In this document: one piece after another, positions 1-64,000 of the stretch | How positions within the stretch are numbered: the stretch's first letter is position 1 | Layout: every line of letters begins with the position of its first letter | IMG/VR virus record: IMGVR_UViG_3300025809_001850 | Reading direction: 5' to 3' (one strand) | Length of the DNA stretch: 64,000 bases | From: a virus | Taxonomy: Duplodnaviria > Caudoviricetes | Program-made: the position numbers and the translations under genes | The notes under the pieces: generated by a model | Seen by the model: only the letters and a program-made list of their open reading frames with translations | Told to the model about the DNA's origin: nothing | Database searches by the model: none

Positions 1-2
1 AT

Positions 3-563
3 ACTAATTATGAAGGAGCATTAAGTGAAGCAATAAATGATCTAAACGAAAGTGTTTTACCAAAAGCATTATATTCAGAATTGGAACATGGTGAAGAAGC
101 ACTTAATGCACTTGTTAAAAATACACGTGGAGATAGACCAGGTGCTCCTGACAAGGTAATGGTAAAGTATTATAATGCACACAGAAAGTTAAAGTCGGTG
201 ATTGAAAAGCATTTACACAGAGAATACCCAGATTGGGAAAAACGAATGGAAGAGGATATCAAAAATTCCAAAAAGAGTAAAGTTAATCTTGTTAAAGCAT
301 TAAAGAAGTTTAAGAAAGGTGCAAGTGTTCATTACTTTCCACTATCAGGTGGAAACTATGTAATGGTAGGACCAAAAGGAGTTCAAACCAAAGACAACGA
401 AGCAGTTGATGTGAAAATCAGAGACGTCGGAACATACGATGCAGACAATCCAAATCAAGTAAGTGTCGGAATTGAATTGAGCAATGGTCACGAAGCAACT
501 TGGAACGGAAAAGAATTTGAAATTGATGACCTCGGTTGTCCATTAATATTGGGAAAAGGATAA
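3..563 (+). CDS. hypothetical phage protein, 5' truncated by window edge
   Basis: Frame is open from base 3 (TNYEGALSEAINDLNES...) into the 81..563 ORF; the TTG at 81 is internal. Confidence 0.65.
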   Translation, partial: TNYEGALSEAINDLNESVLPKALYSELEHGEEALNALVKNTRGDRPGAPDKVMVKYYNAHRKLKSVIEKHLHREYPDWEKRMEEDIKNSKKSKVNLVKALKKFKKGASVHYFPLSGGNYVMVGPKGVQTKDNEAVDVKIRDVGTYDADNPNQVSVGIELSNGHEATWNGKEFEIDDLGCPLILGKG

Positions 564-567
564 TACA

Positions 568-1077
568 ATGAAAAAAACAGAACTTAAACAACTTATTAAA
601 CAAGAACTTGAAGAAGCAGTAGTCGCAGAACACGACAAAGCAAAAGTATTAAAAGCAATGCTCAAAGCAGGATCAAACAAAGCAGAAGCACAAGCACTAT
701 TAAAAAAGCATTATGCGTATGTTGATAAAAAGTATGCTGATTCACCTGCAAGCAAAAAAGCAGAAATCATTGTAACACTTGCAGGTACTGCATCTGAATC
801 AAACATCAAAGAAGTCGTCTCGAAATATGACATAGATCTTAATATACTAGCAAAGTTTACTGATCAAAATCAGCATATTCTTGCTCGTCATTATATCGCA
901 AAGAAACGTGGTTACACAAAACTCGTTCTTGCGTATAAAGCATTATATGATCTTCAAAGTGCGTTGGGTCATTTTCCAAGAGGAGCAGATAAAGTTCGTT
1001 CAGATTTAGACAAGGATTTAAAAAAGTATCTATCAAAAGATGTTGATAATTGGAAAGATGTTTGGGAAGAACTATGA
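568..1077 (+). CDS. hypothetical protein, possible virion-internal protein (MKKTELKQLI N-terminus)
   Basis: 169 aa ORF; N-terminus nearly matches that of 1311..1658. Confidence 0.7.
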   Translation: MKKTELKQLIKQELEEAVVAEHDKAKVLKAMLKAGSNKAEAQALLKKHYAYVDKKYADSPASKKAEIIVTLAGTASESNIKEVVSKYDIDLNILAKFTDQNQHILARHYIAKKRGYTKLVLAYKALYDLQSALGHFPRGADKVRSDLDKDLKKYLSKDVDNWKDVWEEL

Positions 1078-1307
1078 TTAAATTAAAAACATTGTTGGAA
1101 TATCCTTATACTCGTTGGAAAGTTCATGTAAAACTTAAAACTGAAAAAGGAAAGTCATTTGACTATAAACCCATTATGTTAAGTAAAAATCAACCAAACA
1201 AAAGAAAAGCACTTGATCACGCAAAAGAACAATGGACGCAGGACTACGAAACCAAACACGGTAAAATAAAAACTGCTAAGATTTATGTAATTTTTAATGC
1301 AAGTTAG
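1074..1307 (+). CDS. hypothetical protein
   Basis: ATGA overlap with upstream stop; MIKLKTLLE start. Confidence 0.65.
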   Translation: MIKLKTLLEYPYTRWKVHVKLKTEKGKSFDYKPIMLSKNQPNKRKALDHAKEQWTQDYETKHGKIKTAKIYVIFNAS

Positions 1308-1310
1308 GTT

Positions 1311-1658
1311 ATGAAAAAATCAGAATTAAAACAAATCATCCGTGAAATTCTGAACGAAGATTTGCGTAATTGGTTCAAAAAGAAATGGGTCAACATTGGT
1401 AAAAAAGACAAAGACGGAAAACATCCTCCATGTGGTACAAGTGGTGACAAACGAGGATATGCTAAATGTGTTCCTCAAGCAACTGCCAGCAAAATGTCTG
1501 ACAAAGAAAAAGAAAGTGCAACTCGTAGAAAACGGGCTGCCCAAAATGATGCTGATCGGGGTGGAAAAGAATCATCAGGTCAAGGCAAGAAACCTATTAG
1601 TGTCAGCACCTATACAAAGAAAAGTGGCAAAAAAAGTGGAACAGGAAACGGATCGTGA
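1311..1658 (+). CDS. basic conserved phage hypothetical protein
   Basis: WFKKKWVNIG...HPPCG...YAKCVP motifs, which I recall from large phages; MKKSELKQII N-terminus. Confidence 0.7.
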   Translation: MKKSELKQIIREILNEDLRNWFKKKWVNIGKKDKDGKHPPCGTSGDKRGYAKCVPQATASKMSDKEKESATRRKRAAQNDADRGGKESSGQGKKPISVSTYTKKSGKKSGTGNGS

Positions 1659-1993
1659 ACGAAGAATGGAGCAACGATCAAAAAAAGAAAATTGACTGCA
1701 ACAATCCAAAAGGATTCAGTCAAAAAGCACATTGTGCAGGTCGTAAAAAACGACAAGCAGGAAAACAAACCAAATCAAAACCTGTGAAAGAATTTATGGA
1801 AAAGAAAACAATAGAAGAAAGATTACAATTATTTTTAGAAAAAAACGTTCCCACTTCTCCAAGCAAGTGGTCATATTGGATTGGCCAAGCAAAAAAGAAA
1901 TTTGATGTTTATCCTTCAGCTTACGCAAATGGTTGGGCTGCCAAAATGTACAAAGGTGCAGGTGGCAAGTGGAAAACAGAATCAAAGAAGTAA
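1655..1993 (+). CDS. conserved phage hypothetical protein (DUF5872-like)
   Basis: GTG start overlapping upstream stop; NPKGFSQKAHCAGR and AKKKFDVYPSAYANGWA motifs. Confidence 0.6.
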   Translation: MNEEWSNDQKKKIDCNNPKGFSQKAHCAGRKKRQAGKQTKSKPVKEFMEKKTIEERLQLFLEKNVPTSPSKWSYWIGQAKKKFDVYPSAYANGWAAKMYKGAGGKWKTESKK

Positions 1994-2125
1994 ATTTTTT
2001 TGTAAAAGTTTATTTGTTCTTTAAAGAATTAATTATTCCTTCAAGAAAACCAAGAAATTTAGAGATCAATTGGATTCTAATGAAATTGGATGCGGAGATA
2101 CAACATTTACCAACATCAAAATCTA

Positions 2126-2317
2126 ATGAAAAAACTATGGTTGATATGGGCAAGAACGATTGATCACCGTGTCGGTAAAACTGATGACGATGAACCTGAT
2201 ATTCCAATTCTAACTCAGAATCAAGCAATAGCAAGTTTAATGCTTCGGACATTCATTATTTTGTTGAATGTTATTACTTGTTTCTTTATAATTGCTAATG
2301 CAATAAGACATTGGTGA
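2126..2317 (+). CDS. small membrane protein
   Basis: MKKLWLIWARTI...one hydrophobic helix...IANAIRHW; I recall similar small proteins in T4-like phages. Confidence 0.6.
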   Translation: MKKLWLIWARTIDHRVGKTDDDEPDIPILTQNQAIASLMLRTFIILLNVITCFFIIANAIRHW

Positions 2318-2335
2318 AGTTTAATAAAATAAGAC

Positions 2336-2364
2336 TTGACTTTTTATAATAATTGTGGTACAGT
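2336..2364 (+). promoter_or_regulatory. sigma70-type early promoter (repeat family)
   Basis: TTGACT-17 nt-TACAGT with TGn extension. Confidence 0.75.
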
Positions 2365-2421
2365 GTATACATAATGAGAGACGGAAATACACAAACAATT
2401 AAATTTAATAACGAGAGAATT

Positions 2422-2625
2422 ATGAATAAAATACAAGTAAGAATCAAAAAGTGGTCAACCCACTTTTCAGTAAAAATCTTTGATCAAGAAAATGACTCAA
2501 CCGGTAACAACCGTCCAAGAGTTCGTACTTCATCAAGTCAGTCGTATCTTGATACGATAATGAAAGAAGAAGGTTTTTTTGACTGCAACGAAGGACAATT
2601 TCGTTTCAATGTTGTTTTTCAATAA
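2422..2625 (+). CDS. hypothetical early protein
   Basis: ORF downstream of promoter; alternative in-frame ATG at 2374. Confidence 0.55.
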   Translation: MNKIQVRIKKWSTHFSVKIFDQENDSTGNNRPRVRTSSSQSYLDTIMKEEGFFDCNEGQFRFNVVFQ

Positions 2626-2641
2626 ACACATAAAATAACAC

Positions 2642-2670
2642 TTGACTTTTTATAATAAATTTGGTATAGT
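2642..2670 (+). promoter_or_regulatory. sigma70-type early promoter (repeat family)
   Basis: TTGACT-17 nt-TATAGT. Confidence 0.8.
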
Positions 2671-2679
2671 ATAAACATA

Positions 2680-2784
2680 ATGAGAGATAACAACAAACCT
2701 AAAATTAAATTAACGGAACGAGAGAAACTACTACTCTATTTCAAGATGGGACCAGGTAGGTTCAAGACACATTTTACTGCTTAG
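2680..2784 (+). CDS. small hypothetical peptide (34 aa)
   Basis: MRDNNKPKIKLTEREKLLLYFKMGPGRFKTHFTA, starts 9 nt after the -10 box; below the ORF-track cutoff. Confidence 0.4.
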   Translation: MRDNNKPKIKLTEREKLLLYFKMGPGRFKTHFTA

Positions 2785-2796
2785 TCAAATATTATT

Positions 2797-3009
2797 ATGG
2801 AAAACATCAACAAATTTATTGAATACTGCAAAAGTTTCTATTTCGGTAGCAAAGCAGTTTATCCTTTACAGAATGCATCGCATCTTGATTTCGTTTATGC
2901 GTGTAATTTAGTCGCAAGAAGAACAGATATAGAGTTCGCAGCTGATTCTATTGATCGTGAACGAGTTCGTGATATTCTTGAATCAATAGGATTTAAAGAA
3001 GCAAAGTAA
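2797..3009 (+). CDS. hypothetical protein
   Basis: 70 aa ORF followed by a hairpin. Confidence 0.6.
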   Translation: MENINKFIEYCKSFYFGSKAVYPLQNASHLDFVYACNLVARRTDIEFAADSIDRERVRDILESIGFKEAK

Positions 3010-3023
3010 TTTACATACACTAT

Positions 3024-3236
3024 TTATTTTTGTGGGGTGTCCGCTGAGTATTCGGAGTTCACCCCCTTTTTTGTGTTTATTTGCTGACCTTGTTTTCCCC
3101 ATTTTTTCTGAAGATACTTACGTTCTTCTTTCCAGTCCTTAAAAGGTTTACCTCGCATCGCAAGCAAATCGCCGAGACTAACTTGTTCGTTGACTTCGGT
3201 TGGTGTTGTAGACTTGATTTTTTGTGGGACTTTCAT
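3024..3236 (-). CDS. hypothetical protein
   Basis: ATG at 3236 (MKVPQKIK...), basic 70 aa. Confidence 0.45.
   Translation of the reverse strand: MKVPQKIKSTTPTEVNEQVSLGDLLAMRGKPFKDWKEERKYLQKKWGKQGQQINTKKGVNSEYSADTPQK
3034..3072 (+). terminator. putative intrinsic terminator
   Basis: GGGGTG/CACCCC stem with inner TCCG/CGGA, followed by a T run. Confidence 0.5.
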
Positions 3237-3335
3237 ATCAATACACACAATACCAAAGATACCAAAATGTTGCAACAATTATTGCAATCGTTATACAAAC
3301 TGATAAAAAGGTATTAAAACTCACATAAATAATTA

Positions 3336-3527
3336 CTACTTTGCACAAGGAAATCTTCCGTAATTTCCCATTCCGTCATAATCCATTACATCACCTTTTA
3401 TTTCATTGAAGGTTTCGTAGTTTTTTGCAGATACAATTTTAACTGATTTTGTTGATTTTGATTTTCTGCTAAGAATACGAGAAAGTATGCGTATTGCAAA
3501 TGTATGTGGTAAACTTAATGTTGTCAT
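3336..3527 (-). CDS. hypothetical protein
   Basis: ATG at 3527 after an A-rich leader (MTTLSLPH...). Confidence 0.45.
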   Translation of the reverse strand: MTTLSLPHTFAIRILSRILSRKSKSTKSVKIVSAKNYETFNEIKGDVMDYDGMGNYGRFPCAK

Positions 3528-3608
3528 ATTTTTATTTTTATACAATGAAAGAAAAACGAAGAAAGTCTTAACCACTTTCTTCGTCTTAAACCACCGAATG
3601 TTTACCAT

Positions 3609-3707
3609 TTACATACCGAGTACATAAACAGCACCGCTGGAAATAGCAAATGTAATTACCGATACCATGAATCTTACGATTTTAAAGCATTGTTGATCTG
3701 TTAACAT
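3609..3707 (-). CDS. small membrane peptide (32 aa)
   Basis: MLTDQQCFKIVRFMVSVITFAISSGAVYVLGM; single hydrophobic helix. Confidence 0.4.
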   Translation of the reverse strand: MLTDQQCFKIVRFMVSVITFAISSGAVYVLGM

Positions 3708-3832
3708 TGTAGTGGTTCTTTCTATTGTTGTTTGTTGTGGATTTACGATGTTAAAGCATAAGTGCTTCAACAATATATATAACGATACAAAACTGCATTT
3801 GGTTCACAAAAAAAATCAATTTTTTTTGTGAG

Positions 3833-3861
3833 TTGACAGAATCCGTTGAGTATCATATTAT
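3833..3861 (+). promoter_or_regulatory. sigma70-type promoter
   Basis: TTGACA-17 nt-TATTAT upstream of 3884. Confidence 0.7.
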
Positions 3862-3883
3862 TAAATCCTAATTAAAAATAATC

Positions 3884-4162
3884 ATGCCTTACATAGATAA
3901 AACAGAACAAGCAAAGTACGATGCCAATAAACTTGAGCATTGTGGTATTCTAAATTACGCAATCAATCAGTTGATAAACGACTACATTGAGCAAAACGGA
4001 AAATGTTATCAAACATTTAACGATGTAACAGGAGCATTAGAAAATGCCAAGTTAGAAATTTATCGCAGACTGGTTGCTCCTTACGAAGATGAAAAAATTC
4101 TTGAAAATGGAGATGTTCCTCCGTATACAAATTACGATAAGTTTGCGAGTAAAAAATATTAA
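3884..4162 (+). CDS. conserved phage hypothetical protein
   Basis: MPYI...G.LNY.I...NDV.GALE.AKLEIYRR..APYED.KI.ENGDV pattern, common in phages. Confidence 0.75.
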   Translation: MPYIDKTEQAKYDANKLEHCGILNYAINQLINDYIEQNGKCYQTFNDVTGALENAKLEIYRRLVAPYEDEKILENGDVPPYTNYDKFASKKY

Positions 4163-4615
4163 ATGAGTTCTGTTCCGCAACAAGGAACTACGGGAGGAAC
4201 TCCAATTTTAGATAATAAACAATATCTTTACAGAAAATATCTGACGAAAAACGAGATATTTGAATTGGTATCACAGTGTGATGGTCAGATTTTTGGTGAA
4301 AGATCACCAAATGCTACCAACGATTACTATAAGATTGTGCCGTATTACCAAAATGTGCTTGAGAATGTCCGTAAAGGCATCGAAAACGATGCTTTGACCA
4401 ATAAGTGCATTGAGTATGCTCTTTATCTTCAAACGAATTCTAGCACTCTTCTTGACCTTCCACCGATAATTATAGTCAATGGTGGAGTCTGTGATGGTTC
4501 TCATAGATTGTCTGCTATTCATTTGTTATCAGAATACTATGACGTTGATAATTTTCGGTGGAATGCTTTTAAATTAAAAGTGGATTTTTATGTGGAAATG
4601 AAAAATAAGACTTGA
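4163..4615 (+). CDS. ParB/Sulfiredoxin-like domain protein
   Basis: PPIIIVNGGVCDGSHRLSA resembles the ParB-N DG.HR motif. Confidence 0.55.
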   Translation: MSSVPQQGTTGGTPILDNKQYLYRKYLTKNEIFELVSQCDGQIFGERSPNATNDYYKIVPYYQNVLENVRKGIENDALTNKCIEYALYLQTNSSTLLDLPPIIIVNGGVCDGSHRLSAIHLLSEYYDVDNFRWNAFKLKVDFYVEMKNKT

Positions 4616-4640
4616 CTTTTTATAATAATTGTTGTAGTAT
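4612..4640 (+). promoter_or_regulatory. sigma70-type early promoter (repeat family)
   Basis: TTGACT-17 nt-TAGTAT. Confidence 0.75.
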
Positions 4641-4649
4641 AAAAGAACA

Positions 4650-4958
4650 ATGAGAGTTAAAAGTATATTAGTTTTTCTGATAACATTATTCGTTACAGAA
4701 ACTTCAATCAACGCAAAATCTATATTAGATAGATACAACTCCGGAGGTACACCAAAACTTCGGCAAATGAAAAAGACAGATTTGGCAACTATATACAGTT
4801 CAAGTTCTCATGCCCGTGCATTAGAAGCACAAAAACGAGCATATCGTTCTTCTGCAAAAGCAAATGCAAGAGTGTTCGGTGGTCGGAAAGAGCATCCCAA
4901 ATACAAAAGTGCTTCTCCTTACATTTTGTATCAAAAAACATTTCCACCACAAAAATAA
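4650..4958 (+). CDS. hypothetical exported protein
   Basis: Signal-peptide-like N-terminus MRVKSILVFLITLFV; basic mature part. Confidence 0.6.
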   Translation: MRVKSILVFLITLFVTETSINAKSILDRYNSGGTPKLRQMKKTDLATIYSSSSHARALEAQKRAYRSSAKANARVFGGRKEHPKYKSASPYILYQKTFPPQK

Positions 4959-4961
4959 AGC

Positions 4962-4990
4962 TTGACTTTTTATAAGAAATTTGGTAAGAT
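4962..4990 (+). promoter_or_regulatory. sigma70-type early promoter (repeat family)
   Basis: TTGACT-17 nt-TAAGAT. Confidence 0.7.
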
Positions 4991-5179
4991 ACTTGTATGA
5001 TGATGAGAGAAGAAGTGGTTCAAAAAAGGAGATACCAAGTTTAAGTGGCACGTCCTGATCAAATTCGTTTTCACACAAAATGCATTTGGCAACACATCAA
5101 ACACAATCATCTTAACAAAATTGCATTTCATATAAAAGGAATTTACAGAGCAATATTCAATATAGATAATCAATAAGAT

Positions 5180-5449
5180 ATGGACTACGACTACAAACAA
5201 CTTCACTTTAATGCAGAACTCGGACAAGAACCTTGGGTTGTTAAAGGATACAAGCACGATGGATATTCATCAAATAGTGTTTGTGCCGGAATGACCAAAA
5301 TAGATTTTCTTGAAAGTTACGAATCAGAAGAACGTGCGATTGATGCTCACCCGGAACTTGGAACTGAGAATGATGACAGTTGTTATGGTTCTGATTTTCT
5401 TGACGAACCACTCAAGGATGTTAGTCACATTTCAAATACGGAATGCTAA
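5180..5449 (+). CDS. hypothetical acidic protein
   Basis: 89 aa ORF, codon usage matches neighbours. Confidence 0.6.
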   Translation: MDYDYKQLHFNAELGQEPWVVKGYKHDGYSSNSVCAGMTKIDFLESYESEERAIDAHPELGTENDDSCYGSDFLDEPLKDVSHISNTEC

Positions 5450-5718
5450 CAATGACTTTTTCCCAATCACAAGAACACTACGATCATGTTTTCGGATCGC
5501 AATACGATGATACACGAGAACGATACGCATCTGAACTTGAAGACCTTAAAGCAGATAGTTTAGCATACGAAGAAGAAATGCGATATCGTCAGATTATTGT
5601 AGACGCAGGATATCCAGGAACTTTAGAAGGAATGGATGAATACGAAGCAATGTGGAAGAGATCACTTGAGTATGCAAAAAGTGGAGCAATTGATGATTTA
5701 CTTGAAGATAATGCTTGA
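5443..5718 (+). CDS. hypothetical acidic protein
   Basis: 91 aa ORF overlapping the previous stop. Confidence 0.6.
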   Translation: MLTMTFSQSQEHYDHVFGSQYDDTRERYASELEDLKADSLAYEEEMRYRQIIVDAGYPGTLEGMDEYEAMWKRSLEYAKSGAIDDLLEDNA

Positions 5719-5743
5719 CTTATTATAATAAGTGTGGTAGTAT
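5715..5743 (+). promoter_or_regulatory. sigma70-type early promoter (repeat family)
   Basis: TTGACT-17 nt-TAGTAT with TGn extension. Confidence 0.75.
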
Positions 5744-5789
5744 ACTTGTATTGAGAGTGAGAAAAGAGAACAAGAAAAAAGAGAGAAAA

Positions 5790-6275
5790 ATGAAATTTAC
5801 AAAAACTAGAAAGTCTGATTGGTTTTCGCAACCTACTATGGCAGGACATGAGTGGTGCAAAGATACTATTTTCCTTGCAGAAGAAATTTTCACCAAGTAT
5901 GCAAAAACCAAACGTACTAAAGCACTTGCCAATTATGTTATCAAAGATATTCCCGAGTGGCATTATTGGCATAGCATTTCTAAGAAGGAATTGAATTTGC
6001 TTCGTTGGGTATTGCGTAGAATAGACAAAGCATTTACTGAAACGGGTGGTCTTACAAATTTGCTTGCGATGTATCAAAGTCGCACCGGTTGTCTTAAAGG
6101 TCGGATAGATTGGGTTCTTGAACATCTTGCTTACACTTATGATAAGTCTGCAAGGGTAAAGGATTATGCAAGTAATATGGGATTTTGGGGAATGACTAAA
6201 AAAGAATCAACGAACCGATTAACAGAGTATCAAAAGAATTTGGTTCAAAAACACGACGTAGAAAAAGTAGCATAA
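5790..6275 (+). CDS. hypothetical protein
   Basis: ATG 5790 after a purine-rich leader downstream of the promoter; 161 aa. Confidence 0.65.
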   Translation: MKFTKTRKSDWFSQPTMAGHEWCKDTIFLAEEIFTKYAKTKRTKALANYVIKDIPEWHYWHSISKKELNLLRWVLRRIDKAFTETGGLTNLLAMYQSRTGCLKGRIDWVLEHLAYTYDKSARVKDYASNMGFWGMTKKESTNRLTEYQKNLVQKHDVEKVA

Positions 6276-6494
6276 ATGAGAGAAACAAGAAAATTTGATA
6301 TTAATATTAACGATCATCGTTTTATCGGTGAAGAAGAATATGGAGGAAAAATTTACATCAACCAAGTGTTCATTAAAAACAAAGAAATTGGTCTTTGGAA
6401 CAAACGAATTGGTTATGCACTTTCTGCAAAACGACTTGAAAATTGGGAAACTCAAGTTGCAAATTATTTTAAAATGGAATCCATATCAGTATGA
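6276..6494 (+). CDS. hypothetical protein
   Basis: 72 aa, abuts upstream stop. Confidence 0.6.
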   Translation: MRETRKFDININDHRFIGEEEYGGKIYINQVFIKNKEIGLWNKRIGYALSAKRLENWETQVANYFKMESISV

Positions 6495-6586
6495 ACAAAC
6501 ACAATACGTGCTTCATTGAATATTTTACATTAGCAGTAATTTTTACATCCATTGCATTGGTAGCATTAACTATATCAGGAAACTAA
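6491..6586 (+). CDS. small membrane peptide (31 aa)
   Basis: ATGA overlap; MNKHNTCFIEYFTLAVIFTSIALVALTISGN. Confidence 0.4.
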   Translation: MNKHNTCFIEYFTLAVIFTSIALVALTISGN

Positions 6587-6587
6587 G

Positions 6588-6854
6588 ATGGATATTGAAG
6601 CAAGAAGTTTAAAGTACGTAGAGTTTCATATGTTTGAAACATTTGGTCCTGTATTTTTAAACCAAATGCAAATAGATGGTTTATGGCATGATGATGAAGG
6701 TCTTCCGAGATACGAATGTGTTGTTGAAAATATTAAAGGTCAAACTGGTACACCAATTAGTTATTTGTTTCCTCCGTTTGATCCTGAGTGTGATCAATAC
6801 GACACCTATAATTTCGGAGAAAACGATGAAGATGAAAAACTTGATGATGATTGA
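6588..6854 (+). CDS. hypothetical acidic protein
   Basis: 88 aa ORF in operon. Confidence 0.6.
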   Translation: MDIEARSLKYVEFHMFETFGPVFLNQMQIDGLWHDDEGLPRYECVVENIKGQTGTPISYLFPPFDPECDQYDTYNFGENDEDEKLDDD

Positions 6855-6885
6855 CATACCAATGGTAATTCTGTAATATAATACA

Positions 6886-7620
6886 ATGATTTCACACGAT
6901 ACAATAGATAATCACGCAAAATTAATTGCATTTCAAATTTACGATGCAATTGAAACGAAAAAACAAAATAACGAACATCTAGTTTTGGGACTAGCAACAG
7001 GATCAACTCCAATTCCGTTGTATCAAGAATTGATTCGTTTGCATCAAGAAGCAAATCTTTCTTTTGAAAATGTTTACACATTTAATCTCGATGAATATTG
7101 TGGATTATCAGAAAATCATCCTGAATCTTACAATCACTTTATGCACAAACATTTGTTTAATCATATTGATATTCCCAAGGAAAATATTTTCATTCCAAGT
7201 GGCAAAGTAGAACCTGTGTTTCTTAAAGATTATTGTGTTGGATATGAAAAAGCAATTCAAGAACTTGGAGGTCTTGATATTCAGATTTTAGGAATCGGAA
7301 GAAATGGTCATATTGGATTCAATGAACCAGGAAGTTCAGGTGTAAGTATCACTCGCAAAATAGAACTACATCATGTCACCAAACGAGATGCATCTTCTGC
7401 ATTCGGTGGATTTGATTTAGTTCCGAGTCATGCAATTACAATGGGAATGAAAACAATTTTATCTGCCAAGAAAATTTATTTAATGGCATTTGGAGAAGGC
7501 AAAAAACAAGCAATCAAACAAGCAATTCTCGGTGACATCACCGATGAATTGCCCGCAAGTTTTCTTCAACATCACGACAATGTATCATATTGTTTAGACT
7601 TTAATATAGACACAAAATGA
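6886..7620 (+). CDS. nagB: glucosamine-6-phosphate deaminase
   Basis: LGLATGSTP, TFNLDEY, GGLDIQILGIGRNGHIGFNEPGS and AITMG signatures. Confidence 0.95.
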   Translation: MISHDTIDNHAKLIAFQIYDAIETKKQNNEHLVLGLATGSTPIPLYQELIRLHQEANLSFENVYTFNLDEYCGLSENHPESYNHFMHKHLFNHIDIPKENIFIPSGKVEPVFLKDYCVGYEKAIQELGGLDIQILGIGRNGHIGFNEPGSSGVSITRKIELHHVTKRDASSAFGGFDLVPSHAITMGMKTILSAKKIYLMAFGEGKKQAIKQAILGDITDELPASFLQHHDNVSYCLDFNIDTK

Positions 7621-7823
7621 CCGATTACGACACAGAAAATATAACCGAAATTTTACATGGAACTGGAACTTGGTTTACTGCCGAATTGTTTAGATTGATT
7701 GCAAAATCGGATAATATAAATCGTGCGAAATTAGCACTCGTATATCCACAAGAAGTGAATGTGGTACATCAGCACCTAACAGGCAAAACAATTTACGAAG
7801 ATCGTAATCTTGTTTTATCATAG
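7617..7823 (+). CDS. hypothetical protein
   Basis: ATGA overlap; FT..LFRLIAKSD..N..KL...YP motif. Confidence 0.65.
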   Translation: MTDYDTENITEILHGTGTWFTAELFRLIAKSDNINRAKLALVYPQEVNVVHQHLTGKTIYEDRNLVLS

Positions 7824-7843
7824 AATACAGAAAGACAACGAAC

Positions 7844-8077
7844 ATGAAATTGTTTAAACGCAATAAAAAATATCAACTAGTTACCAAAAACACTTGGGGA
7901 AACACAGAAATCGCAGAATTGGTTCTTGAAGGAACTGAATCAGAAATCAAAGCATATGCAAAAAAAGCATCATTCGCATGGGAAGCAGATGATTCAAAAG
8001 TAGGTGGTGGAAGTTTCACTCGTAGCATTGACGGATATCGTAAACAAACTTACGAAATAATTGAAAAGGTAAACTGA
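7844..8077 (+). CDS. hypothetical protein
   Basis: 77 aa ORF. Confidence 0.6.
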   Translation: MKLFKRNKKYQLVTKNTWGNTEIAELVLEGTESEIKAYAKKASFAWEADDSKVGGGSFTRSIDGYRKQTYEIIEKVN

Positions 8078-8178
8078 TTATCAAGTGATCAAATTGCGAA
8101 TAGAACGACATGATCCTGATTACTCCAAGGACGAACTTGTTAACATTGAAGAAACATTATCAGTAACCGTATAAAAAT

Positions 8179-8514
8179 ATGATATCAGTAAGAATAGAAC
8201 GACACGCAACAAATTATTGTGAAGATGTATTAGACAATTGCCAACACGCAGATTTCTTTTTCAGCAATGGATATTTAGCAACTTGCTATCACAACGAGGA
8301 GCATATGATAACCGAATATTATCAAAAACCAATGGATGTACACTTGTTTGGACCCGACAAAGAAACTGAATTGTGGGAACTTGCCGAAACAAACAAAATT
8401 GCTTACAATGAGTGGTCAGATAAACAAAAAATTGATGAAGAAATGATTACTGATGTTTTAGACTATTATGCACAAGGTGAACTCGTAACCGTAGAAGAAG
8501 ATTTTTATGAATAA
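8179..8514 (+). CDS. hypothetical acidic protein
   Basis: 111 aa ORF. Confidence 0.6.
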   Translation: MISVRIERHATNYCEDVLDNCQHADFFFSNGYLATCYHNEEHMITEYYQKPMDVHLFGPDKETELWELAETNKIAYNEWSDKQKIDEEMITDVLDYYAQGELVTVEEDFYE

Positions 8515-8911
8515 CATGAAATACCTATTGATACTACTATTCGCACTCGGAGGATGTGCAACCACGAAAAATATCCAACACGCCGAGACCTTTGATTTAA
8601 CTCAAATCGGAGAAATTTACTATCAAGCATATGATCATAAATGGAAAACTGATCCAACCATCAATCCTGCATTTGATACCAAATCAGAAGCATATGAATA
8701 TGCTAATATGTACAACGAAAATAATGCTCATATGTACATCGTTAGAATGATCAATTATCGGTATGAGATTCGTATCACAAATCCATCAAACAACGAATTA
8801 CTGTACACTTCCAACGACTTCAAAGATGCAGTTGATTATGTTGACGAATTTAAATCAGCACATGATGACTTGGTGCTTTACGACTTGAAGACCGGTAGAC
8901 AATACGAATAA
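8507..8911 (+). CDS. putative lipoprotein
   Basis: MKYLLILLFALGGC lipobox-like N-terminus. Confidence 0.6.
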   Translation: MNNMKYLLILLFALGGCATTKNIQHAETFDLTQIGEIYYQAYDHKWKTDPTINPAFDTKSEAYEYANMYNENNAHMYIVRMINYRYEIRITNPSNNELLYTSNDFKDAVDYVDEFKSAHDDLVLYDLKTGRQYE

Positions 8912-8914
8912 ACT

Positions 8915-9856
8915 TTAAGAATTAAAGAATTTATTTATTTCATTTTTTAGAAAATCTGTGTTTTCTATTTTTTGAGCATCATCAATATCAAAATCTTCGT
9001 GTGGAATTGTTAATCTGTGCATATTACTTCGTCTGCAACATTTGTTGTATTTGATGTGATCAAAGTAATAATCGTGTTTCATCATTTTTCCTTGTGGATG
9101 TGTCATGGGATGAATCATGTATATCGTGGAATGATTTACAAATGGTTTTGCTGATAAATAAGGTTGAAGCACTACAAACGGATTTGAAGAAGTGTATAAG
9201 TTGTTTACACGGAACGAAAGTTCAGTTTCTGCGTGAGTAGCAATGATACCATTTGCACGACAATTTGAACCATACAATAAACTCGCATACGCATTTTTTC
9301 TGTCACCTATAAACAGAACCCGTGTGTAATTCTCAATGAGTTTTTTGATACGAGCAGAAGTTTCTTTGAAAGTATTTCCAACACCTTCTATTTTATTCAT
9401 AAACCACGCATCGTGTGGATCGGTGATAGTGATGATGTCAACATCAGGATATTTTGACTCAATCGGAATTCTAGAATCAAGTACATTAATTTCACGGGTA
9501 AGCAATCTTTCTTCGGTACTGACATTTAGATAAACTGTAATTTCTTTTAAAGTTTCATCGTAATTTGAAAGATACTTTAAAAGTTCCGGATTCAATTCTT
9601 CGTAATCTTGGTGATAATAATTAGAGTATTCACCTGTGTACCATTCGTTTTCAATTGCTAAATTATAGTTTTCTTTATTTTTTCGTGCATAATCAAGTTT
9701 CAGTTCAGTAATTGCATTATCAATTTGCGTTTTTTCTGTATCAGTATACAACATTTCAGTTTCATTGAAAGTAGTTTCCACCGAATTTTTGAACAGAACA
9801 ATTAAATCTTTTGAGATTCTGCTTTTCTTGAGTTGCAATACATTTACATTTTCCAT
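8915..9856 (-). CDS. hypothetical protein
   Basis: 313 aa ORF; ATATTTAT motif 4 nt upstream of ATG. Confidence 0.7.
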   Translation of the reverse strand: MENVNVLQLKKSRISKDLIVLFKNSVETTFNETEMLYTDTEKTQIDNAITELKLDYARKNKENYNLAIENEWYTGEYSNYYHQDYEELNPELLKYLSNYDETLKEITVYLNVSTEERLLTREINVLDSRIPIESKYPDVDIITITDPHDAWFMNKIEGVGNTFKETSARIKKLIENYTRVLFIGDRKNAYASLLYGSNCRANGIIATHAETELSFRVNNLYTSSNPFVVLQPYLSAKPFVNHSTIYMIHPMTHPQGKMMKHDYYFDHIKYNKCCRRSNMHRLTIPHEDFDIDDAQKIENTDFLKNEINKFFNS

Positions 9857-9932
9857 GTATATAAATATGATTTGTGTTGCAAATCATTCGCAAAGGTATT
9901 ATATTATACATTTAACACAACAAACAAAAACA

Positions 9933-10388
9933 ATGGGATTAGATCAATACGCATACGCACGTCCACCTCGTAAGAGAAATTGTGACGAAGATGAACACTT
10001 AGAAGAATGGCGCAAGCATAATCGTTTGCAAGGCTGGATGGAACAACTATGGGAATCAAAAGGATGTCCTGTTCCTGCTACTTCTTATGACGAAGATGAA
10101 GACGAAGAGGATGAAGACGATTATTCAGATGGTGGTTTCAATGGTATTGAATTACAATTAGATGCTTCTGATATTGAGTATCTTGAAGAAGCAATTCTAA
10201 ATCAAGAACTTCCTGAAACAAGTGGTTTTTTCTTTGGAAGTGATTCATACACTTGGAATAAAGAAGGTGACGGAGAAGATAAAATTCAAGAAAATTATTA
10301 CTACAAAGAAATGGATTTGCAGTTTGTAGAAAACGCAAAACAAGCAATTCAAAAGAAATACAGAGTTTACTATAACTGCTCTTGGTGA
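9933..10388 (+). CDS. conserved phage hypothetical protein
   Basis: MGLDQYAY...WRKHNRLQGWM...YYNCSW pattern, common in phages. Confidence 0.75.
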   Translation: MGLDQYAYARPPRKRNCDEDEHLEEWRKHNRLQGWMEQLWESKGCPVPATSYDEDEDEEDEDDYSDGGFNGIELQLDASDIEYLEEAILNQELPETSGFFFGSDSYTWNKEGDGEDKIQENYYYKEMDLQFVENAKQAIQKKYRVYYNCSW

Positions 10389-10419
10389 GTGTTACTTAAA
10401 AACTGATAACGAATACGAA

Positions 10420-11082
10420 CTATAAAATCATATATTGAACATATTCTTGATTAGGATAATTCTCTAACAAAATATACTTCATTGTCTGAGGTTCTAATAT
10501 CAACCAACCTTGGTTAGTAAACACCAAGTTGACCATGTGTAATCCATTGCTTGCAGGAACTCCACCAAATTCGTTAACTTGACGAACAACTACAACTGCA
10601 ACACCCATTTCGAATTTATCACCACTTTTGTATGCTGATATACCCATAAGTGATTTGTATAACATTGCAAAGTTATCACAATCTAATGCAGGATGATTGT
10701 TTTCTTGACCACTTTGAATCCCTGCTTCAAATAAAAGTTTTTCAAACCAATTATTAAATTTGCGAAAGAAATAGTAATCAACATCACGATAACGAGCATC
10801 AAACAACACAACTCCAAAATCAGTTGGAACTTTAGTATCAACCCAATTATGTGATTTTTGCTGAGAGAAGCTTCTTCCTATGTCAAATCTATCAAGATAA
10901 TTCTTTGGATTAATTTTATGTTCAATGTTTTCTCCTTCCATTACAGGTATATCAATTAACTCACGCATATCAGTTTTTGTTTTGCACGAAGAACCTGCCA
11001 TAAGTACGATGGCAACACCTGCACATACAAACACTAAACAACTCCAACATATATTTTTAAATCTACTCTTACTCATAATCAT
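10420..11082 (-). CDS. putative lipoprotein with papain/transglutaminase-like Cys-His-Glu domain
   Basis: Signal anchor with GSSC; DCDNFA ... HMVN ... ILEPQT motifs. Confidence 0.5.
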   Translation of the reverse strand: MIMSKSRFKNICWSCLVFVCAGVAIVLMAGSSCKTKTDMRELIDIPVMEGENIEHKINPKNYLDRFDIGRSFSQQKSHNWVDTKVPTDFGVVLFDARYRDVDYYFFRKFNNWFEKLLFEAGIQSGQENNHPALDCDNFAMLYKSLMGISAYKSGDKFEMGVAVVVVRQVNEFGGVPASNGLHMVNLVFTNQGWLILEPQTMKYILLENYPNQEYVQYMIL

Positions 11083-11303
11083 TTCCTTTAGTTATTATAA
11101 TAAATATTAGTTTTTATAATAAATTGATTTTTTTATGATTTAGTTAATGTTTTTTCATGTTAGATGTAACTTGGTTGTTATCAAACTACATTTTAATGTG
11201 TCAAATTTGAAGAAAATTAAAGTTTTTAACGTATTTATAAAAAAGAGATGAATTGCCAATAGCAAATTCTCATTGATGATAAAAATAATGTATAATAAAA
11301 CAC

Positions 11304-12557
11304 ATGAAACGCAAACAAAATACCAATACTAATGATACAGGTGATACTGGTGATGCTAATGATGCTAATGATACTGGTGATGCTAATGATGCTAATGATA
11401 TGGACAGTGTAAATCACCCAACACCAAATCCAACCAGAATAGATTCTCAGTTGATTGAAGATGACTCTGACATAATGTCATTGAGTGATGTAAGGGACAC
11501 TCATCAACTACACAAATCAGCAATAAAGCGAGTAATTATAACAGGAGTGACAGGTCAAGACGGAAGTTTTATGGCAGATTATTTGTTGAAAAATACAGAT
11601 TGTATGGTGTATGGAGCAGTTCGTAGACTAAGTGTAAAAAATTACACGAACATTCATCATTTGAAACGAGAAGATCGTTTTCAACTTATCAACTTGGATT
11701 TAACTGATGATTATAGTATTCGTGACGCAATCACCGAAATCAAACCTCATTACTTTTTGAACTTTGCGGCTCAAAGTTTTGTGGATGGTTCTTGGGATTA
11801 TCCAATACAAACTTGGGATACAGATGCAACTGCGGTTTTGCATATGCTTGAAAGTATTCGTAAGTTTACTCCTTATTGTAGATTCTATAACGCAGGATCA
11901 AGTGAAGAATTTGGTGATGTTATTACAGATCCACAGAGTGAAGAACATCCACTTAGACCACAAAGTCCATACGGAGCAGCCAAAGCAGCTGCAAGGCATC
12001 TTGTGCGTGTTTATCGTGAGTCATACGATTTATATGCAGTTCAAGGTTGGTTGTTTAATCACGAAGGAACTCGCAGAGGCAAAGAATTTGTAACAAGAAA
12101 AATTACTCATACAATTGCTAAAATTAAACACGCACTTGAAAAGAATAAAAAATATGATGTATTAAAATTGGGAAATTTAGATGCTCAACGAGATTGGACA
12201 GATGCAGAAGACTTTATGTCGGGAGTATGGTTGATGATGAACCAAGATGCTCCTAAAAATTATGTTCTTGCAAGTGGTAAAATGAATAGTGTTCGTGAAT
12301 TTTTACAAGAAACTTTAAAATGTGCAAACATCAAACATAAAATAATTGGTGACGGTGAATATGAAAAGTTTTTAACCGAAGATGATAAACTCATAATGGA
12401 AGTTGATCCTAAATTTTATCGTCCTGCCGAAGTTCATAAATTAAGAGGAGATTGCACTCTTGCAGAAAACGAACTAGGATGGACTCGCATATACAATTTT
12501 AAGAAACTTGTAAAAAGAATGTACGAAAGTGATTATGAGCAACTTAAAAATAGATAA
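11304..12557 (+). CDS. gmd: GDP-mannose 4,6-dehydratase with acidic low-complexity N-terminal extension
   Basis: ITGVTGQDGS, AAQSFV, AGSSEEFG, PQSPYGAAK, LFNHE, GNLDAQRDW motifs. Confidence 0.95.
   Translation: MKRKQNTNTNDTGDTGDANDANDTGDANDANDMDSVNHPTPNPTRIDSQLIEDDSDIMSLSDVRDTHQLHKSAIKRVIITGVTGQDGSFMADYLLKNTDCMVYGAVRRLSVKNYTNIHHLKREDRFQLINLDLTDDYSIRDAITEIKPHYFLNFAAQSFVDGSWDYPIQTWDTDATAVLHMLESIRKFTPYCRFYNAGSSEEFGDVITDPQSEEHPLRPQSPYGAAKAAARHLVRVYRESYDLYAVQGWLFNHEGTRRGKEFVTRKITHTIAKIKHALEKNKKYDVLKLGNLDAQRDWTDAEDFMSGVWLMMNQDAPKNYVLASGKMNSVREFLQETLKCANIKHKIIGDGEYEKFLTEDDKLIMEVDPKFYRPAEVHKLRGDCTLAENELGWTRIYNFKKLVKRMYESDYEQLKNR
11328..11399 (+). repeat. eight tandem 9-bp units (ACTGGTGAT / GCTAATGAT types)
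   Basis: Encodes TND-TGD-TGD-AND-AND-TGD-AND-AND; contains a 27-bp higher-order repeat twice. Confidence 0.9.
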
Positions 12558-13518
12558 AACTAGCAAAATATACGTCGCAGGATCATCCGGAATGGTCGGT
12601 TCTGCGGTTGTTAGAAAATTGCAAGCAGAAAATTATACTAATATAGTAACATCAAGAAGCAAAGATGTAGATTGTCGTGATCAATTTGTTGTAAATGCTT
12701 TTTTTGCAAAACATAAATTTGATGTGGTTGTAATAGCAGCCGCAAAAGTTGGTGGAATTATGGCAAACAACGATTTTCGTGGTGACTTCATTTATGATAA
12801 TCTTCAAATTCAAACGAATTTAATTCATAGTGCAAAAACACACGGTGTTAAAAAACTGATATTTCTTGGATCATCGTGTATATATCCAAAACAAGCACCA
12901 CAACCAATCAAAGAAGAATATTTATTAACTTCAGAACTTGAATATACAAATGAACCTTATGCTATTGCTAAAATAGCAGGATTAAAAATGTGTGAAAGTT
13001 ATTACAAACAATACGATAGCAACTTTTATTCTATTATGCCTTGTAATTTATATGGATACAATGATAACTTTGATTTAAAATCAAGTCACGTGTTACCTGC
13101 ACTAATTCGTAAGTTTCACGAAGCAAAATTGAACAATGATGCAGAAGTAATAATGTGGGGAACAGGAAAACCAAGACGAGAGTTTATGTTTGTTGATGAT
13201 CTTGCAAACACAATTGAACATTGCATTCAAAGCATAAACGCAGACGATGTTTATACTGACACCAAAAGTTGTATGAACTTTGGAAGTGGTGAAGATATTG
13301 AAATTAAAGAACTTGCCGAATTGATCAAACAAATAGTTGGATTTCGTGGTAACATAAAACACGATACCACCAAACCAGACGGAACAATGAAAAAACTTAT
13401 GGATGTTTCATTTGCAAAAACACTTGGACTAGTTACAAAAACTTCATTGAGTGAAGGTTTAAAAAGCACGTACAATTGGTTTTTGCAAAATTATGCTAAC
13501 TCTGATATAAAACTTTAA
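12535..13518 (+). CDS. fcl: GDP-L-fucose synthase (GDP-4-keto-6-deoxymannose epimerase/reductase)
   Basis: AGSSGMVGSA, AAAKVGGI, FLGSSCIYPK, TNEPYAIAKIAG, MPCNLYG, SHVLPALIRKFH, WGTGKPRREF. Confidence 0.95.
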   Translation: MSNLKIDKTSKIYVAGSSGMVGSAVVRKLQAENYTNIVTSRSKDVDCRDQFVVNAFFAKHKFDVVVIAAAKVGGIMANNDFRGDFIYDNLQIQTNLIHSAKTHGVKKLIFLGSSCIYPKQAPQPIKEEYLLTSELEYTNEPYAIAKIAGLKMCESYYKQYDSNFYSIMPCNLYGYNDNFDLKSSHVLPALIRKFHEAKLNNDAEVIMWGTGKPRREFMFVDDLANTIEHCIQSINADDVYTDTKSCMNFGSGEDIEIKELAELIKQIVGFRGNIKHDTTKPDGTMKKLMDVSFAKTLGLVTKTSLSEGLKSTYNWFLQNYANSDIKL

Positions 13519-13525
13519 TTGCTCA

Positions 13526-14371
13526 ATGATAAAAACTTATACAACCGAATTGTGCGTATTTATGTTGGCCACCTCGTTTGAATGCAATGAAGGAGAACTA
13601 CAACGTGCAGTTGATTATTATTTGGCCAACATTGAAACTGATTCAAAATTTGATCTTTTAATTTGCCTTGATAATCTTCCAAAAAGAATACGAAGATTTG
13701 ATAGTTGGATTAATAATACCAAACGGCACGAAAATGTAAATGATGTAATTGTTAACAATTTAGAGATCCCCAAAGACGAAAATATTTATATCAAAAATTT
13801 AATTCCTTCGTTTGATTTAAGCAAACTTAATATGGGCAGATCACATGGAATCAATCATTTATTTTATGAAACTCTTGAATATCTGTTTACAACTAAATAC
13901 AAAAACTTTTTATTGTTGGAATGTGATACCAAACCAGTTACATCAAAATGGTATGATGTTTGCGTGAATCATTGCAAAACACACGATTTCTCTATAGCAG
14001 GTAGCAAATACAAAGGAGTTAAACGTGATTTTATTTTATCTAGATATTTCGGACCACACCTCAACGGAGTTGCTATATACAGAAACTGTACACGCACACA
14101 ACAAATGCTCAGAGACTCCAAATCGTTTTTAATAAAATCACTTGCAGATGATCACAAGTTACCCAAATCCAGACGTGTATATCGTGAGTTTATGAATTAT
14201 GATGTTGCGATTTATCTTCACTTAAAACGAATGAGATCATACACAGGATATCATGATACTAATTTCATAACCAATATCAGTTCCCCTGGAAACGAGAACA
14301 CTTCATTGCAATCTGTGCTACATGAATTTCCAGATACTCAAATACTGCATCAAAAAAATCTATACGAATAA
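13526..14371 (+). CDS. putative GT-A-like glycosyltransferase
   Basis: LLECD (DxD-like), AGSKYKG, HLNGVAIY, NYDVAIY; paralog of the N-terminal half of 14377..15915; sits in the glycan cluster. Confidence 0.5.
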   Translation: MIKTYTTELCVFMLATSFECNEGELQRAVDYYLANIETDSKFDLLICLDNLPKRIRRFDSWINNTKRHENVNDVIVNNLEIPKDENIYIKNLIPSFDLSKLNMGRSHGINHLFYETLEYLFTTKYKNFLLLECDTKPVTSKWYDVCVNHCKTHDFSIAGSKYKGVKRDFILSRYFGPHLNGVAIYRNCTRTQQMLRDSKSFLIKSLADDHKLPKSRRVYREFMNYDVAIYLHLKRMRSYTGYHDTNFITNISSPGNENTSLQSVLHEFPDTQILHQKNLYE

Positions 14372-14376
14372 TTCAT

Positions 14377-15915
14377 ATGAAGTTCGTTGATAAATTTACT
14401 TATACAAATGAGTTGTGTGTGTTTTATACAACAACACTAACTGAATTTAATAACGGAGCATTAACACGTTGTGTTGATCATTATATGAACAATATTCAAA
14501 CAAACTATAAGTTTGATTTGTTATTTTATTTTGATCAGTTTCCACGCAGGAAACGAAAGTTTTTTCGTGAATTAAATAAATTTAAGAAATACAAAAATAT
14601 AAACAATGTGTACATCATAAACAACGAAATTCCTGATGACGAAAACTTTTATTTCAATCGGAATGTTGAAAAACTAGATTTAAATAAATTTCCCCTTGGA
14701 GGTTCACAAGGAATCAATAGTCACTTTTATATATCAATCAATAATTTGTTTGAACGAAGTTATGAAAATTGTATGTTGTTGGAATCAGACACTTGTTCAG
14801 TAGGCAACGACTGGTTTGATGTGCTTCTTGAGTATTCTGTAAACACAGAGTTTGTAATTGCTGGTAGCAAGTATAAGGGTAGAAACAAAGAAGTTGTATT
14901 TAAAGAACACTACGGTGGCCACCACATAAATGGAGTTGCATTGTATAAAAACAATGATACAACGAAAAAGTTGATCCGAGCATCATATCAATTTTTGATA
15001 AATTCATTGCGAAAGGATTTCACAAAGTGTAAACGTCACAGACGATGTAACGGGTGTTTGAATTATGATGTAGCAATTTACTTGTATGCAAAAAAGAAAA
15101 ATTTATCGCATTTACTTCATGATACAAATTTCATTACAAATTTCAGATCAGATGATGATAATGACACCGAACTAAAAACAATAATGCTAAAGTATCCGGA
15201 AACACGAATTGTACACAAAAAAAATTTATATGATGAAGTTGATATAAAATCAACAATTAAAATATTAAAAGAGAATTCAGTATATAGAATTGCTGATTTA
15301 TTTTATATGGATGGTAACCGATGGGAGAAAGATAGAAGTAAAGTAATACAAAGTGAAGAATATAGTGATACCATATTGCACGATTATATGTTAAATAAAA
15401 ACAATGAATTTGATTACGATACATTTAAATCTATCACCCTAAAACATTCCGAAAAGTATGACCTAAAACCCAACGAAGATGATTTAGTTTTTCATTTACG
15501 ACTCGGAGATGTATTTGATATTAATGGTGAAACTAGAATATACAACAGAGCAGATTGGTCTTATCTTCAGTATAAAGTATTTTTTAGAAAAAACAGAGAA
15601 TTTTTAGAAACATTAAATAAGGTAAAAGTAGTTACTGCATTGCACTTTGGTTCTGATGAGTTAACAGGTGATTTCTATTATACAGATAATTACTATAACG
15701 AAAGCATGAAATTTTTTGATTATTTTTGTGGACGTTTACACGACTTTGGTTGTAGTGTTGATGTAATATCAAATGAAAATATTGATAAAGATATATGCTA
15801 CATGATGCAATCAACACACTTTGTACCTGGACTTACAAAGTTATCTACATTGATTTCAACGTGTATAGAAAATGATGCTAAAATATATCGTGAACCTATA
15901 CAAAAATACATTTAA
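14377..15915 (+). CDS. two-domain glycosyltransferase-like protein (GT-A-like plus GT11/fucosyltransferase-like)
   Basis: N-half: LLESD, AGSKYKG, HINGVALY, NYDVAIY. C-half: FHLRLGD and DKDICYMMQSTHFV, resembling GT11 motifs. Confidence 0.5.
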   Translation: MKFVDKFTYTNELCVFYTTTLTEFNNGALTRCVDHYMNNIQTNYKFDLLFYFDQFPRRKRKFFRELNKFKKYKNINNVYIINNEIPDDENFYFNRNVEKLDLNKFPLGGSQGINSHFYISINNLFERSYENCMLLESDTCSVGNDWFDVLLEYSVNTEFVIAGSKYKGRNKEVVFKEHYGGHHINGVALYKNNDTTKKLIRASYQFLINSLRKDFTKCKRHRRCNGCLNYDVAIYLYAKKKNLSHLLHDTNFITNFRSDDDNDTELKTIMLKYPETRIVHKKNLYDEVDIKSTIKILKENSVYRIADLFYMDGNRWEKDRSKVIQSEEYSDTILHDYMLNKNNEFDYDTFKSITLKHSEKYDLKPNEDDLVFHLRLGDVFDINGETRIYNRADWSYLQYKVFFRKNREFLETLNKVKVVTALHFGSDELTGDFYYTDNYYNESMKFFDYFCGRLHDFGCSVDVISNENIDKDICYMMQSTHFVPGLTKLSTLISTCIENDAKIYREPIQKYI

Positions 15916-15943
15916 CAAAATATATCTTTTAATTTTACATACA

Positions 15944-16804
15944 ATGAAACCATTACACCAACAACAAAATATTCCGTGCTTTTATCATGTTCCAAAGAAC
16001 GCAGGAACATATGTAACAAGCATCATGTTTTTGTATATTAGATTATTTAAACAAAAGTATACAAACTGGAATTCATTTGGTAAAGAAACTGGTAGAAATA
16101 TCGTAATACATAACGATAATAAAGAAATCGCACGAATAATCGCAGGTGATCCAAATTTTATATGCAATGAAAGTTTAATATTCAAACGAGGTGTAATTGA
16201 AGATGATACACATTATACAATCAATTTAAATGAATGTTCACATGATGCATTTGTTAACCTGAATATTTTTTCAATAATTATAGAAGCAGACGGATTTGTA
16301 TATCACGATCAAATCAAAAAGTTTTTTGAAAAATATAATTTAATTAATTTTATGATATTACGTGATCCGATTAAACGAGCAGTATCTTTTTTTGATTACA
16401 TAAATTCAGATAAAGCAAAACACGAACCAACTTACGGAATTATTCCAAATAAATTTTCAGAATATGCTAAAAGTGATTACACAGAAGATAGTTGGTTGAT
16501 ACGACAATTCAGCAAAGTGCAAAATTCTGTGGGAATTACTTTAAAAAATTATGTAGATGCATTTCACATTTTAAAAAAATTTAAGATATGTGACATCAAA
16601 AACACAAATAAATTTATAGATGATATATTCAAAAAATATCTGAATCTGAATTTAACAGAAAAACAAAAACAACAAAAAACTTGGGACATAATTTACAATT
16701 CTAAATCAAAAAGTTCTACAATAATTGACGAAGAATCACACAAACTATTGCAACAAAGAATGAAATACGATATTGAATTATACAACAAATTGTTATCATG
16801 CTAA
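15944..16804 (+). CDS. sulfotransferase-like protein (Sulfotransfer_2-like)
   Basis: HVPKNAGT (5'-PSB) and LRDPIKRAVSFFDY (3'-PB) PAPS-binding motifs. Confidence 0.7.
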   Translation: MKPLHQQQNIPCFYHVPKNAGTYVTSIMFLYIRLFKQKYTNWNSFGKETGRNIVIHNDNKEIARIIAGDPNFICNESLIFKRGVIEDDTHYTINLNECSHDAFVNLNIFSIIIEADGFVYHDQIKKFFEKYNLINFMILRDPIKRAVSFFDYINSDKAKHEPTYGIIPNKFSEYAKSDYTEDSWLIRQFSKVQNSVGITLKNYVDAFHILKKFKICDIKNTNKFIDDIFKKYLNLNLTEKQKQQKTWDIIYNSKSKSSTIIDEESHKLLQQRMKYDIELYNKLLSC

Positions 16805-16965
16805 TATCACACAAACATAAGTTCATCACATTTGATATTCCAAAGACTGGAACAACCTCTATTAACAATGCTATTGCTCGGGGTGATATTTTGGAAAAGC
16901 ATGATTTTAAAGTTCAGATGTCACACAGAGTCATTGAGTATTTCGGATATAAATTTGGAGCATAA
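16798..16965 (+). pseudogene. sulfotransferase head-to-tail deletion mini-gene (55 aa)
   Basis: MLISHKHKFITFDIPKTGTTS...IEYFGYKFGA: family N-terminus joined almost directly to family C-terminus. Confidence 0.75.
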
Positions 16966-16968
16966 GAA

Positions 16969-17520
16969 ATGATAAGTCATAAACATAAATTCATATTACT
17001 ACACGCAGGTAAGTGTGCGGGAAGTTCGGTCATAAATTGTCTTAATAATATTATCGATGAACCTAAAATTGAACTTCCTTGCAATCATCCAACTTTGTTA
17101 CAACTTCAGGAACTTGTTACAAAATCTAATCATAACATAAACGAGTATAAGTTAATTTGTATGGTGAGAAATCCATTTGATAGAATGGTTTCATGGTATA
17201 ATCATGCGGTGTATAGAGTTAAAACATTCTCCGGTTCATTTGAAGATTTTTGTGATGACAGACTTAGTGGTACATCCGAAAACTTAATACCCCCCTATAA
17301 CAAATGCAATCATGTTATTCGGTTTGAACATTTACACGATGATTTTGATAAATTTCTTGATATTATAGGTCTTCCTGCTCATAAATTACCCCACGAAAAT
17401 AAAAGTATGAGTAAACAAAAAATTCATTACTCAGTCTTACATACAGAAAAAACGAAACAAATTGTATCTGAGTATTTTTCGTCAGTTATTGAAATGTTCA
17501 ACTATAAGTTTGGGGAATAA
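16969..17520 (+). CDS. sulfotransferase family 2 protein
   Basis: MISHKHKF..HAGKCAGSS, VRNPFDRMVSWY, IRFEHL, C-terminal FNYKFGE. Confidence 0.85.
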   Translation: MISHKHKFILLHAGKCAGSSVINCLNNIIDEPKIELPCNHPTLLQLQELVTKSNHNINEYKLICMVRNPFDRMVSWYNHAVYRVKTFSGSFEDFCDDRLSGTSENLIPPYNKCNHVIRFEHLHDDFDKFLDIIGLPAHKLPHENKSMSKQKIHYSVLHTEKTKQIVSEYFSSVIEMFNYKFGE

Positions 17521-17522
17521 AA

Positions 17523-18173
17523 ATGCTAATATCACACAAACATAAATTCATCACAATTGATATTCCAAAAACTGCTACAAGGTCTTTGCGTGAAACTTTA
17601 TTGCCACAAAATGTAATTGATATTGTAGGTGATCCAAATTTTAATGCAGATTTTTACCAACATGGAACTGCAATGCAATGTTCTGAATCGTTGCAAAAAT
17701 TAAATAAAAACTTTTCAGATTATTTTTCATTTGTTATTGTTCGCAATCCGTGGGATCGGTATTATAGTTTTTTTAAATACTTTAAAGAATATGCGGAAAA
17801 ATATAAAAACAAAGACGCAAGTATAAAATGGAATACACTTGAAATTACTCAAGGTAAACTGTGCGAAGAATTATTCGCGAATAAATCAGATGAAATTGTA
17901 TTGCGAAACATCATAATAAATAATGAATGTCAAAGTGGTTATTATGCAAATGAAAAAAATGAAATTATGGTATCTCATATAGCAAAATTTGAAAATCTAA
18001 ACAAAGAATTTGAATTGCTATGCAATCAAGTAAATGTAAATTATTCACCGTTATTCCACGGAAATAAAAGTGTTATAAAAAGTAGTTATTATAATATTTA
18101 TACCAAGGAAACTATCAATTTAGTCGCAGAAAAAGAAAAGAATGTAATACAATTAAAAGGATACACATATTAA
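17523..18173 (+). CDS. sulfotransferase family 2 protein
   Basis: MLISHKHKF..DIPKTATRS, VRNPWDRYYSFF, KFENL. Confidence 0.85.
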   Translation: MLISHKHKFITIDIPKTATRSLRETLLPQNVIDIVGDPNFNADFYQHGTAMQCSESLQKLNKNFSDYFSFVIVRNPWDRYYSFFKYFKEYAEKYKNKDASIKWNTLEITQGKLCEELFANKSDEIVLRNIIINNECQSGYYANEKNEIMVSHIAKFENLNKEFELLCNQVNVNYSPLFHGNKSVIKSSYYNIYTKETINLVAEKEKNVIQLKGYTY

Positions 18174-18920
18174 ATGAAAATTTACACTTACTATCAGAAT
18201 ATAAATCACGATAAACAACCTGAATTAATTGATTTATGGAAACTAAGTTGGTCTCGACAAGGTTACGAACCAATTGTTCTAAATTTAGAAGATGCAAAAA
18301 AGCATTCTTATTTTGAAACTCTTGATACAGAAATGCGTAAAATTTTCAAAGAAATTACAAACAAGGAAATTTCTGATTACGGAATGAGTTGTTGGTTTCG
18401 TTGGTTGGCATATGCAACCCAAGAAGACGAAAAGTTTTATGTTTCTGATTATGATGCAATCAATATTAATTTTCCAATCACAGAACCTAGCAATCAACTT
18501 CATTTAATGGATAATGCTTGTCCCTTTCTTGCAAGTGGAACACCAAAACAATTTGAAAATTTATGCAAAGCATTTGTGGAACTTAGCAATCAAAGAATTG
18601 ATATTTTAAAACAACAAGCAGATCATTATCATGATCAAGAATTTTTTCAATATAATTTTATTCCAAATTTTAATGATTCGTATGAAGATCTAAGAAATCA
18701 ACATGGCATTTTAATGACACGAACTAGATCACACGAAGGTGGAATTGGGGATTGGTATCTTCCCAATGATAAAAAAAATCCAAGTCCAACAACTTATGGA
18801 GTTTATCATGTTTCTCACAGTAATTGTAGCGTATACAAAACCACAAATACACAAGATAGTTCACTTTCGGCCGAAGAACTCAGAATTTATTTAATAAAAG
18901 ATTTACTTAAAATAAAATGA
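18174..18920 (+). CDS. putative glycosyltransferase-like protein, duplicate copy A
   Basis: WKLSW..QGYEP, CWFRWLAY, SDYD (DxD-like); context in the glycan cluster. Confidence 0.5.
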   Translation: MKIYTYYQNINHDKQPELIDLWKLSWSRQGYEPIVLNLEDAKKHSYFETLDTEMRKIFKEITNKEISDYGMSCWFRWLAYATQEDEKFYVSDYDAININFPITEPSNQLHLMDNACPFLASGTPKQFENLCKAFVELSNQRIDILKQQADHYHDQEFFQYNFIPNFNDSYEDLRNQHGILMTRTRSHEGGIGDWYLPNDKKNPSPTTYGVYHVSHSNCSVYKTTNTQDSSLSAEELRIYLIKDLLKIK

Positions 18921-19389
18921 AAATTTACACTTACTATCAGAATATAAATCACGATAAACAACCTGAATTAATTGATTTATGGAAACTAAGTTGGTCTCGA
19001 CAAGGTTACGAACCAATTGTTCTAAATTTAGAAGATGCAAAAAAGCATTCTTATTTTGAAACTCTTGATACAGAAATGCGTAAAATTTTCAAAGAAATTA
19101 CAAACAAGGAAATTTCTGATTACGGAATGAGTTGTTGGTTTCGTTGGTTGGCATATGCAACCCAAGAAGACGAAAAGTTTTATGTTTCTGATTATGATGC
19201 AATCAATATTAATTTTCCAATCACAGAACCTAGCAATCAACTTCATTTAATGGATGCCCATGTACCATGTTTTGCAAGTGGATCACCAAAGCAATTTGAA
19301 AATTTATGCAAAGCATTTGTGGAACTTAGCAATCAAAGAATTGATATTTTAAAACAACAAGCAGATCATTATCATGATCAAGAATTTTT
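18174..19389 (+). repeat. direct repeat with 743-bp period
   Basis: 18174-18512 = 18917-19255 (339 bp identical) and 18549-18646 = 19292-19389 (98 bp identical). Confidence 0.95.
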
Positions 19390-19564
19390 CTTGTACAACT
19401 CGGAGGAATTAAAGAATCATCACAATATCGTTATGACACGTGATAGAAATAAATTATTATCACCATACATTAAGGATTGTTTGACTCCGATTATTCACTT
19501 TAGCCATTTTAGGTGTAAAACTAACTCTAATAGAATAAAATTAATTAAGGAAATCTTATCATGA
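18917..19564 (+). CDS. putative glycosyltransferase-like protein, duplicate copy B
   Basis: First 113 codons identical to copy A; different C-terminus. Confidence 0.5.
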   Translation: MKIYTYYQNINHDKQPELIDLWKLSWSRQGYEPIVLNLEDAKKHSYFETLDTEMRKIFKEITNKEISDYGMSCWFRWLAYATQEDEKFYVSDYDAININFPITEPSNQLHLMDAHVPCFASGSPKQFENLCKAFVELSNQRIDILKQQADHYHDQEFFLYNSEELKNHHNIVMTRDRNKLLSPYIKDCLTPIIHFSHFRCKTNSNRIKLIKEILS

Positions 19565-20139
19565 TACTATCACACAAATATAAATTCGTCTGCCTAAATC
19601 CACCAAAAACTGGATCAGGATTTAGAGAACAACTATTAAAGGAATGTGCTGATGTAAGCATAATCACACATGAACCTTTAAAACTAAGACATTGGAATTC
19701 AACTCAAGCATCCAACTACATTAAAAGTATAAACAAAGACCCCAATGATTATTATTGGTTTACTTTTGTTAGAAATCCGTGGGAACGAATGATATCTTGG
19801 GTTAATATGAGAAAAAATCATATATTAAATGGTAAAAATTCGGAAAATATTGATAGTAACAAGTTTATTGTTGAAACCCTTGAAGAACATCAGTTTAAAG
19901 ATTACATATATCGTGATGGTAAACTATTAGAGTTTATTGGTTCACTTGAAAACATCACAGAAGATCTTAATTTTGTGTTAAACAAATTAAATATTAATAT
20001 ACCTATTAGCACTCGAAAAGATAAATATAAAAAAGATTTTAAAGATGATATTCGTGACAACATGAGTCGGAAAACAATAGAACTAATTAGCAATGTAGAA
20101 AAAGAAGTTATAGAAATGAAAAAGTATAAATTTAAATGA
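19561..20139 (+). CDS. sulfotransferase family 2 protein
   Basis: MILSHKYKF..NPPKTGS, FVRNPWERMISW, IGSLENI. Confidence 0.85.
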   Translation: MILSHKYKFVCLNPPKTGSGFREQLLKECADVSIITHEPLKLRHWNSTQASNYIKSINKDPNDYYWFTFVRNPWERMISWVNMRKNHILNGKNSENIDSNKFIVETLEEHQFKDYIYRDGKLLEFIGSLENITEDLNFVLNKLNINIPISTRKDKYKKDFKDDIRDNMSRKTIELISNVEKEVIEMKKYKFK

Positions 20140-20789
20140 TTAACATAAATGCATACAACTACCACTTTTCTATTGGTTCTAATTGTCGTGTGGCCACTTC
20201 TTTGATCGAATTGAATTTGAGAAAATTTTCAACTAATTTTGATTGGGGATTTTTCACTCCAAAAAGTTTTTACTTAGCATATATAGACAATTTTCAAGAG
20301 TTAATCAATTTCTCTCACAACAAATTGTCTCAAAGTGAAAATACATATCAACATATTATTGACAACTGGATTTCAAAATACAATTTTAAACCTTATATGT
20401 TTAGATTTGCACATCGTTCTCATAAAAACGAAGATACCGTAAGAAGACGAGCAATTAGATTAAAAGATACCATTGAAAATGGTAACAATAAAATATTGTT
20501 CATATATAATCATATACCAATACACCTCATGAGTGACAGAGCTCATAAAAAATGGTCAAACAAACTCCTCAAAGAAGAAGGGGAAGATATTTTTGACTTA
20601 AAATATTTACAATTATTAAAAGACGTATTACCCGACAATGTAGATCTCTTGTTATTGCATTATGAAGAATTGAATATGAAATTTAAAAATGTGTATTGTC
20701 AATTTATAAATTATGAAGAATCCGAAGTGAAACATAAAGACTGGGATCAACAGTTAATTATTAAACACATTAAATCGCTTTTAAATTAA
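20136..20789 (+). CDS. DUF1796-like putative papain-like protein
   Basis: SIGSNC...L...LRKFSTNFDW ... FAH ... RRAIRL pattern. Confidence 0.6.
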   Translation: MININAYNYHFSIGSNCRVATSLIELNLRKFSTNFDWGFFTPKSFYLAYIDNFQELINFSHNKLSQSENTYQHIIDNWISKYNFKPYMFRFAHRSHKNEDTVRRRAIRLKDTIENGNNKILFIYNHIPIHLMSDRAHKKWSNKLLKEEGEDIFDLKYLQLLKDVLPDNVDLLLLHYEELNMKFKNVYCQFINYEESEVKHKDWDQQLIIKHIKSLLN

Positions 20790-20824
20790 AAAATATGCTT
20801 TCTTAAAGAACGAAAAAAACAAAA

Positions 20825-21535
20825 ATGAAAAAGAGGCCAAAAAATACAGACGATTGTTTATACAACTTAGTGGATATAATAAAATTTAACCATTGTGCTT
20901 GTATGGATGTGTGGAAAGAGGACAGTATAGCGAGAATGTATTATGAACAATCATCAAGTCCCAAGAAGAACTTTAACTCCTCATGGTGGGTGGATTTTGA
21001 TTGTTTACATAAAATTGTTCAAGAAAAAACTAAAAATAACGAACAGCCGTCGGGTGATGTATTAACAATACACGTAAGACTTGGTGATTTATTAGTACCT
21101 TCCTTGATACATACAGTTCCTGATGTTAACCAATATGAAAATTTAATCAAGAGAGCTGTTGTAGAACACGGTATTGTCAAATGCGATATTTATTACGGTA
21201 ATCATGTGGGTAAGTTTGAAAATGAGTCGCAACAATACATACACAAATTAATAAAAATTATTAAAAAATTAGGTCTTGAACATGAATTTATATCCAAATC
21301 GGTAGATGAAGATTTTTGTTCTTTGGCTACAAGCAAACACTACCTGCCCTCTATCAGAGGATTTTCGTGGTTGACTGGTACAATCAATCCGAATAATGTT
21401 ATTTGGGACATAAACAAAGGTAAAGAGTTTTCTTGGGATGTAGTTGCAAAAACTGGAAGATTCGTAACTGAAAATGTTGGTAAATACCTTAAAGGAATTG
21501 AGTATCAACGAAAATTAAATAAACAAAAAAAATAA
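20825..21535 (+). CDS. GT11/alpha-1,2-fucosyltransferase-like protein
   Basis: IHVRLGD and DEDFCSLATSKHYLPSIRGFSW resemble GT11 motifs (HVRRGD; DL.LMS.C.H.I...STFSW). Confidence 0.5.
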   Translation: MKKRPKNTDDCLYNLVDIIKFNHCACMDVWKEDSIARMYYEQSSSPKKNFNSSWWVDFDCLHKIVQEKTKNNEQPSGDVLTIHVRLGDLLVPSLIHTVPDVNQYENLIKRAVVEHGIVKCDIYYGNHVGKFENESQQYIHKLIKIIKKLGLEHEFISKSVDEDFCSLATSKHYLPSIRGFSWLTGTINPNNVIWDINKGKEFSWDVVAKTGRFVTENVGKYLKGIEYQRKLNKQKK

Positions 21536-21603
21536 TGAAAAACATCACAAACCTTGCCCAGTGGATGGTGTACAAAAGACCATAGTATGGAAGGATATTG
21601 AAT

Positions 21604-22203
21604 ATGATAAGTCATAAACATAAATTTATTTTCATACACATTAATAAAACAGGTGGATCAAGCATTGAGAGGGCCATTGACCCGAGTATTCCTACGCACA
21701 ACAATAAAACTAACCGAGTCTGCCCGAGCGCAACTGTTGGTAACACATATCACGAGACTAAACATTTCCCAGCTAGGAAAATGTGGGCGAACCACCCGGA
21801 TTGTTTTGACCTGTATTTTAAATTTACATTCGTAAGAAACCCGTGGGCTACAGAAGCATCACTTTACAATTGGTTCAAGTTTATTGGAGTTGCCAGAGGT
21901 ACTAAACTCTCATTTAAAGAGTTTTTATATCAGAGAGTTAAGTTAAAAAGAATGGGATTTAGAATAATGTTAGGTAATAGCAAACAATATTCTCTTATGG
22001 ATTACATCGGGCGGTTTGAAAACCTACAAGAAGACTTCAACATAATCTGTGACAAAATTGGAATTCCACAACAACAACTTCCACACAAAAACAAAATAAA
22101 ACACAAACATTACACCGAATACTACGATGATGAAACTCGTCAAATTGTTGCGGAAAAGTATGCAGAAGACATCGAGTATTTCGGGTATAAATTTGGAGAA
22201 TAA
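21604..22203 (+). CDS. sulfotransferase family 2 protein
   Basis: MISHKHKF..HINKTGGSS, FVRNPW, IGRFENL, HYTEYYD...IEYFGYKFGE. Confidence 0.88.
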   Translation: MISHKHKFIFIHINKTGGSSIERAIDPSIPTHNNKTNRVCPSATVGNTYHETKHFPARKMWANHPDCFDLYFKFTFVRNPWATEASLYNWFKFIGVARGTKLSFKEFLYQRVKLKRMGFRIMLGNSKQYSLMDYIGRFENLQEDFNIICDKIGIPQQQLPHKNKIKHKHYTEYYDDETRQIVAEKYAEDIEYFGYKFGE

Positions 22204-22206
22204 ATT

Positions 22207-22872
22207 ATGAAAAAGTATTACGGACAAAAAGGACAAGATAAATGGGTTATTAACGAAGTGTTGAACGAGAAAAAAAACGGATTCTTTTTAGATCTAGCTG
22301 CAACAAATGGGATTGAACTTAGTAATACATTTATTTTGGAAAAAAAATATAACTGGACTGGAATTGCAATAGAACCCAATCCAAATTTTTACAAACAATT
22401 AGTTAAAAATAGAAATTGTATTACAGAAAATCATGTGGTTTCCAATTGTCATGAAAAGGTTAAAGTTAGAATTGATAACGGTGTCGGTGGTGGAATTGTA
22501 GCAGACGATACAGATAATTCTATGTTAATTCGTGGAGAACAATTAAAGAAGGAGCAATGTAAAATTATAGAGATGGAATCAGTTTTGCTACAAGATATCC
22601 TTGATAAACATAACGCTCCGAAAGAAATAGATTATTGGTCACTCGACATCGAAGGTTCAGAAGAAAGAGTGATTAGTAGTTTTGATTTCTCCAAGTATGA
22701 GTTTGGATGCATAACAATAGAAAGGCCAACACCTCTCTGTAACAAAATACTACAAAATGCAGGATATGTGTTTGTTAAGAATTGTGATAATGATTCCTTC
22801 TATGTGTCTCATAAATACTCAAAGGACTTAAAATTACAACCTTTTGAGCAGATACCCAAAAAAAGGTGCTAA
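22207..22872 (+). CDS. FkbM-family SAM-dependent methyltransferase
   Basis: [38 protein letters not shown]. Confidence 0.85.
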
Positions 22873-22888
22873 ACTTATAGAACAACAC

Positions 22889-23008
22889 ATGATAATATCA
22901 CATAAACATAAACACTACACCGAATATTACGATGAAGAAACAAAATCTATCGTTGCGGAAAAATACGCAAAAGACATTGAGTATTTTAATTATGAATTTG
23001 GTAAGTAA
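22889..23008 (+). pseudogene. sulfotransferase head-to-tail deletion mini-gene (39 aa)
   Basis: MIISHKHK fused to [31 protein letters not shown]. Confidence 0.8.
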
Positions 23009-23014
23009 TTTAAC

Positions 23015-23043
23015 TTGCAAATAAATAAAAAGCATAATACAAT
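23015..23043 (+). promoter_or_regulatory. sigma70-type promoter
   Basis: TTGCAA-17 nt-TACAAT, 6 nt before ATG 23050. Confidence 0.6.
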
Positions 23044-23049
23044 GATAGA

Positions 23050-23493
23050 ATGTTTGAAGATATTGTAATATGTGAACTAAATCATATTGATCCTGGTGGA
23101 AAGGAATATTGCAATCCTCAAGAAATTGTTATCGGTGATACAAAGTCTAATGGAATATTAATTTCGTTGTTATTCAGAAACGAAGAAAAACGAAAAGGTT
23201 TATCACAAAGACAATGTGAACTTCCACTTGAAATTTGTGCGGAACTTATTCATAATGATAAAACTGAGTATAAAGATAAATACGATATACAAACGGGAGT
23301 AGAATTTACTATAACTGATAACAATGAAATGTATAAAATGCTTATTGGAAGTAACGGAGAACATTTCCATTATTTTACAAATGTTCCTGCAATAAACAAT
23401 ACAACTGATTTTGGTGACACAATATTTTTGAGTTTTCCACATACAGTTGAAGGATTCATCTACAAAGACACAAACTACAAAATTTTCAAATGA
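23050..23493 (+). CDS. hypothetical protein
   Basis: 147 aa ORF, ATGA overlap with DHFR. Confidence 0.65.
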   Translation: MFEDIVICELNHIDPGGKEYCNPQEIVIGDTKSNGILISLLFRNEEKRKGLSQRQCELPLEICAELIHNDKTEYKDKYDIQTGVEFTITDNNEMYKMLIGSNGEHFHYFTNVPAINNTTDFGDTIFLSFPHTVEGFIYKDTNYKIFK

Positions 23494-23984
23494 ACCAATT
23501 ACCAAAATACTCATTAATAGCTGCAATGGATCATAACCGTGTTATAGGTAACGATGATAAAATTCCGTGGAAAGCAAAAGGAGAACAAGCATTGTTTAAA
23601 CGCATCACAACGAACTCTGTGGTGATTATGGGCAGAACTACATACGAAACTCTTCCTAATGCGTTACCGAACCGTTACAACGCAGTATTAACCACCAATG
23701 CACATTATGAAGCACCCGGTTGTTTTACATTCAATAGTTTTGAACAAGCATTAATAAGCATGAACTCAGAATTTCCAACTTGCAAGATTTTCGTTATTGG
23801 AGGTGCATCGCTATACGAGCAAACGATAAAAAATGCGGAAGAACTTCATATTACTCGTATAGAAAGAGATTACGAAGGTGATGCTTATTTTCCTAAATAC
23901 AACAACGAGTTGTATAATTTACACAATATAGAATGGTATGATACAAATATGCGTTATACCTACTATCATTATATCCGCAAATAA
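23490..23984 (+). CDS. folA: dihydrofolate reductase (DfrA-like active-site motif)
   Basis: IAAMDHNRVIG..IPW..GEQ.LFK..T...VIMGRTTY..LP.R..IGGASLY..GDAYFP. Confidence 0.95.
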   Translation: MNQLPKYSLIAAMDHNRVIGNDDKIPWKAKGEQALFKRITTNSVVIMGRTTYETLPNALPNRYNAVLTTNAHYEAPGCFTFNSFEQALISMNSEFPTCKIFVIGGASLYEQTIKNAEELHITRIERDYEGDAYFPKYNNELYNLHNIEWYDTNMRYTYYHYIRK

Positions 23985-24019
23985 TTCGCATTCCAATCAG
24001 TCTTGATATATATTAGTAT

Positions 24020-24646
24020 ATGTCGAGCAAAATTTTTTTAGTATACAGTGGCTTATTGATTTTCACTAATATACTATTTTCTCGTATTTCTCCTCAAATG
24101 TCCGACTTTTTATGCGGATGTGAATATTGCGAAACCGTTGATCGTCATTCACCTTTGAATATTGGATATCATTTTTCACGATGTCATTCGTGGAAAAAAT
24201 CGTGGGCAAAATCAAGAAACGCAATGATGAATACTCAGAAACCCGATGTGGGCATTCCAGTTAAAGATACTTTACCCGATCATTCGAGAAAAATTTTTGG
24301 GGAAAACAATAATGATGATAATAGTAATAACATTCATAAAAAGGATACTACATTAAAAGAACCCAATATGAATACTATAGATGATATATATAATGATTAT
24401 CAATGGAGATACATAGAAACACAAGGATGGACATATTCTACTACACATCAAAGTACAACAACTACAGATGGATGGCTATATCGTGAAGATTTAGGATGGG
24501 TATGGACTTTCACAGAATCGAGGAAATTTTTATATAGTGAACAGTATGGATGGTTTTATTCAATGCGGTATAACGACCGTAATTTGTTATATTATTACGA
24601 CCGTAGATATTGGTTGTATGCGTATGATTTTTGGTGGAAGAAATAG
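24020..24646 (+). CDS. exported protein with Trp/Tyr-rich C-terminal module
   Basis: Hydrophobic N-terminus; GWLYREDLGWVW, LYSEQYGWFY repeats. Confidence 0.6.
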   Translation: MSSKIFLVYSGLLIFTNILFSRISPQMSDFLCGCEYCETVDRHSPLNIGYHFSRCHSWKKSWAKSRNAMMNTQKPDVGIPVKDTLPDHSRKIFGENNNDDNSNNIHKKDTTLKEPNMNTIDDIYNDYQWRYIETQGWTYSTTHQSTTTTDGWLYREDLGWVWTFTESRKFLYSEQYGWFYSMRYNDRNLLYYYDRRYWLYAYDFWWKK

Positions 24647-24649
24647 TAT

Positions 24650-25990
24650 GCAATGATTCACTCAAAAGAAATAAATGCTTGCTTTCGCAACCATTTGATT
24701 TCTTCTTCTTTCATCATCTCAGGTCATTCGTTTAAATGCTTTTTGCGTATCGTTTTTTGCCCTCCGAATTACCCTTTAAAATGCGACTAGATATGGCTAT
24801 ACAAAATACCCTTTTTTTCGTGGAAATAATGTATAATGATAATAAGGGTAATAGTAATAGTAATAGCTGTTATACAAGTAGATGATATACGCATAACGCA
24901 TATAGACATGATATAGGTAATAGATTAAATGAAATAGTAGCAGTATCGTCTTACCCGTCTATAAATACTTAAAGACTGCGTACTGCGTATATTATCAGTT
25001 AGTTGATGCCATACATGAACTTATCTTGATTGATGATACTGATGATAATTGATAATTGATGATAATATATGTTAGTTGATATAACCTGATGATAAGATAA
25101 TAACATAATAAGGTAATAGGGTAATAGAGGTAATAGTAATAGCATAAGATAGACAATGATAGACTTCATATAGGTAGGGCTATATGTCCACAAAAAACCT
25201 TTTTTACCTTGTTGTGCAAGTATACCCTTTAAATGGGTGTCAAATGCGTTCTAGGTGTCAAGGTGTATGTATTGATAGGTATATGCATTTATTTATGTAT
25301 AATATAATAGCTTTAAGGATTAGACGGATTTGATAGCCTACAACACCCTACATTTAATATAGGGGTGTCTCGGATGCCCTCCACTATTTTACTATAGCCA
25401 ACCATATCAAAAAGCACCACCTCTGTCAAGCCTTTTCCCCACACCACCTCATCTATTAATTAAACTAATGATAACACCCATACTACCCAACCCAACGGCC
25501 TGATATATTTCACCTAGCACCTAGAAAAAATAAAATGCGATTAATCATAGCTGGTAAAATGCTGAATACCAATTACTTAGAATAGCCCTATAAATTATTT
25601 TTTTCAGGTGCTGGGTGAAATAGGGAAACAAGTGCGTATTGACTATTACTATTATCATGTGTATGTATATTACTATTACTATTACTACTACCTTTACTAT
25701 TATCATTATTAGTAGTTGACTTTTCGCAAAAAATTTGGTACAATCATGGGATTGTGGGAGGGAGCAAAGCTAGACATAAAATGCCTTCATTTTTCTTGGG
25801 GAAATATCTCATAAAAAAACTAAACAATATTACTTGACTTGTTGCACCTTATTGATGTAGATTATATCATGACTGAATGACACATAATAGCTATTGTACT
25901 GCTTACCTCCGGATGCATATGGGTGTTCATAGAATTACTAAAAAACAAATAGAGTTTTTATAATAGTGTTGACATCATTAATGAAACCTG
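24650..25990. other. long non-coding low-complexity island; candidate replication origin or genome-end region
   Basis: No credible ORF over ~1.3 kb; 8 GTAATAG copies (24848-25142), 3 inverted CTATTAC copies (25643-25685), TGATGATA runs. Confidence 0.5.
25716..25744 (+). promoter_or_regulatory. sigma70-type promoter with no sizeable downstream ORF
   Basis: TTGACT-17 nt-TACAAT with TGn. Confidence 0.7.
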
Positions 25991-25997
25991 CTATTGT
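25969..25997 (+). promoter_or_regulatory. sigma70-type promoter
   Basis: TTGACA-17 nt-TATTGT with TGn, followed by ATGAGAGA. Confidence 0.7.
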
Positions 25998-26005
25998 GTT
26001 TATAT

Positions 26006-26455
26006 ATGAGAGAGACTATTACAAAAATAAAAAACAAAGGAATGAAGATCCTTGAGAAGCAACTGAAAGAAATTCAAAAGGTTGATTCTATTCTTGAATG
26101 GACGCAAGCAAAATGCATCAATCAAGTTCACAAAGGAACAGGAGCAATCGGAGTTTACAAAATCATTCATCGTCCTAGTAATAAAGTTATGAGCATCGGA
26201 CAAGGAAACATAGGAGCAAGAAAAGCTCGTCACCTTGGAGTATTTCGTAACGATGGTCAAACTCTTATTTCCAAAAATGGAAAACCTAGTGGTTCTGTCA
26301 CAGGACAAAAAATGTATCAGTTTGATTCAAATGAGAATAATTGGGATTTTAGTTTACTTGCAGTAGGAAGCAAATTTCTTTCGTGTTTTATAGAAGAAGA
26401 TTTACAAGCAAAACTTCGTCCGGCGTTTAATGCTGATCATATGGGTGGTAAGTAA
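26006..26455 (+). CDS. GIY-YIG-like nuclease
   Basis: GVYKI.......SIGQG....R...H and C-terminal IEE...P.FN pattern. Confidence 0.55.
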   Translation: MRETITKIKNKGMKILEKQLKEIQKVDSILEWTQAKCINQVHKGTGAIGVYKIIHRPSNKVMSIGQGNIGARKARHLGVFRNDGQTLISKNGKPSGSVTGQKMYQFDSNENNWDFSLLAVGSKFLSCFIEEDLQAKLRPAFNADHMGGK

Positions 26456-26476
26456 TTTTTTTTTATTGGTTGTTTT

Positions 26477-26511
26477 AAAGTGGAGGTTTTTTTCGTTCCT
26501 CCACTTTTTTT
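26477..26511 (+). terminator. intrinsic terminator
   Basis: AAAGTGGAGG/CCTCCACTTT stem followed by T run. Confidence 0.75.
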
Positions 26512-26533
26512 GTGCGTTTTTATAATAATACAC

Positions 26534-26562
26534 TTGACAAATTATAAAAACAACGTTACACT
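26534..26562 (+). promoter_or_regulatory. sigma70-type promoter with no downstream ORF
   Basis: TTGACA-17 nt-TACACT. Confidence 0.7.
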
Positions 26563-26859
26563 CTAAGGAGTGGGAGGGAGGGTTACCTGCAAATAACTTC
26601 GAATTTCTAAAAACAGAGCAGGACATCCGAAAAAAAGATTTCGTCCCTTGTTATGTATAACCCCTTATATACACACATAAAATTGCTTCTGGGTTGAACA
26701 CCGATGAATTGTTTATTTTTTTGATGCTAATATTGGTTCTGGAGCTGTATACTGCATATTCAAAATGCTGGGACTGGGCTTTTTTTTACCGGAGCACGAT
26801 CTTTGTGCTCGCATAATAATGTTGTTGACTAAATTGAAATTATATTATAATATTAAGAT

Positions 26860-27189
26860 ATGATTAAAATAATAGAAAACGCATTAAAAGATTTGGCGGA
26901 AATGCAATTAAATCTTGAAAGTGATGTTGCAAGAACATGGATTGCTGAAAAAGTAGAAAAAGCAATTGTAGCAAAACAAAAAGAATCTGAGAATATTAGT
27001 GAGGAAGTAAAAGCAGTTGATGTTAATACCACTATGAACGTAGATGATGTTATTGTATCTGCTATGGAAAACAACGGATATACAAAAGGTGATAGTGGAT
27101 ACGATTTTCGTAGTGGTAAACGTGATGTTACATTTCATACTAGTAACAATGATCAATATGAAATAACGTTTCGTCAAATAAAGTTATGA
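26860..27189 (+). CDS. hypothetical protein
   Basis: 109 aa; TTGACT promoter-like element at 26825. Confidence 0.65.
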   Translation: MIKIIENALKDLAEMQLNLESDVARTWIAEKVEKAIVAKQKESENISEEVKAVDVNTTMNVDDVIVSAMENNGYTKGDSGYDFRSGKRDVTFHTSNNDQYEITFRQIKL

Positions 27190-27362
27190 GTGCGTCATTA
27201 AACAAAGTGGTGTATATAGCAATACAAAAATATTTAGAAAAAAATCAATTTCATATAATGAGTCCAAATTTATTGAATGATACAACACAACAAGAATTAG
27301 CACAAGATATAGGAAATGCTATATCTGCTTATCTTGGGCAAGTAAAACACAAAAGTATATGA
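27186..27362 (+). CDS. small hypothetical protein (58 aa)
   Basis: ATGA overlap; MSASLNKVVYIAIQKYLEK... Confidence 0.5.
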   Translation: MSASLNKVVYIAIQKYLEKNQFHIMSPNLLNDTTQQELAQDIGNAISAYLGQVKHKSI

Positions 27363-27478
27363 TTGAACTTTTTTCGTTGAGTATGTGCATACTGATATTG
27401 TGTGCAATGGCGTATGATATATTCAAAGGCAATTAATTTTACCGCAAAAAAATATAAAGTGTTGATAACACGCAACTT

Positions 27479-27829
27479 ATGAAAAAATCAAAGACCCCTA
27501 TAAAAAAATCAAAATCGCCGGAAATCCCCACGAATGATAATAATGCTACTACTATTACTGATAGTACATCAACCACATCAATGAAAAAATTCAATATACT
27601 TAATGCATTCAAAATCATTAACGAGTATGTATATCATATAACAATGCTTATAGTAGGTCTTATACCTTTGTTACTATTAGGTGTCGTGCTGTTTGGTGAC
27701 AATTTCTTTTTAGGCAACATCGTAGTATATAACATACAAAACATACTAGATGACATGGGAGGCTTTGTAGGAATAATAACACTTATACTAATAGTAACCA
27801 TATTCCACAAATTCTATAAGAAAAACTAA
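27479..27829 (+). CDS. membrane protein (two hydrophobic helices)
   Basis: Basic/Thr-rich N-terminus followed by two transmembrane-like stretches. Confidence 0.6.
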   Translation: MKKSKTPIKKSKSPEIPTNDNNATTITDSTSTTSMKKFNILNAFKIINEYVYHITMLIVGLIPLLLLGVVLFGDNFFLGNIVVYNIQNILDDMGGFVGIITLILIVTIFHKFYKKN

Positions 27830-27869
27830 TAACTTGTTATAAAAACTACTTTTTATAATATTTATAGGT

Positions 27870-28010
27870 ATGCGTAACTTCGTAACACCTATTCAAAAGC
27901 CATTAGTGTCTGAAAAAACACTAAAAAGTGCTAAAAAGATAGCAAAATCCAGCAAAAAACTACTAATTACTGCATCAATAGTCGCAATAGGGCTATTGTG
28001 CAGTGGGTAA
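27870..28010 (+). CDS. small basic membrane peptide (46 aa)
   Basis: ATATTTAT 4 nt upstream; Lys-rich then LLITASIVAIGLLCSG. Confidence 0.45.
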   Translation: MRNFVTPIQKPLVSEKTLKSAKKIAKSSKKLLITASIVAIGLLCSG

Positions 28011-28388
28011 TTTTGCGGAAATAGCTATTAATATTATTGTGTATGTACTTGGTATTGTAATATTAAAGTATATAATTGACTTTATTAATAGTAGTATGTG
28101 TTCTTAATAGAATACAACAAAAATAAAAAGACATATACCCATTAGTGTAACTACTAACGAAGTGGTTAACTTTTTTTTGTAACCATAAAGCGAATCGCTC
28201 CAAATGGGTCGGGGCACACCTACTCTTGTGTGGATGACCATTTTTTTGTCAGATATTTACTGTTTCATTTTTTGGTACATGAAATGAAAACTTTTTTGGG
28301 GAAACTCCCAATTTTAAAAAATGGTAAAAATTTTACTCAGAAATTAACTATGAATTTAATCGTATCTTTGGAAATATTTATATATGAC

Positions 28389-28619
28389 ATGAAGAAGTCT
28401 GTATCTATAAATCGAGATTATGTAATGGTAACTCACAATCCCACTACATACGAATACGAGTATCTAGTGTATCGTGTATTGGATATTAGTTATGTAGATA
28501 ACATTCAGATTGTAAATGTGCAACACCGTACAAAAAACAACCAACTTAAACGACTTGTTATGCCGTATCATATTTTCTTGGATTTGGTACATGAGCATAT
28601 TTTAACCAGATTGCAATAA
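28389..28619 (+). CDS. hypothetical protein
   Basis: ATG 28389 after ATATTTAT; 76 aa. Confidence 0.55.
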   Translation: MKKSVSINRDYVMVTHNPTTYEYEYLVYRVLDISYVDNIQIVNVQHRTKNNQLKRLVMPYHIFLDLVHEHILTRLQ

Positions 28620-28621
28620 AA

Positions 28622-29014
28622 ATGAAAATTCTCAACGGAACATCATACTACGAAAAATACGATATCAACGAAATAAGAAAACAGACAATTCACTTTCTAA
28701 TCAATCCAGATGATACACATGAGTATTTATATTCATTTGATAAAGAAGAACGAGATACTGTAATTGAAGGAATTAATGCTCTCAATAACACAATTGCGTG
28801 GGAATTCTCCTCGGAATCTGCGTTGAATATCAAAAAAATAGAAGAATGCTACCAATCACTGTCTATAATTGACACAAACAAAATAACATACACCGAATTC
28901 AAAAAGATACCTGTTGAACAACTTACTTCATATTCAGTTTCCAAGTACGAAAATTGGTTAAAAAGCATCGGACACACCGTATTCTTTGAGTTTTTTACTA
29001 AATATAGTGCTTAA
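28622..29014 (+). CDS. hypothetical protein
   Basis: 130 aa ORF. Confidence 0.65.
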   Translation: MKILNGTSYYEKYDINEIRKQTIHFLINPDDTHEYLYSFDKEERDTVIEGINALNNTIAWEFSSESALNIKKIEECYQSLSIIDTNKITYTEFKKIPVEQLTSYSVSKYENWLKSIGHTVFFEFFTKYSA

Positions 29015-29051
29015 TATACTATAAAAATAGATTTTGATTATATATATGTAT

Positions 29052-29372
29052 ATGATAAACTTATTGGGATTCTCAAAAACTAAACCAAAAGGCATAAAAG
29101 TGACTATAGAGTACTGCCCGAAGAACATTACGTTACCATACAAAGTAAAAAAACTCATAAATCAAGCATCTGTACAAGTTCCTAGTTCAAATAAATGTAA
29201 ATCCAAGAAAGATCCTTTCAATTTTACAGAAAAGACTGTACGAGTAGGTGAATTTCTAAATGAGTTTCAAGTTCAACATTTAGTAGACCAAGCAAGAAAT
29301 CATAAAAACGAATTTGAAAGTATAGAGATTGTAGAAAGAGAATCATCAGGACCAGAATTACTAACAGATTAA
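29052..29372 (+). CDS. VGD-x-L-xx-Q paralog family member 1 (divergent)
   Basis: VRVGEFLNEFQVQHL motif. Confidence 0.6.
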   Translation: MINLLGFSKTKPKGIKVTIEYCPKNITLPYKVKKLINQASVQVPSSNKCKSKKDPFNFTEKTVRVGEFLNEFQVQHLVDQARNHKNEFESIEIVERESSGPELLTD

Positions 29373-29376
29373 TATT

Positions 29377-29664
29377 ATGAAAACAAGCATCTACATTGAA
29401 AGACAAAAACTTGGAAAAAGAAAAGATCAGTTTGTTATTCGTCAATTAGAAAATGCAATTTCAATACAACTCAACAAAATGGCAAAACAAGAAGATGGAG
29501 AAGGACCACAAGTTGAATGTGGAGTAGGTGATACTATTACTAAAGAACAAGCAGAACAAGCTTGCAGAATAAGTAAAGTTACGGTTACCGAAGCACAAAA
29601 CAATTCTTTTGAAAGTTTCTTGGGAATAAAATCGAATAAACCTAGTAGTCGTAGAAACTCATGA
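29377..29664 (+). CDS. VGD-x-L-xx-Q paralog family member 2
   Basis: EGPQVECGVGDTITKEQAEQA. Confidence 0.65.
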   Translation: MKTSIYIERQKLGKRKDQFVIRQLENAISIQLNKMAKQEDGEGPQVECGVGDTITKEQAEQACRISKVTVTEAQNNSFESFLGIKSNKPSSRRNS

Positions 29665-29945
29665 ATAAAATCATAAAAATACATTTAACACGTTATACAG
29701 GTAATCATCCTGTTGTCAGTGTATCACCTGAACGTGTATTTGAAATTGCGGAAATGGAAAATGCAGTTGTAGTGAACGTTAACAAACAAGCAAAAAAAGA
29801 ATACGAAGAAGGACCTCAAATAAGTGTTAGTGTAGGTGATCGGTTATCAGTAGAACAAGCAATACAAATAGCAGATACATACGAAACTACTTTGATTGCT
29901 ATAACAGCTGCTGAAGAAAATACTTCTTCGGTACTACATGGTTAA
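29661..29945 (+). CDS. VGD-x-L-xx-Q paralog family member 3
   Basis: EGPQISVSVGDRLSVEQAIQI. Confidence 0.65.
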   Translation: MNKIIKIHLTRYTGNHPVVSVSPERVFEIAEMENAVVVNVNKQAKKEYEEGPQISVSVGDRLSVEQAIQIADTYETTLIAITAAEENTSSVLHG

Positions 29946-29953
29946 TTTGATTC

Positions 29954-29982
29954 TTGACTAATTTTTGGGGAATTCATATAAT
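29954..29982 (+). promoter_or_regulatory. sigma70-type promoter
   Basis: TTGACT-17 nt-TATAAT. Confidence 0.8.
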
Positions 29983-29990
29983 ACCTACTT

Positions 29991-30230
29991 ATGAAAGAAC
30001 CAATAGTACATTTCAAGCGTTACATATCTACTCATCCTTCTGCTATGCTAAGTGGAAACAAGTATTTTGAAATTACTAAAATAGAAGGTGCTGTATTCTT
30101 TGAAGTAACTAAAGAAGAAAATTCTAAAAGCTTAAAATATGTAAGTGTAGGTGATCGTCTTACAATGGATCAAGCATATCAATGTTCTATTGATGCTCAT
30201 GTTATCGTAGAACCTGTGTATCCTAACTAA
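29991..30230 (+). CDS. VGD-x-L-xx-Q paralog family member 4
   Basis: YVSVGDRLTMDQAYQC. Confidence 0.65.
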   Translation: MKEPIVHFKRYISTHPSAMLSGNKYFEITKIEGAVFFEVTKEENSKSLKYVSVGDRLTMDQAYQCSIDAHVIVEPVYPN

Positions 30231-30313
30231 CTGCATCATAGAATTTTGGGGGAATATCTACCCAACCTACTTTATTCAGTTTTGCATAATTATAAAAATA
30301 TTATAAAAAAGAG

Positions 30314-30342
30314 TTGACGTTCAAGGGGTATTATGGTAATCT
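30314..30342 (+). promoter_or_regulatory. sigma70-type promoter upstream of rIIA
   Basis: TTGACG-17 nt-TAATCT with TGn, followed by ATGAGA. Confidence 0.6.
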
Positions 30343-30477
30343 TATATCATAATGAGAAATACGAGAATCAAGGAAATTCATTTTTTTCTAAGAACTATAA
30401 TATAACTATAATAAATCGTCATTCTTATTCAGCTTCTAATAATCAACTAACATATATTACATCAACTATCATCTATT

Positions 30478-32736
30478 ATGCAGGTTAAAACAGCTCCTAA
30501 CGTAGTAAGTAACACATTACACAATACTACTCAGTATTCAATCAAAGCATCAGCAAAAGCATTTAAGATATTAAGTGATGGTTTATATAGTGACAAAATA
30601 GCTGCTCCTATACGAGAGTTATCTACTAACGCATATGATGCTCATGTAGCTCAAGGTAATACTCATACTCCCTTTGATGTACACCTGCCATCTGTAGCAG
30701 AGCCTTGGTTTGCTATTAGGGACTATGGCATTGGTATGAGCAAGCACGAATTGCAAACTACTTATACTACTTACTTTGATAGCAACAAAACTCATAGCAA
30801 CGACTTTGTGGGCTGCATGGGATTAGGAAGTAAAACTCCTTTTACTCTTAGTGATGCGTTTACGGTTACTAGTGTAAAGGACGGTAAGAAAACTACGGTT
30901 ATCAATTATCTTGATGAAGATGTCCCAAATTTTTCTATTATCTCTGAAGAGAATACTACTGACGCATCTGGTACCGAAATCAAGTTTACTCCTACTGAAG
31001 CACATACTTACGATAAACTTCGTGAGTCTGCTCAACGCATTCTTGGTTACTTTGATGTAACTCCCACTCTTACTATCGGATCAACTACTGAACAAGTTAA
31101 AGTTCCTAATAAGATGCTTGAAGGAAAAGATTGGTATTATGTAGATTCACAACTTGCACATTCCAATTCTATTATTCTTATGGGTAATGTTGCGTATCCT
31201 TTTAACTTTTCTGATGTAGATGATGTTTTTGAAAAAAAATACGGATGGAGTGAAACTTACGAATATCGTAGATTGATAAACAACATTGTATTCCGAGTTC
31301 CTATCGGAAATTTAGATGTTACTGCAAGTCGTGAAGAAATCGGTTGGACTAGTGAGGGTCGTGAGTATATGGTTAATTTCGTTGAACGTGTTTACAACGA
31401 AATTAAGGATATTATGAACGAGCAATTAAATAAGTGTGAGAACTTTTGGGATGCTCGTATTCTTTTTAATAGTATGATTGGTTACAACGAAGAATACTAC
31501 GGTGACATTGATCGTGAAGGAAACGGAAGCATTGGTCAATTCAAGTGGACGGAAAAATTAACTTGGAATGGAATGGATGTATCCGAACGATACGGTGATG
31601 TTTCCAAGAATCCTAATCTTCAAAAAATGGACTATCGTTTGTTTTGGTTAGGTTATGCAAAACGCAATCGGTATCGTGGTGGTGATAAAGTAAATCGTAG
31701 AAGTGATGTTAATGGTATAATTCCATTTGATGCTGATGTAGAGTTTTTTCAAAATGATCTTCCAACTGGAAGTGTTAGTCGTGTAAATCATTATGTTCGT
31801 GAGAATCAAAACAAAGTAGTTCTTGTGTTTGATAAGTTTACCAACAAAGAACGTAAGTATCTGAAACTTATTGGTTATCCTTCTAAAATTCGCAAAACTT
31901 CTGAATTAGAAAAACCTACGGTTAATCGTACTACATCCACCAAAACCAAAGGAACAATTCTTGCAAGCAAGAGGATTGATGATTGTGGATGGAACCCTGC
32001 GTGTAATTTCTCATCTGATGAAGAACTTGTATTAAACTCCAAGAAAATCATTTACTATGTTCCTATTCGTAATTGGAGAATTATTCATAATGATGGGGAG
32101 TATCATAATTCTCGTCATCTTGAGCAACTTCTGAAACGAGTTCTGAAAAAAGACGAAGTAGATATATACGGAATCAAAATTGGTCAAACCAAGAAACTTT
32201 CCAAGTACGAAAACTTCAAGAATGTATTTGATGTAATTTCCGAGTATATCGTTTCTTCGTTTGAAAACAAAACGGGTTCTCTTTATGAAAGTGTTACCGC
32301 AAGAAAGTTTGATCACTTCAAAACTGAGCATTCTTACAAAACGGTACTTAATATCATTGACAATCGTGTTTTCAAACGAGTTTGTATTCTTCTTAAAGAT
32401 TCTGGTAACGATGAATTAGTAAAAGAACTTTTCAAGATTCGTAGAATTATATCTATCAATCGTGATGCTTCCAAGAATATATCTGAAGAAGATAACAAAT
32501 TTGCTAATGACTTTTCAAACTTTGCAAGATACATTCGTAGTTTCAATGATACTAGTCTTACTTCATACTTTGCTTGTAAGGTATCATACGAACTCAAGAA
32601 CATCTATTCTATGCTTTCCAAGGAGTATCCTATGGTAAGGTATATGGGAAATGCTTTAGAGGGTTCTGGTAACTATGCCAATGCAATGAATAATCTTGTA
32701 GAATACATGGAATTGATAAATTCCAACAAGCAATAA
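30478..32736 (+). CDS. rIIA: RIIA-like protein (N-terminal GHKL ATPase)
   Basis: LSDGLYSDKIAAPIRELSTNAYDAH, IRDYGIG, GCMGLGSK.PF; followed by rIIB. Confidence 0.88.
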   Translation: MQVKTAPNVVSNTLHNTTQYSIKASAKAFKILSDGLYSDKIAAPIRELSTNAYDAHVAQGNTHTPFDVHLPSVAEPWFAIRDYGIGMSKHELQTTYTTYFDSNKTHSNDFVGCMGLGSKTPFTLSDAFTVTSVKDGKKTTVINYLDEDVPNFSIISEENTTDASGTEIKFTPTEAHTYDKLRESAQRILGYFDVTPTLTIGSTTEQVKVPNKMLEGKDWYYVDSQLAHSNSIILMGNVAYPFNFSDVDDVFEKKYGWSETYEYRRLINNIVFRVPIGNLDVTASREEIGWTSEGREYMVNFVERVYNEIKDIMNEQLNKCENFWDARILFNSMIGYNEEYYGDIDREGNGSIGQFKWTEKLTWNGMDVSERYGDVSKNPNLQKMDYRLFWLGYAKRNRYRGGDKVNRRSDVNGIIPFDADVEFFQNDLPTGSVSRVNHYVRENQNKVVLVFDKFTNKERKYLKLIGYPSKIRKTSELEKPTVNRTTSTKTKGTILASKRIDDCGWNPACNFSSDEELVLNSKKIIYYVPIRNWRIIHNDGEYHNSRHLEQLLKRVLKKDEVDIYGIKIGQTKKLSKYENFKNVFDVISEYIVSSFENKTGSLYESVTARKFDHFKTEHSYKTVLNIIDNRVFKRVCILLKDSGNDELVKELFKIRRIISINRDASKNISEEDNKFANDFSNFARYIRSFNDTSLTSYFACKVSYELKNIYSMLSKEYPMVRYMGNALEGSGNYANAMNNLVEYMELINSNKQ

Positions 32737-32800
32737 TATCAATGGATACTAACAAGTCTAAGGAAAGTTTTTTTTGATTTCGCATGAAATTAAAAAAAAG

Positions 32801-32829
32801 TTGACGAAAGACAATTTATTCGGTATTAT
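32801..32829 (+). promoter_or_regulatory. sigma70-type promoter
   Basis: TTGACG-17 nt-TATTAT. Confidence 0.65.
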
Positions 32830-32869
32830 TATAATATTAAATTTAACATCTAACAAATATATATACATT

Positions 32870-33013
32870 ATGAAAGCATCACAACATTGGAAACACCGAC
32901 TCAAAAAGAAGTTTGGTATGGGAAAACAAGCAAGACTTGCAAAAAAGTACAAATATGTACAAATTGAGTCAACCAAGAACATTCACGAAACACAACCGTC
33001 AAACGAACGATGA
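32870..33013 (+). CDS. small basic protein
   Basis: MKASQHWKHRLKKKFGMGK...; 47 aa. Confidence 0.5.
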   Translation: MKASQHWKHRLKKKFGMGKQARLAKKYKYVQIESTKNIHETQPSNER

Positions 33014-33219
33014 GTAAAAAAGCACGACTAAACTTACCCGATAAAGATAAACACTCAAAATTATACGCTGTCTCAAAAAAATCCGGTCGAAGTTCCGGAC
33101 CTCTGAGAATGGGATTAACGGGAGTAATGGTTACTCCTAAAATGTATAAATCACAATTATCACATAAAAATAAAGCAAGAGCAAGAGCAGGACTTGCACC
33201 AATCGAAGAAACAAGCTAA
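33010..33219 (+). CDS. small basic protein
   Basis: ATGA overlap; 69 aa. Confidence 0.55.
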   Translation: MSKKARLNLPDKDKHSKLYAVSKKSGRSSGPLRMGLTGVMVTPKMYKSQLSHKNKARARAGLAPIEETS

Positions 33220-33234
33220 ATAAAGGTTATCAAA

Positions 33235-34788
33235 ATGCAAAGTATTATCACCGACTCAACTATCACGTTAATTGCCAAAGACGGTCCATCCGTTGTTGGT
33301 AAAACTCATCCCAATTTTTATAAAATCAAGAAAGCGTTGCTCACAAAAAATTTCCTCGAAGTTGAAAATTTACTTGATGTGAAGCGTGGATACAAAGAAT
33401 TCTCCGATGGACAAATTATAGTTGACGGTGATAATCTTATTTACAATGGATCAATTGTACACAATGTACTTACTCAACGCATCGTTGGTATGATTCAAAA
33501 TGGAGATGAGGCAACACCTATGTTGAACTTCCTTGTTAATCTTATGGATAATCCCTCTGAAGGTAGCATAGATCAACTTTATACCTTTTTGGAGCATGAA
33601 AACCTTCCTATCACCCAAGACGGTTGTTTTCTTGCTTACAAAGCAATTAATCGTGATTACACCGACAAGTATACTGGAACCATTTCCAACAAGGTTGGTG
33701 ATAAGGTAAAAATGCCTTATGAAGAAGTAACTGCTGATCCAACAAAACATTGTTCAAGTGGTCTTCATTGTGGAAGCATTGAGTATGTTCGTTGTTATGG
33801 AAATTTTACAAGTGATGAAAATGGTGAACATACGGGTGATCGTCTTGTTACCGTTAAAGTAAATCCAAGTGCGGTTGTTAGTGTACCTGAAGATAGTGAT
33901 CGTCAAAAAGTTCGTGTGTATCGTTATGTTGTTCACGAAGAAATTGAAAATCCTTACGATTTAGTTCCTAAGTACGAAGCACCTGTGTATTACGATGATG
34001 AAGGTGATGAATATGACGATGAAGACTATGATGATTATGAATCTTGGGATGAAGATGTTGATGGAGTAGTACCTGATAATCAATCTCAATATTCATGGAA
34101 AGGTGATCCATATTCCGATGAAGGACCTGATGATTCTAATCTTTATTCGGAACGAGGGGTAGAAGGTGAACCTGGTAATCCATGTCATGGTCTTATTGAT
34201 TTTGATGATCCTCAACGAAGTGAAAGTATCCTTGCGGGTTGTGTTCGTCAAAGCACCGACAATCCTCTTGAAAAAAATTCGTTCGATTCTACCGAATCGG
34301 ATATAGATGTCGATATGTTCAATGCCATGTATGGTAACGGTGAACCGTCCGAAAAAAATTCGTTCGACTCCGTCGAAAAGTCAATTGAATCGGATAGTTT
34401 CTCTTACGAATGGCACGGTGTCGGAAATACCGAATGGGATGTTATCCACACTATCAATAATGATAAAAGACGTGAAAATATGCACCCCAAAGCACGTAAG
34501 ATTTTTGAATACTACGAAAACAAGTATGGTATGAATGTTACCGATTGTGTAACAATTGATAGTATCATCGGTGATTTAAAAGATGCCGGTTTTGATATGG
34601 CCGGAAATCCCCTTGAAGAATCTACCGAGCAAAGAAATTTCCTCGATGAAATGTTCCAAGACGCATCTTGTTATGCAAAGAACAATACCGAAAAAAATTC
34701 TTTCGACAAAGTCGAAAATCACTCTAACGAAGAAAGTGTTGTAAAGGTAGAAACACCCAACAATATTATTCTTCCTGACAATAACTAA
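33235..34788 (+). CDS. rIIB: RIIB-like protein with long acidic C-terminal tail
   Basis: FLVNLMDNPS, LPITQDGCFLAYK, CSSGLHCG, VKVNP..VVSVP.D...K.RV..Y.V motifs. Confidence 0.88.
   Translation: MQSIITDSTITLIAKDGPSVVGKTHPNFYKIKKALLTKNFLEVENLLDVKRGYKEFSDGQIIVDGDNLIYNGSIVHNVLTQRIVGMIQNGDEATPMLNFLVNLMDNPSEGSIDQLYTFLEHENLPITQDGCFLAYKAINRDYTDKYTGTISNKVGDKVKMPYEEVTADPTKHCSSGLHCGSIEYVRCYGNFTSDENGEHTGDRLVTVKVNPSAVVSVPEDSDRQKVRVYRYVVHEEIENPYDLVPKYEAPVYYDDEGDEYDDEDYDDYESWDEDVDGVVPDNQSQYSWKGDPYSDEGPDDSNLYSERGVEGEPGNPCHGLIDFDDPQRSESILAGCVRQSTDNPLEKNSFDSTESDIDVDMFNAMYGNGEPSEKNSFDSVEKSIESDSFSYEWHGVGNTEWDVIHTINNDKRRENMHPKARKIFEYYENKYGMNVTDCVTIDSIIGDLKDAGFDMAGNPLEESTEQRNFLDEMFQDASCYAKNNTEKNSFDKVENHSNEESVVKVETPNNIILPDNN
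34270..34716 (+). repeat. three dispersed 27-bp elements GAAAAAAATTC(G/T)TTCGA(C/T)-N3-(G/A)(T/C)CGAA
   Basis: Copies at 34270-34296, 34351-34377 and 34690-34716; each encodes EKNSFD. Confidence 0.8.
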
Positions 34789-34801
34789 AATATACGTATA
34801 T

Positions 34802-35017
34802 ATGAAACTACGAAATAATGTTCGAACAAAAGACGGTGAAACGCAACAAACTGTCTTTGTCGTTACCCGTGATAGACGCCGCACCTCTGATTGGAATTTC
34901 TCCAATGAAGCAGATGCAAAACGAGAAGCACAATACTGGATAGGCATTTGCAAGATGCATGATCCCGCATCTAAGGTGTCTATTGTCAAAACCGATAAAC
35001 CTAGAAAGATACGATAA
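34802..35017 (+). CDS. small hypothetical protein
   Basis: 71 aa; TAATG overlap with clpP. Confidence 0.65.
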   Translation: MKLRNNVRTKDGETQQTVFVVTRDRRRTSDWNFSNEADAKREAQYWIGICKMHDPASKVSIVKTDKPRKIR

Positions 35018-35661
35018 TGTATAATTGGGAATTTAACGGAGCAGAACCTGCTCCTAAAAAGAAAGCAGTTGCACCCAAGAAGAAAAAGGTTGTAGCAAAA
35101 AATGCCGAAGGTAGTGCTATGGATACGGTCGAAGGAGATGATAATATCATTTACTTTTATAGTAGTGTTACTACACGTGAGAACTTTAAGTTGAATAAAG
35201 AAATTTCATATTTGGATCGTCAAATGCAAATGATTTCTATGAAACTTGGTTTACAAGTTCCAATTCCGATTCATCTGCGTATCAATAGTTATGGTGGAAG
35301 TGTATTCGCTGCGTTTAGTAGCATAGACTATATGAATAGTTCTAAAACTCCTATATTCACTTATATAGATGGATGTGCGGCCAGTGCTGGTACAATTATG
35401 AGTGTATGTGGTGATCAACGATTCATTGGTGAGAATTCTTATATGCTTGTTCACCAACTTAGTTCTCAGCATTGGGGAAAGTATCAAGAACTTCAAGATG
35501 ACATGAAGAACTCAGATTCTCTTATGAAAAGAATCAAAGAAATCTACGAAGCAAAAACCAAGATTCCAAAAACTAAAATGGATGAAATTCTCAAACACGA
35601 TTTGTGGTGGGATGCCAAGACTTGTTTAAAGTATGGTCTTGTTGATGAAATTCTTACCTAA
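35017..35661 (+). CDS. clpP: ClpP-family serine protease
   Basis: INSYGGSV, GCAASAG (catalytic Ser), MLVHQ (His), D.W.DA...LKYGLVDEI. Confidence 0.85.
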   Translation: MYNWEFNGAEPAPKKKAVAPKKKKVVAKNAEGSAMDTVEGDDNIIYFYSSVTTRENFKLNKEISYLDRQMQMISMKLGLQVPIPIHLRINSYGGSVFAAFSSIDYMNSSKTPIFTYIDGCAASAGTIMSVCGDQRFIGENSYMLVHQLSSQHWGKYQELQDDMKNSDSLMKRIKEIYEAKTKIPKTKMDEILKHDLWWDAKTCLKYGLVDEILT

Positions 35662-35669
35662 GATTTAGA

Positions 35670-35978
35670 ATGTCTCGCAAAAATAATCCTGATATTATTG
35701 AAATGGAAGGAGTCGTAAAAAAACTTCTTCCAGGAACAATGTTTGATGTAGAATTAAGACAAGGAGACGCAACTACAATGTTACTTTGCTCACTTGCCGG
35801 AAAACTTAAACAACATTTTATTAAGTTGACGGTTGGTGACAAGGTATTGTTGGAGATTAGCAAATACGATACATCAAAGGGTCGTATCACCTATCGTTTG
35901 AAAAACAAAACAAGTTATCACAACTCAAAAAAAGCAGCTCCGTTTCGTGGTGGTGGAGTTGGAAAAAAGAAAAAGTAA
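35670..35978 (+). CDS. infA: translation initiation factor IF-1 with basic C-terminal tail
   Basis: IEMEGVV...LPGTMF.VEL...AGKL...IKL..GDKV.LE.S.YD..KGRITYR. Confidence 0.9.
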   Translation: MSRKNNPDIIEMEGVVKKLLPGTMFDVELRQGDATTMLLCSLAGKLKQHFIKLTVGDKVLLEISKYDTSKGRITYRLKNKTSYHNSKKAAPFRGGGVGKKKK

Positions 35979-35979
35979 C

Positions 35980-37041
35980 TTACTTGGTTTTTTTGTATAA
36001 CTCCAATATACTTTTTTGTTCTATATTTATTTGCTTGGGAAACATTGGTTTTACCATAACATACATATCACCCTTAGTGTGTGAATTTCTCATGTTCGGT
36101 AGACCATAACCAGATACTCTTAATATAGCATCAGGTTGTGTTCCTGGTGGAATTTTTAAATTTACTTTACCATGCAGAGATTTCACAACTTTTGTGGCTC
36201 CTAATATCATATCGTAAAAATCAACTTGTTCTTCGCAAATTAAATGATCACCGTCACGATCAAAGTATTCATCTTTTTTTACATATATTACAGCATACAA
36301 ATCTCCACATTCACCTCCCTTGATGTGATTTCCGTGCTGAGAAACTCGGAGTTTTACACCTGAGTGACACCCTTTGGGTATCTTTATTCTCGTTTCAACT
36401 GTTTCTGTGATAATTCCGTGGCCACTGCATTTCATACAACCACCATGTAGTTCACTGCCCGATCCTTGGCAAGTGGGACACATTTGTTCCATTTGCATAG
36501 GTCCCATTTTACGATATACACTACCCTGACCCCTGCAGGTTTTGCACTGTTTATATGTAGATGTACTTGTTTCTCCTGTGCCACGGCATGAATTGCATTT
36601 TCCGTTTCGTGTATACTTGATTGTTCGGTGACATTCATCTATAATTTCACTTAACTTGACTTCTATATCTATCTTTAAATCACTACCTTGAGACGGTTGT
36701 CTTTGTTTTCTGTTATCAGATGTAAAGAAACTATCAAAATTACCCCCTCCTCCACTAAAAAACGAATTAAACATATCAAATGGATCGTGATGTCGTCCAC
36801 CACCTGAACCAGATTGTTGCTTAAAGGCATCATGACCAAACTGATCGTATTGTGCTTTTTTGTTTGCATCTGATAATACATCATATGCTTCTGAAATCTT
36901 TTTAAATTGTTCCTCGGCCTTGGAATCTCCTTGATTTTTGTCGGGATGCCACTTGATTGCAAGTTTTCTATACGACTTTTTAATTTCGTCTGCTGAAGCA
37001 CTTTTCGTTACGTTTAATATATTGTAGTAATCTTGTTCCAT
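35980..37041 (-). CDS. dnaJ: chaperone DnaJ
   Basis: J-domain with HPD, G/F region, four CxxCxGxG repeats, C-terminal domain. Confidence 0.95.
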   Translation of the reverse strand: MEQDYYNILNVTKSASADEIKKSYRKLAIKWHPDKNQGDSKAEEQFKKISEAYDVLSDANKKAQYDQFGHDAFKQQSGSGGGRHHDPFDMFNSFFSGGGGNFDSFFTSDNRKQRQPSQGSDLKIDIEVKLSEIIDECHRTIKYTRNGKCNSCRGTGETSTSTYKQCKTCRGQGSVYRKMGPMQMEQMCPTCQGSGSELHGGCMKCSGHGIITETVETRIKIPKGCHSGVKLRVSQHGNHIKGGECGDLYAVIYVKKDEYFDRDGDHLICEEQVDFYDMILGATKVVKSLHGKVNLKIPPGTQPDAILRVSGYGLPNMRNSHTKGDMYVMVKPMFPKQINIEQKSILELYKKTK

Positions 37042-37124
37042 ATGTTTGACTTATTGATTATATATGCTATAGTATAATCATATCAGTTACAATCAAATTA
37101 TACACTATAGGTATATTTATATAT

Positions 37125-37517
37125 ATGTTCACACAACTAATTGCTAAGTTACTAAAGAAAAAAATATACAAATCTCAAATCACGATGGTCGGAGATGACT
37201 TTGTTGCTGAGTACCATAACGATTCGTTATTAGAGTCGTTAAAGTGGACATTACATGGAATACACGAAGCAAATGCGACTCAACCTGAAGACCATCCTAA
37301 GAAGGGTTCTGCTACCAACGGTATTTTCGGTCAGATTTCTGAATTTAAAGTATTGACTGTAACGAAATCTTCGATTGGAGTGTGTGGTTACTCTAAACCA
37401 AATAACGAAGATATTATGTTTATGACCGAGCAAATGGTATATATACCCGAGAAAATTCTTACAACTTTAAAAAAACAAGAAGCAACAATGTCTGATCTTG
37501 ATACTATGCTTAAATAA
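37125..37517 (+). CDS. hypothetical protein
   Basis: 130 aa; ATATTTAT 4 nt upstream. Confidence 0.65.
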   Translation: MFTQLIAKLLKKKIYKSQITMVGDDFVAEYHNDSLLESLKWTLHGIHEANATQPEDHPKKGSATNGIFGQISEFKVLTVTKSSIGVCGYSKPNNEDIMFMTEQMVYIPEKILTTLKKQEATMSDLDTMLK

Positions 37518-38853
37518 TTCCATGTGCAATCGCGGCATTTGCTACTCGTAGAAATCCACCTACATTTGCACCAAGAGTGTAATCACCCTCTGTTCCGTAT
37601 TTTCTTGCATTACGTAAACAAGATGCATGAATTTGTTTCATTATCTCTCTGAGTTTATTATCTACTTGTGCCATACTCCACTTTTCCCATCCTGCGTTCT
37701 GACGCATCTCAAGTGCTGATACTGCTACTCCACCTGCGTTTACTGCTTTACTTGGAGCAACTACCACCAATTTGTCGTTAAAGAGTTTTATTGCGTCTTC
37801 TGTGCAAGGCATATTAGCTGCTTCTGCTATAAACTTACAATCGTTATCAATAAGCATTTCCGCATCTTTTTCTGTGATTTCGTTTTGGATGGCACTTGGA
37901 ATTGCTATATCACACCGAACTTCCCAAGGTTTTTTACCTTTAATAAAATCTACTCCGAATTTATCTGCGAAAGGTTTTACGATATCGGCATTACTTTCAC
38001 GCAAAGTTTCCATATAAGGAATCATACTTTTCTTGATTCCATTTTTCATATGTATATATCCATCTGGTCCTGATATAGTAACCACTTTAGCACCCAGTTC
38101 TACTGCTTTTTGTACAACACCAAATGATACTTGACCAAATCCACTTACAGTAATCACCTTTCCCTTGATGTCTGTATGATGATTTTTAAGCATTTCTTCT
38201 GTGAAATATATTGTTCCATAACCAGTTGCTTCTTTTCTTCCGTGAATTCCACCCCAAGCAGGTGCTTTACCTGTAATAAGACCTGGTTCATATTTGCTAT
38301 ATAGTGCCTTATACTGACCGAACAAATACCCTATCTCTTTGTACCCAACCCCAATGTCACCTGCAGGTACATCCGTCTTGTGACCAAGGTGGTCGTGGAG
38401 TTTAGTCATAAACGACTGACAAAACCTCATAATCTCTAAATCGGTTTTTCCGTTTGGATCAAAGTCACTTCCTCCTTTTGCTCCTCCAATCTGAAGACCG
38501 GTTAAACTATTTTTGAAAGTTTGTTCAAATCCAAGAAACTTCATTGTTCCCAAATTAACACTTGGATGAAACCGCAATCCACCTTTATATGGTCCCAATA
38601 CACTATTAAATTGAACACGATATCCACGATTAACATGAACATTTCCAATTTCATCAATCCAAGGTACACTGAATATAATTTGCTTTTCTGGTTCTGCCAA
38701 ACGTTCAAGTAAATTTACTTTCTTGAATTCAGAATGTTTGTCTATAACAGAATGAAGACTTGAATATACTTCGTTTACTGCTTGAATGAATGTTGGTTCA
38801 GAGTGGTTTTTTGCTTCAACCTTTTTTATTACATCATCTACATATTTGCTCAT
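37510..38853 (-). CDS. gdh: glutamate dehydrogenase, NAD-type signature
   Basis: [30 protein letters not shown]; GFGQV and ISGPDG, like Clostridium symbiosum NAD-GDH; ATG at 38853. Confidence 0.92.
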   Translation of the reverse strand: MSKYVDDVIKKVEAKNHSEPTFIQAVNEVYSSLHSVIDKHSEFKKVNLLERLAEPEKQIIFSVPWIDEIGNVHVNRGYRVQFNSVLGPYKGGLRFHPSVNLGTMKFLGFEQTFKNSLTGLQIGGAKGGSDFDPNGKTDLEIMRFCQSFMTKLHDHLGHKTDVPAGDIGVGYKEIGYLFGQYKALYSKYEPGLITGKAPAWGGIHGRKEATGYGTIYFTEEMLKNHHTDIKGKVITVSGFGQVSFGVVQKAVELGAKVVTISGPDGYIHMKNGIKKSMIPYMETLRESNADIVKPFADKFGVDFIKGKKPWEVRCDIAIPSAIQNEITEKDAEMLIDNDCKFIAEAANMPCTEDAIKLFNDKLVVVAPSKAVNAGGVAVSALEMRQNAGWEKWSMAQVDNKLREIMKQIHASCLRNARKYGTEGDYTLGANVGGFLRVANAAIAHGII

Positions 38854-38872
38854 AAAAATATATATGGATTTG

Positions 38873-40252
<1,380 letters not shown>

Positions 40253-40266
40253 TCACAAAATACCTC

Positions 40267-40295
40267 TTGACTTATTATATAAAATCAACTACTAT
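40267..40295 (+). promoter_or_regulatory. sigma70-type promoter
   Basis: TTGACT-17 nt-TACTAT. Confidence 0.6.
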
Positions 40296-40306
40296 AATAG
40301 GTAACA

Positions 40307-40591
40307 ATGAAATATTATATTAAAGATACAACACTCGTAGATTCTCCTGTTAAATTATTTGAATCTACTCAACACACCGTAGAATACCTAAAGACGGCCG
40401 TTAGCAGAAAAACAGGCATGAGTTATGAACAATATCTGACACACCTTGCAGATTTAGGACACTTTGGATACGATGAACGTGAAGTGTACGAAAGTATGCG
40501 TGATCATTTTGATATGGGTGTAATGCGAGGAAACAAATTCGTTCGTTGTAGTATATTTGAAGCAACCCACAATGCCGAAGGCAGTGATTAA
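40307..40591 (+). CDS. hypothetical protein
   Basis: 94 aa ORF. Confidence 0.65.
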   Translation: MKYYIKDTTLVDSPVKLFESTQHTVEYLKTAVSRKTGMSYEQYLTHLADLGHFGYDEREVYESMRDHFDMGVMRGNKFVRCSIFEATHNAEGSD

Positions 40592-40593
40592 TT

Positions 40594-41535
40594 ATGACAG
40601 AAACAATAACAGCTGGAGAAAAAAAACAAGTTAAAGAAAAGAAGTTCAACCGGTATGTGAGTTTTTCTCAATACTCAATGTACTATAAATGTCCACGTAG
40701 TTGGAAGCTTGCATACATAGACAACCTTCGTAAAAAAGAAAGTAACATACACTTGGTGTTTGGTACTTCTATACACGAAGTCATTCAAGATTATCTTGAA
40801 ATGATGTATAATCAACCACACCTTGATGTCGATTCTATTGACTGGAAAGCAAAGTTGTTGCAAACTATGAATACCATTGCTGATGAAGAACGTAATCTCA
40901 TTGATGGTAAACGATGCATGACCGATGACGAGTTTAACGAGTTCGTTGAAGATGGAAATCAATTACTTGATTACTTTCTCGATGACGAAGTTAGACGAAA
41001 ATACTTTTCAAAGACCCGTCACACATTGACAGGAATTGAAACTTCTATTGATTTGGAAGTAAGAAAAAATGTAGGATACATTGGATTTCTTGACGTTGTT
41101 TTGTTTGATAAGATCAATCAAAAGTATAAGATAATCGACTTGAAGACTTCAACCCGAGGTTGGAACAAATGGCAAAAAGCAGATGAAAGTAAAACACATC
41201 AGTTGTTGTTATATAAGGTTTTCTATGCAAAAGAATTTGGTGTACCACTTGATAAAATTGATGTGGAGTTTATTATTCTAAAACGCAAGCACGATCCAGA
41301 TGATCCGTGGAGTGGTGATCGGGTTCAACGATTTGTTCCTCCTCATGGAAATATGTCGTCAAAACAAGCTTGGTCAAGTTTTAATAACTTTCTAAATGAA
41401 TCATTCACCAAAAGTGGTGAATATGATATGGAAAATCCGTTTCCCAAAACACCCGGTAAAGCAAAAAAGAATTGTCGTTGGTGTGAGTTTTCAAAGAAGT
41501 CTGGTGGTCCATGTGATGGAAAAGAAGGTGCATAA
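40594..41535 (+). CDS. PD-(D/E)XK RecB/Cas4-like nuclease
   Basis: SFSQ...KCP, FGTSIHE, GFLD, IIDLKTS, QLLLY, C-terminal CRWC...PC (Fe-S staple). Confidence 0.85.
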   Translation: MTETITAGEKKQVKEKKFNRYVSFSQYSMYYKCPRSWKLAYIDNLRKKESNIHLVFGTSIHEVIQDYLEMMYNQPHLDVDSIDWKAKLLQTMNTIADEERNLIDGKRCMTDDEFNEFVEDGNQLLDYFLDDEVRRKYFSKTRHTLTGIETSIDLEVRKNVGYIGFLDVVLFDKINQKYKIIDLKTSTRGWNKWQKADESKTHQLLLYKVFYAKEFGVPLDKIDVEFIILKRKHDPDDPWSGDRVQRFVPPHGNMSSKQAWSSFNNFLNESFTKSGEYDMENPFPKTPGKAKKNCRWCEFSKKSGGPCDGKEGA

Positions 41536-41562
41536 AAGTAAATTTAACTTATATTTATATAC

Positions 41563-41607
41563 AGATAATGCTCAATTGAGATTATCTAGAATGCTCAATC
41601 GAGATTC
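41563..41607 (+). promoter_or_regulatory. tandem bulged hairpins in the dnaK leader
   Basis: AGATAAT-G-CTC-AATT-GAG-ATTATCT and GAAT-G-CTC-AATC-GAG-ATTC. Confidence 0.55.
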
Positions 41608-41640
41608 AAACTAACTAACAAAATAAAAAAGGAATAGAAA

Positions 41641-43572
41641 ATGGCTAAAGTAATTGGCATTGATTTAGGTACATCGAACAGTTGTGTTGCGGTGGTAGAA
41701 GCAGGAGAACCAAAAGTGATAACCAACTCAGAGGGATCAAGAACTACCCCAAGTATAGTTGGATTTGCAAAAGACGGACAGCGACTTGTAGGTCAGGCCG
41801 CAAAACGTCAAGCAATCACTAATCCAGAAAATACAATTTTTTCTGCGAAACGTCTTATAGGACGAAAATATAAAGAGATAAAGAAAGAAGTTAAAAATCT
41901 TCCTTATTCTGTTGTATCTGGTAAAAACGGAGATGCATACATCAAATGTAAAGATGGTGACGAAGAAAAGGAATATGCACCTGAGTTTATTGCAAGCATT
42001 GTGCTTGGTAAATTAAAAGCAGATGCAGAAGCATATCTTGGAGAAGAAGTAAAACAAGCAGTTATTACCGTACCTGCATACTTCAATGATTCTCAACGAC
42101 AAGCAACAAAAGATGCGGGTGAAATCGCAGGACTAGAAGTATTGCGTATCGTTAACGAACCAACCGCTGCATCTCTTGCATATGGATTAGAAAAGAAAAA
42201 TGAAGAAACTATTGCAGTTTACGACCTTGGTGGTGGAACATATGATGTATCTATTCTTGAAATAGGTGACGGAGTATTTGAAGTAAAGTCTACTAACGGT
42301 GATACACAATTGGGTGGTGACAATTGGGATGATACTCTGATTGACTATCTTGTATCTGAGTTTAAGAAAGAGTCGGGAATTGATTTACAGGAAGATGGAC
42401 AAGCAATGCAACGTCTTAAAGAAGAAGCAGAAAAAGCAAAAGTTGCGTTATCATCAAGTGCGTCCACCACAATAAATCTTCCGTTTATTACGGCAGATGC
42501 AAGTGGACCAAAACACTTAAACATTGATGTTACTCGTAGCAAGTTTGAACAAATTTGTGATTCTTTATATCAACGAACAAAAGAACCTTTTGAAAAGTGC
42601 CTTGATGACGCAGGTATCACCATGAGTGATGTTAAAAACCTCATTCTTGTTGGTGGAATGACTCGTAGTCCCAAGGTTGTAGAAATTGCAAAAGAACTTG
42701 CAGGTGGTAACGATCCACACCAAGGAGTTAATCCAGATGAAGTAGTTGCACTGGGTGCAGCCATTCAAGGTGCGATTCTTGCAGGAGACGAGGGTGTAAG
42801 TGATGTTTTGTTGCTAGATGTAACTCCACTATCACTTGGAATCGAAACTGCTGGTGGTGTATCTACACCAATGATTGAACGCAACACCACAATTCCAACC
42901 AAGAAGTCCCAAATCTTTACAACCGCAGGTGACAATCAACCAGCAGTTGATATTGTGATTCTTCAAGGAGAACGAGCAATGTCTGCCGACAATAAGAATC
43001 TTGGTACATTCAAATTAGATGGAATTCAACCTGCACCAAGAGGAACTCCTCAAATTGAAGTTACCTTTGATATTGATGCAAATGGTATTCTTAATGTAAG
43101 TGCAACTGATAAAGGAACTGGTAAAGATCAAAAAATTACTATTAGTGATTCAAGTGGACTTGACAAAGACGAAGTTGAAAAAATGAAGGCAGATGCTGAA
43201 AAGTATGCTGATGAAGATAAAAAGAAGAAAGAAGGAATAGAACTTCGCAATCAAGTAGATTCAACTGTGTATCAGGTAGAAAAAATGTTGGAAGAAAACA
43301 AAGAAAAGGTTCCCGAAGCAGAAGCAACAGAAACAAATGAACTTCTTGAGGATGTTAAAAAGCAACTTGAAGATGCTTCTATTGATGTTGCTAAATTGCA
43401 AGAGTTGAATAAAACACTAATGGATCAAATTCAAAAGTTGACTCCACATATGCAAGCAGAACAAGAAGATGTTACACCTGATAACGAAGACTCACCTACA
43501 AAAAACAAAGAAGATGTAGTTGACGCAGACTTTGAGGTGGTTGATGAGGAGGCAAAGGAATCTTCTAAGTAA
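41641..43572 (+). CDS. dnaK: chaperone DnaK (Hsp70)
   Basis: [66 protein letters not shown]. Confidence 0.98.
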
Positions 43573-43602
43573 TATATACATATATATCATATATATTTTA
43601 AT

Positions 43603-43633
43603 AAAAGGTGGAAGGAAACTTCCACCTTTTTTT
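43603..43633 (+). terminator. intrinsic terminator after dnaK
   Basis: 12-bp stem AAAAGGTGGAAG/CTTCCACCTTTT, GAAA loop, T run. Confidence 0.9.
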
Positions 43634-43664
43634 GTTTTTATAATAATTTGTTATATTTATTTAC

Positions 43665-43850
43665 ATGGGAAATGAAGTTGTTGTAACACGAATTAAGAAA
43701 CGAGCTTACGAACTACGTCACAGAAGACGGGAAGGATTTGATGACAAGCATTTAGATTCAAAGTGTATTATACACGAAATAAAGTTTTTATTTCTGATGC
43801 TAAGTGAAACTGAGAAAAGTGATATATTAAATCAACCATGGCTAGATTAA
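43665..43850 (+). CDS. small hypothetical protein
   Basis: 61 aa; ATATTTAT 4 nt upstream. Confidence 0.55.
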   Translation: MGNEVVVTRIKKRAYELRHRRREGFDDKHLDSKCIIHEIKFLFLMLSETEKSDILNQPWLD

Positions 43851-44536
43851 TAAATTACATATTTGATGTAGACGGAACTCTTACTCCAAGTAGATTAAAA
43901 ATGGATAACGAGTTTGAAATTTTTTTTAGGAAATGGATTTCTGATAAAAATGTATATCTATTAACTGGATCTGATCACGATAAAACTATTGAACAAGTTG
44001 GCGTTGATGTATGGAGAGAAGTTACTGAATCTCATCAATGTGGTGGAAATGTAGTTTATAAACGTGGGGATTTGATTGAAGTGAGTAAATGGGAACCGTC
44101 TAAAAAGTTACTTGATAGATGCCAAGAACTTATAGATGATTCTTCGTATGAAATTCGCACACAGAACCACTTAGAGGTACGGGTTGGTCTTTTGAACATA
44201 AGTGTGGTGGGAAGGGATTGTACCCAGGAACAACGAGAAGCATATTATGAGTGGGATAAAGTAAACAAAGACAGAGAACACATTTGTAATGTATTAAATA
44301 AAGAATTTCCAAACCTAGAGTCAAGTGCAGGTGGTCAAATTAGCATTGATATTCATCAACGAGGAAGAAACAAATCTCAAATCCGTGGGAAAATAAAAGG
44401 AGATATTTGGTTTTTTGGTGATAAAACAATGGAAGGTGGAAACGATTATCCAATTGCAAATATACTTGAAGAACCTGATAAAGTTTTCCAAGTAGACGAT
44501 TGGGAACATACATATAAGTTGTTAAAAGAGATTTAA
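43838..44536 (+). CDS. eukaryote-type phosphomannomutase (HAD IIB)
   Basis: FDVDGTLT, LTGSD, LLNISVVGR, GGQISIDI, FFGDKT.EGGNDY. Confidence 0.8.
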   Translation: MARLINYIFDVDGTLTPSRLKMDNEFEIFFRKWISDKNVYLLTGSDHDKTIEQVGVDVWREVTESHQCGGNVVYKRGDLIEVSKWEPSKKLLDRCQELIDDSSYEIRTQNHLEVRVGLLNISVVGRDCTQEQREAYYEWDKVNKDREHICNVLNKEFPNLESSAGGQISIDIHQRGRNKSQIRGKIKGDIWFFGDKTMEGGNDYPIANILEEPDKVFQVDDWEHTYKLLKEI

Positions 44537-44538
44537 TT

Positions 44539-44970
44539 ATGATAAAGGCAGTTTTGATAGACCTTGATCGTACTTTTTGGAACTTTGATAGTTGGTCCGG
44601 TAACGAAAAAACATTACAACAACTGCAACTTGGGTTATATCCAGAATCACTTGAATGTATTGACTTACTGAAAAAGAAAGGGTACTTAGTGGGATTTGCA
44701 AGTGCAAGTTATAAAAAAGAATTGTGTGAAAAATATATTCATATGTTATTTCCACCAAAGTATCTTGACTTTGTGTACATAGAGGCAACATATCCGTCAA
44801 AGAAAAATCACTTTAATTATGTATCAACCAAGTTTAATGTTGAGTTTGGTGATATGATATTAATTGATGATCTAAAAGCAATACTCAACGATGCGGTAAA
44901 AAGTGGTCTTAATATTGTTGATGTTTCAACAACAGGACTTTCAAAAGAAAAAATTAAACACTTACTATAA
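44539..44970 (+). CDS. Mg-dependent phosphatase-1-like HAD hydrolase
   Basis: LIDLDRTFW (DxDxT), ASAS, MILIDD. Confidence 0.7.
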   Translation: MIKAVLIDLDRTFWNFDSWSGNEKTLQQLQLGLYPESLECIDLLKKKGYLVGFASASYKKELCEKYIHMLFPPKYLDFVYIEATYPSKKNHFNYVSTKFNVEFGDMILIDDLKAILNDAVKSGLNIVDVSTTGLSKEKIKHLL

Positions 44971-45413
44971 TGGAAAAAATAACAAAAGGATTCACCTGTG
45001 GGGCAATGGACGTATTTCATGCGGGTCACGTGCTTATGATGGAAGACTGTAAACGACATTGCGATTATTTGATCGTAGGATTGCACACCAATCCACAATT
45101 AGATAGAGCAGACAAAAACAAACCAATTCAATCAGTTGTAGAACGATACATACAACTTCGTGGAAGTAAGTTCGTTGATGAAATTATTCCATACGAAACT
45201 GAATCAGATTTAATTGAAATTCTTAAAGGTATAAATTATGATGTTAGGTTTGTCGGTGACGATTGGAAAGATAAACCCTTTACAGGACATGATTTACCAG
45301 GACATTTGAATAAAGTGTTGTACAACTCTAGGCAACATGATTATAGCAGTTCTGCGTTGAGGCATAGAGTCACACAGGGTGAGACAAAAGAAAAGAAATC
45401 TAAACGTAAATAA
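44970..45413 (+). CDS. cytidylyltransferase-like nucleotidyltransferase (TagD-like)
   Basis: G.MDVFHAGH (HxGH), LIVGL, ER..QL.....VDEIIPY, VGDDW, YSSS.LR. Confidence 0.8.
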   Translation: MEKITKGFTCGAMDVFHAGHVLMMEDCKRHCDYLIVGLHTNPQLDRADKNKPIQSVVERYIQLRGSKFVDEIIPYETESDLIEILKGINYDVRFVGDDWKDKPFTGHDLPGHLNKVLYNSRQHDYSSSALRHRVTQGETKEKKSKRK

Positions 45414-45470
45414 AATATATATTATATTTATATTCAAATAAAGGTTATATTCACTTAATGCTGATGTGAT

Positions 45471-45938
45471 ATGAACTTTATTTACTTTATATGTCCCGAA
45501 ACTCCACAACTTGCAAAATATTGCGAGGGGTTTTTTAATTATTTAACGTACGGATACAAAACATGGAGTCGTGATAGGTATATACAAACATCTCCTAAAG
45601 AAAAACAAGGCCAATCTAGATTGCCGATGCGGAAACACGTTCCTCAAATCGAAGAAATGAAAGCAGGAGATCCGGTTCTTGATAGAATTTATCAAAAGGT
45701 AATTACAAGTGATTGCTATGAACATTCTTATAGCAGACTTACTGATCTGGATATATATAAAAGTGAATTGATGGTGTTTATTACATCAAAGGACAAACCC
45801 GAACGACCTCCTGCTTATTTATATACCAAAACCAACTCAGTTGTTGTGTGGAAAGTGTCTAATATAAATAAACTAAGTAACAATAAATATCATCTTCTTG
45901 AATCACAAATTAGAAGATTGGCCAAACCCAAAGACTAA
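45471..45938 (+). CDS. hypothetical protein
   Basis: 155 aa ORF. Confidence 0.6.
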   Translation: MNFIYFICPETPQLAKYCEGFFNYLTYGYKTWSRDRYIQTSPKEKQGQSRLPMRKHVPQIEEMKAGDPVLDRIYQKVITSDCYEHSYSRLTDLDIYKSELMVFITSKDKPERPPAYLYTKTNSVVVWKVSNINKLSNNKYHLLESQIRRLAKPKD

Positions 45939-45942
45939 TATA

Positions 45943-48372
45943 TCAATCGTAGAGATTTTCTACAATTTCACCAAAATTTCTCATAATAATACCAGCACAC
46001 GCATTTGCTTCGTTTTCTATATCACTTCCTGTTTGACCACTATCCACTTCAAGAACTCCAAGTTCATTTTGTTTTTGATGAACTAGTTCATGTGCTAAAC
46101 TTCTGCATACATCTGGAAATGCTCTGCCTTTTGTATATATAGAAATCTCGTTTGTATTAGGATCGTAACAAGCAGCTGTCATGTTCTCGTGCCTCTGTGT
46201 TAAAAGTTTCACAGATACCTTTTCTTTTAATTGCAAAGCTTTTCTTGCAAACTTGATAAACTCATGAACATTATCTTTGTTCATTGCGACTTCGTTTAAT
46301 GATTCTTTTGTATATTTCATATTCATTTCGTTTATATTTGCTCCACCTGTTCTGACAATTTCACGAAAGAACCAACGAGTCCACTCTCCGAGTTTGCCTG
46401 GTCCTTTTACTATATATAGTTTAAATGCTTCTGCAAATGCTTCTTCTGCATTTGTATTTCCGTAACTTGTAATGTGTTCAATTGGAATTTCTTTACCAGG
46501 ACCAACCCATCTATCTGCTAATTTTGTTACAACTTCTTTTCTGTCTTCGGCTGAATAAACTCCTGTCATTTGCAATGCTTTGAACTTAGCTTTGGTCTCG
46601 GCGTTGTCTTCTTTTTTGTCAATGACTCTCAATCCTGCTTTTCTTTTGTGAAGTTTTTCTCCATATTGATTGAAATACTTTTCTACATAATCTTCTACAT
46701 CTTTACGTTCAATAGATACTTTCTTGCTTTTGATTGTATCTTGCCAATGCTTCTTTGCATTAGATGGAACATTACGATACCAAAAACGATGACCAAGTTC
46801 GTGAGTGAATGTATCTTGGGTCATTCCACACCCGTACAACTTGAGCATATCTTTGTTCATATAATACTCACCATTAACCATATCGTTGCTATTATCTGAT
46901 GTTAGACCGAAGTCTAAATCAACGGTTAATCCTTCTATGCACTTTCCGAATCCTGCTTTTTGAATTTTCTTTGACCAATGCTTGATTCCATTTACCAACT
47001 CCTTGAAACTTTTTTCACGACTTGCTTCACCTTGTTCTGTTCCACCTTTTCGTTTGAAGTTATGAATAACCAATTTAACGGGTCCTATTTGTGCTTGTTC
47101 AATTGGTTTCTCTCGTTCTTGATCACCTTCTATTGCGATGTATTGAAGAAGTGCTTTGATTCCCTCACGAAATTGTGATCTGTATCTTCTGATATTGGTT
47201 TCTCGTTCTTTAGCAAGTCTTTGTGGACTTACACGATGCTTTTTATCTATAAAGTCCCACATCTCTGGAAAGTTTCCACCAAGACCTGTAACTGCTCCCC
47301 AACATTTTTCACGAACTTCTTTTTCTTCCCAGGTTTCCATCTTCTTACCACTCGCACCTGTATGTTTATACTGCAAAAAGAATTTGTAAACCCATTGTTC
47401 AAAGTTTTCTTGGAATGTACCAAATGCTCTTCTTACTTTCTTAAAGTCTTTGATTGTTTGTGGGTCTTGACTATTATCACCAATTGATTTATATGCCTTT
47501 GTAAGAACTCTTAAATCCTTTGCCCACTTTTTTACAGAGCTGCTATCAACCTTCACTTTGCTTTCTGAAATGACTTCCGACAACTTTCCTTTTTGTATAT
47601 ACATATATAAACCTGCTAATCGTTTCTTAAACTTCTTGAGATATTTGCTATTGATGTATGTAAGAAAGTCTTTATCAAAGAACTCTACATCAATTGCCCA
47701 ATCTTGAAATGCTTTGTAACTTTCTAATTTTTTCTTTTTAAAGTCAGCAAGAAATTCTGGACGATGTGCGAATCTGTCGGATAGATTTTTCCATACACGA
47801 ATTATTTGAGATTGTCCTGCTTGGTAATATGCATTAAATTCTTCTGGTGTGTTGTAGTATCCTTCTATATCTTGTGTATCTAAGTACTTGGCACTTGTTT
47901 TTCCTAAACCACGACTACGATACCTTAAATGATCAAGAAAGTGTATGTATTCGTGAATGAATGTATCTTTATCAAGACGAGTATCCATATACTTGCCATT
48001 GTAATCACCAAGTAGATTAGCATTTACAATTACACCTTTAAATGATATTCCACCCACTTTCAAACTTTTGTTTGTAAAACCACCTGCGATTGTTACTCCA
48101 CCACGTGATGTACTTTTTGTTGGAATGAAAAATAATACTACCTCACTTAAAGAAGGAAAGTTTTTGTCTATGTCTGTTCCTCTAAGAGCAACACCTTTCC
48201 ATTGTGTAAGTGGTATAAATGGTTTGTTGACTATACTATTCTCACCCTCACCTTCAATTTTATCTTTATGTTTAGTTAAAAATCGCACCACTTTATCATA
48301 TGCTTTCTCGGCAATACCTGTGTAATACATATCTTGCTCTACATTTGCTTCTTTAATATGGGTGCTATTCAT
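45943..48372 (-). CDS. multi-domain protein with three zincin (HExxH) metallopeptidase-like modules
   Basis: HEYIH, HELGH, HELVH, each with a downstream Glu motif (EEFNAY, EAFAEAF, ENEANA); ATATTTAT 5 nt before ATG. Confidence 0.7.
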   Translation of the reverse strand: MNSTHIKEANVEQDMYYTGIAEKAYDKVVRFLTKHKDKIEGEGENSIVNKPFIPLTQWKGVALRGTDIDKNFPSLSEVVLFFIPTKSTSRGGVTIAGGFTNKSLKVGGISFKGVIVNANLLGDYNGKYMDTRLDKDTFIHEYIHFLDHLRYRSRGLGKTSAKYLDTQDIEGYYNTPEEFNAYYQAGQSQIIRVWKNLSDRFAHRPEFLADFKKKKLESYKAFQDWAIDVEFFDKDFLTYINSKYLKKFKKRLAGLYMYIQKGKLSEVISESKVKVDSSSVKKWAKDLRVLTKAYKSIGDNSQDPQTIKDFKKVRRAFGTFQENFEQWVYKFFLQYKHTGASGKKMETWEEKEVREKCWGAVTGLGGNFPEMWDFIDKKHRVSPQRLAKERETNIRRYRSQFREGIKALLQYIAIEGDQEREKPIEQAQIGPVKLVIHNFKRKGGTEQGEASREKSFKELVNGIKHWSKKIQKAGFGKCIEGLTVDLDFGLTSDNSNDMVNGEYYMNKDMLKLYGCGMTQDTFTHELGHRFWYRNVPSNAKKHWQDTIKSKKVSIERKDVEDYVEKYFNQYGEKLHKRKAGLRVIDKKEDNAETKAKFKALQMTGVYSAEDRKEVVTKLADRWVGPGKEIPIEHITSYGNTNAEEAFAEAFKLYIVKGPGKLGEWTRWFFREIVRTGGANINEMNMKYTKESLNEVAMNKDNVHEFIKFARKALQLKEKVSVKLLTQRHENMTAACYDPNTNEISIYTKGRAFPDVCRSLAHELVHQKQNELGVLEVDSGQTGSDIENEANACAGIIMRNFGEIVENLYD

Positions 48373-48401
48373 CAAGTATAAATATATACAATGTTATTAA
48401 A

Positions 48402-48430
48402 TTGACTATTTTAGTCATATCTGACATACT
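48402..48430 (+). promoter_or_regulatory. sigma70-type promoter
   Basis: TTGACT-17 nt-CATACT, 6 nt before ATG 48437. Confidence 0.55.
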
Positions 48431-48436
48431 AACATA

Positions 48437-49453
48437 ATGTCTGCTAATGTGAAACCTTTTTTTGAAGACACCACAATACCACATCTTAATTCAATTGTTA
48501 ATGGTGATTGTTATGAACTTTGTAAAGAACTTCCACCAAATTCCATTGATTGTGTGATTACATCACCACCTTATTTTCAACAAAGAGATTATGGAAGTAG
48601 TGTCGGAGAAGAAGAAACAATAGACGAATATATATACTCGTTAACCAAGGTTGTAAAAGAACTTGTAAGAGTTGTTAAACCAACTGGCAGTATTCTGTAT
48701 AATGTCGGTGACAAGTATCTACCCAACGATGGACTTCAACTTATTCCATATAAGTTTGCGGAACACATTAAAAATGAACTTAATTTATATTTGGTGAATG
48801 TTATTCAATGGCATAAAACGAATCCAACACCTCATCAATGTAAAACAAGACTTGTTAATTCTACCGAACCTTTCTTTCACTTTACATTAGAAAAAAGTTA
48901 TTACTATAACAAAGATGACTTTGAAAAAACTGATATTGATTTAAGTTGCAATCGTTCTGATACAAAAGGATTAAAATATCTTGATATGTTGAGTGAATCC
49001 ACTTTATCTGATTCTGAAAAGATATTTGCTGAACAAGAAATCAATAAAGTTATCAATGAATATAGACAAGGTGAATTGTATGACTTTCGTATAAAGATTC
49101 GTGGTGTTCACGCACCTGCGTATGGTGGTCAACAAGGTGGAAGAACAAACCAATTAAAGAACCAAGGATTCACCATCATTCGTATGCACGGACAAAAAAT
49201 GAAAACAGACGTACTAAGTCACGCAGTTGGCAATCACAAAAATACAAATCATTCTGCGATGTATCCAAGTTCTTTGATTGAAAGAATTATTCCGTTGGTA
49301 TGTCCTGAGAATGGAATTATACTTGATCCGTATATGGGAAGTGGAAGTACTGCAATTGCTTCTATGCATACCAATAGAAACTTTATTGGATTTGAACTTA
49401 ATTCTGATTATTGTGATTTAGCAAATAATCGAATAAAAAAGAACCAATCCTAA
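48437..49453 (+). CDS. DNA N4/N6 methyltransferase (beta class)
   Basis: TSPPY near the N-terminus; HSAMYP and LDPYMGSGST near the C-terminus. Confidence 0.88.
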   Translation: MSANVKPFFEDTTIPHLNSIVNGDCYELCKELPPNSIDCVITSPPYFQQRDYGSSVGEEETIDEYIYSLTKVVKELVRVVKPTGSILYNVGDKYLPNDGLQLIPYKFAEHIKNELNLYLVNVIQWHKTNPTPHQCKTRLVNSTEPFFHFTLEKSYYYNKDDFEKTDIDLSCNRSDTKGLKYLDMLSESTLSDSEKIFAEQEINKVINEYRQGELYDFRIKIRGVHAPAYGGQQGGRTNQLKNQGFTIIRMHGQKMKTDVLSHAVGNHKNTNHSAMYPSSLIERIIPLVCPENGIILDPYMGSGSTAIASMHTNRNFIGFELNSDYCDLANNRIKKNQS

Positions 49454-49465
49454 AATTGGTTCTTT
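49438..49465. terminator. putative bidirectional terminator between convergent genes
   Basis: 11-bp stem AAAGAACCAAT/ATTGGTTCTTT, 6-nt loop. Confidence 0.6.
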
Positions 49466-49487
49466 AATATAACCTTTGGTTTTTGTA

Positions 49488-49604
49488 TTACTCGTTACCG
49501 GTTAGAATATACCAAACCTGTAAGCAAATAATAAAACTAAATGCAACTATTCCACCAAGTAGTTCATAAACTGCGTATAACCTACTTTTTAGATTCTTAT
49601 TCAT
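49488..49604 (-). CDS. small membrane peptide (38 aa)
   Basis: ATGA overlap with clamp-loader stop; LLGGIVAFSFIICLQVWYIL. Confidence 0.45.
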   Translation of the reverse strand: MNKNLKSRLYAVYELLGGIVAFSFIICLQVWYILTGNE

Positions 49605-50557
49605 AGTGTTTGAACAATTTGTGCAATGGTTGATGCAAATGTAATTTCTTTATCAACAACTAAACTATCGTGGTAAGTTTGCTGATCAAGCATAATAACA
49701 ATGTTTGCACTTTTACCGGGAGCATACTCATCTACATTATCAAACAAAAACTTGTAAACATCTGTGAAGTCATTTATTTTTTCATTTGCAATAAGTTGAC
49801 GAGCCGTTAACCATGCATTCTTTTTGTCTTTACTTGCATTCTTTAGAATGTCCAACAACTTTAACTTATAGTCACCTTCAATAAGGTCTTCTTTGATAAT
49901 CTCAAGAGTACCATGAATGCTATTCTGTTGAGCATTGTTAATTACCTTACGAATATCAGGATAACCTTTGTTTACAATCAATGCAATATCATCTGGTTGT
50001 GCTTTGATTTCTTGTTTAGCAAGAATCTTGGCAAGATGAATTGCGACATCTTTACGATTAGGAGGAACGATGTTGAATGTTTGACAACGACTGACAATCG
50101 GTTCAATAATCTTTTCGTGGTAATTACAAGTAAGAATAAAACGAGTAGTCATACTAAACTGCTCCATTAAATTTCTTAAAGCAGCCTGAGCATTACCTGT
50201 GAGAAAGTCACACTCGTCAAGCAATACGACTTTAAGATCATTGAATCCCATACTGCTTGCGAACGACTTAATCTTGGTACGCACGGTATCAACATTGTTT
50301 TCGTCACTTGCATTGATATACAAATGATCACACGGAATCTGCTTTGTAATCAACTTACCAAGTGTGGTTTTACCTGTACCTGCTTTTCCATACAAAAGCA
50401 AATGTGGAATGTCACGTGACTCAATCCACGAAGCAGCTCGTTTCTTTAAAGGTTCGTTTCCAATATAATCAGAAAGGTCTTTGGGTCGATATTTCTCGAC
50501 CCAAAGACTATTTTCCGATTCAACTGGAGACTTTGTTGCTTCTTCTAAAAAATTCAT
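49601..50557 (-). CDS. gp44: clamp loader ATPase subunit (T4 gp44 / RFC-small-like)
   Basis: LWVEKYRP, GKAGTGKTT, INASD, LLDECD, RFILTCNY, SRC. Confidence 0.93.
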   Translation of the reverse strand: MNFLEEATKSPVESENSLWVEKYRPKDLSDYIGNEPLKKRAASWIESRDIPHLLLYGKAGTGKTTLGKLITKQIPCDHLYINASDENNVDTVRTKIKSFASSMGFNDLKVVLLDECDFLTGNAQAALRNLMEQFSMTTRFILTCNYHEKIIEPIVSRCQTFNIVPPNRKDVAIHLAKILAKQEIKAQPDDIALIVNKGYPDIRKVINNAQQNSIHGTLEIIKEDLIEGDYKLKLLDILKNASKDKKNAWLTARQLIANEKINDFTDVYKFLFDNVDEYAPGKSANIVIMLDQQTYHDSLVVDKEITFASTIAQIVQTL

Positions 50558-51282
50558 TAATCGGTTGTTTGAATTTCAACCAAGTAATAACTGCTACGGA
50601 AGTCACCGACTTCAAACTCAATGCTTGCAATTCCCTTGGAACTGACATTGAGAACGCTCTTTTCAGAGTCACTATTTGCATTAAGAATTTCCTTGAAATA
50701 CTTCGAGGAAAAACTAATGGGGTCTGTGAGAGTGCTTGACCCTTCGTTAATCGCACTTAAAGAAACACGATTACTATTGATTGTGGAATAACCAATTACC
50801 AACTGAATTCCGTCTTTTGAAGGAACAATGGTAAATGTATCACAATCACTTAATGCACTTGCAGAACGAACAAACTTCTTCGCGAAGTCGTTGCTGAAAG
50901 GAATTTGCAGATCATATTCTGGTAAATCCTTCAATGCAGGAACATTAGGAATTACTGCTAAGTCAGCAAGCATGAAGTTTACACTTGTTGTATCGTCTGA
51001 TACACTAACACTAACGTTCTTTTCGTTTTTCTCAACGACTTCAACATTAATGTCATCACCAACAACTGCTAAAAGTTGCTTTAACTTTGCAGTATCATAA
51101 ACACCAATTTCACCTTCACCGAGTTCAAAGTCTTTTGTAGAAACTTTGCCGAGAACACTTTTGTCATCGGTAATGAAGGTGGTTTCGCAAACGTTGTCTC
51201 CGTTGGTATTCCATTTAACTGATTCCACGTTACCATTAAGGTTGTAACGAGAAATGAATTGTAGTACTTTATCTTTTTTCAT
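50557..51282 (-). CDS. gp45: sliding clamp (T4 gp45-like)
   Basis: Position before clamp loader; IGVYD...L...L motif; acidic beta-rich 241 aa. Confidence 0.75.
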   Translation of the reverse strand: MKKDKVLQFISRYNLNGNVESVKWNTNGDNVCETTFITDDKSVLGKVSTKDFELGEGEIGVYDTAKLKQLLAVVGDDINVEVVEKNEKNVSVSVSDDTTSVNFMLADLAVIPNVPALKDLPEYDLQIPFSNDFAKKFVRSASALSDCDTFTIVPSKDGIQLVIGYSTINSNRVSLSAINEGSSTLTDPISFSSKYFKEILNANSDSEKSVLNVSSKGIASIEFEVGDFRSSYYLVEIQTTD

Positions 51283-51289
51283 AGTTTAT

Positions 51290-51318
51290 ATAATATTATT
51301 TTAATTGTTATTTGTCAA
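51290..51318 (-). promoter_or_regulatory. sigma70-type promoter for clamp / clamp-loader operon
   Basis: TTGACA-17 nt-TATTAT on the minus strand. Confidence 0.7.
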
Positions 51319-51326
51319 TGTTTTTG

Positions 51327-51578
51327 TTATTCATCGGGGTTTTCCAAAATCTTTTCGTAATTGTACTCGTTTTTCTTTTTTGCACAATTGGTTACAAGTT
51401 CTTGTACATAGGATGAAAGTAGTTCTTGTGATACGGTATCTATATTTTTTTCTGTTTTTATCATATCTAAAAATGCGTCATTAACTTCAAATAACATATC
51501 AGGAACACCTTGTTCGGTTTGTGTTATATCGATCACTTCTATGTGAGGTTCTTTGCTTTTTTTATGATATGCATCCAT
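51327..51578 (-). CDS. hypothetical protein
   Basis: 83 aa ORF. Confidence 0.6.
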   Translation of the reverse strand: MDAYHKKSKEPHIEVIDITQTEQGVPDMLFEVNDAFLDMIKTEKNIDTVSQELLSSYVQELVTNCAKKKNEYNYEKILENPDE

Positions 51579-51942
51579 CTGTGATCATACTCCTAAGTTG
51601 TGCAGGTATCATCTCCACCTTTTCATTTTTTGTATTATTCAGAACAAGAGAGTGGTTTTTGATTTCTGCGTTCATAAAACTGTCTATATCAAAAAAGTGA
51701 ATAATATTCTTATATGATATTTCTAATATTCTATCGGAAGACTTCATACTCTTAATGTCATGTAACTTATGCTCATACATTTGATTTCTAATCATAATAA
51801 CGTGACACTCGGTTATTGCAGAATACAACCCGTAGAACTTTTTTTCTTTTTTGAGATCAAACATAGAAGAAAACCTAGATGCGTATTTTTTGTAACGATC
51901 ATCTTGTTCTTCTTCTATATCAAATAAGTCTTCGTAAAACAT
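51562..51942 (-). CDS. hypothetical protein
   Basis: 126 aa ORF behind a strong promoter. Confidence 0.6.
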   Translation of the reverse strand: MFYEDLFDIEEEQDDRYKKYASRFSSMFDLKKEKKFYGLYSAITECHVIMIRNQMYEHKLHDIKSMKSSDRILEISYKNIIHFFDIDSFMNAEIKNHSLVLNNTKNEKVEMIPAQLRSMITDGCIS

Positions 51943-51965
51943 TTTTAATTTTTATATATGTATAT

Positions 51966-51994
51966 ATTATATTATATATGTATATATAGGTCAA
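51966..51994 (-). promoter_or_regulatory. sigma70-type promoter
   Basis: TTGACC-17 nt-TATAAT on the minus strand. Confidence 0.75.
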
Positions 51995-51997
51995 GCA

Positions 51998-53116
51998 CTA
52001 TTTCAATAATTGATCTGGATTGAGTGGAATTAAATCATTAACAACGAACTCTCCGTCTTTGCGAATAAGTTCATCATCAAAGTAAATTTCACCTCCACCA
52101 TAGTCTGGTCGTTGAATCTTGACCATATCCCAATGAACCTGTGAATCATTTCCATTGCTTGCATCGTCATAGCATTGACCAGGTGTAAAGTGAAAACTTC
52201 CACCAATCTTTTCATCAAATAGAATATCACGCATTGGATGTGTAACATATGGATTGAATCCAATAGCAAACTCACCAATGTATCTTGCTCCGGCATCACT
52301 ATCAAGAATTTCGTTTAGTGCCTCGGTGCTTGCATCACTATTTGCGGTTGCGTCCACAATTTTTCCATTCTTGAATTCCAACCGAATTCCATCAAAGTCT
52401 GTTCCACGATAAATTGTCGGAGCATTAAACTGAATGTGTCCCTGGACACTATCCTTGATTGGACAACTGAATACTTCTCCATCCGGAATGTTATGAGTTC
52501 CACCACAAGCAACTGCACCTATATCTTTAATAGAGAAACGCAAATCTGTATCATCACCTTTAATGTGAATTTTATCTGCGTTTTGCATTCTTGTTTGAAG
52601 GTTACTCATACCCGGATTAAACTTGGCATAATCAAATGTACATACATCAAAGTAAAAGTTCTCAAATGCTTCGGTACTCATATTTGCTTGCTGTGCCATT
52701 GCAGGAGTAGGCCATCTTAGAATACACCACTTGGTTTGATTTACACGATAATCAAGATAAGGTTTGGTGATCTTGGACATCATTGTTTTGATGTCTGCAT
52801 CTACATCACTTGTTTCGTATATATTATGAGAACCTGCGATAGCAATATAAGCATCCATTTCTTGAATCTTAGGCATACTAAACTTCATAAAAATTTCCAT
52901 TTGCTCTTTGGTTGCGTGAAGCATCACCTCACGACCTATACGACTTTGTGATGTTTGTACAAAAGGTATTCCTCCATATTCACGAACTGCACGAACGAGT
53001 GCAATCGTCATATTTTCCGGCACTTCTGTGTTGTCTATTAATACCTTTTCTCCTTTCTGTAAAGACACACTATGTCTTACAAGAAGGTCTGCTAATTTTG
53101 TATAGTTCTGTTCCAT
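51998..53116 (-). CDS. aminopeptidase, M29 (AmpS/PepS) family
   Basis: [52 protein letters not shown]. Confidence 0.9.
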
Positions 53117-53156
53117 AATGTTTTATATTTTATATATTTATATATGTATATACAAG

Positions 53157-54602
53157 TTAAAATGCAAAGAATTCTTTGCTTTTATTTTTATCACTTGCTT
53201 GTGTAGGACTTTCCGCATCATTTACTCGTGTTTTAGCAATAATAGCATAATCCTTTTCTTTTTCAATTCCAATATATTTTCTATCAAGCATTTTAGCCGC
53301 AATACAAGTTGTTCCACTTCCAACAAACGGATCAACGACCACATCATTCTCACGACTTCCAAGTGTTATCAAGTAACTCATTAGTTCAATCGGTTTAACG
53401 GTTGGATGAACATTTTGTTTTTCCGTGACAAATCTACCAGTAACATCGTTATCGATTTTGCTATTGCTCATATCTTCTGCATTTCTTCTTCCTGGCATTG
53501 AAGAACTTTTCTTTTTAGGAAGATGTTCAAGACCTTTGTTTTTTTCTGCTTTGCTTGCTTTTGCAACAATCATAAAAGGAAAAGTCTTTTGAACACTTTC
53601 GGGTAATTTATGTATTTGTGATTTCCACCAAGAATCCAAATCGTAAAAACGAGAAAACGATCCTTCGTCTCCGTAAGTTCTTCCGGCAGGTTTACCTGTG
53701 CTTTCTTGCCAAATACCACCAGATGCACTTCCACTATCTGTGTGTTTTCCTTTGCTTCGTTTTACTCCATCATTAAGTACATCATCTTGTACAATTAAGT
53801 TAGCTGCGAATCTTCCGTCTGGTATAGCAGATTCATCGTATTCTATTTTTTCGTTTCCTGTTTGATAAAAAGATTCAGCATTACTACCAGTTCTATTGCC
53901 ACTATACGAACCACCTTTCAAAAGTCTACAATCTTTTTCGTAAGGAATTCTGCAATCATCTAACCAAGTAATTCCTTTACCATTTTTCATTGCTTGCTCA
54001 ATCGTGGTTTTTTCTGTAATTGGTTTCATTGCAACAAGTACAACTTCTACCGCAGGTTTTGGTTGGTAACCTACATAAGAACCTTCAAGTGCGTTTGCTT
54101 CATCGGATGCAGGTTCAGTTATTTCTTTCACGGACATATCATTATAGTCCGACCGATTTTCAGATTCTCTCCAATTTGTATTTATTGCAGATGATGAACG
54201 GGATTTCCCATCATACTTTGAACGTGGGTCTATTGTTCCTGTTATCTTTCGTGTCTTTCCAAGTTTTTTATCAACTGCTTTTCCAACATTTGTTGCTTTT
54301 GGAAATCCCGTTGCGTATGTCCAATAAATCGGAGTGAATCCAATATTGAATCCTGCGTCTTCTAAACGAACCATCATACGACTTTGTACATCTGAACGTG
54401 GTGCTGACATAACAAAGCAGAATCCTCCTGGTTTCAAAACTCGTAAACACTCTTGCCAAATTTCTAATGCAGGAACTGCTTTGTCCCAATCACGATTCAT
54501 AAACGAGTATCCATAAGGTGGGTCTGTACACACCAAGTCTACCGATTCATCCTCAAGTTTCTTGAGGACTTTTAAACTATCTCCATTGATTATCTTATTC
54601 AT
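53157..54602 (-). CDS. DNA N6/N4 methyltransferase (beta class, large insert)
   Basis: TDPPYG, HPTVKP..LM.YL, DPFVGSGTT; ATG at 54602 overlaps upstream stop. Confidence 0.9.
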   Translation of the reverse strand: MNKIINGDSLKVLKKLEDESVDLVCTDPPYGYSFMNRDWDKAVPALEIWQECLRVLKPGGFCFVMSAPRSDVQSRMMVRLEDAGFNIGFTPIYWTYATGFPKATNVGKAVDKKLGKTRKITGTIDPRSKYDGKSRSSSAINTNWRESENRSDYNDMSVKEITEPASDEANALEGSYVGYQPKPAVEVVLVAMKPITEKTTIEQAMKNGKGITWLDDCRIPYEKDCRLLKGGSYSGNRTGSNAESFYQTGNEKIEYDESAIPDGRFAANLIVQDDVLNDGVKRSKGKHTDSGSASGGIWQESTGKPAGRTYGDEGSFSRFYDLDSWWKSQIHKLPESVQKTFPFMIVAKASKAEKNKGLEHLPKKKSSSMPGRRNAEDMSNSKIDNDVTGRFVTEKQNVHPTVKPIELMSYLITLGSRENDVVVDPFVGSGTTCIAAKMLDRKYIGIEKEKDYAIIAKTRVNDAESPTQASDKNKSKEFFAF

Positions 54603-55494
54603 TAAAGTCAAAAAATTTATTTGATTGTACACGCAAGTCATCAAGTGAGCAATAGTCAGGAACTTCATACTCTCCTTCTTTGCGGAATACCATAACGTAT
54701 TCGTGTATCTTGCTTGTGTATCTTTTGCTTGCTACCTTACCTGCTTGCAACGGAGCAAATGGACTGATGTTCTTCATTATGATTGTATCGTGGTGAATCA
54801 ACTTCTCTTTGGTAAACAAAGAAATCAAGTCAGAATGAAACGAACGAAATCCACTACCTTTGGGACATCTCCAATCACCGACAACCCATACACAGAATGC
54901 TCCTGGTTTCAGTACACGATTAATGTGGTATCCACAATAACCGATTTGCTTCAAAAACTTTTCGTAAGTTTCGCAATCACTTAATTGATTTTTCGTACTT
55001 TCATACTCTTCAAGATTATGATACGGAGGACAAGTAAACACCAGATCAGCAGTTTCATTTTGTGTGTGAAGCATTTCTGTTCCATCACAATTAAAAAGTT
55101 TAGGCGATACCCCCAACTTTTTAAAATGCTCCGTAACTCGTTTATATGTCGTTGGAGAAATTTCGTAACCTTCGTATTGCCTTTCCATCTTGGATGCCAC
55201 TACCGCACGGGTAGCACGACCTGCGAAGGGGTCTACAACCACACTTCCCTTCATGCTCCAGTAACGAAGTATCTGCTCTGCTACTCCTGCGTGGAACTCA
55301 CTAAACTTTAATCCAGGAAGATACTTGGCATCATCACTTCGTCTGCTTTCGTTTTCTCCGTCATCAAGATATGCTTCTTTCCAAGATGCCTTCGACTCTT
55401 TGGTTGGTTCAAGAATACTCATAGGCAACCAACCGAATTGCTCATCGATTCGACAATCGTTTCTAATGGGTAATACTTGTTTATATACCTTCAT
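54595..55494 (-). CDS. DNA methyltransferase-like protein (alpha order)
   Basis: VVDPFAG (SAM-binding) followed by FTCPPY (catalytic-like). Confidence 0.8.
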   Translation of the reverse strand: MKVYKQVLPIRNDCRIDEQFGWLPMSILEPTKESKASWKEAYLDDGENESRRSDDAKYLPGLKFSEFHAGVAEQILRYWSMKGSVVVDPFAGRATRAVVASKMERQYEGYEISPTTYKRVTEHFKKLGVSPKLFNCDGTEMLHTQNETADLVFTCPPYHNLEEYESTKNQLSDCETYEKFLKQIGYCGYHINRVLKPGAFCVWVVGDWRCPKGSGFRSFHSDLISLFTKEKLIHHDTIIMKNISPFAPLQAGKVASKRYTSKIHEYVMVFRKEGEYEVPDYCSLDDLRVQSNKFFDFNE

Positions 55495-58001
55495 TAAAAG
55501 GAGAAGAACTTCTGGGCAGTTGCAAGATTCTCACTTGCAAAGTCCCAATTAAGTGCTTGGTAAAAATCACGGAGTTTTCCTTCAAGTTCTCGCTCAAACA
55601 ACTTGTCCTTATCCGCATACTTCTCAATAAACTCCATAAGTTCAGGTGGGTCTTCGTATCCACGAAACGCAAGAGCATCTAAACCAAGTTCATTGTTCTT
55701 TAAATAAATCCACTTTATCTTTTCTCCGTTACGAATAGGTTCTGCTTGAATCTTAAACTTCTTGATAAACTGATTATGAATAATACTTGCTTTAACGTGA
55801 GCAGGTGTACTCTTCGCACACTCACCAACAACCGCACCTTTATCCATCATCTTTAAATACTTGGTTACATTTTTAACTGCACTTGTTTTTGCGATGTCTT
55901 GAACCGACTCATTTTTGACTTGTCGTTTAAGAGCAACGATTTTGTCATCAATTTCTTGTTTTGGAACATCCTTCAAAATGTCTTTAAGAATCTCTGTCAT
56001 AAACGCACGGAATCGTGTGGGGTAACTACTACGCACCACATCAAGACCTTTAACTTCCAATTCATCACAAGTAACACCGTTGTTGTTGATAATCCATTGT
56101 GCATATCGTTTCTTTGCCAACCAAATACTTGCTTTGGAAATAACTTCTTGTTTAATGTCATAACGATGTTCTTCAATATTAAAGAAACGTTTTGCCATCA
56201 CATCATAACTTTTGTTGATAAAATTCTGTACATTACCTGCGACCTCTAAAATAGCAGCTGCCATTTCATCATCATTCTTTACATCAACATTGGGCATTGT
56301 TTTTTCTACGATAGGCAATGCTGAAAAGAATACCGAGTCGGTATCAATGTAAATACAATGATCTTCGGTATCACCGAGAGTTTTATTGTAATAGTGATTC
56401 GCAATCTTGCGACTGAACTTAATCACGGACACACCGGTGGTTGTAACTGCTTCTGCATTATCTACATCGTAAAAACGAAAGATAGGCAAACCGAGAACAC
56501 CATACAAAGAATTAAGAAGAATCTTTTGTACGTGTTGTCTTCTTTTATAGAACACATACTTGGCGTCGTCACCTGCGTTACCATATTCTTTCATTTTATC
56601 TTTGAATTCAACTCGTTGATTAAACCATTGCTCAAGAATCGCAGGAATAAGTCCTACTTTTTCTTTGGTATACATTACACCATTGCTACTAATAGCAAGA
56701 TTGTTTTCCTTCAAAAATGTTTTGAATTCATCTGCTGAATATACATCTCCACGAAACCCAACTTCGGTTTGTTCGCCATCACAGAAATCTTCGGGACTCC
56801 AATTATCAACGACACCCACTTTAGTTTCAGGAGAAATATTCGTGGACATAATGATAGAAGGATACAGAGATGTCAAATCCAAATCAAACACCCACTTGTA
56901 TTTACCTGGTGTAGGAGCAGCCACATACGCACCACTAAACTTTTTTGATCCATCACCTTTAATCTCATTGAATTTGTCGCGACCATCTGGATCTTTATTT
57001 GGAGCAACAAGATTGTGTCTGCGTAAATATGTAAGCAACGCACCCTCAAGATAACGAGACGAAAACAAAATATCTTCATAAGGAACATGACCGACATGAC
57101 AAATGCTACGAGTCAACTCGATGAGCTCCATCTTTTTGTCAATCTCCACAACAATCTTTACGTCATTCAAATTGTATTCAATAAACTTCTCGATGTCCGA
57201 GGAAAATAGATCATCAAGATTACCTTCATATTCAATTTTTCCTATACCAACTTCTTTGCGACCAATTGAATCGAGACGATAACTTGGTTCAACTGAGTAT
57301 GTAAAGTTTTTGTACAACACAAGATAATCCAAGCAACTAACACCTGCAATCACGATTCGTTTCTTGAATGGATGAAAGTATGCGTGGCCAATCGGACTCA
57401 AACGATTTGCTTCTTCTTGTCCTAACACTCTTGCAAGTCTGCGATACAAATAAGGAACGTCAAATCCATCAATGTTCCAACCTGTTAATATTGTCGGACT
57501 AATCTCTTGATAAAAATCAAGAAAATGAGAAAGTAATGCTCGTTCATTATCATAAGAATAAACTGATACGTCATCATTAGAGTAATTGGTGATCTTGTCT
57601 TCTTTATCAAGAATCAACACCACATAATTATTGGTGCAACTATCGTGCCACGCAATAGCAGTAACGGGATTGTTTGCTTTTTCTGTATCAGGTAAATCAC
57701 CTTCCATACTCACCTCAATATCAAAATTCATAACGCAATGACCGGTGCTTGGTTCATCATCGTCTTCGTACAAATCAATTAGATTACGAGTTTCAATCGG
57801 CACATCCGATTCAAACAGACCTGTATCTTCATACCTATACTTTGTTACCTTTTCTAACTTGTCACCATACATACTGCGATACATTCCGTTCGGAGACTTT
57901 TTGTATGCGTATGGTTTATTCTTGAATGTTACGAGACCTTTTTTATCGTCCCACAGATAGACCGTATGATCTTTTTTATTTACGAATATGTTTTGATACA
58001 T
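55494..58001 (-). CDS. gp43: family B DNA polymerase (T4 gp43-like)
   Basis: FDIEV (Exo I), GWNIDGFD, YNLND, DLTSLYPS, KILLNSLYG, YIDTDS. Confidence 0.97.
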   Translation of the reverse strand: MYQNIFVNKKDHTVYLWDDKKGLVTFKNKPYAYKKSPNGMYRSMYGDKLEKVTKYRYEDTGLFESDVPIETRNLIDLYEDDDEPSTGHCVMNFDIEVSMEGDLPDTEKANNPVTAIAWHDSCTNNYVVLILDKEDKITNYSNDDVSVYSYDNERALLSHFLDFYQEISPTILTGWNIDGFDVPYLYRRLARVLGQEEANRLSPIGHAYFHPFKKRIVIAGVSCLDYLVLYKNFTYSVEPSYRLDSIGRKEVGIGKIEYEGNLDDLFSSDIEKFIEYNLNDVKIVVEIDKKMELIELTRSICHVGHVPYEDILFSSRYLEGALLTYLRRHNLVAPNKDPDGRDKFNEIKGDGSKKFSGAYVAAPTPGKYKWVFDLDLTSLYPSIIMSTNISPETKVGVVDNWSPEDFCDGEQTEVGFRGDVYSADEFKTFLKENNLAISSNGVMYTKEKVGLIPAILEQWFNQRVEFKDKMKEYGNAGDDAKYVFYKRRQHVQKILLNSLYGVLGLPIFRFYDVDNAEAVTTTGVSVIKFSRKIANHYYNKTLGDTEDHCIYIDTDSVFFSALPIVEKTMPNVDVKNDDEMAAAILEVAGNVQNFINKSYDVMAKRFFNIEEHRYDIKQEVISKASIWLAKKRYAQWIINNNGVTCDELEVKGLDVVRSSYPTRFRAFMTEILKDILKDVPKQEIDDKIVALKRQVKNESVQDIAKTSAVKNVTKYLKMMDKGAVVGECAKSTPAHVKASIIHNQFIKKFKIQAEPIRNGEKIKWIYLKNNELGLDALAFRGYEDPPELMEFIEKYADKDKLFERELEGKLRDFYQALNWDFASENLATAQKFFSF

Positions 58002-58009
58002 TGAATATT

Positions 58010-58038
58010 ATAGTATCGCAATTTATATAAAAAGTCAA
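58010..58038 (-). promoter_or_regulatory. sigma70-type promoter for DNA polymerase (same CTTGACTTTTTATA repeat family)
   Basis: TTGACT-17 nt-TACTAT on the minus strand, 8 nt before ATG. Confidence 0.75.
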
Positions 58039-58562
58039 GCACCGGTGCTTCCGAATCCACCTTTTCCACGATCAGTCTCTGACAACTCTTCTACAATTTC
58101 AAATTCAACTTTGTGAGTTTCTGCAATTACAAGTTGTGCAATCCGTTCACCTTTTGTATAAATTTTGTCCATATTAACTTTAGTGAGCAATGGAATAGTT
58201 GCTTGGTCTCCAAGAATTCTTGCTTGAATGTCTTCGGGTTGTGTGATGTACTTGAATCGCACAAGCAACTCTCCACGATAACCACAATCAATCAATCCAA
58301 CTGAATTTGCAAGCATTAGATTTTTGTTGCTGATACTGCTTCTTGGGAAAATATTAGTATGATAAACTTTATCGTCAACACACGGTTCTATATATAAATC
58401 TGTGTGATACTGAATGTAATCTATTCTTGACCATGCTTTTGCTTCTTCATTGTATTCACCCGAAATTGCTGGATGTGATGATGCGACTAAATCATATCCT
58501 ACATCATATTGCGTTAAATTTTTTGGTACAATACTTCCGGTATTTTTTATCTTAATTTTCAT
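58035..58562 (-). CDS. dut: dUTPase (trimeric)
   Basis: GYDL, FPRSSI, LANSVGLIDCGYRGEL, RIAQL, RGKGGFGSTG. Confidence 0.93.
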   Translation of the reverse strand: MKIKIKNTGSIVPKNLTQYDVGYDLVASSHPAISGEYNEEAKAWSRIDYIQYHTDLYIEPCVDDKVYHTNIFPRSSISNKNLMLANSVGLIDCGYRGELLVRFKYITQPEDIQARILGDQATIPLLTKVNMDKIYTKGERIAQLVIAETHKVEFEIVEELSETDRGKGGFGSTGA

Positions 58563-59028
58563 TCAGATATAATATCGCATCTTCAAAGGTATTGACAACC
58601 TTAATATCATTTTCTTTTGCTTCGTGTTCAAGCAGATGTCTCCAAAACTTAATGGTTGGCCACATATGATTTTGATTTATTTCCACCAGATTTTGTTTAT
58701 GTCGTTCTTCATCAATGGTAACAAGAACATTAGGTTTAATAGGCCATTCCCAAAAACTTCTTGCACTCCACACTTCTGGTATGCTCAAAATTGTATCATT
58801 GTTTTTTAACCAAGATTCCAAAACTTTCCAGGAATCTTGTGAAAAAGAAACTGCAACTTGATGTTCTTCAATGTGTGGACACGCATAAATCTTATCAGAG
58901 AATTCTTTTTTATCAAAGTGATTTGGCCAACCTATTTTGTTTGCTATGATTTCATCGCAATCTGCAAATCCAAGTGATTTGCTATGATAAGTTTTTCCTG
59001 AATGCCTAACTGCTGATATTATCTTCAT
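58552..59028 (-). CDS. possible small P-loop kinase-like protein
   Basis: SAVRHSGKT degenerate Walker A followed by DCD. Confidence 0.35.
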   Translation of the reverse strand: MKIISAVRHSGKTYHSKSLGFADCDEIIANKIGWPNHFDKKEFSDKIYACPHIEEHQVAVSFSQDSWKVLESWLKNNDTILSIPEVWSARSFWEWPIKPNVLVTIDEERHKQNLVEINQNHMWPTIKFWRHLLEHEAKENDIKVVNTFEDAILYLNEN

Positions 59029-59365
59029 TTGAATAATATTTTTGAATGAGTTTTACAAGGACGTCTCCGTGGCAAGGTTTGGGTTTACACCAACAACCGA
59101 GTATTTTTCCTCTAAGTGTTTTAAGTTCATCAATGAGTTGAGGTTGATCTTCGATCCATTCTTCATAATTTTGAATTGCATCTGATTTACTTGCAACACG
59201 GAACTTTGCAAGAGTTTTATCTTTTGACGAAAACGGATTACCCCATATAGAAGGTCTTCCGATGTAGACATCATATTCTGATTTCTTGCAATGGACTACT
59301 TTAGTTGTATTTGTGTTTATTTCTAAGTTAGAATAAAATGATAAATTAACTTTTGGTTGTGTCAT
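59006..59365 (-). CDS. DUF4326-like protein
   Basis: VVHCKK..YDVYIGRPS.WGNPF, L.GK.LGCWC.P.PCHGDVL. Confidence 0.85.
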   Translation of the reverse strand: MTQPKVNLSFYSNLEINTNTTKVVHCKKSEYDVYIGRPSIWGNPFSSKDKTLAKFRVASKSDAIQNYEEWIEDQPQLIDELKTLRGKILGCWCKPKPCHGDVLVKLIQKYYSNEDNISS

Positions 59366-59687
59366 CCAAATCTATATCTGTATCTTTATCAATGTCTTCT
59401 ATATTGGAAAATAATTCGTTAACAAAGTCAAATTCTAACTGCTGGTTCTGAAACTCGGGTTGATTTACCTCAGAGTAATTTACATCAGTTGAATGATTTT
59501 CTTCGTTTACGAATTCAAGGTGACCATCAAAGTGGAAACCTGATCCTCTTAAAAACAACTCAAACGCATTTAATACGTCACCTAAAGTTTCGTCTGTGGT
59601 GGTGTGTCGTGTTCTTGATACAAGTTCACCCTCAGTATCTCTCCATGTGTAATCAAATGTAAATTTTGCTGTATTGTCTATTTTCAT
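59346..59687 (-). CDS. conserved T4-like hypothetical protein
   Basis: L.DVL..FE.FLRG.GF motif; ATATTTAT 6 nt upstream. Confidence 0.65.
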   Translation of the reverse strand: MKIDNTAKFTFDYTWRDTEGELVSRTRHTTTDETLGDVLNAFELFLRGSGFHFDGHLEFVNEENHSTDVNYSEVNQPEFQNQQLEFDFVNELFSNIEDIDKDTDIDLDDTTKS

Positions 59688-59728
59688 ATATACATAAATA
59701 TATACGAGTTACACCCAAACGTAAAGTC

Positions 59729-59938
59729 TTATTTTTTTAAATTGGTATTAATAGTCGATGCTTTGATTATAACTTGTAGATATAGTTGTAAAAAAGCAAT
59801 GCTTAACCAATTTAAAAAAGTGTATTCAATGTTCATTAAAAATGCAGTATTAACTGCCCACATAAAACCTAGAGGTAGTGTAATTAATCCGAGAATTCCT
59901 GCTAGAAACGCAGTTAACTTCTCTGTTTCTATTTCCAT
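59729..59938 (-). CDS. small membrane protein
   Basis: Two hydrophobic helices. Confidence 0.55.
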   Translation of the reverse strand: MEIETEKLTAFLAGILGLITLPLGFMWAVNTAFLMNIEYTFLNWLSIAFLQLYLQVIIKASTINTNLKK

Positions 59939-59940
59939 AG

Positions 59941-60231
59941 TTAGCTTCTAATTTGACAAATTTTTTCGTGAAGTATTTTGACGTCGTCAGTTGTCATTCC
60001 AAATATTGCTTCAACACCTTCAACCATTTTATCAAATGAAACGATTGTTCCTGCTTCTACTGGATCAGCCTCAGATTCTACAATTTCGTACTTTAAGTCA
60101 AGTGTATCATCTTGTACTTCTTCAAGTTTACACAATGTCATATGCTCATATAATGCGACAAAGTCATCTACGGAGCAAGTTGTTAAAAAGTCTAAAGACT
60201 CTTGTTCAATTCTATTTTCTTCGGAATTCAT
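59941..60231 (-). CDS. hypothetical acidic protein
   Basis: 96 aa ORF. Confidence 0.6.
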   Translation of the reverse strand: MNSEENRIEQESLDFLTTCSVDDFVALYEHMTLCKLEEVQDDTLDLKYEIVESEADPVEAGTIVSFDKMVEGVEAIFGMTTDDVKILHEKICQIRS

Positions 60232-60290
60232 TTTATATTATTGATTTAAGGTTATGTATATGTATAAATATATATTATATTTTGAAAATG

Positions 60291-61517
60291 TCAATTCTTT
60301 TTCCATATCCAAATGGGTTCTGCGAATGCAACATTCTTTGTTTCTTCGGTAATTGTTTTTAGGTCTTCTGAAAAATATTCACTTTTTGCATTACCTGCTC
60401 CACCAGAGTTGAATCGTTTTGTCATTTCCATTCCGATACAACCTTGGTATTGTAATCCACATGATTTAATAAAGTCGTTCATTGGATTAGTAATTTCTAC
60501 ATAGTCGTTGATTGGTGCGTTAAATACGTCTGCGATATTGACTGCAAGAATTCCACCAGACTTTAATGTGGGAATAAGTTTCTGAATAGTTGCGTGTAAA
60601 AAATTAACATTCCAATCATCTATCTTTTTGTAACGAACCCACGATTGAGTATCATCTTCCGAATACTTCTCTGTGTTAAAATACGGTGGACTTGTAAAAA
60701 TTGTATCAAAGAAATTTTCGTATTTAGAATAATCCACATCTTCTGCTGGACTATCAATCAATTCAACTTCTCTGTTTTGTTCAAAGAAGGTGGAATACTT
60801 TTTGTAGAACTCAACTTGCTTTTGATAATTGGGGTGATTGTTGCTATTGGGATCAATACCCACATAATGTTCGGTAGTTTCACCTGTATAAAATCCTGCT
60901 AATCTATCACCCCATCCTGCACTAAAGTCTAATACATTTCTGCTTTTAAAGTGATCGTAAAATGCTTTTGCTACTGCCGGTTTGAATTGTGATGCGACAT
61001 ACTTACGAAGAGTTGTAGCAACACGCAGAGTATTAACATCAACACGATTAAGAACTTTATCTAATGTCCAATAAGCACGAACGATTGTTTTGATTCCTTT
61101 AACCGTTTGCCATGTCTTCCACCCACTTGGTGTTCGTGTCCAATCTACTTTCCAACGATTTTCCACATGAAACGGGTTGGAAGCATTGTTACCCGAGTTG
61201 TTTCTTTTCAATAGAAACTGAGAATCTTTGTAGTTTAAATGATAGTTGCTTTTTCTTTCGTTGCGAGGAAACCACTTCTTTTCAACGAGAACATCGTTGT
61301 GCTTGATTCCTTTTAACTTGTTTAAACTATCAAGAGTTTGTTTATCACTTATCTCTGGCAACGGAGCTGAATAAGTGTGCAATGCTTTTGCTAATTCTTC
61401 TACGACATCTTCTTTCTCATATCTTTGCATGATGTCTTTCCATTCATCTTCTTCAATAAGAAGATACGGTTTCATATCGTAGAACTTTTTGAATTGTTCT
61501 TTTAGTTGGTTATTCAT
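60291..61517 (-). CDS. DNA methyltransferase (alpha order)
   Basis: VLDFSAGWGDRL, GIDPN, FTSPPYFN.E.Y. Confidence 0.85.
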   Translation of the reverse strand: MNNQLKEQFKKFYDMKPYLLIEEDEWKDIMQRYEKEDVVEELAKALHTYSAPLPEISDKQTLDSLNKLKGIKHNDVLVEKKWFPRNERKSNYHLNYKDSQFLLKRNNSGNNASNPFHVENRWKVDWTRTPSGWKTWQTVKGIKTIVRAYWTLDKVLNRVDVNTLRVATTLRKYVASQFKPAVAKAFYDHFKSRNVLDFSAGWGDRLAGFYTGETTEHYVGIDPNSNNHPNYQKQVEFYKKYSTFFEQNREVELIDSPAEDVDYSKYENFFDTIFTSPPYFNTEKYSEDDTQSWVRYKKIDDWNVNFLHATIQKLIPTLKSGGILAVNIADVFNAPINDYVEITNPMNDFIKSCGLQYQGCIGMEMTKRFNSGGAGNAKSEYFSEDLKTITEETKNVAFAEPIWIWKKN

Positions 61518-61539
61518 AAACCAAAACAAAATTTAATTG

Positions 61540-62355
61540 TCAACTTGCTTGGTCCGATGTGGGAGTTATATCTGTTTCAGTAAGTTCGGTTTCAGTTAAC
61601 TCTTCAGGTTCGGGATTGGATTGTGATATCACTGTTTCTCCAAAACTTCCTGACGAATTTTTATCTACATTCTGTTGTGCTTTTTTCAACTTGTTTTCAT
61701 TATGAATTTTAAGTTGCTCACCTATATAGTCATCCACTTCGTCATTAGTTCCACCCGGCATTCCGTTTACACTTTCTCCGTTGGCTGCTCTGAGTATTGC
61801 TTGCTGAGACAGACCGTCAGAAGTTTGTGCTCGTTTATTCATTTCAGGATAACTATCTCCATATCTAGTTCTGTCAACAACCAAAGTTTCTTCTGCTTTT
61901 TGCTTTGGTTTTAGGTCATTTGTAACTTTTTCTGAGTTTACTATTTGAACATTTGTTTGTTCTACCACGAGATTTGATATAGGATTTGGTTCAGTTGGTT
62001 TGTTTTCGGTCGGTTTTGGTTGTTCTTTATTTTTACCAAGCAACTTTTCTATGCTTTCCTCAGATACATCTTCACCTGATGTGTTTGTGTTCGATTTGGT
62101 GATATTGTCGGATGTGACAGTTAGTGTGTCAAATTCTTCTCCACCACGAATTCGTTCGGGGGTAGATTGTGCTAGTTTCTTTTGAAACATGGATAGCAAT
62201 CCACTTGTATCACTAACAGATTTTTCGTATTTTTCTTTATCCTGTTCGTGATTTTTTTCAAAGTGCTTCATAGCATCATCTTCTCTAGCACCTTTGGGTT
62301 GTGCTTTTTTTTGAGCAATATTCTCAAAGTTTTGGTCTAAGTTTTCAAATGACAT
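61540..62355 (-). CDS. hypothetical low-complexity protein
   Basis: 271 aa, E/T/S/K-rich; ATATTTAT 7 nt upstream. Confidence 0.65.
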   Translation of the reverse strand: MSFENLDQNFENIAQKKAQPKGAREDDAMKHFEKNHEQDKEKYEKSVSDTSGLLSMFQKKLAQSTPERIRGGEEFDTLTVTSDNITKSNTNTSGEDVSEESIEKLLGKNKEQPKPTENKPTEPNPISNLVVEQTNVQIVNSEKVTNDLKPKQKAEETLVVDRTRYGDSYPEMNKRAQTSDGLSQQAILRAANGESVNGMPGGTNDEVDDYIGEQLKIHNENKLKKAQQNVDKNSSGSFGETVISQSNPEPEELTETELTETDITPTSDQAS

Positions 62356-62393
62356 AGTTTATATAAATATATATACAATGTGTTTTAGTTGAA

Positions 62394-62648
62394 CTAATTT
62401 ACTTTTTCGAATAACAAGGTGGGTCTTCCAATTTCACCTTCTACTTTACCTGCAGTTTTAATTGTACCGTTTTCTAGTGCTTTTTTTACTCTAAATCTCA
62501 GGGTAATTGGTACTGCGGTTGGGTGTTCTCGTTCCAAATCTGCAATAGAGAATTGACCTGTTGGCCAGTTCACTATTAACTTTTTCTTGGATACGGAGAC
62601 GTTTGTTTCAACATTTAAATTTTGTTTTACTTGATCTTCTTTTGTCAT
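62394..62648 (-). CDS. possible winged-helix DNA-binding protein
   Basis: FSIADL...TLRFRVKKALE.G.I......GRP..LF pattern. Confidence 0.45.
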   Translation of the reverse strand: MTKEDQVKQNLNVETNVSVSKKKLIVNWPTGQFSIADLEREHPTAVPITLRFRVKKALENGTIKTAGKVEGEIGRPTLLFEKVN

Positions 62649-62661
62649 ATTAATTCCGTTT

Positions 62662-62850
62662 CTATGATTGTTTTGATTCTTCTACCGATGCTTTACGATA
62701 CTCTGTTGCCAGTTTCTTAATTTCTCCGATTGCTTTTCTCGCTCGGGTACCAGCTGCTTTTGTTCCAGTTTCTGCGTTTTGCGTGTGATTATCATCAAAT
62801 GCTTCATACAAAGCCTTGATTTGGTCATATAGTTCTTGTGATTTGCTCAT
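62662..62850 (-). CDS. histone H1-like Hc1-family protein
   Basis: G.KAAGTRARKA..EIKKLA.EYRK.S signature. Confidence 0.75.
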   Translation of the reverse strand: MSKSQELYDQIKALYEAFDDNHTQNAETGTKAAGTRARKAIGEIKKLATEYRKASVEESKQS

Positions 62851-62928
62851 AGTTTTTATGTTTAGGGTTATTCCGTTTGTTAAATAATATTATATTATAG
62901 TGTTTACAGGTTTGATGCAAGTCTTTTT

Positions 62929-63348
62929 TTATGCAAAGAAGATTGTATACGAATCATCATCTGTGGTAATAGACATATGATTGTATATCCAATTTTCAGT
63001 TTGTGAGGTTTTAATGAAGTTTGCATATGCTTCTTCTGTTTTTTCAATTTTGAAAAACTTTCCCGATACTTCATTTGTCTCGTACTTGCTAATAAATTGC
63101 TTGAGATCAATTGCATTCGGATTTTCCGTGAGGAAACCTTCCGTGAATCGTGAAACTGATTCTGTGTTTTGGTTGTAGTGAGTTATTATACTCTCACGAC
63201 AACTGCACTCAGGATCAACCGAAAAACTCAATGCATTGTCTGTCATATCAGGAAATGAATCAATGTATTGGTTCATATACAACTCAGATGTCAATATCAA
63301 CTCAAGTATCAAATTGCTTCCGTAAGAATTTATATTATTTGATTTCAT
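62929..63348 (-). CDS. hypothetical protein
   Basis: 139 aa; DPECSCR motif; TTGACT-17-TAAGTT promoter at 63355-63383. Confidence 0.65.
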   Translation of the reverse strand: MKSNNINSYGSNLILELILTSELYMNQYIDSFPDMTDNALSFSVDPECSCRESIITHYNQNTESVSRFTEGFLTENPNAIDLKQFISKYETNEVSGKFFKIEKTEEAYANFIKTSQTENWIYNHMSITTDDDSYTIFFA

Positions 63349-63429
63349 ATAATTAACTTATCTCAAAAATATTTTATAGTCAACATTTTTATACTTGTAA
63401 TTTATTTTGTTTATATTATTATATAAACA

Positions 63430-64000
63430 ATGTATCAATATGTAAGTTCATCTGAAAATTTAGTTCTTTTATTGACTCATTACTGGACTCCTCTGAATGT
63501 GACATCTGTCAAAGAGGGTTTAAAGAAATTGATGGGTGCTAAAGAACGATTTCATAAAACACGGCCAAAGGTTGTAGCTGTTGCTAGTGATGGAAATACG
63601 TGTGATTGGGATACTTGGTTGGAATATAAACATGGATTTTATTCCGAACAACCATTTATTCGTTCAGTTAATCATGTTATACCAGTTCCCACTATATTGC
63701 TCACAACTGCAAACTTCACATATAATGCGAAACGGAAACCATCATTAAAGTATTTGTACAAGAAATATGAAGGATTGTGTCAAATATGTGGAAACCACTT
63801 TCCTCAAAATCAACTAACTATTGAACACATCAAACCAAAAAGTAAAGGTGGTGACAACGATTATTTCAATTTAACACTAACCTGTGTAAAGTGTAACTCT
63901 CGCAAAGGAAGTATATTTCCTTATTATGATTTTAAAGGAGAGATTCTTAAAGCAGAACCACCAAAACCTTTTTATGAAGTTGGAAATGTTATACGAGAAG
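63430..64000 (+). CDS. HNH endonuclease (McrA-like), 3' truncated by window edge; absent from the ORF track
   Basis: Open frame from ATG 63430: CQICG...TIEHIKPKSKGG...NL.L.C.KCNSRKG. Confidence 0.85.
   Translation, partial: MYQYVSSSENLVLLLTHYWTPLNVTSVKEGLKKLMGAKERFHKTRPKVVAVASDGNTCDWDTWLEYKHGFYSEQPFIRSVNHVIPVPTILLTTANFTYNAKRKPSLKYLYKKYEGLCQICGNHFPQNQLTIEHIKPKSKGGDNDYFNLTLTCVKCNSRKGSIFPYYDFKGEILKAEPPKPFYEVGNVIRE

Follow-up and report, generated by a model that had tools for sequence, protein, structure and literature searches.

The region between positions 11304 and 22872 of the window, the whole 64,000-nucleotide stretch of DNA that was analysed, is filled by 15 co-oriented open reading frames on the plus strand with intergenic gaps of -44 to +62 nt, and is bordered by small ORFs without known function on one side and by a DHFR gene at 23490, directly downstream, on the other. 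The island codes for Gmd, Fcl, six transferase domains, five sulfotransferases and one FkbM methyltransferase; both the ORF layout and the family and fold assignments confirmed that the gene content proposed for 11304-23008 in an initial annotation is real. The first gene, gmd (11304-12557), encodes a GDP-mannose 4,6-dehydratase of 417 residues which matches Pfam PF16363 (GDP_Man_Dehyd) over the full profile (1.6e-102) and TIGR01472 (3.5e-97, 326 bits); the domain begins at about residue 77, so that either the N-terminus is extended or translation truly starts further downstream. The product of fcl (12529-13518), a GDP-L-fucose synthase (3,5-epimerase/4-reductase), matches NCBIfam NF047922 at positions 2-306 of the 308 in the profile (8.5e-136; 452 bits at a cut-off of 500) and Pfam Epimerase (2.5e-61). 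Judged by these matches, Gmd and Fcl are predicted to be able to turn GDP-mannose into GDP-L-fucose. A possible feeder into GDP-mannose is a eukaryotic-type phosphomannomutase at 43838-44536, also on the plus strand, the earlier assignment of which was borne out by PF03332 (3.8e-28), and next to which, on the downstream side, lie a HAD phosphatase gene (44539-44970; PF12689, 1.4e-9) and a cytidylyltransferase-like gene (44970-45413; PF01467, 1.6e-12). No mannose-1-phosphate guanylyltransferase was found among the about 50 larger window ORFs that were scanned.

The two genes following fcl encode related glycosyltransferases. The 281-residue protein encoded at 13526-14371 has no match in Pfam or PHROG and aligns at 44% identity (E 1e-79) with residues 8-286 of the two-domain transferase encoded at 14377-15915, in which a GT8-like GT-A domain (residues 6-289, with an E136-x-D138 motif) precedes a fucosyltransferase-like Rossmann domain (residues ~300-509). 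The AF2 model of the latter protein reaches a pLDDT of 76 overall and of more than 90 over most of residues 10-290, and its N-terminal domain matches LARGE1, GlyE, XXYLT1 and glycogenin in the PDB (Foldseek, 1e-7 to 1e-5), LARGE1 in VIA (Z 14.9), an AFDB cluster named 'Glycosyltransferase' (1.5e-19, TM 0.82) and GT8 clusters in the Atlas. The 13526 protein and the N-terminal half of the 14377 protein are, thus, two GT8-like GT-A domains of the retaining type. They represent the firm part of the four GT-A-like domains originally counted, while the evidence is weaker for the other two, which are encoded by a tandem pair at 18174-18920 (248 aa) and 18917-19564 (215 aa). These paralogues do not differ at all over their first 339 nt (the N-terminal 113 residues) while the C-termini have diverged; both occur in independent assemblies, and an S-D-Y-D motif, FYVSDYD in the 18174 protein, is invariant throughout the family. 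No Pfam match was obtained for the family, distant relatives included, and the AF2 model of the 18174 protein is poor (pLDDT 58). Nearly all of its top ~35 matches in VIA are GT-A enzymes, all of them below Z 8 (best Z 7.8, XXT1); the Atlas features point to Gb3_synth (0.93) and Gly_transf_sug (0.91), and the Atlas shape search to a Gly_transf_sug/Caps_synth cluster (TM 0.55). With this moderate support from structure and Atlas matches, the pair is probably of the GT32/GT34 type of GT-A proteins.

The remaining transferase domains carry an HxRxGD motif, FHLRLGD in the C-terminal half of the 14377 protein and IHVRLGD in a stand-alone protein of 236 residues (20825-21535) that additionally contains D161-x-D163...GFSW; the two are 25% identical (E 9e-7). 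The family of the 20825 protein comprises 96 representatives, mostly of 200-260 residues, and little or no variation occurs at H83, R85, G87, D88, D161 and D163 among 73 members, two of which match Pfam GT11 (best 3.6e-4). In the Atlas, the 20825 protein scores 0.96 to a PF01531-carrying cluster, and PF01531 is present on 90 of the 100 nearest named clusters of the 14377 C-terminal domain (residues 300-509), which in AFDB matches an 'O-fucosyltransferase family protein' (4.5e-8). Thus, the proposal of two GT11-like domains holds at the level of motif, fold and language-model evidence, whereas both fall below the Pfam GT11 threshold and, at ~210-240 residues, are shorter than canonical full-size GT-B fucosyltransferases; they are short fucosyltransferase-like domains of the GT11 superfamily.

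Five sulfotransferases with PAPS-binding motifs had been predicted, and the invariant lysine in the PKxxG/S (PAPS) loop as well as R-x-P...S are indeed present in all of them. The Pfam gathering score for Sulfotransfer_2 is passed by four, encoded at 16969-17520 (183 aa; 6.7e-12, and Sulfotransfer_1 1.3e-5), 17523-18173 (216 aa; 9.7e-9), 19561-20139 (192 aa; 5.4e-7) and 21598-22203 (201 aa from a TTG start, or from an ATG at 21604; 4.4e-13). The fifth, a divergent protein of 310 residues encoded at 15872-16804, lies just below (3.9e-4, 21.1 bits at a cut-off of 22); it has a PKNAGT loop and RDPxxRxxS in common with the other four and homologues in relatives, and an alternative start at 15944 would avoid its 44-nt overlap. 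An ORF without assigned function (16798-16965, 55 aa), predicted as a gene in every metagenome copy (L003-L008), and a DUF1796 protein (20136-20789, 217 aa; PF08795 3.5e-5, 24.1 bits at a cut-off of 23), whose gene has a second copy in the variant L003, are interspersed. The last gene (22207-22872, 221 aa) was correctly recognized as an FkbM-family methyltransferase (PF05050 9.5e-14; TIGR01444 6.8e-9). Genes for GDP-L-fucose synthesis, glycosyltransferases, fucosyltransferase-like domains, carbohydrate-type sulfotransferases and an O-methyltransferase do, therefore, share one operon-like array, and the proposed chemistry of a fucose glycan bearing sulfate and methyl groups is well supported.

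The island is 99.9-100% identical on three independent assemblies (L004, L005 and L006), and at least half of its sampled words were found in ten marine runs (88-99% in each), eight of which carry a flag as potential sources of the DNA; none of the runs listed as holding the island is an RNA run. Near-identical copies on independent assemblies together with the presence in marine runs rule out an assembly artefact. The island is modular: a 5.6-kb cassette of sulfotransferase and glycosyltransferase genes (15967-21577) recurs at 98.6% identity in L003, a phage that matches at only 80-90% in the flanks and is devoid of gmd, fcl and both GT8 genes. Both the tandem glycosyltransferase copy, whose C-terminus has diverged, and the exchange of cassettes among phages of differing sequence point to diversifying selection for changes in glycan structure. 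Sulfotransferase-rich islands recur in all five IMG/VR relatives, with one to nine Sulfotransfer_2 matches each, and are nearly absent among 50,697 GenBank phage records. Three of these five relatives have a full-length gmd beside an fcl-like gene, and a gene of the 18174 family is located near sulfotransferase genes in 16 of 17 IMG/VR relatives, directly abutting one in most loci.

As noted initially, the window lacks genes for PAPS synthesis, at least among the ~50 larger ORFs scanned. The suggested search of the genome for cysC/cysDN located cysC-cysD-cysN outside the window, about 75 kb upstream of the island on the same phage contig (JGI Ga0209196_1000001, 260,986 bp), which is 100% identical to window positions 1-11077; the connection was also traced through a chain of exact-protein overlaps. 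CysC was identified by PF01583, CysD by PF01507 and CysN by GTP_EFTU and GTP-eEF1A_C, a GalE-like epimerase gene adjoins, and no PAPS reductase occurs among the genes called in the ~10 kb that flank the three genes on each side. With these genes on its contig, the phage should be able to make its own PAPS. Two genes upstream of cysC, a protein with tandem EKTPTPTTGSFY repeats is encoded, a candidate mucin-like acceptor. The source is a T4-like jumbo phage that is uncultured and widespread in the sea. The only clue to a PVC-type host in its genome is a PSCyt2/PSD1 and DUF1501 gene pair, the best cellular-genome match of which, in a planctomycete, is just 37% identical; the marine Verrucomicrobium considered initially would be a conjectural host. 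The T4-like markers (RIIA, RIIB and PolB), the adjacent DHFR gene and several DNA methylases inside the window would fit a role in hypermodification of phage DNA, in which, as with glucosylation in T4 or arabinosylation of the RB69 type, hydroxymethyl-pyrimidines would receive sugars that are tailored afterwards. We regard this as highly improbable: no hydroxymethylase was found in the island, the DNA glucosyltransferases of T4 are of the GT-B type and bear no relation to the GT-A and fucosyltransferase-like folds seen here, and we know of no precedent in DNA modification for GDP-fucose, five carbohydrate-type sulfotransferases or an O-methyltransferase.

The nearest chemical precedent is the tailoring of Nod factors by NodZ, NoeI, NoeE and NodPQ, where NoeI belongs to the FkbM family and NodPQ supplies PAPS. 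In Rhizobium sp. NGR234, nolK-noeL-nodZ-noeK/noeJ fucosylate the Nod factor, noeI methylates the fucose and noeE sulfates (PMC4881576). A phosphomannomutase, GDP-mannose dehydratase and GDP-fucose synthase, an HxRxGD-type fucosyltransferase, sugar O-methylation and PAPS-dependent O-sulfation are common to the island and the Sinorhizobium/Rhizobium sp. NGR234 system (PMC4881576), and the phage likewise has a dedicated CysDN/CysC-type PAPS supply without a reductase. The comparison is one of chemical steps: the Nod system is bacterial, encoded on a symbiosis plasmid, acts on a lipochitooligosaccharide and has one sulfotransferase and a full-size GT23 enzyme (NodZ), whereas the island resides in a phage genome and has five sulfotransferases, four extra GT-A domains and short fucosyltransferase-like proteins. 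As Nod-factor tailoring acts on a free lipo-oligosaccharide, and all island enzymes are soluble, the product might be a free sulfated or methylated fucosylated oligosaccharide or small molecule, serving as signal, osmolyte or decoy released at lysis, and not a glycoconjugate of proteins or the envelope. This seems improbable to us, since a scaffold synthase, such as one for chitin oligomers, is absent from the island and six glycosyltransferase domains suggest building onto an existing macromolecular acceptor. Belonging to three different types, the six domains also make a hetero-oligosaccharide more likely than a polymer of fucose, and none of the results points to the fucan backbone that the originally proposed 'fucoidan-like' polymer would have.

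None of the 15 island proteins has a predicted membrane segment (no 19-mer exceeds a Kyte-Doolittle value of 1.4), and the island encodes no priming transferase for a lipid carrier, flippase, polymerase or exporter, suggesting that assembly would be cytoplasmic. Sulfated, fucosylated surface glycans exist in bacteria, and the same enzymes might act at the cytoplasmic face on host envelope glycans (LPS O-chain, capsule, S-layer or pilus) before these are exported by the host, rendering the re-decorated infected cell resistant to superinfection or unable to trap released progeny. The island is hypervariable and its cassettes are exchanged, which is expected of receptor-related traits, and the hypervariable islands of marine T4-like phages, rich in GT8, have been interpreted as modifying the host O-chain (PMC7029224). 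These non-syntenic glycosyltransferase islands of pelagimyophages and cyanomyophages, known as 'host recognition cluster' or LPS-like gene islands, in which GT8 is commonest and sugar-nucleotide genes occur, are likewise found in low-GC genomes (PMC7029224). However, they sit among tail-fibre genes, our phage, whose contigs span 261-493 kb, is far larger and encodes PAPS synthesis itself, and neither sulfotransferase nor fucose occurs in that paper. Moreover, an island without membrane protein, priming phosphoglycosyltransferase, flippase, polymerase or exporter would rely totally on host machinery, for a short-lived surface change, carrying cysDNC along with some 15 or more genes for tailoring would be costly to a lytic jumbo phage, and there is no candidate host glycan to which the enzymes could be matched. 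Action on the host envelope is, thus, possible but rather doubtful.

With all 15 proteins soluble and no lipid-carrier or export route, a phage structural protein would be the most likely acceptor, although no PHROG structural annotation was obtained for the large neighbouring proteins. The phage would make its own GDP-fucose and PAPS during infection, a short hetero-oligosaccharide of fucose and hexose or xylose would be assembled in the cytoplasm directly on the acceptor, and the glycan would be O-sulfated at several positions and O-methylated, yielding sulfated glycoprotein virions. By analogy, this may parallel the way in which chloroviruses glycosylate their capsids in the cytosol and mycobacteriophages their virions. 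Chlorovirus PBCV-1 builds fucose-containing, O-methylated glycans on its own capsid protein with no need for a lipid carrier or for the ER and Golgi of the host, using GMD (A118R), GMER (A295L), A064R and other cytosolic glycosyltransferases. GDP-fucose genes, soluble GT-A enzymes and a methyltransferase, all virus-encoded, are common to both systems, and PBCV-1 A64R is among the structural neighbours of both island GT-A types, a likeness at the fold level only (Z 5.9-11.1). However, PBCV-1 infects eukaryotic algae and, to our knowledge, has neither sulfation nor PAPS genes. Mycobacteriophages O-glycosylate their own capsid and tail proteins by phage-encoded cytoplasmic glycosyltransferases; unlike the island, these systems comprise one to four glycosyltransferases, obtain donors from actinobacterial hosts and are not known to include sulfation or methylation. 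Overall, we put the probability of sulfated glycoprotein virions, formed by a phage-made, cytoplasmic fucose/sulfate/methyl glycan on a structural protein, at slightly better than even (about 0.55). Receptor bait, camouflage or superinfection exclusion, the roles originally envisaged, are speculation. A fucose-containing chain decorated with sulfate and methyl groups would represent a chemistry that is undescribed for any cultured phage.

The region at 11304-23008 had been read in the initial annotation as a phage-encoded pathway for a sulfated, methylated, fucose-containing glycan, and its gene content as described there is confirmed by our analysis. Fifteen co-oriented ORFs fill the island (11304-22872), with gaps of -44 to +62 nt, and the two genes assigned to the GDP-fucose branch, gmd and fcl, are both supported by profile matches. 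Gmd covers PF16363 completely (profile positions 1-332 of 332; 343.8 bits at a cut-off of 27, 1.6e-102), and its best match by more than 200 bits is the equivalog TIGR01472, the score of 325.7 bits lying under the strict cut-off of 415. Fcl matches NF047922 (GDP-L-fucose synthase) over its full length (positions 2-306 of 308; 452.4 bits, E 8.5e-136; equivalog cut-off 500), while the runner-up NCBIfam model reaches 70 bits, and the protein is very likely a divergent GDP-L-fucose synthase. The PMM at 43838 was also recovered. The next genes, within 43838-45413, encode a HAD-IIIC/FkbH-like phosphatase and a small cytidylyl/adenylyltransferase, the best models for the latter being glycerol-3-P cytidylyltransferase and RfaE domain II, and together with PMM they may form a second activated-sugar or polyol branch.

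Of the five proposed sulfotransferases, four pass the Sulfotransfer_2 profile (PF03567; 46.5, 36.1, 30.4 and 50.4 bits at a cut-off of 22), the fifth, encoded at 15872, remains 0.9 bit short of it (21.1 bits), and the residues K15, R67, P69 and S75 are invariant in an alignment of all five. The K15 loop (PKxGxS/T) presumably binds the 5'-phosphosulfate of PAPS and the Arg and Ser of RxPxxRxxS the 3'-phosphate, as in other Sulfotransfer_2 proteins. It is only from the habit of the family and from the gene neighbourhood that we infer a carbohydrate as their acceptor. A homologue of one of these enzymes occurs in just one of 50,697 GenBank phage records, that of Stenotrophomonas phage DLP6. The FkbM methyltransferase at 22207 scores above the gathering threshold of PF05050 (52.3 bits; cut-off 22.7) and slightly below that of TIGR01444 (36.3 vs 37.7). 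A DUF1796 protein ('putative papain-like peptidase') is encoded at 20136-20789, and a second copy is present in a variant phage (L003:10477-11094); this conserved place among transferases suggests a glycan-related role, unlike the Pfam name.

The initial annotation had seen no genes for PAPS synthesis in the window; the cysC and cysDN genes that it had proposed to look for elsewhere in the genome were found upstream. Walking from the window in 10 kb steps through contigs encoding exactly the same proteins led, at about -75.6 kb, to a cysC-cysD-cysN cluster accompanied by a GalE-like epimerase, which on the upstream contig L046 comprises an APS_kinase (CysC; 9404-9985), a PAPS_reduct-family CysD (10001-10906) and a GTP_EFTU-type CysN (10908-12245). 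No PAPS reductase was seen in the 20 kb around the cluster. The CysD protein is encoded on JGI contig Ga0209196_1000001, which also matches window positions 1-11077 at 100% identity, so that PAPS synthesis is predicted to be a function of the phage itself. CysD had no match in any of five relatives (IMG/VR phages with homologues of the island genes), so these smaller relatives would rely on PAPS from the host. The three relatives with most sulfotransferases (L027, L028, L029) show APS_kinase Pfam matches, which stem from 283-aa P-loop kinases covering half the profile at about 48 bits. As a source of PAPS these kinases were discarded: they are only weakly similar to the phage CysC (E ~3e-7), and CysD and CysN had no match in the loci of about 3 kb around them.

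The glycosyltransferase (GT)-like ORFs of the block had no Pfam or PHROG matches and were therefore assessed by structure. The 512-aa protein of gene 14377 was folded with 18 homologues using AF2 (pLDDT 76), and residues 6-289, most of them modeled at a pLDDT above 90, are predicted to adopt a GT-A fold nearest to GT8 enzymes. VIA aligned this N-terminal domain to LARGE1 (Z 14.9, rmsd 3.5 over 225 residues) and to the GT8 protein 3tzt (Z 13.5), Foldseek returned LARGE1, GlyE, XXYLT1 and glycogenin from the PDB at 1e-7 to 1e-5 (best 1.3e-7), and both an AFDB cluster (1.5e-19, TM 0.82) and Atlas GT8 clusters were matched. Gene 13526 encodes a 44% identical paralogue of the domain. Neither protein matches the Pfam GT8 profile even at E 10, and the usual DxD position is taken by E136-x-D138 (LLESDT or LLECDT), an ExD variant that is nearly invariant in the family. 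In view of this variant, we regard both as GT8-like in their modeled fold and not as demonstrated members of GT8.

The C-terminal domain of 14377 (residues 300-509), modeled at a pLDDT of only about 70-80 and with disordered loops, aligns with an AFDB 'O-fucosyltransferase family protein' in the C-terminal half of the latter (4.5e-8), and among the 100 nearest named Atlas clusters PF01531 is present in 90. Gene 20825 encodes a distantly related paralogue of the domain (25% identity, E 9e-7). Its family comprises about 96 cluster representatives, mostly of 200-260 aa, and among 73 members the residues H83, R85, G87, D88, D161 and D163 show complete or at least 90% conservation. The HxRxGD and downstream motifs read IHVRLGD ... 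DEDF ... RGFSWL in 20825 and FHLRLGD ... DKDI in 14377, and we take the HxRxGD, acidic and (S/G)FS(W) motifs to correspond to those of GT11. PF01531 matched neither protein, Pfam GT11 was matched by only two of the 73 family members (best E 3.6e-4), and the 20825 family profile gave chance-level matches only among PDB sequences. In the genomes of five relatives PF01531 was likewise unmatched, a result that is uninformative since control genomes were equally silent. With lengths of about 210-240 aa, the fucosyltransferase-like proteins appear to have a reduced N-terminal acceptor domain relative to the full two-domain GT-B architecture. The two GT11-like HxRxGD domains of the initial annotation are thus borne out by motif and conserved columns but not at the Pfam GT11 threshold, and from sequence and model we designate them 'fucosyltransferase-like, GT11 superfamily' rather than GT11 members.

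Genes 18174 and 18917 are tandem paralogues with diverged C-termini, and their 5' ends form a perfect direct repeat of 339 nt (18174-18512 and 18917-19255). An assembly error was ruled out as its origin, as both copies are present in at least six independent assemblies. The repeat fits a recent duplication or gene conversion in which the presumed donor-binding half was kept and the acceptor half varied. The 18174 family is abundant in marine metagenomes (>329 close relatives); its FYVSDYD motif is invariant, as is D92-Y93-D94 after a hydrophobic strand in 30 sequences. The AF2 model of 18174 is poor (pLDDT 58). Foldseek returned nothing below E 0.07 for it, the VIA neighbours are almost purely GT-A enzymes, the highest Z being 7.8 (XXT1), and the Atlas comparisons lead to clusters of Gly_transf_sug, Gb3_synth and Caps_synth (shape search TM 0.55 to a Gly_transf_sug cluster; features 0.93). 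Pfam matched neither the two proteins nor 10 distant relatives of 18174, a search of PDB sequences with the family profile gave chance-level matches only, and hhalign found no relation to the GT8-like family. On balance, 18174 and 18917 are probably GT-A proteins, putatively of GT32/GT34 type. The four GT-A-like domains proposed initially hence differ in standing: the fold is supported for 13526 and the N-terminal domain of 14377, but with neither DxD motif nor Pfam GT8 match, and the tandem pair is GT-A only with probability.

Parts of the island appear to be exchanged between phages. In L003, the variant phage, a 5.6-kb cassette with the divergent sulfotransferase at one end and the stand-alone fucosyltransferase-like gene at the other (L003:4890-10500, corresponding to window positions 15967-21577) is 98.6% identical at the nucleotide level and is the only island stretch common to both; identity in the flanking backbone is 80-90%. 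The variant has no gmd-fcl-GT8-GT8/FucT module, and the last sulfotransferase and the FkbM gene are present as divergent versions. This pattern indicates a recent exchange of the cassette between diverged phages. Among 17 IMG/VR relatives, 16 have an 18174-family gene close to sulfotransferase genes, directly adjoining one at most loci, and in some of these relatives seven or eight sulfotransferases are encoded within a 20-kb locus. All of five relatives' records contain Sulfotransfer_2 matches (1-9 each), and full-length gmd with an fcl-like neighbour is present in three of the five.

RIIA, RIIB and a family-B DNA polymerase encoded in the window (GC ~33%) place it in a T4-like phage, as judged by gene content; the nearest cultured relative by polymerase, Microcystis phage Mel-JY01, is only 47% identical. 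Metagenome contigs of 260,986 bp, 358,699 bp and up to 492,783 bp encode exact copies of window proteins. Each of 10 marine metagenome runs contains 88-99% of the words sampled from the block, eight of these runs being marked as potential sources of the DNA itself, and at least part of the block is present in 20 runs from 16 studies. The phage is therefore an uncultured, widespread marine jumbo phage. Neither megablast of the whole block nor tblastn of 18174 and 20825 gave a match among GenBank phages, and no relative of the 14377 protein was found in the IMG/VR search. No RNA runs holding the block were among the runs listed. A sigma-70 promoter scan carries no information (80 sites observed, 84 expected), and upstream of the block the + strand lacks the T4 late motif TATAAATA. 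The window further encodes nagB (6886), ClpP (35017), DnaJ (35980-37041), two tandem full-length Glu/Leu/Phe/Val (glutamate) dehydrogenases of 456 and 445 aa on the - strand (37510-40210), DnaK (41641-43572) and several DNA methylases, with DnaJ beside and DnaK near the dehydrogenase pair; this chaperone and metabolic load is unusual for a phage. A trans-type polyprenyl diphosphate synthase (PF00348) is phage-encoded about 3.5 kb upstream of the window start (contig L038:5941-6897). About 22-25 kb upstream of the window start (contig L040:3580-7020), a PSCyt2/PSD1 protein and a DUF1501 protein are encoded, a gene pair that typically occurs in Planctomycetota and Verrucomicrobiota. For the phage DUF1501 gene, the best match in a cellular genome (Roseimaritima) is only 37% identical, and the pair offers a weak clue to the host. 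A MAG labelled Flavobacteriaceae with an 88% DUF1501 match was set aside as a host candidate, since the match probably lies on a mis-binned phage contig.

By homology, the phage thus possesses a GDP-fucose branch, six transferase domains of three types, five PAPS-type sulfotransferases, one O-methyltransferase family member and, in the same genome, PAPS synthesis. The proposed succession of fucose donor, transfer, sulfation and methylation is supported at the level of predicted functions and is strengthened by the PAPS module. The term 'fucoidan-like', in contrast, finds support only in the joint presence of fucose and sulfate chemistry: only two of the six GT domains are fucosyltransferase-like, and nothing indicates processivity. 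A short, fucose-containing hetero-oligosaccharide would be assembled in the cytoplasm on an acceptor and would then be sulfated at several positions and methylated. A lipid-carrier (Wzx/Wzy or ABC) pathway for surface polysaccharide within the block was rejected: no block protein has a 19-residue window of mean hydropathy >1.4, and no Pfam family of a priming phosphoglycosyltransferase, flippase/ABC transporter, polymerase or exporter was found in the block. Because all enzymes appear soluble and export functions are missing, a phage protein would be the most economical acceptor, at close to even odds in our judgement, in agreement with chlorovirus and mycobacteriophage precedents. The main rival, that the enzymes modify glycans of the host envelope, follows the interpretation given for the GT8-rich islands of pelagimyophages (PMC7029224); with soluble enzymes only, we hold it to be rather unlikely. 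DNA hypermodification and a free oligosaccharide product are minor alternatives. If a phage protein is the target, a candidate acceptor for glycosylation or sulfation is a 619-aa DUF6174 protein whose tandem EKTPTPTTGSFY repeats form a mucin-like Thr/Pro tract that includes a Tyr; it is encoded on the same contig about 78-80 kb upstream of the window start (L046:5593-7452), two genes upstream of cysC. It is flanked by a subtilase and a 1934-aa protein, and an unannotated 199-aa ORF also lies upstream of cysC. PHROGs gave no structural annotation for the large neighbouring proteins (L001, L046). It might be hypothesized, with a probability of roughly one in three, that this phage, like the wider lineage whose genomes carry up to nine sulfotransferases each, covers its virion proteins with a glycan of its own making that contains fucose and is O-methylated and multiply sulfated, using phage-made GDP-fucose and PAPS.

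In chemical terms the island most resembles the Nod-factor tailoring of NGR234, where fucosylation depends on nolK-noeL-nodZ-noeK/noeJ, methylation of the fucose on noeI and sulfation on noeE (PMC4881576). In biological terms it comes closest to chlorovirus capsid glycosylation and to the GT islands of marine T4-like phages. The glycan islands of the latter are known but poorly understood, and they have not been associated with sulfation. It is sulfation that is new compared with the known systems, and searches of the open literature yielded no paper on a phage pathway for sulfated glycans. Viral cysC, cysD and cysN are usually read as auxiliary genes of sulfur assimilation. If virion proteins are indeed coated, the glycan would be the first sulfated glycoconjugate known to be produced by a bacterial virus, and viral cysC, cysD and cysN could act as donor supply for sulfation. 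An active island would provide a concrete alternative reading of viral cysDNC genes, and its sulfotransferases, which are small (180-310 aa) and soluble, would together with the short fucosyltransferase-like enzymes form a compact set of possible use in glycan engineering. The exchange of cassettes and the tandem GT duplication would offer a natural system to study how glycan codes diversify. The island makes a surprising phage chemistry directly testable and, if active, would add strongly anionic glycan chemistry of the algal or animal type to phage biology, with bearing on how virions stick to marine gels and fucoidan-rich particles, how receptors are masked and how virions are grazed or decay.

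Follow-up and report, generated by a model that had tools for sequence, protein, structure and literature searches.

We found that the sulfotransferase array in the window, the whole 64,000-nucleotide stretch of viral DNA analysed here, is probably a hyperplastic island of diverged PF03567 sulfotransferases. Its conserved gene ends are then hallmarks of the enzyme family, its two mini-genes are decay products, and whole-gene turnover goes along with an exchange of gene tails. We describe the anatomy of this island, the family-wide distribution of its end motifs, the descent of the mini-genes from full-length genes and the structural variation among relatives.

Results and Discussion

The 64-kb window contains rIIA, rIIB and gp43 DNA polymerase genes and belongs to an uncultured marine T4-like phage; every run holding related sequence is a marine metagenome. 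Downstream of the GDP-fucose genes lies what appears to be a hyperplastic glycan-modification island with a presumed role in glycan chemistry. It would run from the GDP-fucose-type sugar genes into the sulfotransferase run, interleaved with the methyltransferase and other genes (Table 1). Five sulfotransferases and two remnants lie inside 7 kb of the window, and relatives carry up to 8 copies per 20 kb. An earlier note on this DNA had named an FkbM and a DUF1796 gene as passengers, with which Pfam agrees. It had also called the tandem gene pair GTs; Pfam supports neither assignment, since both genes remain without a match even at E<5. The pair is the product of a 743-bp duplication. The duplicated gene is present as a single copy in contigs L003 and L005, where assembly collapse is possible.

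Table 1. Features of the island, with positions in the window
Feature	Position	Strand	Remarks
GDP-sugar dehydratase and epimerase-reductase genes (GDP-fucose type)	11304..13518	+	island head; PF16363, PF01370, PF04321 precomputed on identical genes in L002/L005/L006
Two paralogous genes, 281 aa and 512 aa	13526..15915	+	no Pfam match; linked by direct repeats D17, D19
Sulfotransferase Z, divergent	15944..16804	+	likely start (longest ORF from 15872); PF03567 21.1 bits, slightly below the cut-off
Mini-gene A, 55 aa	16798..16965	+	first ~44 sulfotransferase residues fused in frame to last 10 tail residues
Sulfotransferase B, 183 aa	16969..17520	+	PF03567, 46.5 bits
Sulfotransferase C, 216 aa	17523..18173	+	PF03567, 36.1 bits; divergent tail
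Tandem gene pair, 248 aa (18174-18920) and 215 aa (18917-19564)	18174..19564	+	repeats D1/D2
Sulfotransferase D, 192 aa	19561..20139	+	PF03567, 30.4 bits
Passenger genes: DUF1796 protein (217 aa; 20136-20789) and 236-aa gene	20136..21535	+	PF08795, 24.1 bits; 236-aa gene without Pfam match
Sulfotransferase E, 199 aa	21604..22203	+	PF03567, 50.4 bits; 5,638 homologues
Last tail codons F-G-E (containing GGAGAA), stop and next ATG	22192..22209	+	tail end as putative Shine-Dalgarno of the downstream gene
FkbM-type methyltransferase	22207..22872	+	PF05050, 52.3 bits
Mini-gene F, 39 aa	22889..23008	+	8-residue head fused in frame to 31-residue tail at HKHK/KHKH
38-nt stretch in the F tail	22949..22986	+	identical in window, L005, L009, L011

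The cut-off for PF03567 (Sulfotransfer_2) was its gathering score of 22 bits. Z has a distinct head (MKP...) and contains PKNAGTY. Genes B to E all carry a P-K-T-G-G-T-S-type loop and an R-N-P-x-x-R...S motif, which we take to be the 5'-phosphosulfate and 3'-phosphate motifs of PAPS binding and which are (near-)invariant in the family alignment; B to E are putative PAPS-type sulfotransferases. E is a canonical family member with complete head and tail. In its AlphaFold2 model (mean pLDDT 74) the tail is the best predicted part (pLDDT 88-90), with ~31 residues predicted as a two-to-three-helix unit, and the top Foldseek matches are sulfotransferases, albeit weak (E 0.19 or worse; TM 0.43 or less). 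The presumed substrate-facing middle of the enzyme is free to vary. Because the amino acid identity among B, C, D and E is only 24-31% in pairwise comparison, they appear to be anciently diverged paralogues and not recent duplicates; for the same reason no recent core swapping or accordion amplification is visible.

The motifs at the gene ends were all confirmed as described before: six heads of the form M(I/L)(I/L)?SHK(H/Y)K (ORFs 16798, 16969, 17523, 19561, 21604 and 22889) and four tails of the form IE(Y/M)F.Y.FG(E/A/K) (ORFs ending at 16965, 17520, 22203 and 23008). A six-frame regex search over the window returned exactly these, and 200 shuffled windows gave zero heads and zero tails. Recounting also reproduced the reported nucleotide matches, which differ in weight. 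The 49/52 nt shared by the 5' ends of 16798 and 17523 are above chance (13/15 synonymous-capable codons identical, p ~0.001). The identical first 23 nt of 16969 and 21604 are not (p ~0.02 per pair, 15 pairs), and neither are the 30/33 nt at the 3' ends of 16798 and 21604, both of which are near the family's modal tail sequence.

Across the family, the head consensus reads M-I-S-H-K-H-K-F-I-F-I-H-I-P-K-T-G-G-T-S, thus including the phosphosulfate-binding loop, and the tail consensus reads H-Y-T-E-Y-Y-D-D-E-T-...-D-I-E-Y-F-G-Y-K-F-G-E. Both motifs recur in more than 5,600 PF03567 proteins, and nearly all of the top 120 homologues of E have the same head and tail. Motif-bearing stretches number 178 in IMG/VR and 69 in genomes from many bacterial phyla, and this occurrence refutes the view that the ends are modules particular to the array. 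On sequence grounds, both ends are protein hallmarks of the PF03567 family in phages and many bacterial phyla. For the heads, the conservation is at the protein level only: the same codon is used in 94/184 cases vs 91 expected, and the per-column codon KL is 0.06 bits. The tails differ, with a position-specific codon choice of 0.21 bits vs 0.05-0.06 bits elsewhere in the gene.

The mini-genes A and F gave no PF03567 match in the profile search; A retains only the first of the PAPS motifs and F neither. The junction of F indeed lies in the HKHK/KHKH microhomology, where MIISHKHK is followed by HYTEYY..., compared to ...KHKHYTEYY in 21604, and the independent mini-ORF P0197 is joined at the same HKH place. 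In nucleotides, the F tail shares 77% identity with the E tail and 92% with a tail in L009. Neither mini-gene is an assembly artefact: both recur without change in 7-8 independent assemblies, and Logan contigs from independent runs read across their junctions. A full-length A-type gene is found in the long-read contig L014 (10001-10585), directly upstream of the C orthologue; a sibling of A in L013 is frameshifted and carries a deletion of its own, and P0033 is a relative of E (88% identical) with another in-frame internal deletion. For F, a full-length counterpart at the same position was not found among the relatives compared. Other marine contigs contain more than 10 independent head-tail mini-ORFs (among them L069, L075, P0128, P0132, P0174, P0181, P0188, P0197, P0201 and P0235), several of them joined at the HKH microhomology, as well as tail-only and head-only remnants, and the remnant junctions are scattered over many different positions.

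From these comparisons, A and F are best described as internal-deletion remnants of full-length sulfotransferase genes. The idea that the mini-genes are scars of head or tail crossovers was not borne out, A being an internal deletion of its own paralogue; a chimera of the 17523 head and the 21604 tail is ruled out for A, because that paralogue survives full-length in L014. It is illegitimate deletion from head to tail that produces mini-genes; crossovers between two heads or between two tails do not. A microhomology-mediated internal deletion would have removed the catalytic core of a full-length paralogue and left both ends in frame. Such remnants may persist since a one-gene deletion is harmless to the neighbours and would also leave intact both the ribosome-binding site within the tail and the close coupling to the following gene. 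The in-frame state of the remnants may partly be an ascertainment effect, ORFs being what gets noticed.

Gene order is not fixed among relatives and differs from the window in L005, L009/L036 and L014. L005 has an extra 291-aa sulfotransferase, a paralogue of Z, which lies directly upstream of Z and is bounded by ~9-10-nt start-codon microhomology. In L014, B is absent between the A-type and C genes. The C orthologues are 90% identical in nucleotides in L014 and 74% in L009. The relatives also differ in downstream content, and a near-identical strain in run X11 diverges from the window at 21577. Whole genes are gained and lost, with junctions at gene ends. Of the claim that cores and passengers are swapped, duplicated or excised, the coming and going of whole genes in varying order thus stands, but a recent swap of a sulfotransferase core or an accordion-like amplification does not, given the low identity of the paralogues. 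The island probably turns over by gain, loss and replacement of whole genes between co-circulating relatives. The earlier note saw no dedicated recombinase here, which poses no difficulty: T4-like phages bring their own recombination machinery.

The tail, the last ~120 nt of the gene, may have a history of its own. Its codon anomaly covers ~40 codons, not just the last two. Among close orthologues synonymous change is not reduced in the tail, and at least 3 replaced tails were found between them, which are few and come from non-independent pairs, compared to 0 replaced heads. L005 changes parent within the 38-nt stretch, from the window type to the L009 type, a junction seen in a single short-read contig whose sequence stops 2 kb further on. 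Since samples contain both parent types together, this contig may be an assembly chimera. Contigs of other genomes pile up 3-10-fold over the two tail bins, and breakpoints fall at sulfotransferase stops in 36/136 cases vs 3.7 expected, a count biased by the use of the tail motif to collect the loci. The comparison of codons within and between genomes gave no general concerted evolution of tails. Consequently, the proposal that the conserved ends are crossover sites is supported in part, for the tails, on the codon signal, the replacements and the L005 switch, but not for the heads.

The tail signal is consistent with exchange by recombination and hints at tail-mediated exchange. The 3' ~120 nt of the family would serve as a sequence pool subject to exchange or conversion, and the resulting short tracts of perfect identity could let homologous recombination link different cassettes. 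One may tentatively go further, to a reading that we consider possible but not the probable one: the last ~120 nt would be a coding-embedded "portable homology" module, common to many marine phages, kept similar in nucleotides by recombination or gene conversion and carrying the ribosome-binding site of the next gene. Tail-to-tail segments, each a passenger plus the next sulfotransferase core, would then be cassettes exchangeable between co-infecting phages, a coding analogue of the PeSL of T4-type phages, and would diversify a sulfated glycan.

The tail could instead be conserved in nucleotides as an embedded element under direct selection, such as a ribosome-binding site, a promoter or an RNA structure, which we regard as quite unlikely. 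The final Gly-Glu codons do read GGAGAA, followed after a few bases by the next ATG; among 108 viral genes, 89% have GGA or GGG as the last Gly codon vs 49% background, and the following gene usually starts at -1 to +7 nt from the stop. Yet a Shine-Dalgarno would touch the last two codons, and the anomaly extends far beyond them. The Y-K-F codons resemble, by eye, the T4 late-promoter core, but E for K in half of the family breaks this word, and the 5-bp GC stem drawable across V175-A180 shows no significant covariation. Moreover, direct selection predicts a reduced synonymous divergence of the tail, which close orthologues do not have. Both ends together might also be recombination modules, at which head-head and tail-tail crossovers swap cores and passengers in an accordion array and leave the mini-genes as scars. 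The whole-gene indels with junctions at gene ends would fit, but the motifs coincide with the gene ends, and selection for intact neighbours alone would put the surviving junctions there. The A/C heads, above the codon-bias expectation, would fit as well, but the heads in general have no nucleotide signal above protein constraint. The L005 junction within a tail, the tail-specific codon consensus with its replacements, and the duplicated 743-bp gene that is single-copy in two contigs likewise argue for it. We nevertheless hold it to be unlikely, because homologous exchange of heads or of tails cannot yield a head-tail mini-gene, a full-length ancestor type exists for A itself, remnants are joined at many positions, and the divergence of the paralogues speaks against recent amplification.

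Very unlikely, in our view, is that the mini-genes are functional micro-proteins, in which the ~31-residue tail is kept alone and modulates full-length sulfotransferases or some other partner. A and F are in frame with start and stop and constant between assemblies, but the copies compared are from near-identical strains, so that constancy says little on selection. ORFs of 37-70 aa with a tail turn up repeatedly, some of them keeping one position across many contigs (11 for P0197, 5 for P0201), and the tail is the most confidently modelled part of the protein; however, junctions and retained lengths vary widely (A keeps 10 tail residues, F 31), and frameshifted, tail-only and head-only siblings exist. 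We thus retain decay by internal deletion for the mini-genes.

Comparison with Known Systems

Sulfotransferases are common in marine phage genomes, and the island suggests that phages make or modify sulfated glycans and change them rapidly. This is of relevance to host recognition, superinfection exclusion and marine sulfur-carbon chemistry. Gene ends that resemble recombination modules are here largely ordinary enzyme motifs. The one non-trivial lead is that the history of the 3' module differs from the rest of the gene.

PF03567 carbohydrate sulfotransferases, e.g. chondroitin 4-sulfotransferases, share with the island genes the above-threshold Pfam matches and the N-terminal P-K-T-G-G-T-S loop and R-N-P-W-x-R...S in the expected order; the best fold matches, though weak, are to sulfotransferases. 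The island proteins are much shorter, with 183-216 aa compared to the 252-position model, and have a conserved C-terminal module without a solved relative (best PDB sequence E 0.026; best fold E 0.19). In a gene accordion, as known from poxviruses, a single gene expands into tandem copies and contracts again under selection. The island resembles it in its tandem paralogues and in one 743-bp duplication of possibly variable copy number. The sulfotransferases do not qualify as an accordion, because near-identical recent tandem copies are absent at 24-31% identity; only the unrelated 743-bp pair would, and its single-copy forms may result from collapse during assembly.

Glycan/LPS clusters of marine phages likewise have genes for sugar nucleotides, transferases and sulfotransferases in auxiliary roles (PMC10580990). 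That study, according to which phage sulfotransferase function "remains unclear", reports single Sulfotransfer_3 genes, unlike the five sulfotransferases and two remnants in 7 kb seen here. Closest are the hyperplastic regions of T4-type phages with their PeSL-mediated modular shuffling (Arbiol et al. 2010, PMC2839356; Comeau et al. 2014, PMC4122927). There too, genes that are not essential cluster between the core blocks of a T4-like genome, whole genes are inserted, deleted or replaced from one close relative to the next, and crossovers are proposed to occur at short conserved sequences where genes meet. The island module is not itself a PeSL, that is an intergenic early promoter plus stem-loop terminator, as it is coding sequence and its 5-bp stem does not covary significantly. 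PeSLs are intergenic promoter-plus-terminator cassettes, whereas the island has its candidate homology within genes, namely in the coding 3' ~120 nt of a single enzyme family; a separate history of this 3' module, if true, would carry the concept of short shuffling cassettes over from intergenic signals to coding DNA.

Results and Discussion

The window encodes rIIA (30478–32736), rIIB (33235–34788) and a gp43-type DNA polymerase (55494–58001, minus strand) and is part of a T4-like phage genome. The closest isolate is Microcystis phage Mel-JY01, with just 47% amino acid identity in the polymerase. We searched the glycan-modification island listed in the table below against 50,697 phage records at the DNA level and found no match. 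All public sequencing runs with this region are marine or seawater metagenomes, and the contigs bearing its identical or near-identical copies range from 171 to 481 kb.

Genes of the glycan-modification island, with positions in the window
Feature	Position	Strand
Two GDP-sugar dehydratase/epimerase genes	11304–13518	+
Two paralogues, function unknown	13526–15915	+
Sulfotransferase Z, divergent	15944–16804	+
Mini-gene A	16798–16965	+
Sulfotransferase B	16969–17520	+
Sulfotransferase C	17523–18173	+
Tandem pair of unknown genes from a 743-bp duplication	18174–19564	+
Sulfotransferase D	19561–20139	+
DUF1796 gene, then 236-aa gene	between D and E	+
Sulfotransferase E	21604–22203	+
FkbM methyltransferase	22207–22872	+
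Mini-gene F	22889–23008	+

For the tandem pair, both members of which had been described as glycosyltransferases, Pfam gave no hit at a cut-off as loose as E<5. The duplication itself (18169–19654) left two genes that are identical for about 300 nt and then differ. It is single-copy in contigs L003 and L005, which may reflect copy-number polymorphism or assembly collapse.

An earlier note had proposed that the conserved ends of the sulfotransferase genes, an N-terminal head, M(I/L)(I/L)?SHK(H/Y)K, and a C-terminal tail, IE(Y/M)F.Y.FG(E/A/K), act as crossover sites at which cassettes are swapped like an accordion, leaving mini-genes A and F as scars. Its factual statements hold: a six-frame regular-expression search of the 64 kb returned exactly six heads and four tails and no others (0 in 200 shuffles), and a recount gave the same nucleotide figures (49/52, 30/33 and a run of 23 identical bases). 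Neither the 23-nt identity of the genes starting at 16969 and 21604 nor the 30/33 match between the tails of 16798 and 21604 is special; family-modal codons account for both.

A search with sulfotransferase E gave 5,638 homologues at E<1e-5. Among the 120 best of these, almost every protein starts with M-I-S/N/D-H-K-H-K-F-I-F-I/V-H-I-P-K-T-G-G-T-S-I-E and finishes with Y-D-D-E-T-R/K...K/E-F-G-E, with differing middles. Some 75 residues into the protein there is another invariant block, F-V-R-N-P-W-x-R...S; this block and the phosphosulfate-binding head loop we take to be the PAPS-binding motifs of sulfotransferases. Conserved ends around a divergent middle therefore characterise the enzyme family as a whole. 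Both end motifs also occur in 178 IMG/VR stretches and in genomes or MAGs placed in Flavobacteriaceae, Cyanobacteria, Verrucomicrobiota, Rubrobacteraceae, Thermodesulfobacteriota and others. PDB fold and sequence searches returned weak sulfotransferase matches only, from which the tail gained no structural explanation. With a mutual identity of only 24–31%, the four full genes B, C, D and E are old paralogues or separate acquisitions rather than recent duplicates. On another phage-like contig (L163), an Inositol_P gene (6497–7285; CysQ-like, possibly a PAP phosphatase) lies beside a sulfotransferase island and a head–tail mini-ORF; such a gene would fit real PAPS-dependent chemistry.

At the nucleotide level, the conservation of the heads is that of the protein only. 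In the E-type genes of the window and of L009, a related contig, identical head residues use the same codon in 94 of 184 cases against 91 expected from codon usage, and the middles of the same genes give 161/318 against 160. Head identity never falls 8 points or more below core identity in 90 close pairs. We also took a non-redundant set of about 160 viral genes, in which almost all pairs are at most 40% identical in the core, and measured for each gene region how strongly codon choice at consensus residues deviates from the background usage of these genes. The mean departure (KL) is 0.06 bits in the head (profile columns 1–25), 0.05 bits in the middle (columns 26–121), 0.12 bits in columns 122–156 and 0.21 bits in columns 157–192, the last 36 codons. 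Single tail columns reach p values down to 1e-39, for example Thr164 ACC, Glu184 GAG, Leu152 CTT, Ala176 GCG and Gly191 GGA.

What conserves the tail codons? The final Gly-Glu codons read GGAGAA and a downstream ATG usually lies a few bases from the stop, which suggests that the tail end is the ribosome-binding site of the next gene. This role explains part of the codon signal; the remainder extends over about 40 codons. If the nucleotide sequence itself were under selection, synonymous change should be slower in the tails of close orthologues, which it is not: codons at identical residues differ at 0.166 in the tail versus 0.120 in the core (pairs 80–95% identical in the core). In 10 of the 90 close pairs, drawn from at least three separate genes, the tail is less identical than the core by 8 points or more. 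Similarity above saturation among distant genes, combined with excess divergence among close ones, would be expected of exchange or conversion within a pool of tails. We treat tail exchange as a lead, given the modest signal and the non-independence of the pairs. The same-codon test within versus between genomes (0.60 vs 0.58, about 160 viral genes) revealed no general concerted evolution of the tails. Contigs of other genomes pile up 3–10-fold on the two tail bins, so that tail-like sequence (at least 90% likeness) is abundant in the same waters.

Three other candidate signals were set aside. Raw pairwise tail identity reaches 93% where the cores share 19% of their amino acids, but identical residues and codon bias already give about 85%. 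Covariation in a tail stem, TTGCG-N8-CGCAA, was not significant, and the enrichment of breakpoints at sulfotransferase stops (36/136 vs 3.7 expected) comes from loci fished by the tail motif, many of which begin at contig ends. The Y-K-F codons of the tail (22180–22190 and family tails) read TATAAATTT, near the T4 late-promoter core TATAAATA; E replaces K in about half of the family.

Seven or eight independent assemblies carry mini-genes A and F without any change, and contigs of independent runs span both, so the mini-genes are not assembly artefacts. F is joined at HKHK/KHKH, as had been described: it reads MIISHKHK and then directly HYTEYY..., an E-like tail from its KHKH, with an A/C-rich microhomology of 9–11 nt at the joint. 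A retains the first ~44 and the last 10 residues of a full-length A-type gene. This gene, with an A-type N-terminus and an E-type tail, is present on L014, a 40-kb long-read contig of a related phage (70–90% nucleotide identity to the window), where it is interrupted by sequencing-error frameshifts and stands directly upstream of the C orthologue (90% identical). A thus has its own full-length gene type and is no chimera of the C head (17523) and the E tail (21604).

Further remnants were found elsewhere. On contig L013 an A-type gene has lost another segment, with the joint at N-K-T-N-H-K-H, and also carries a frameshift, and the metagenomic protein P0033, 88% identical to E, has another in-frame internal deletion. 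P0197 (MISHKH followed by YTEYY...) is an independent joint at the same place as in F; it lies on 11 contigs, three of which were read out and place a GT25 gene on one side and a large sulfotransferase-like gene on the other. The mini-ORF protein search used the 54-aa TTG-start form as query. In total there are more than 10 independent head–tail fusions with varied joint positions, together with remnants that keep a tail alone or a head alone, and with tails that have acquired the N-terminus of another gene. Two short metagenomic ORFs, P0133 and P0199, carry another gene's N-terminus in frame with a sulfotransferase tail at (K)HKHY; the donors are an RmlD-like epimerase and a 241-aa gene family, and both ORFs resemble deletions across gene borders.

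Mini-genes A and F are the product of gene decay by illegitimate deletion. Homologous head–head or tail–tail crossover, of which they had been read as scars, cannot make a head–tail mini-gene. A deletion inside one gene necessarily leaves a head and a tail. It would also keep the adjacent genes and the ribosome-binding site in the tail intact, sufficient reason for such remnants to linger.

Gene order is not fixed among the relatives: L005, L009, L014 and a contig of sequencing run X11 all differ from the window. L005, 99.8% identical to the window over 11 kb, has a further sulfotransferase of 291 aa ahead of Z, bounded by ~9–10 nt of microhomology at the two start codons. It leaves the window sequence inside the tail of F, within a 38-nt stretch identical in both parents (22949–22986), and continues as L009-type sequence at 99.2% identity, with a 241-aa gene and an inverted sulfotransferase. 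No other direct case of a switch within a tail was seen, and this one may be an assembly chimera; Logan unitigs break within the 38-nt repeat and therefore neither confirm nor refute it. L009, 99.98% identical to a 146-kb IMG/VR contig (sampled as L036), packs eight sulfotransferases into 10 kb and has only C and its neighbour in common with the window. The fucose genes are missing from L014, as are B, D and E, and its homologues of the window genes at 9933–10905 lie on the opposite side of the cluster. The X11 contig shows one mismatch over 19360–21577 and then unrelated sequence just before E.

Some observations concern the assemblies. The homologues of 9933–10905 (L014 13641–14924, L009 13951–14373) lie downstream of the sulfotransferase cluster and, in the window, upstream, so either the cluster or these genes changed sides. 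Several large contigs from different assemblies (171–481 kb; L001, L002, L005, L006; window 11600–26000) end in the island or at its edge, which suggests assembly graph branching from strain variation. Downstream of the island, a repeat-rich non-coding region (25899–25953; L001 10175–10276) differs in length or sequence between assemblies, and L001 has a 100-N scaffold gap nearby. In each of the four runs compared, one contig follows the window as far as 15596 before diverging, and a second agrees with it only from 17945 on, after unlike sequence; both points lie inside genes, not in heads or tails, and a co-occurring relative apparently differs between them. The FkbM gene lacks cover in runs X11 and X12, which we did not take as evidence. 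Most contig joints at the region were likewise rejected, with sides below 30–60 nt at 90% likeness that are probably heads or tails of other genomes.

Conclusion

We consider the island likely to be a hyperplastic region of the ordinary T4-like kind, devoted to a sulfated, probably fucose-containing glycan. In this reading whole genes are gained, lost and left to decay, the conserved ends are enzyme motifs and the mini-genes are remnants. The idea of conserved ends as recombination modules fails for the head and survives in part for the tail, which appears to be exchanged. Such a narrower recombination, by which the 3' module would pass among genes and phages through perfect stretches long enough to recombine, is possible, though we rather doubt it. 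Phage sulfotransferases are acknowledged as functionally obscure (PMC10580990). The closest described system is the PeSL-mediated modular shuffling of T4-type phages (PMC2839356, PMC4122927), from which the sulfotransferase tail module differs in being coding sequence.
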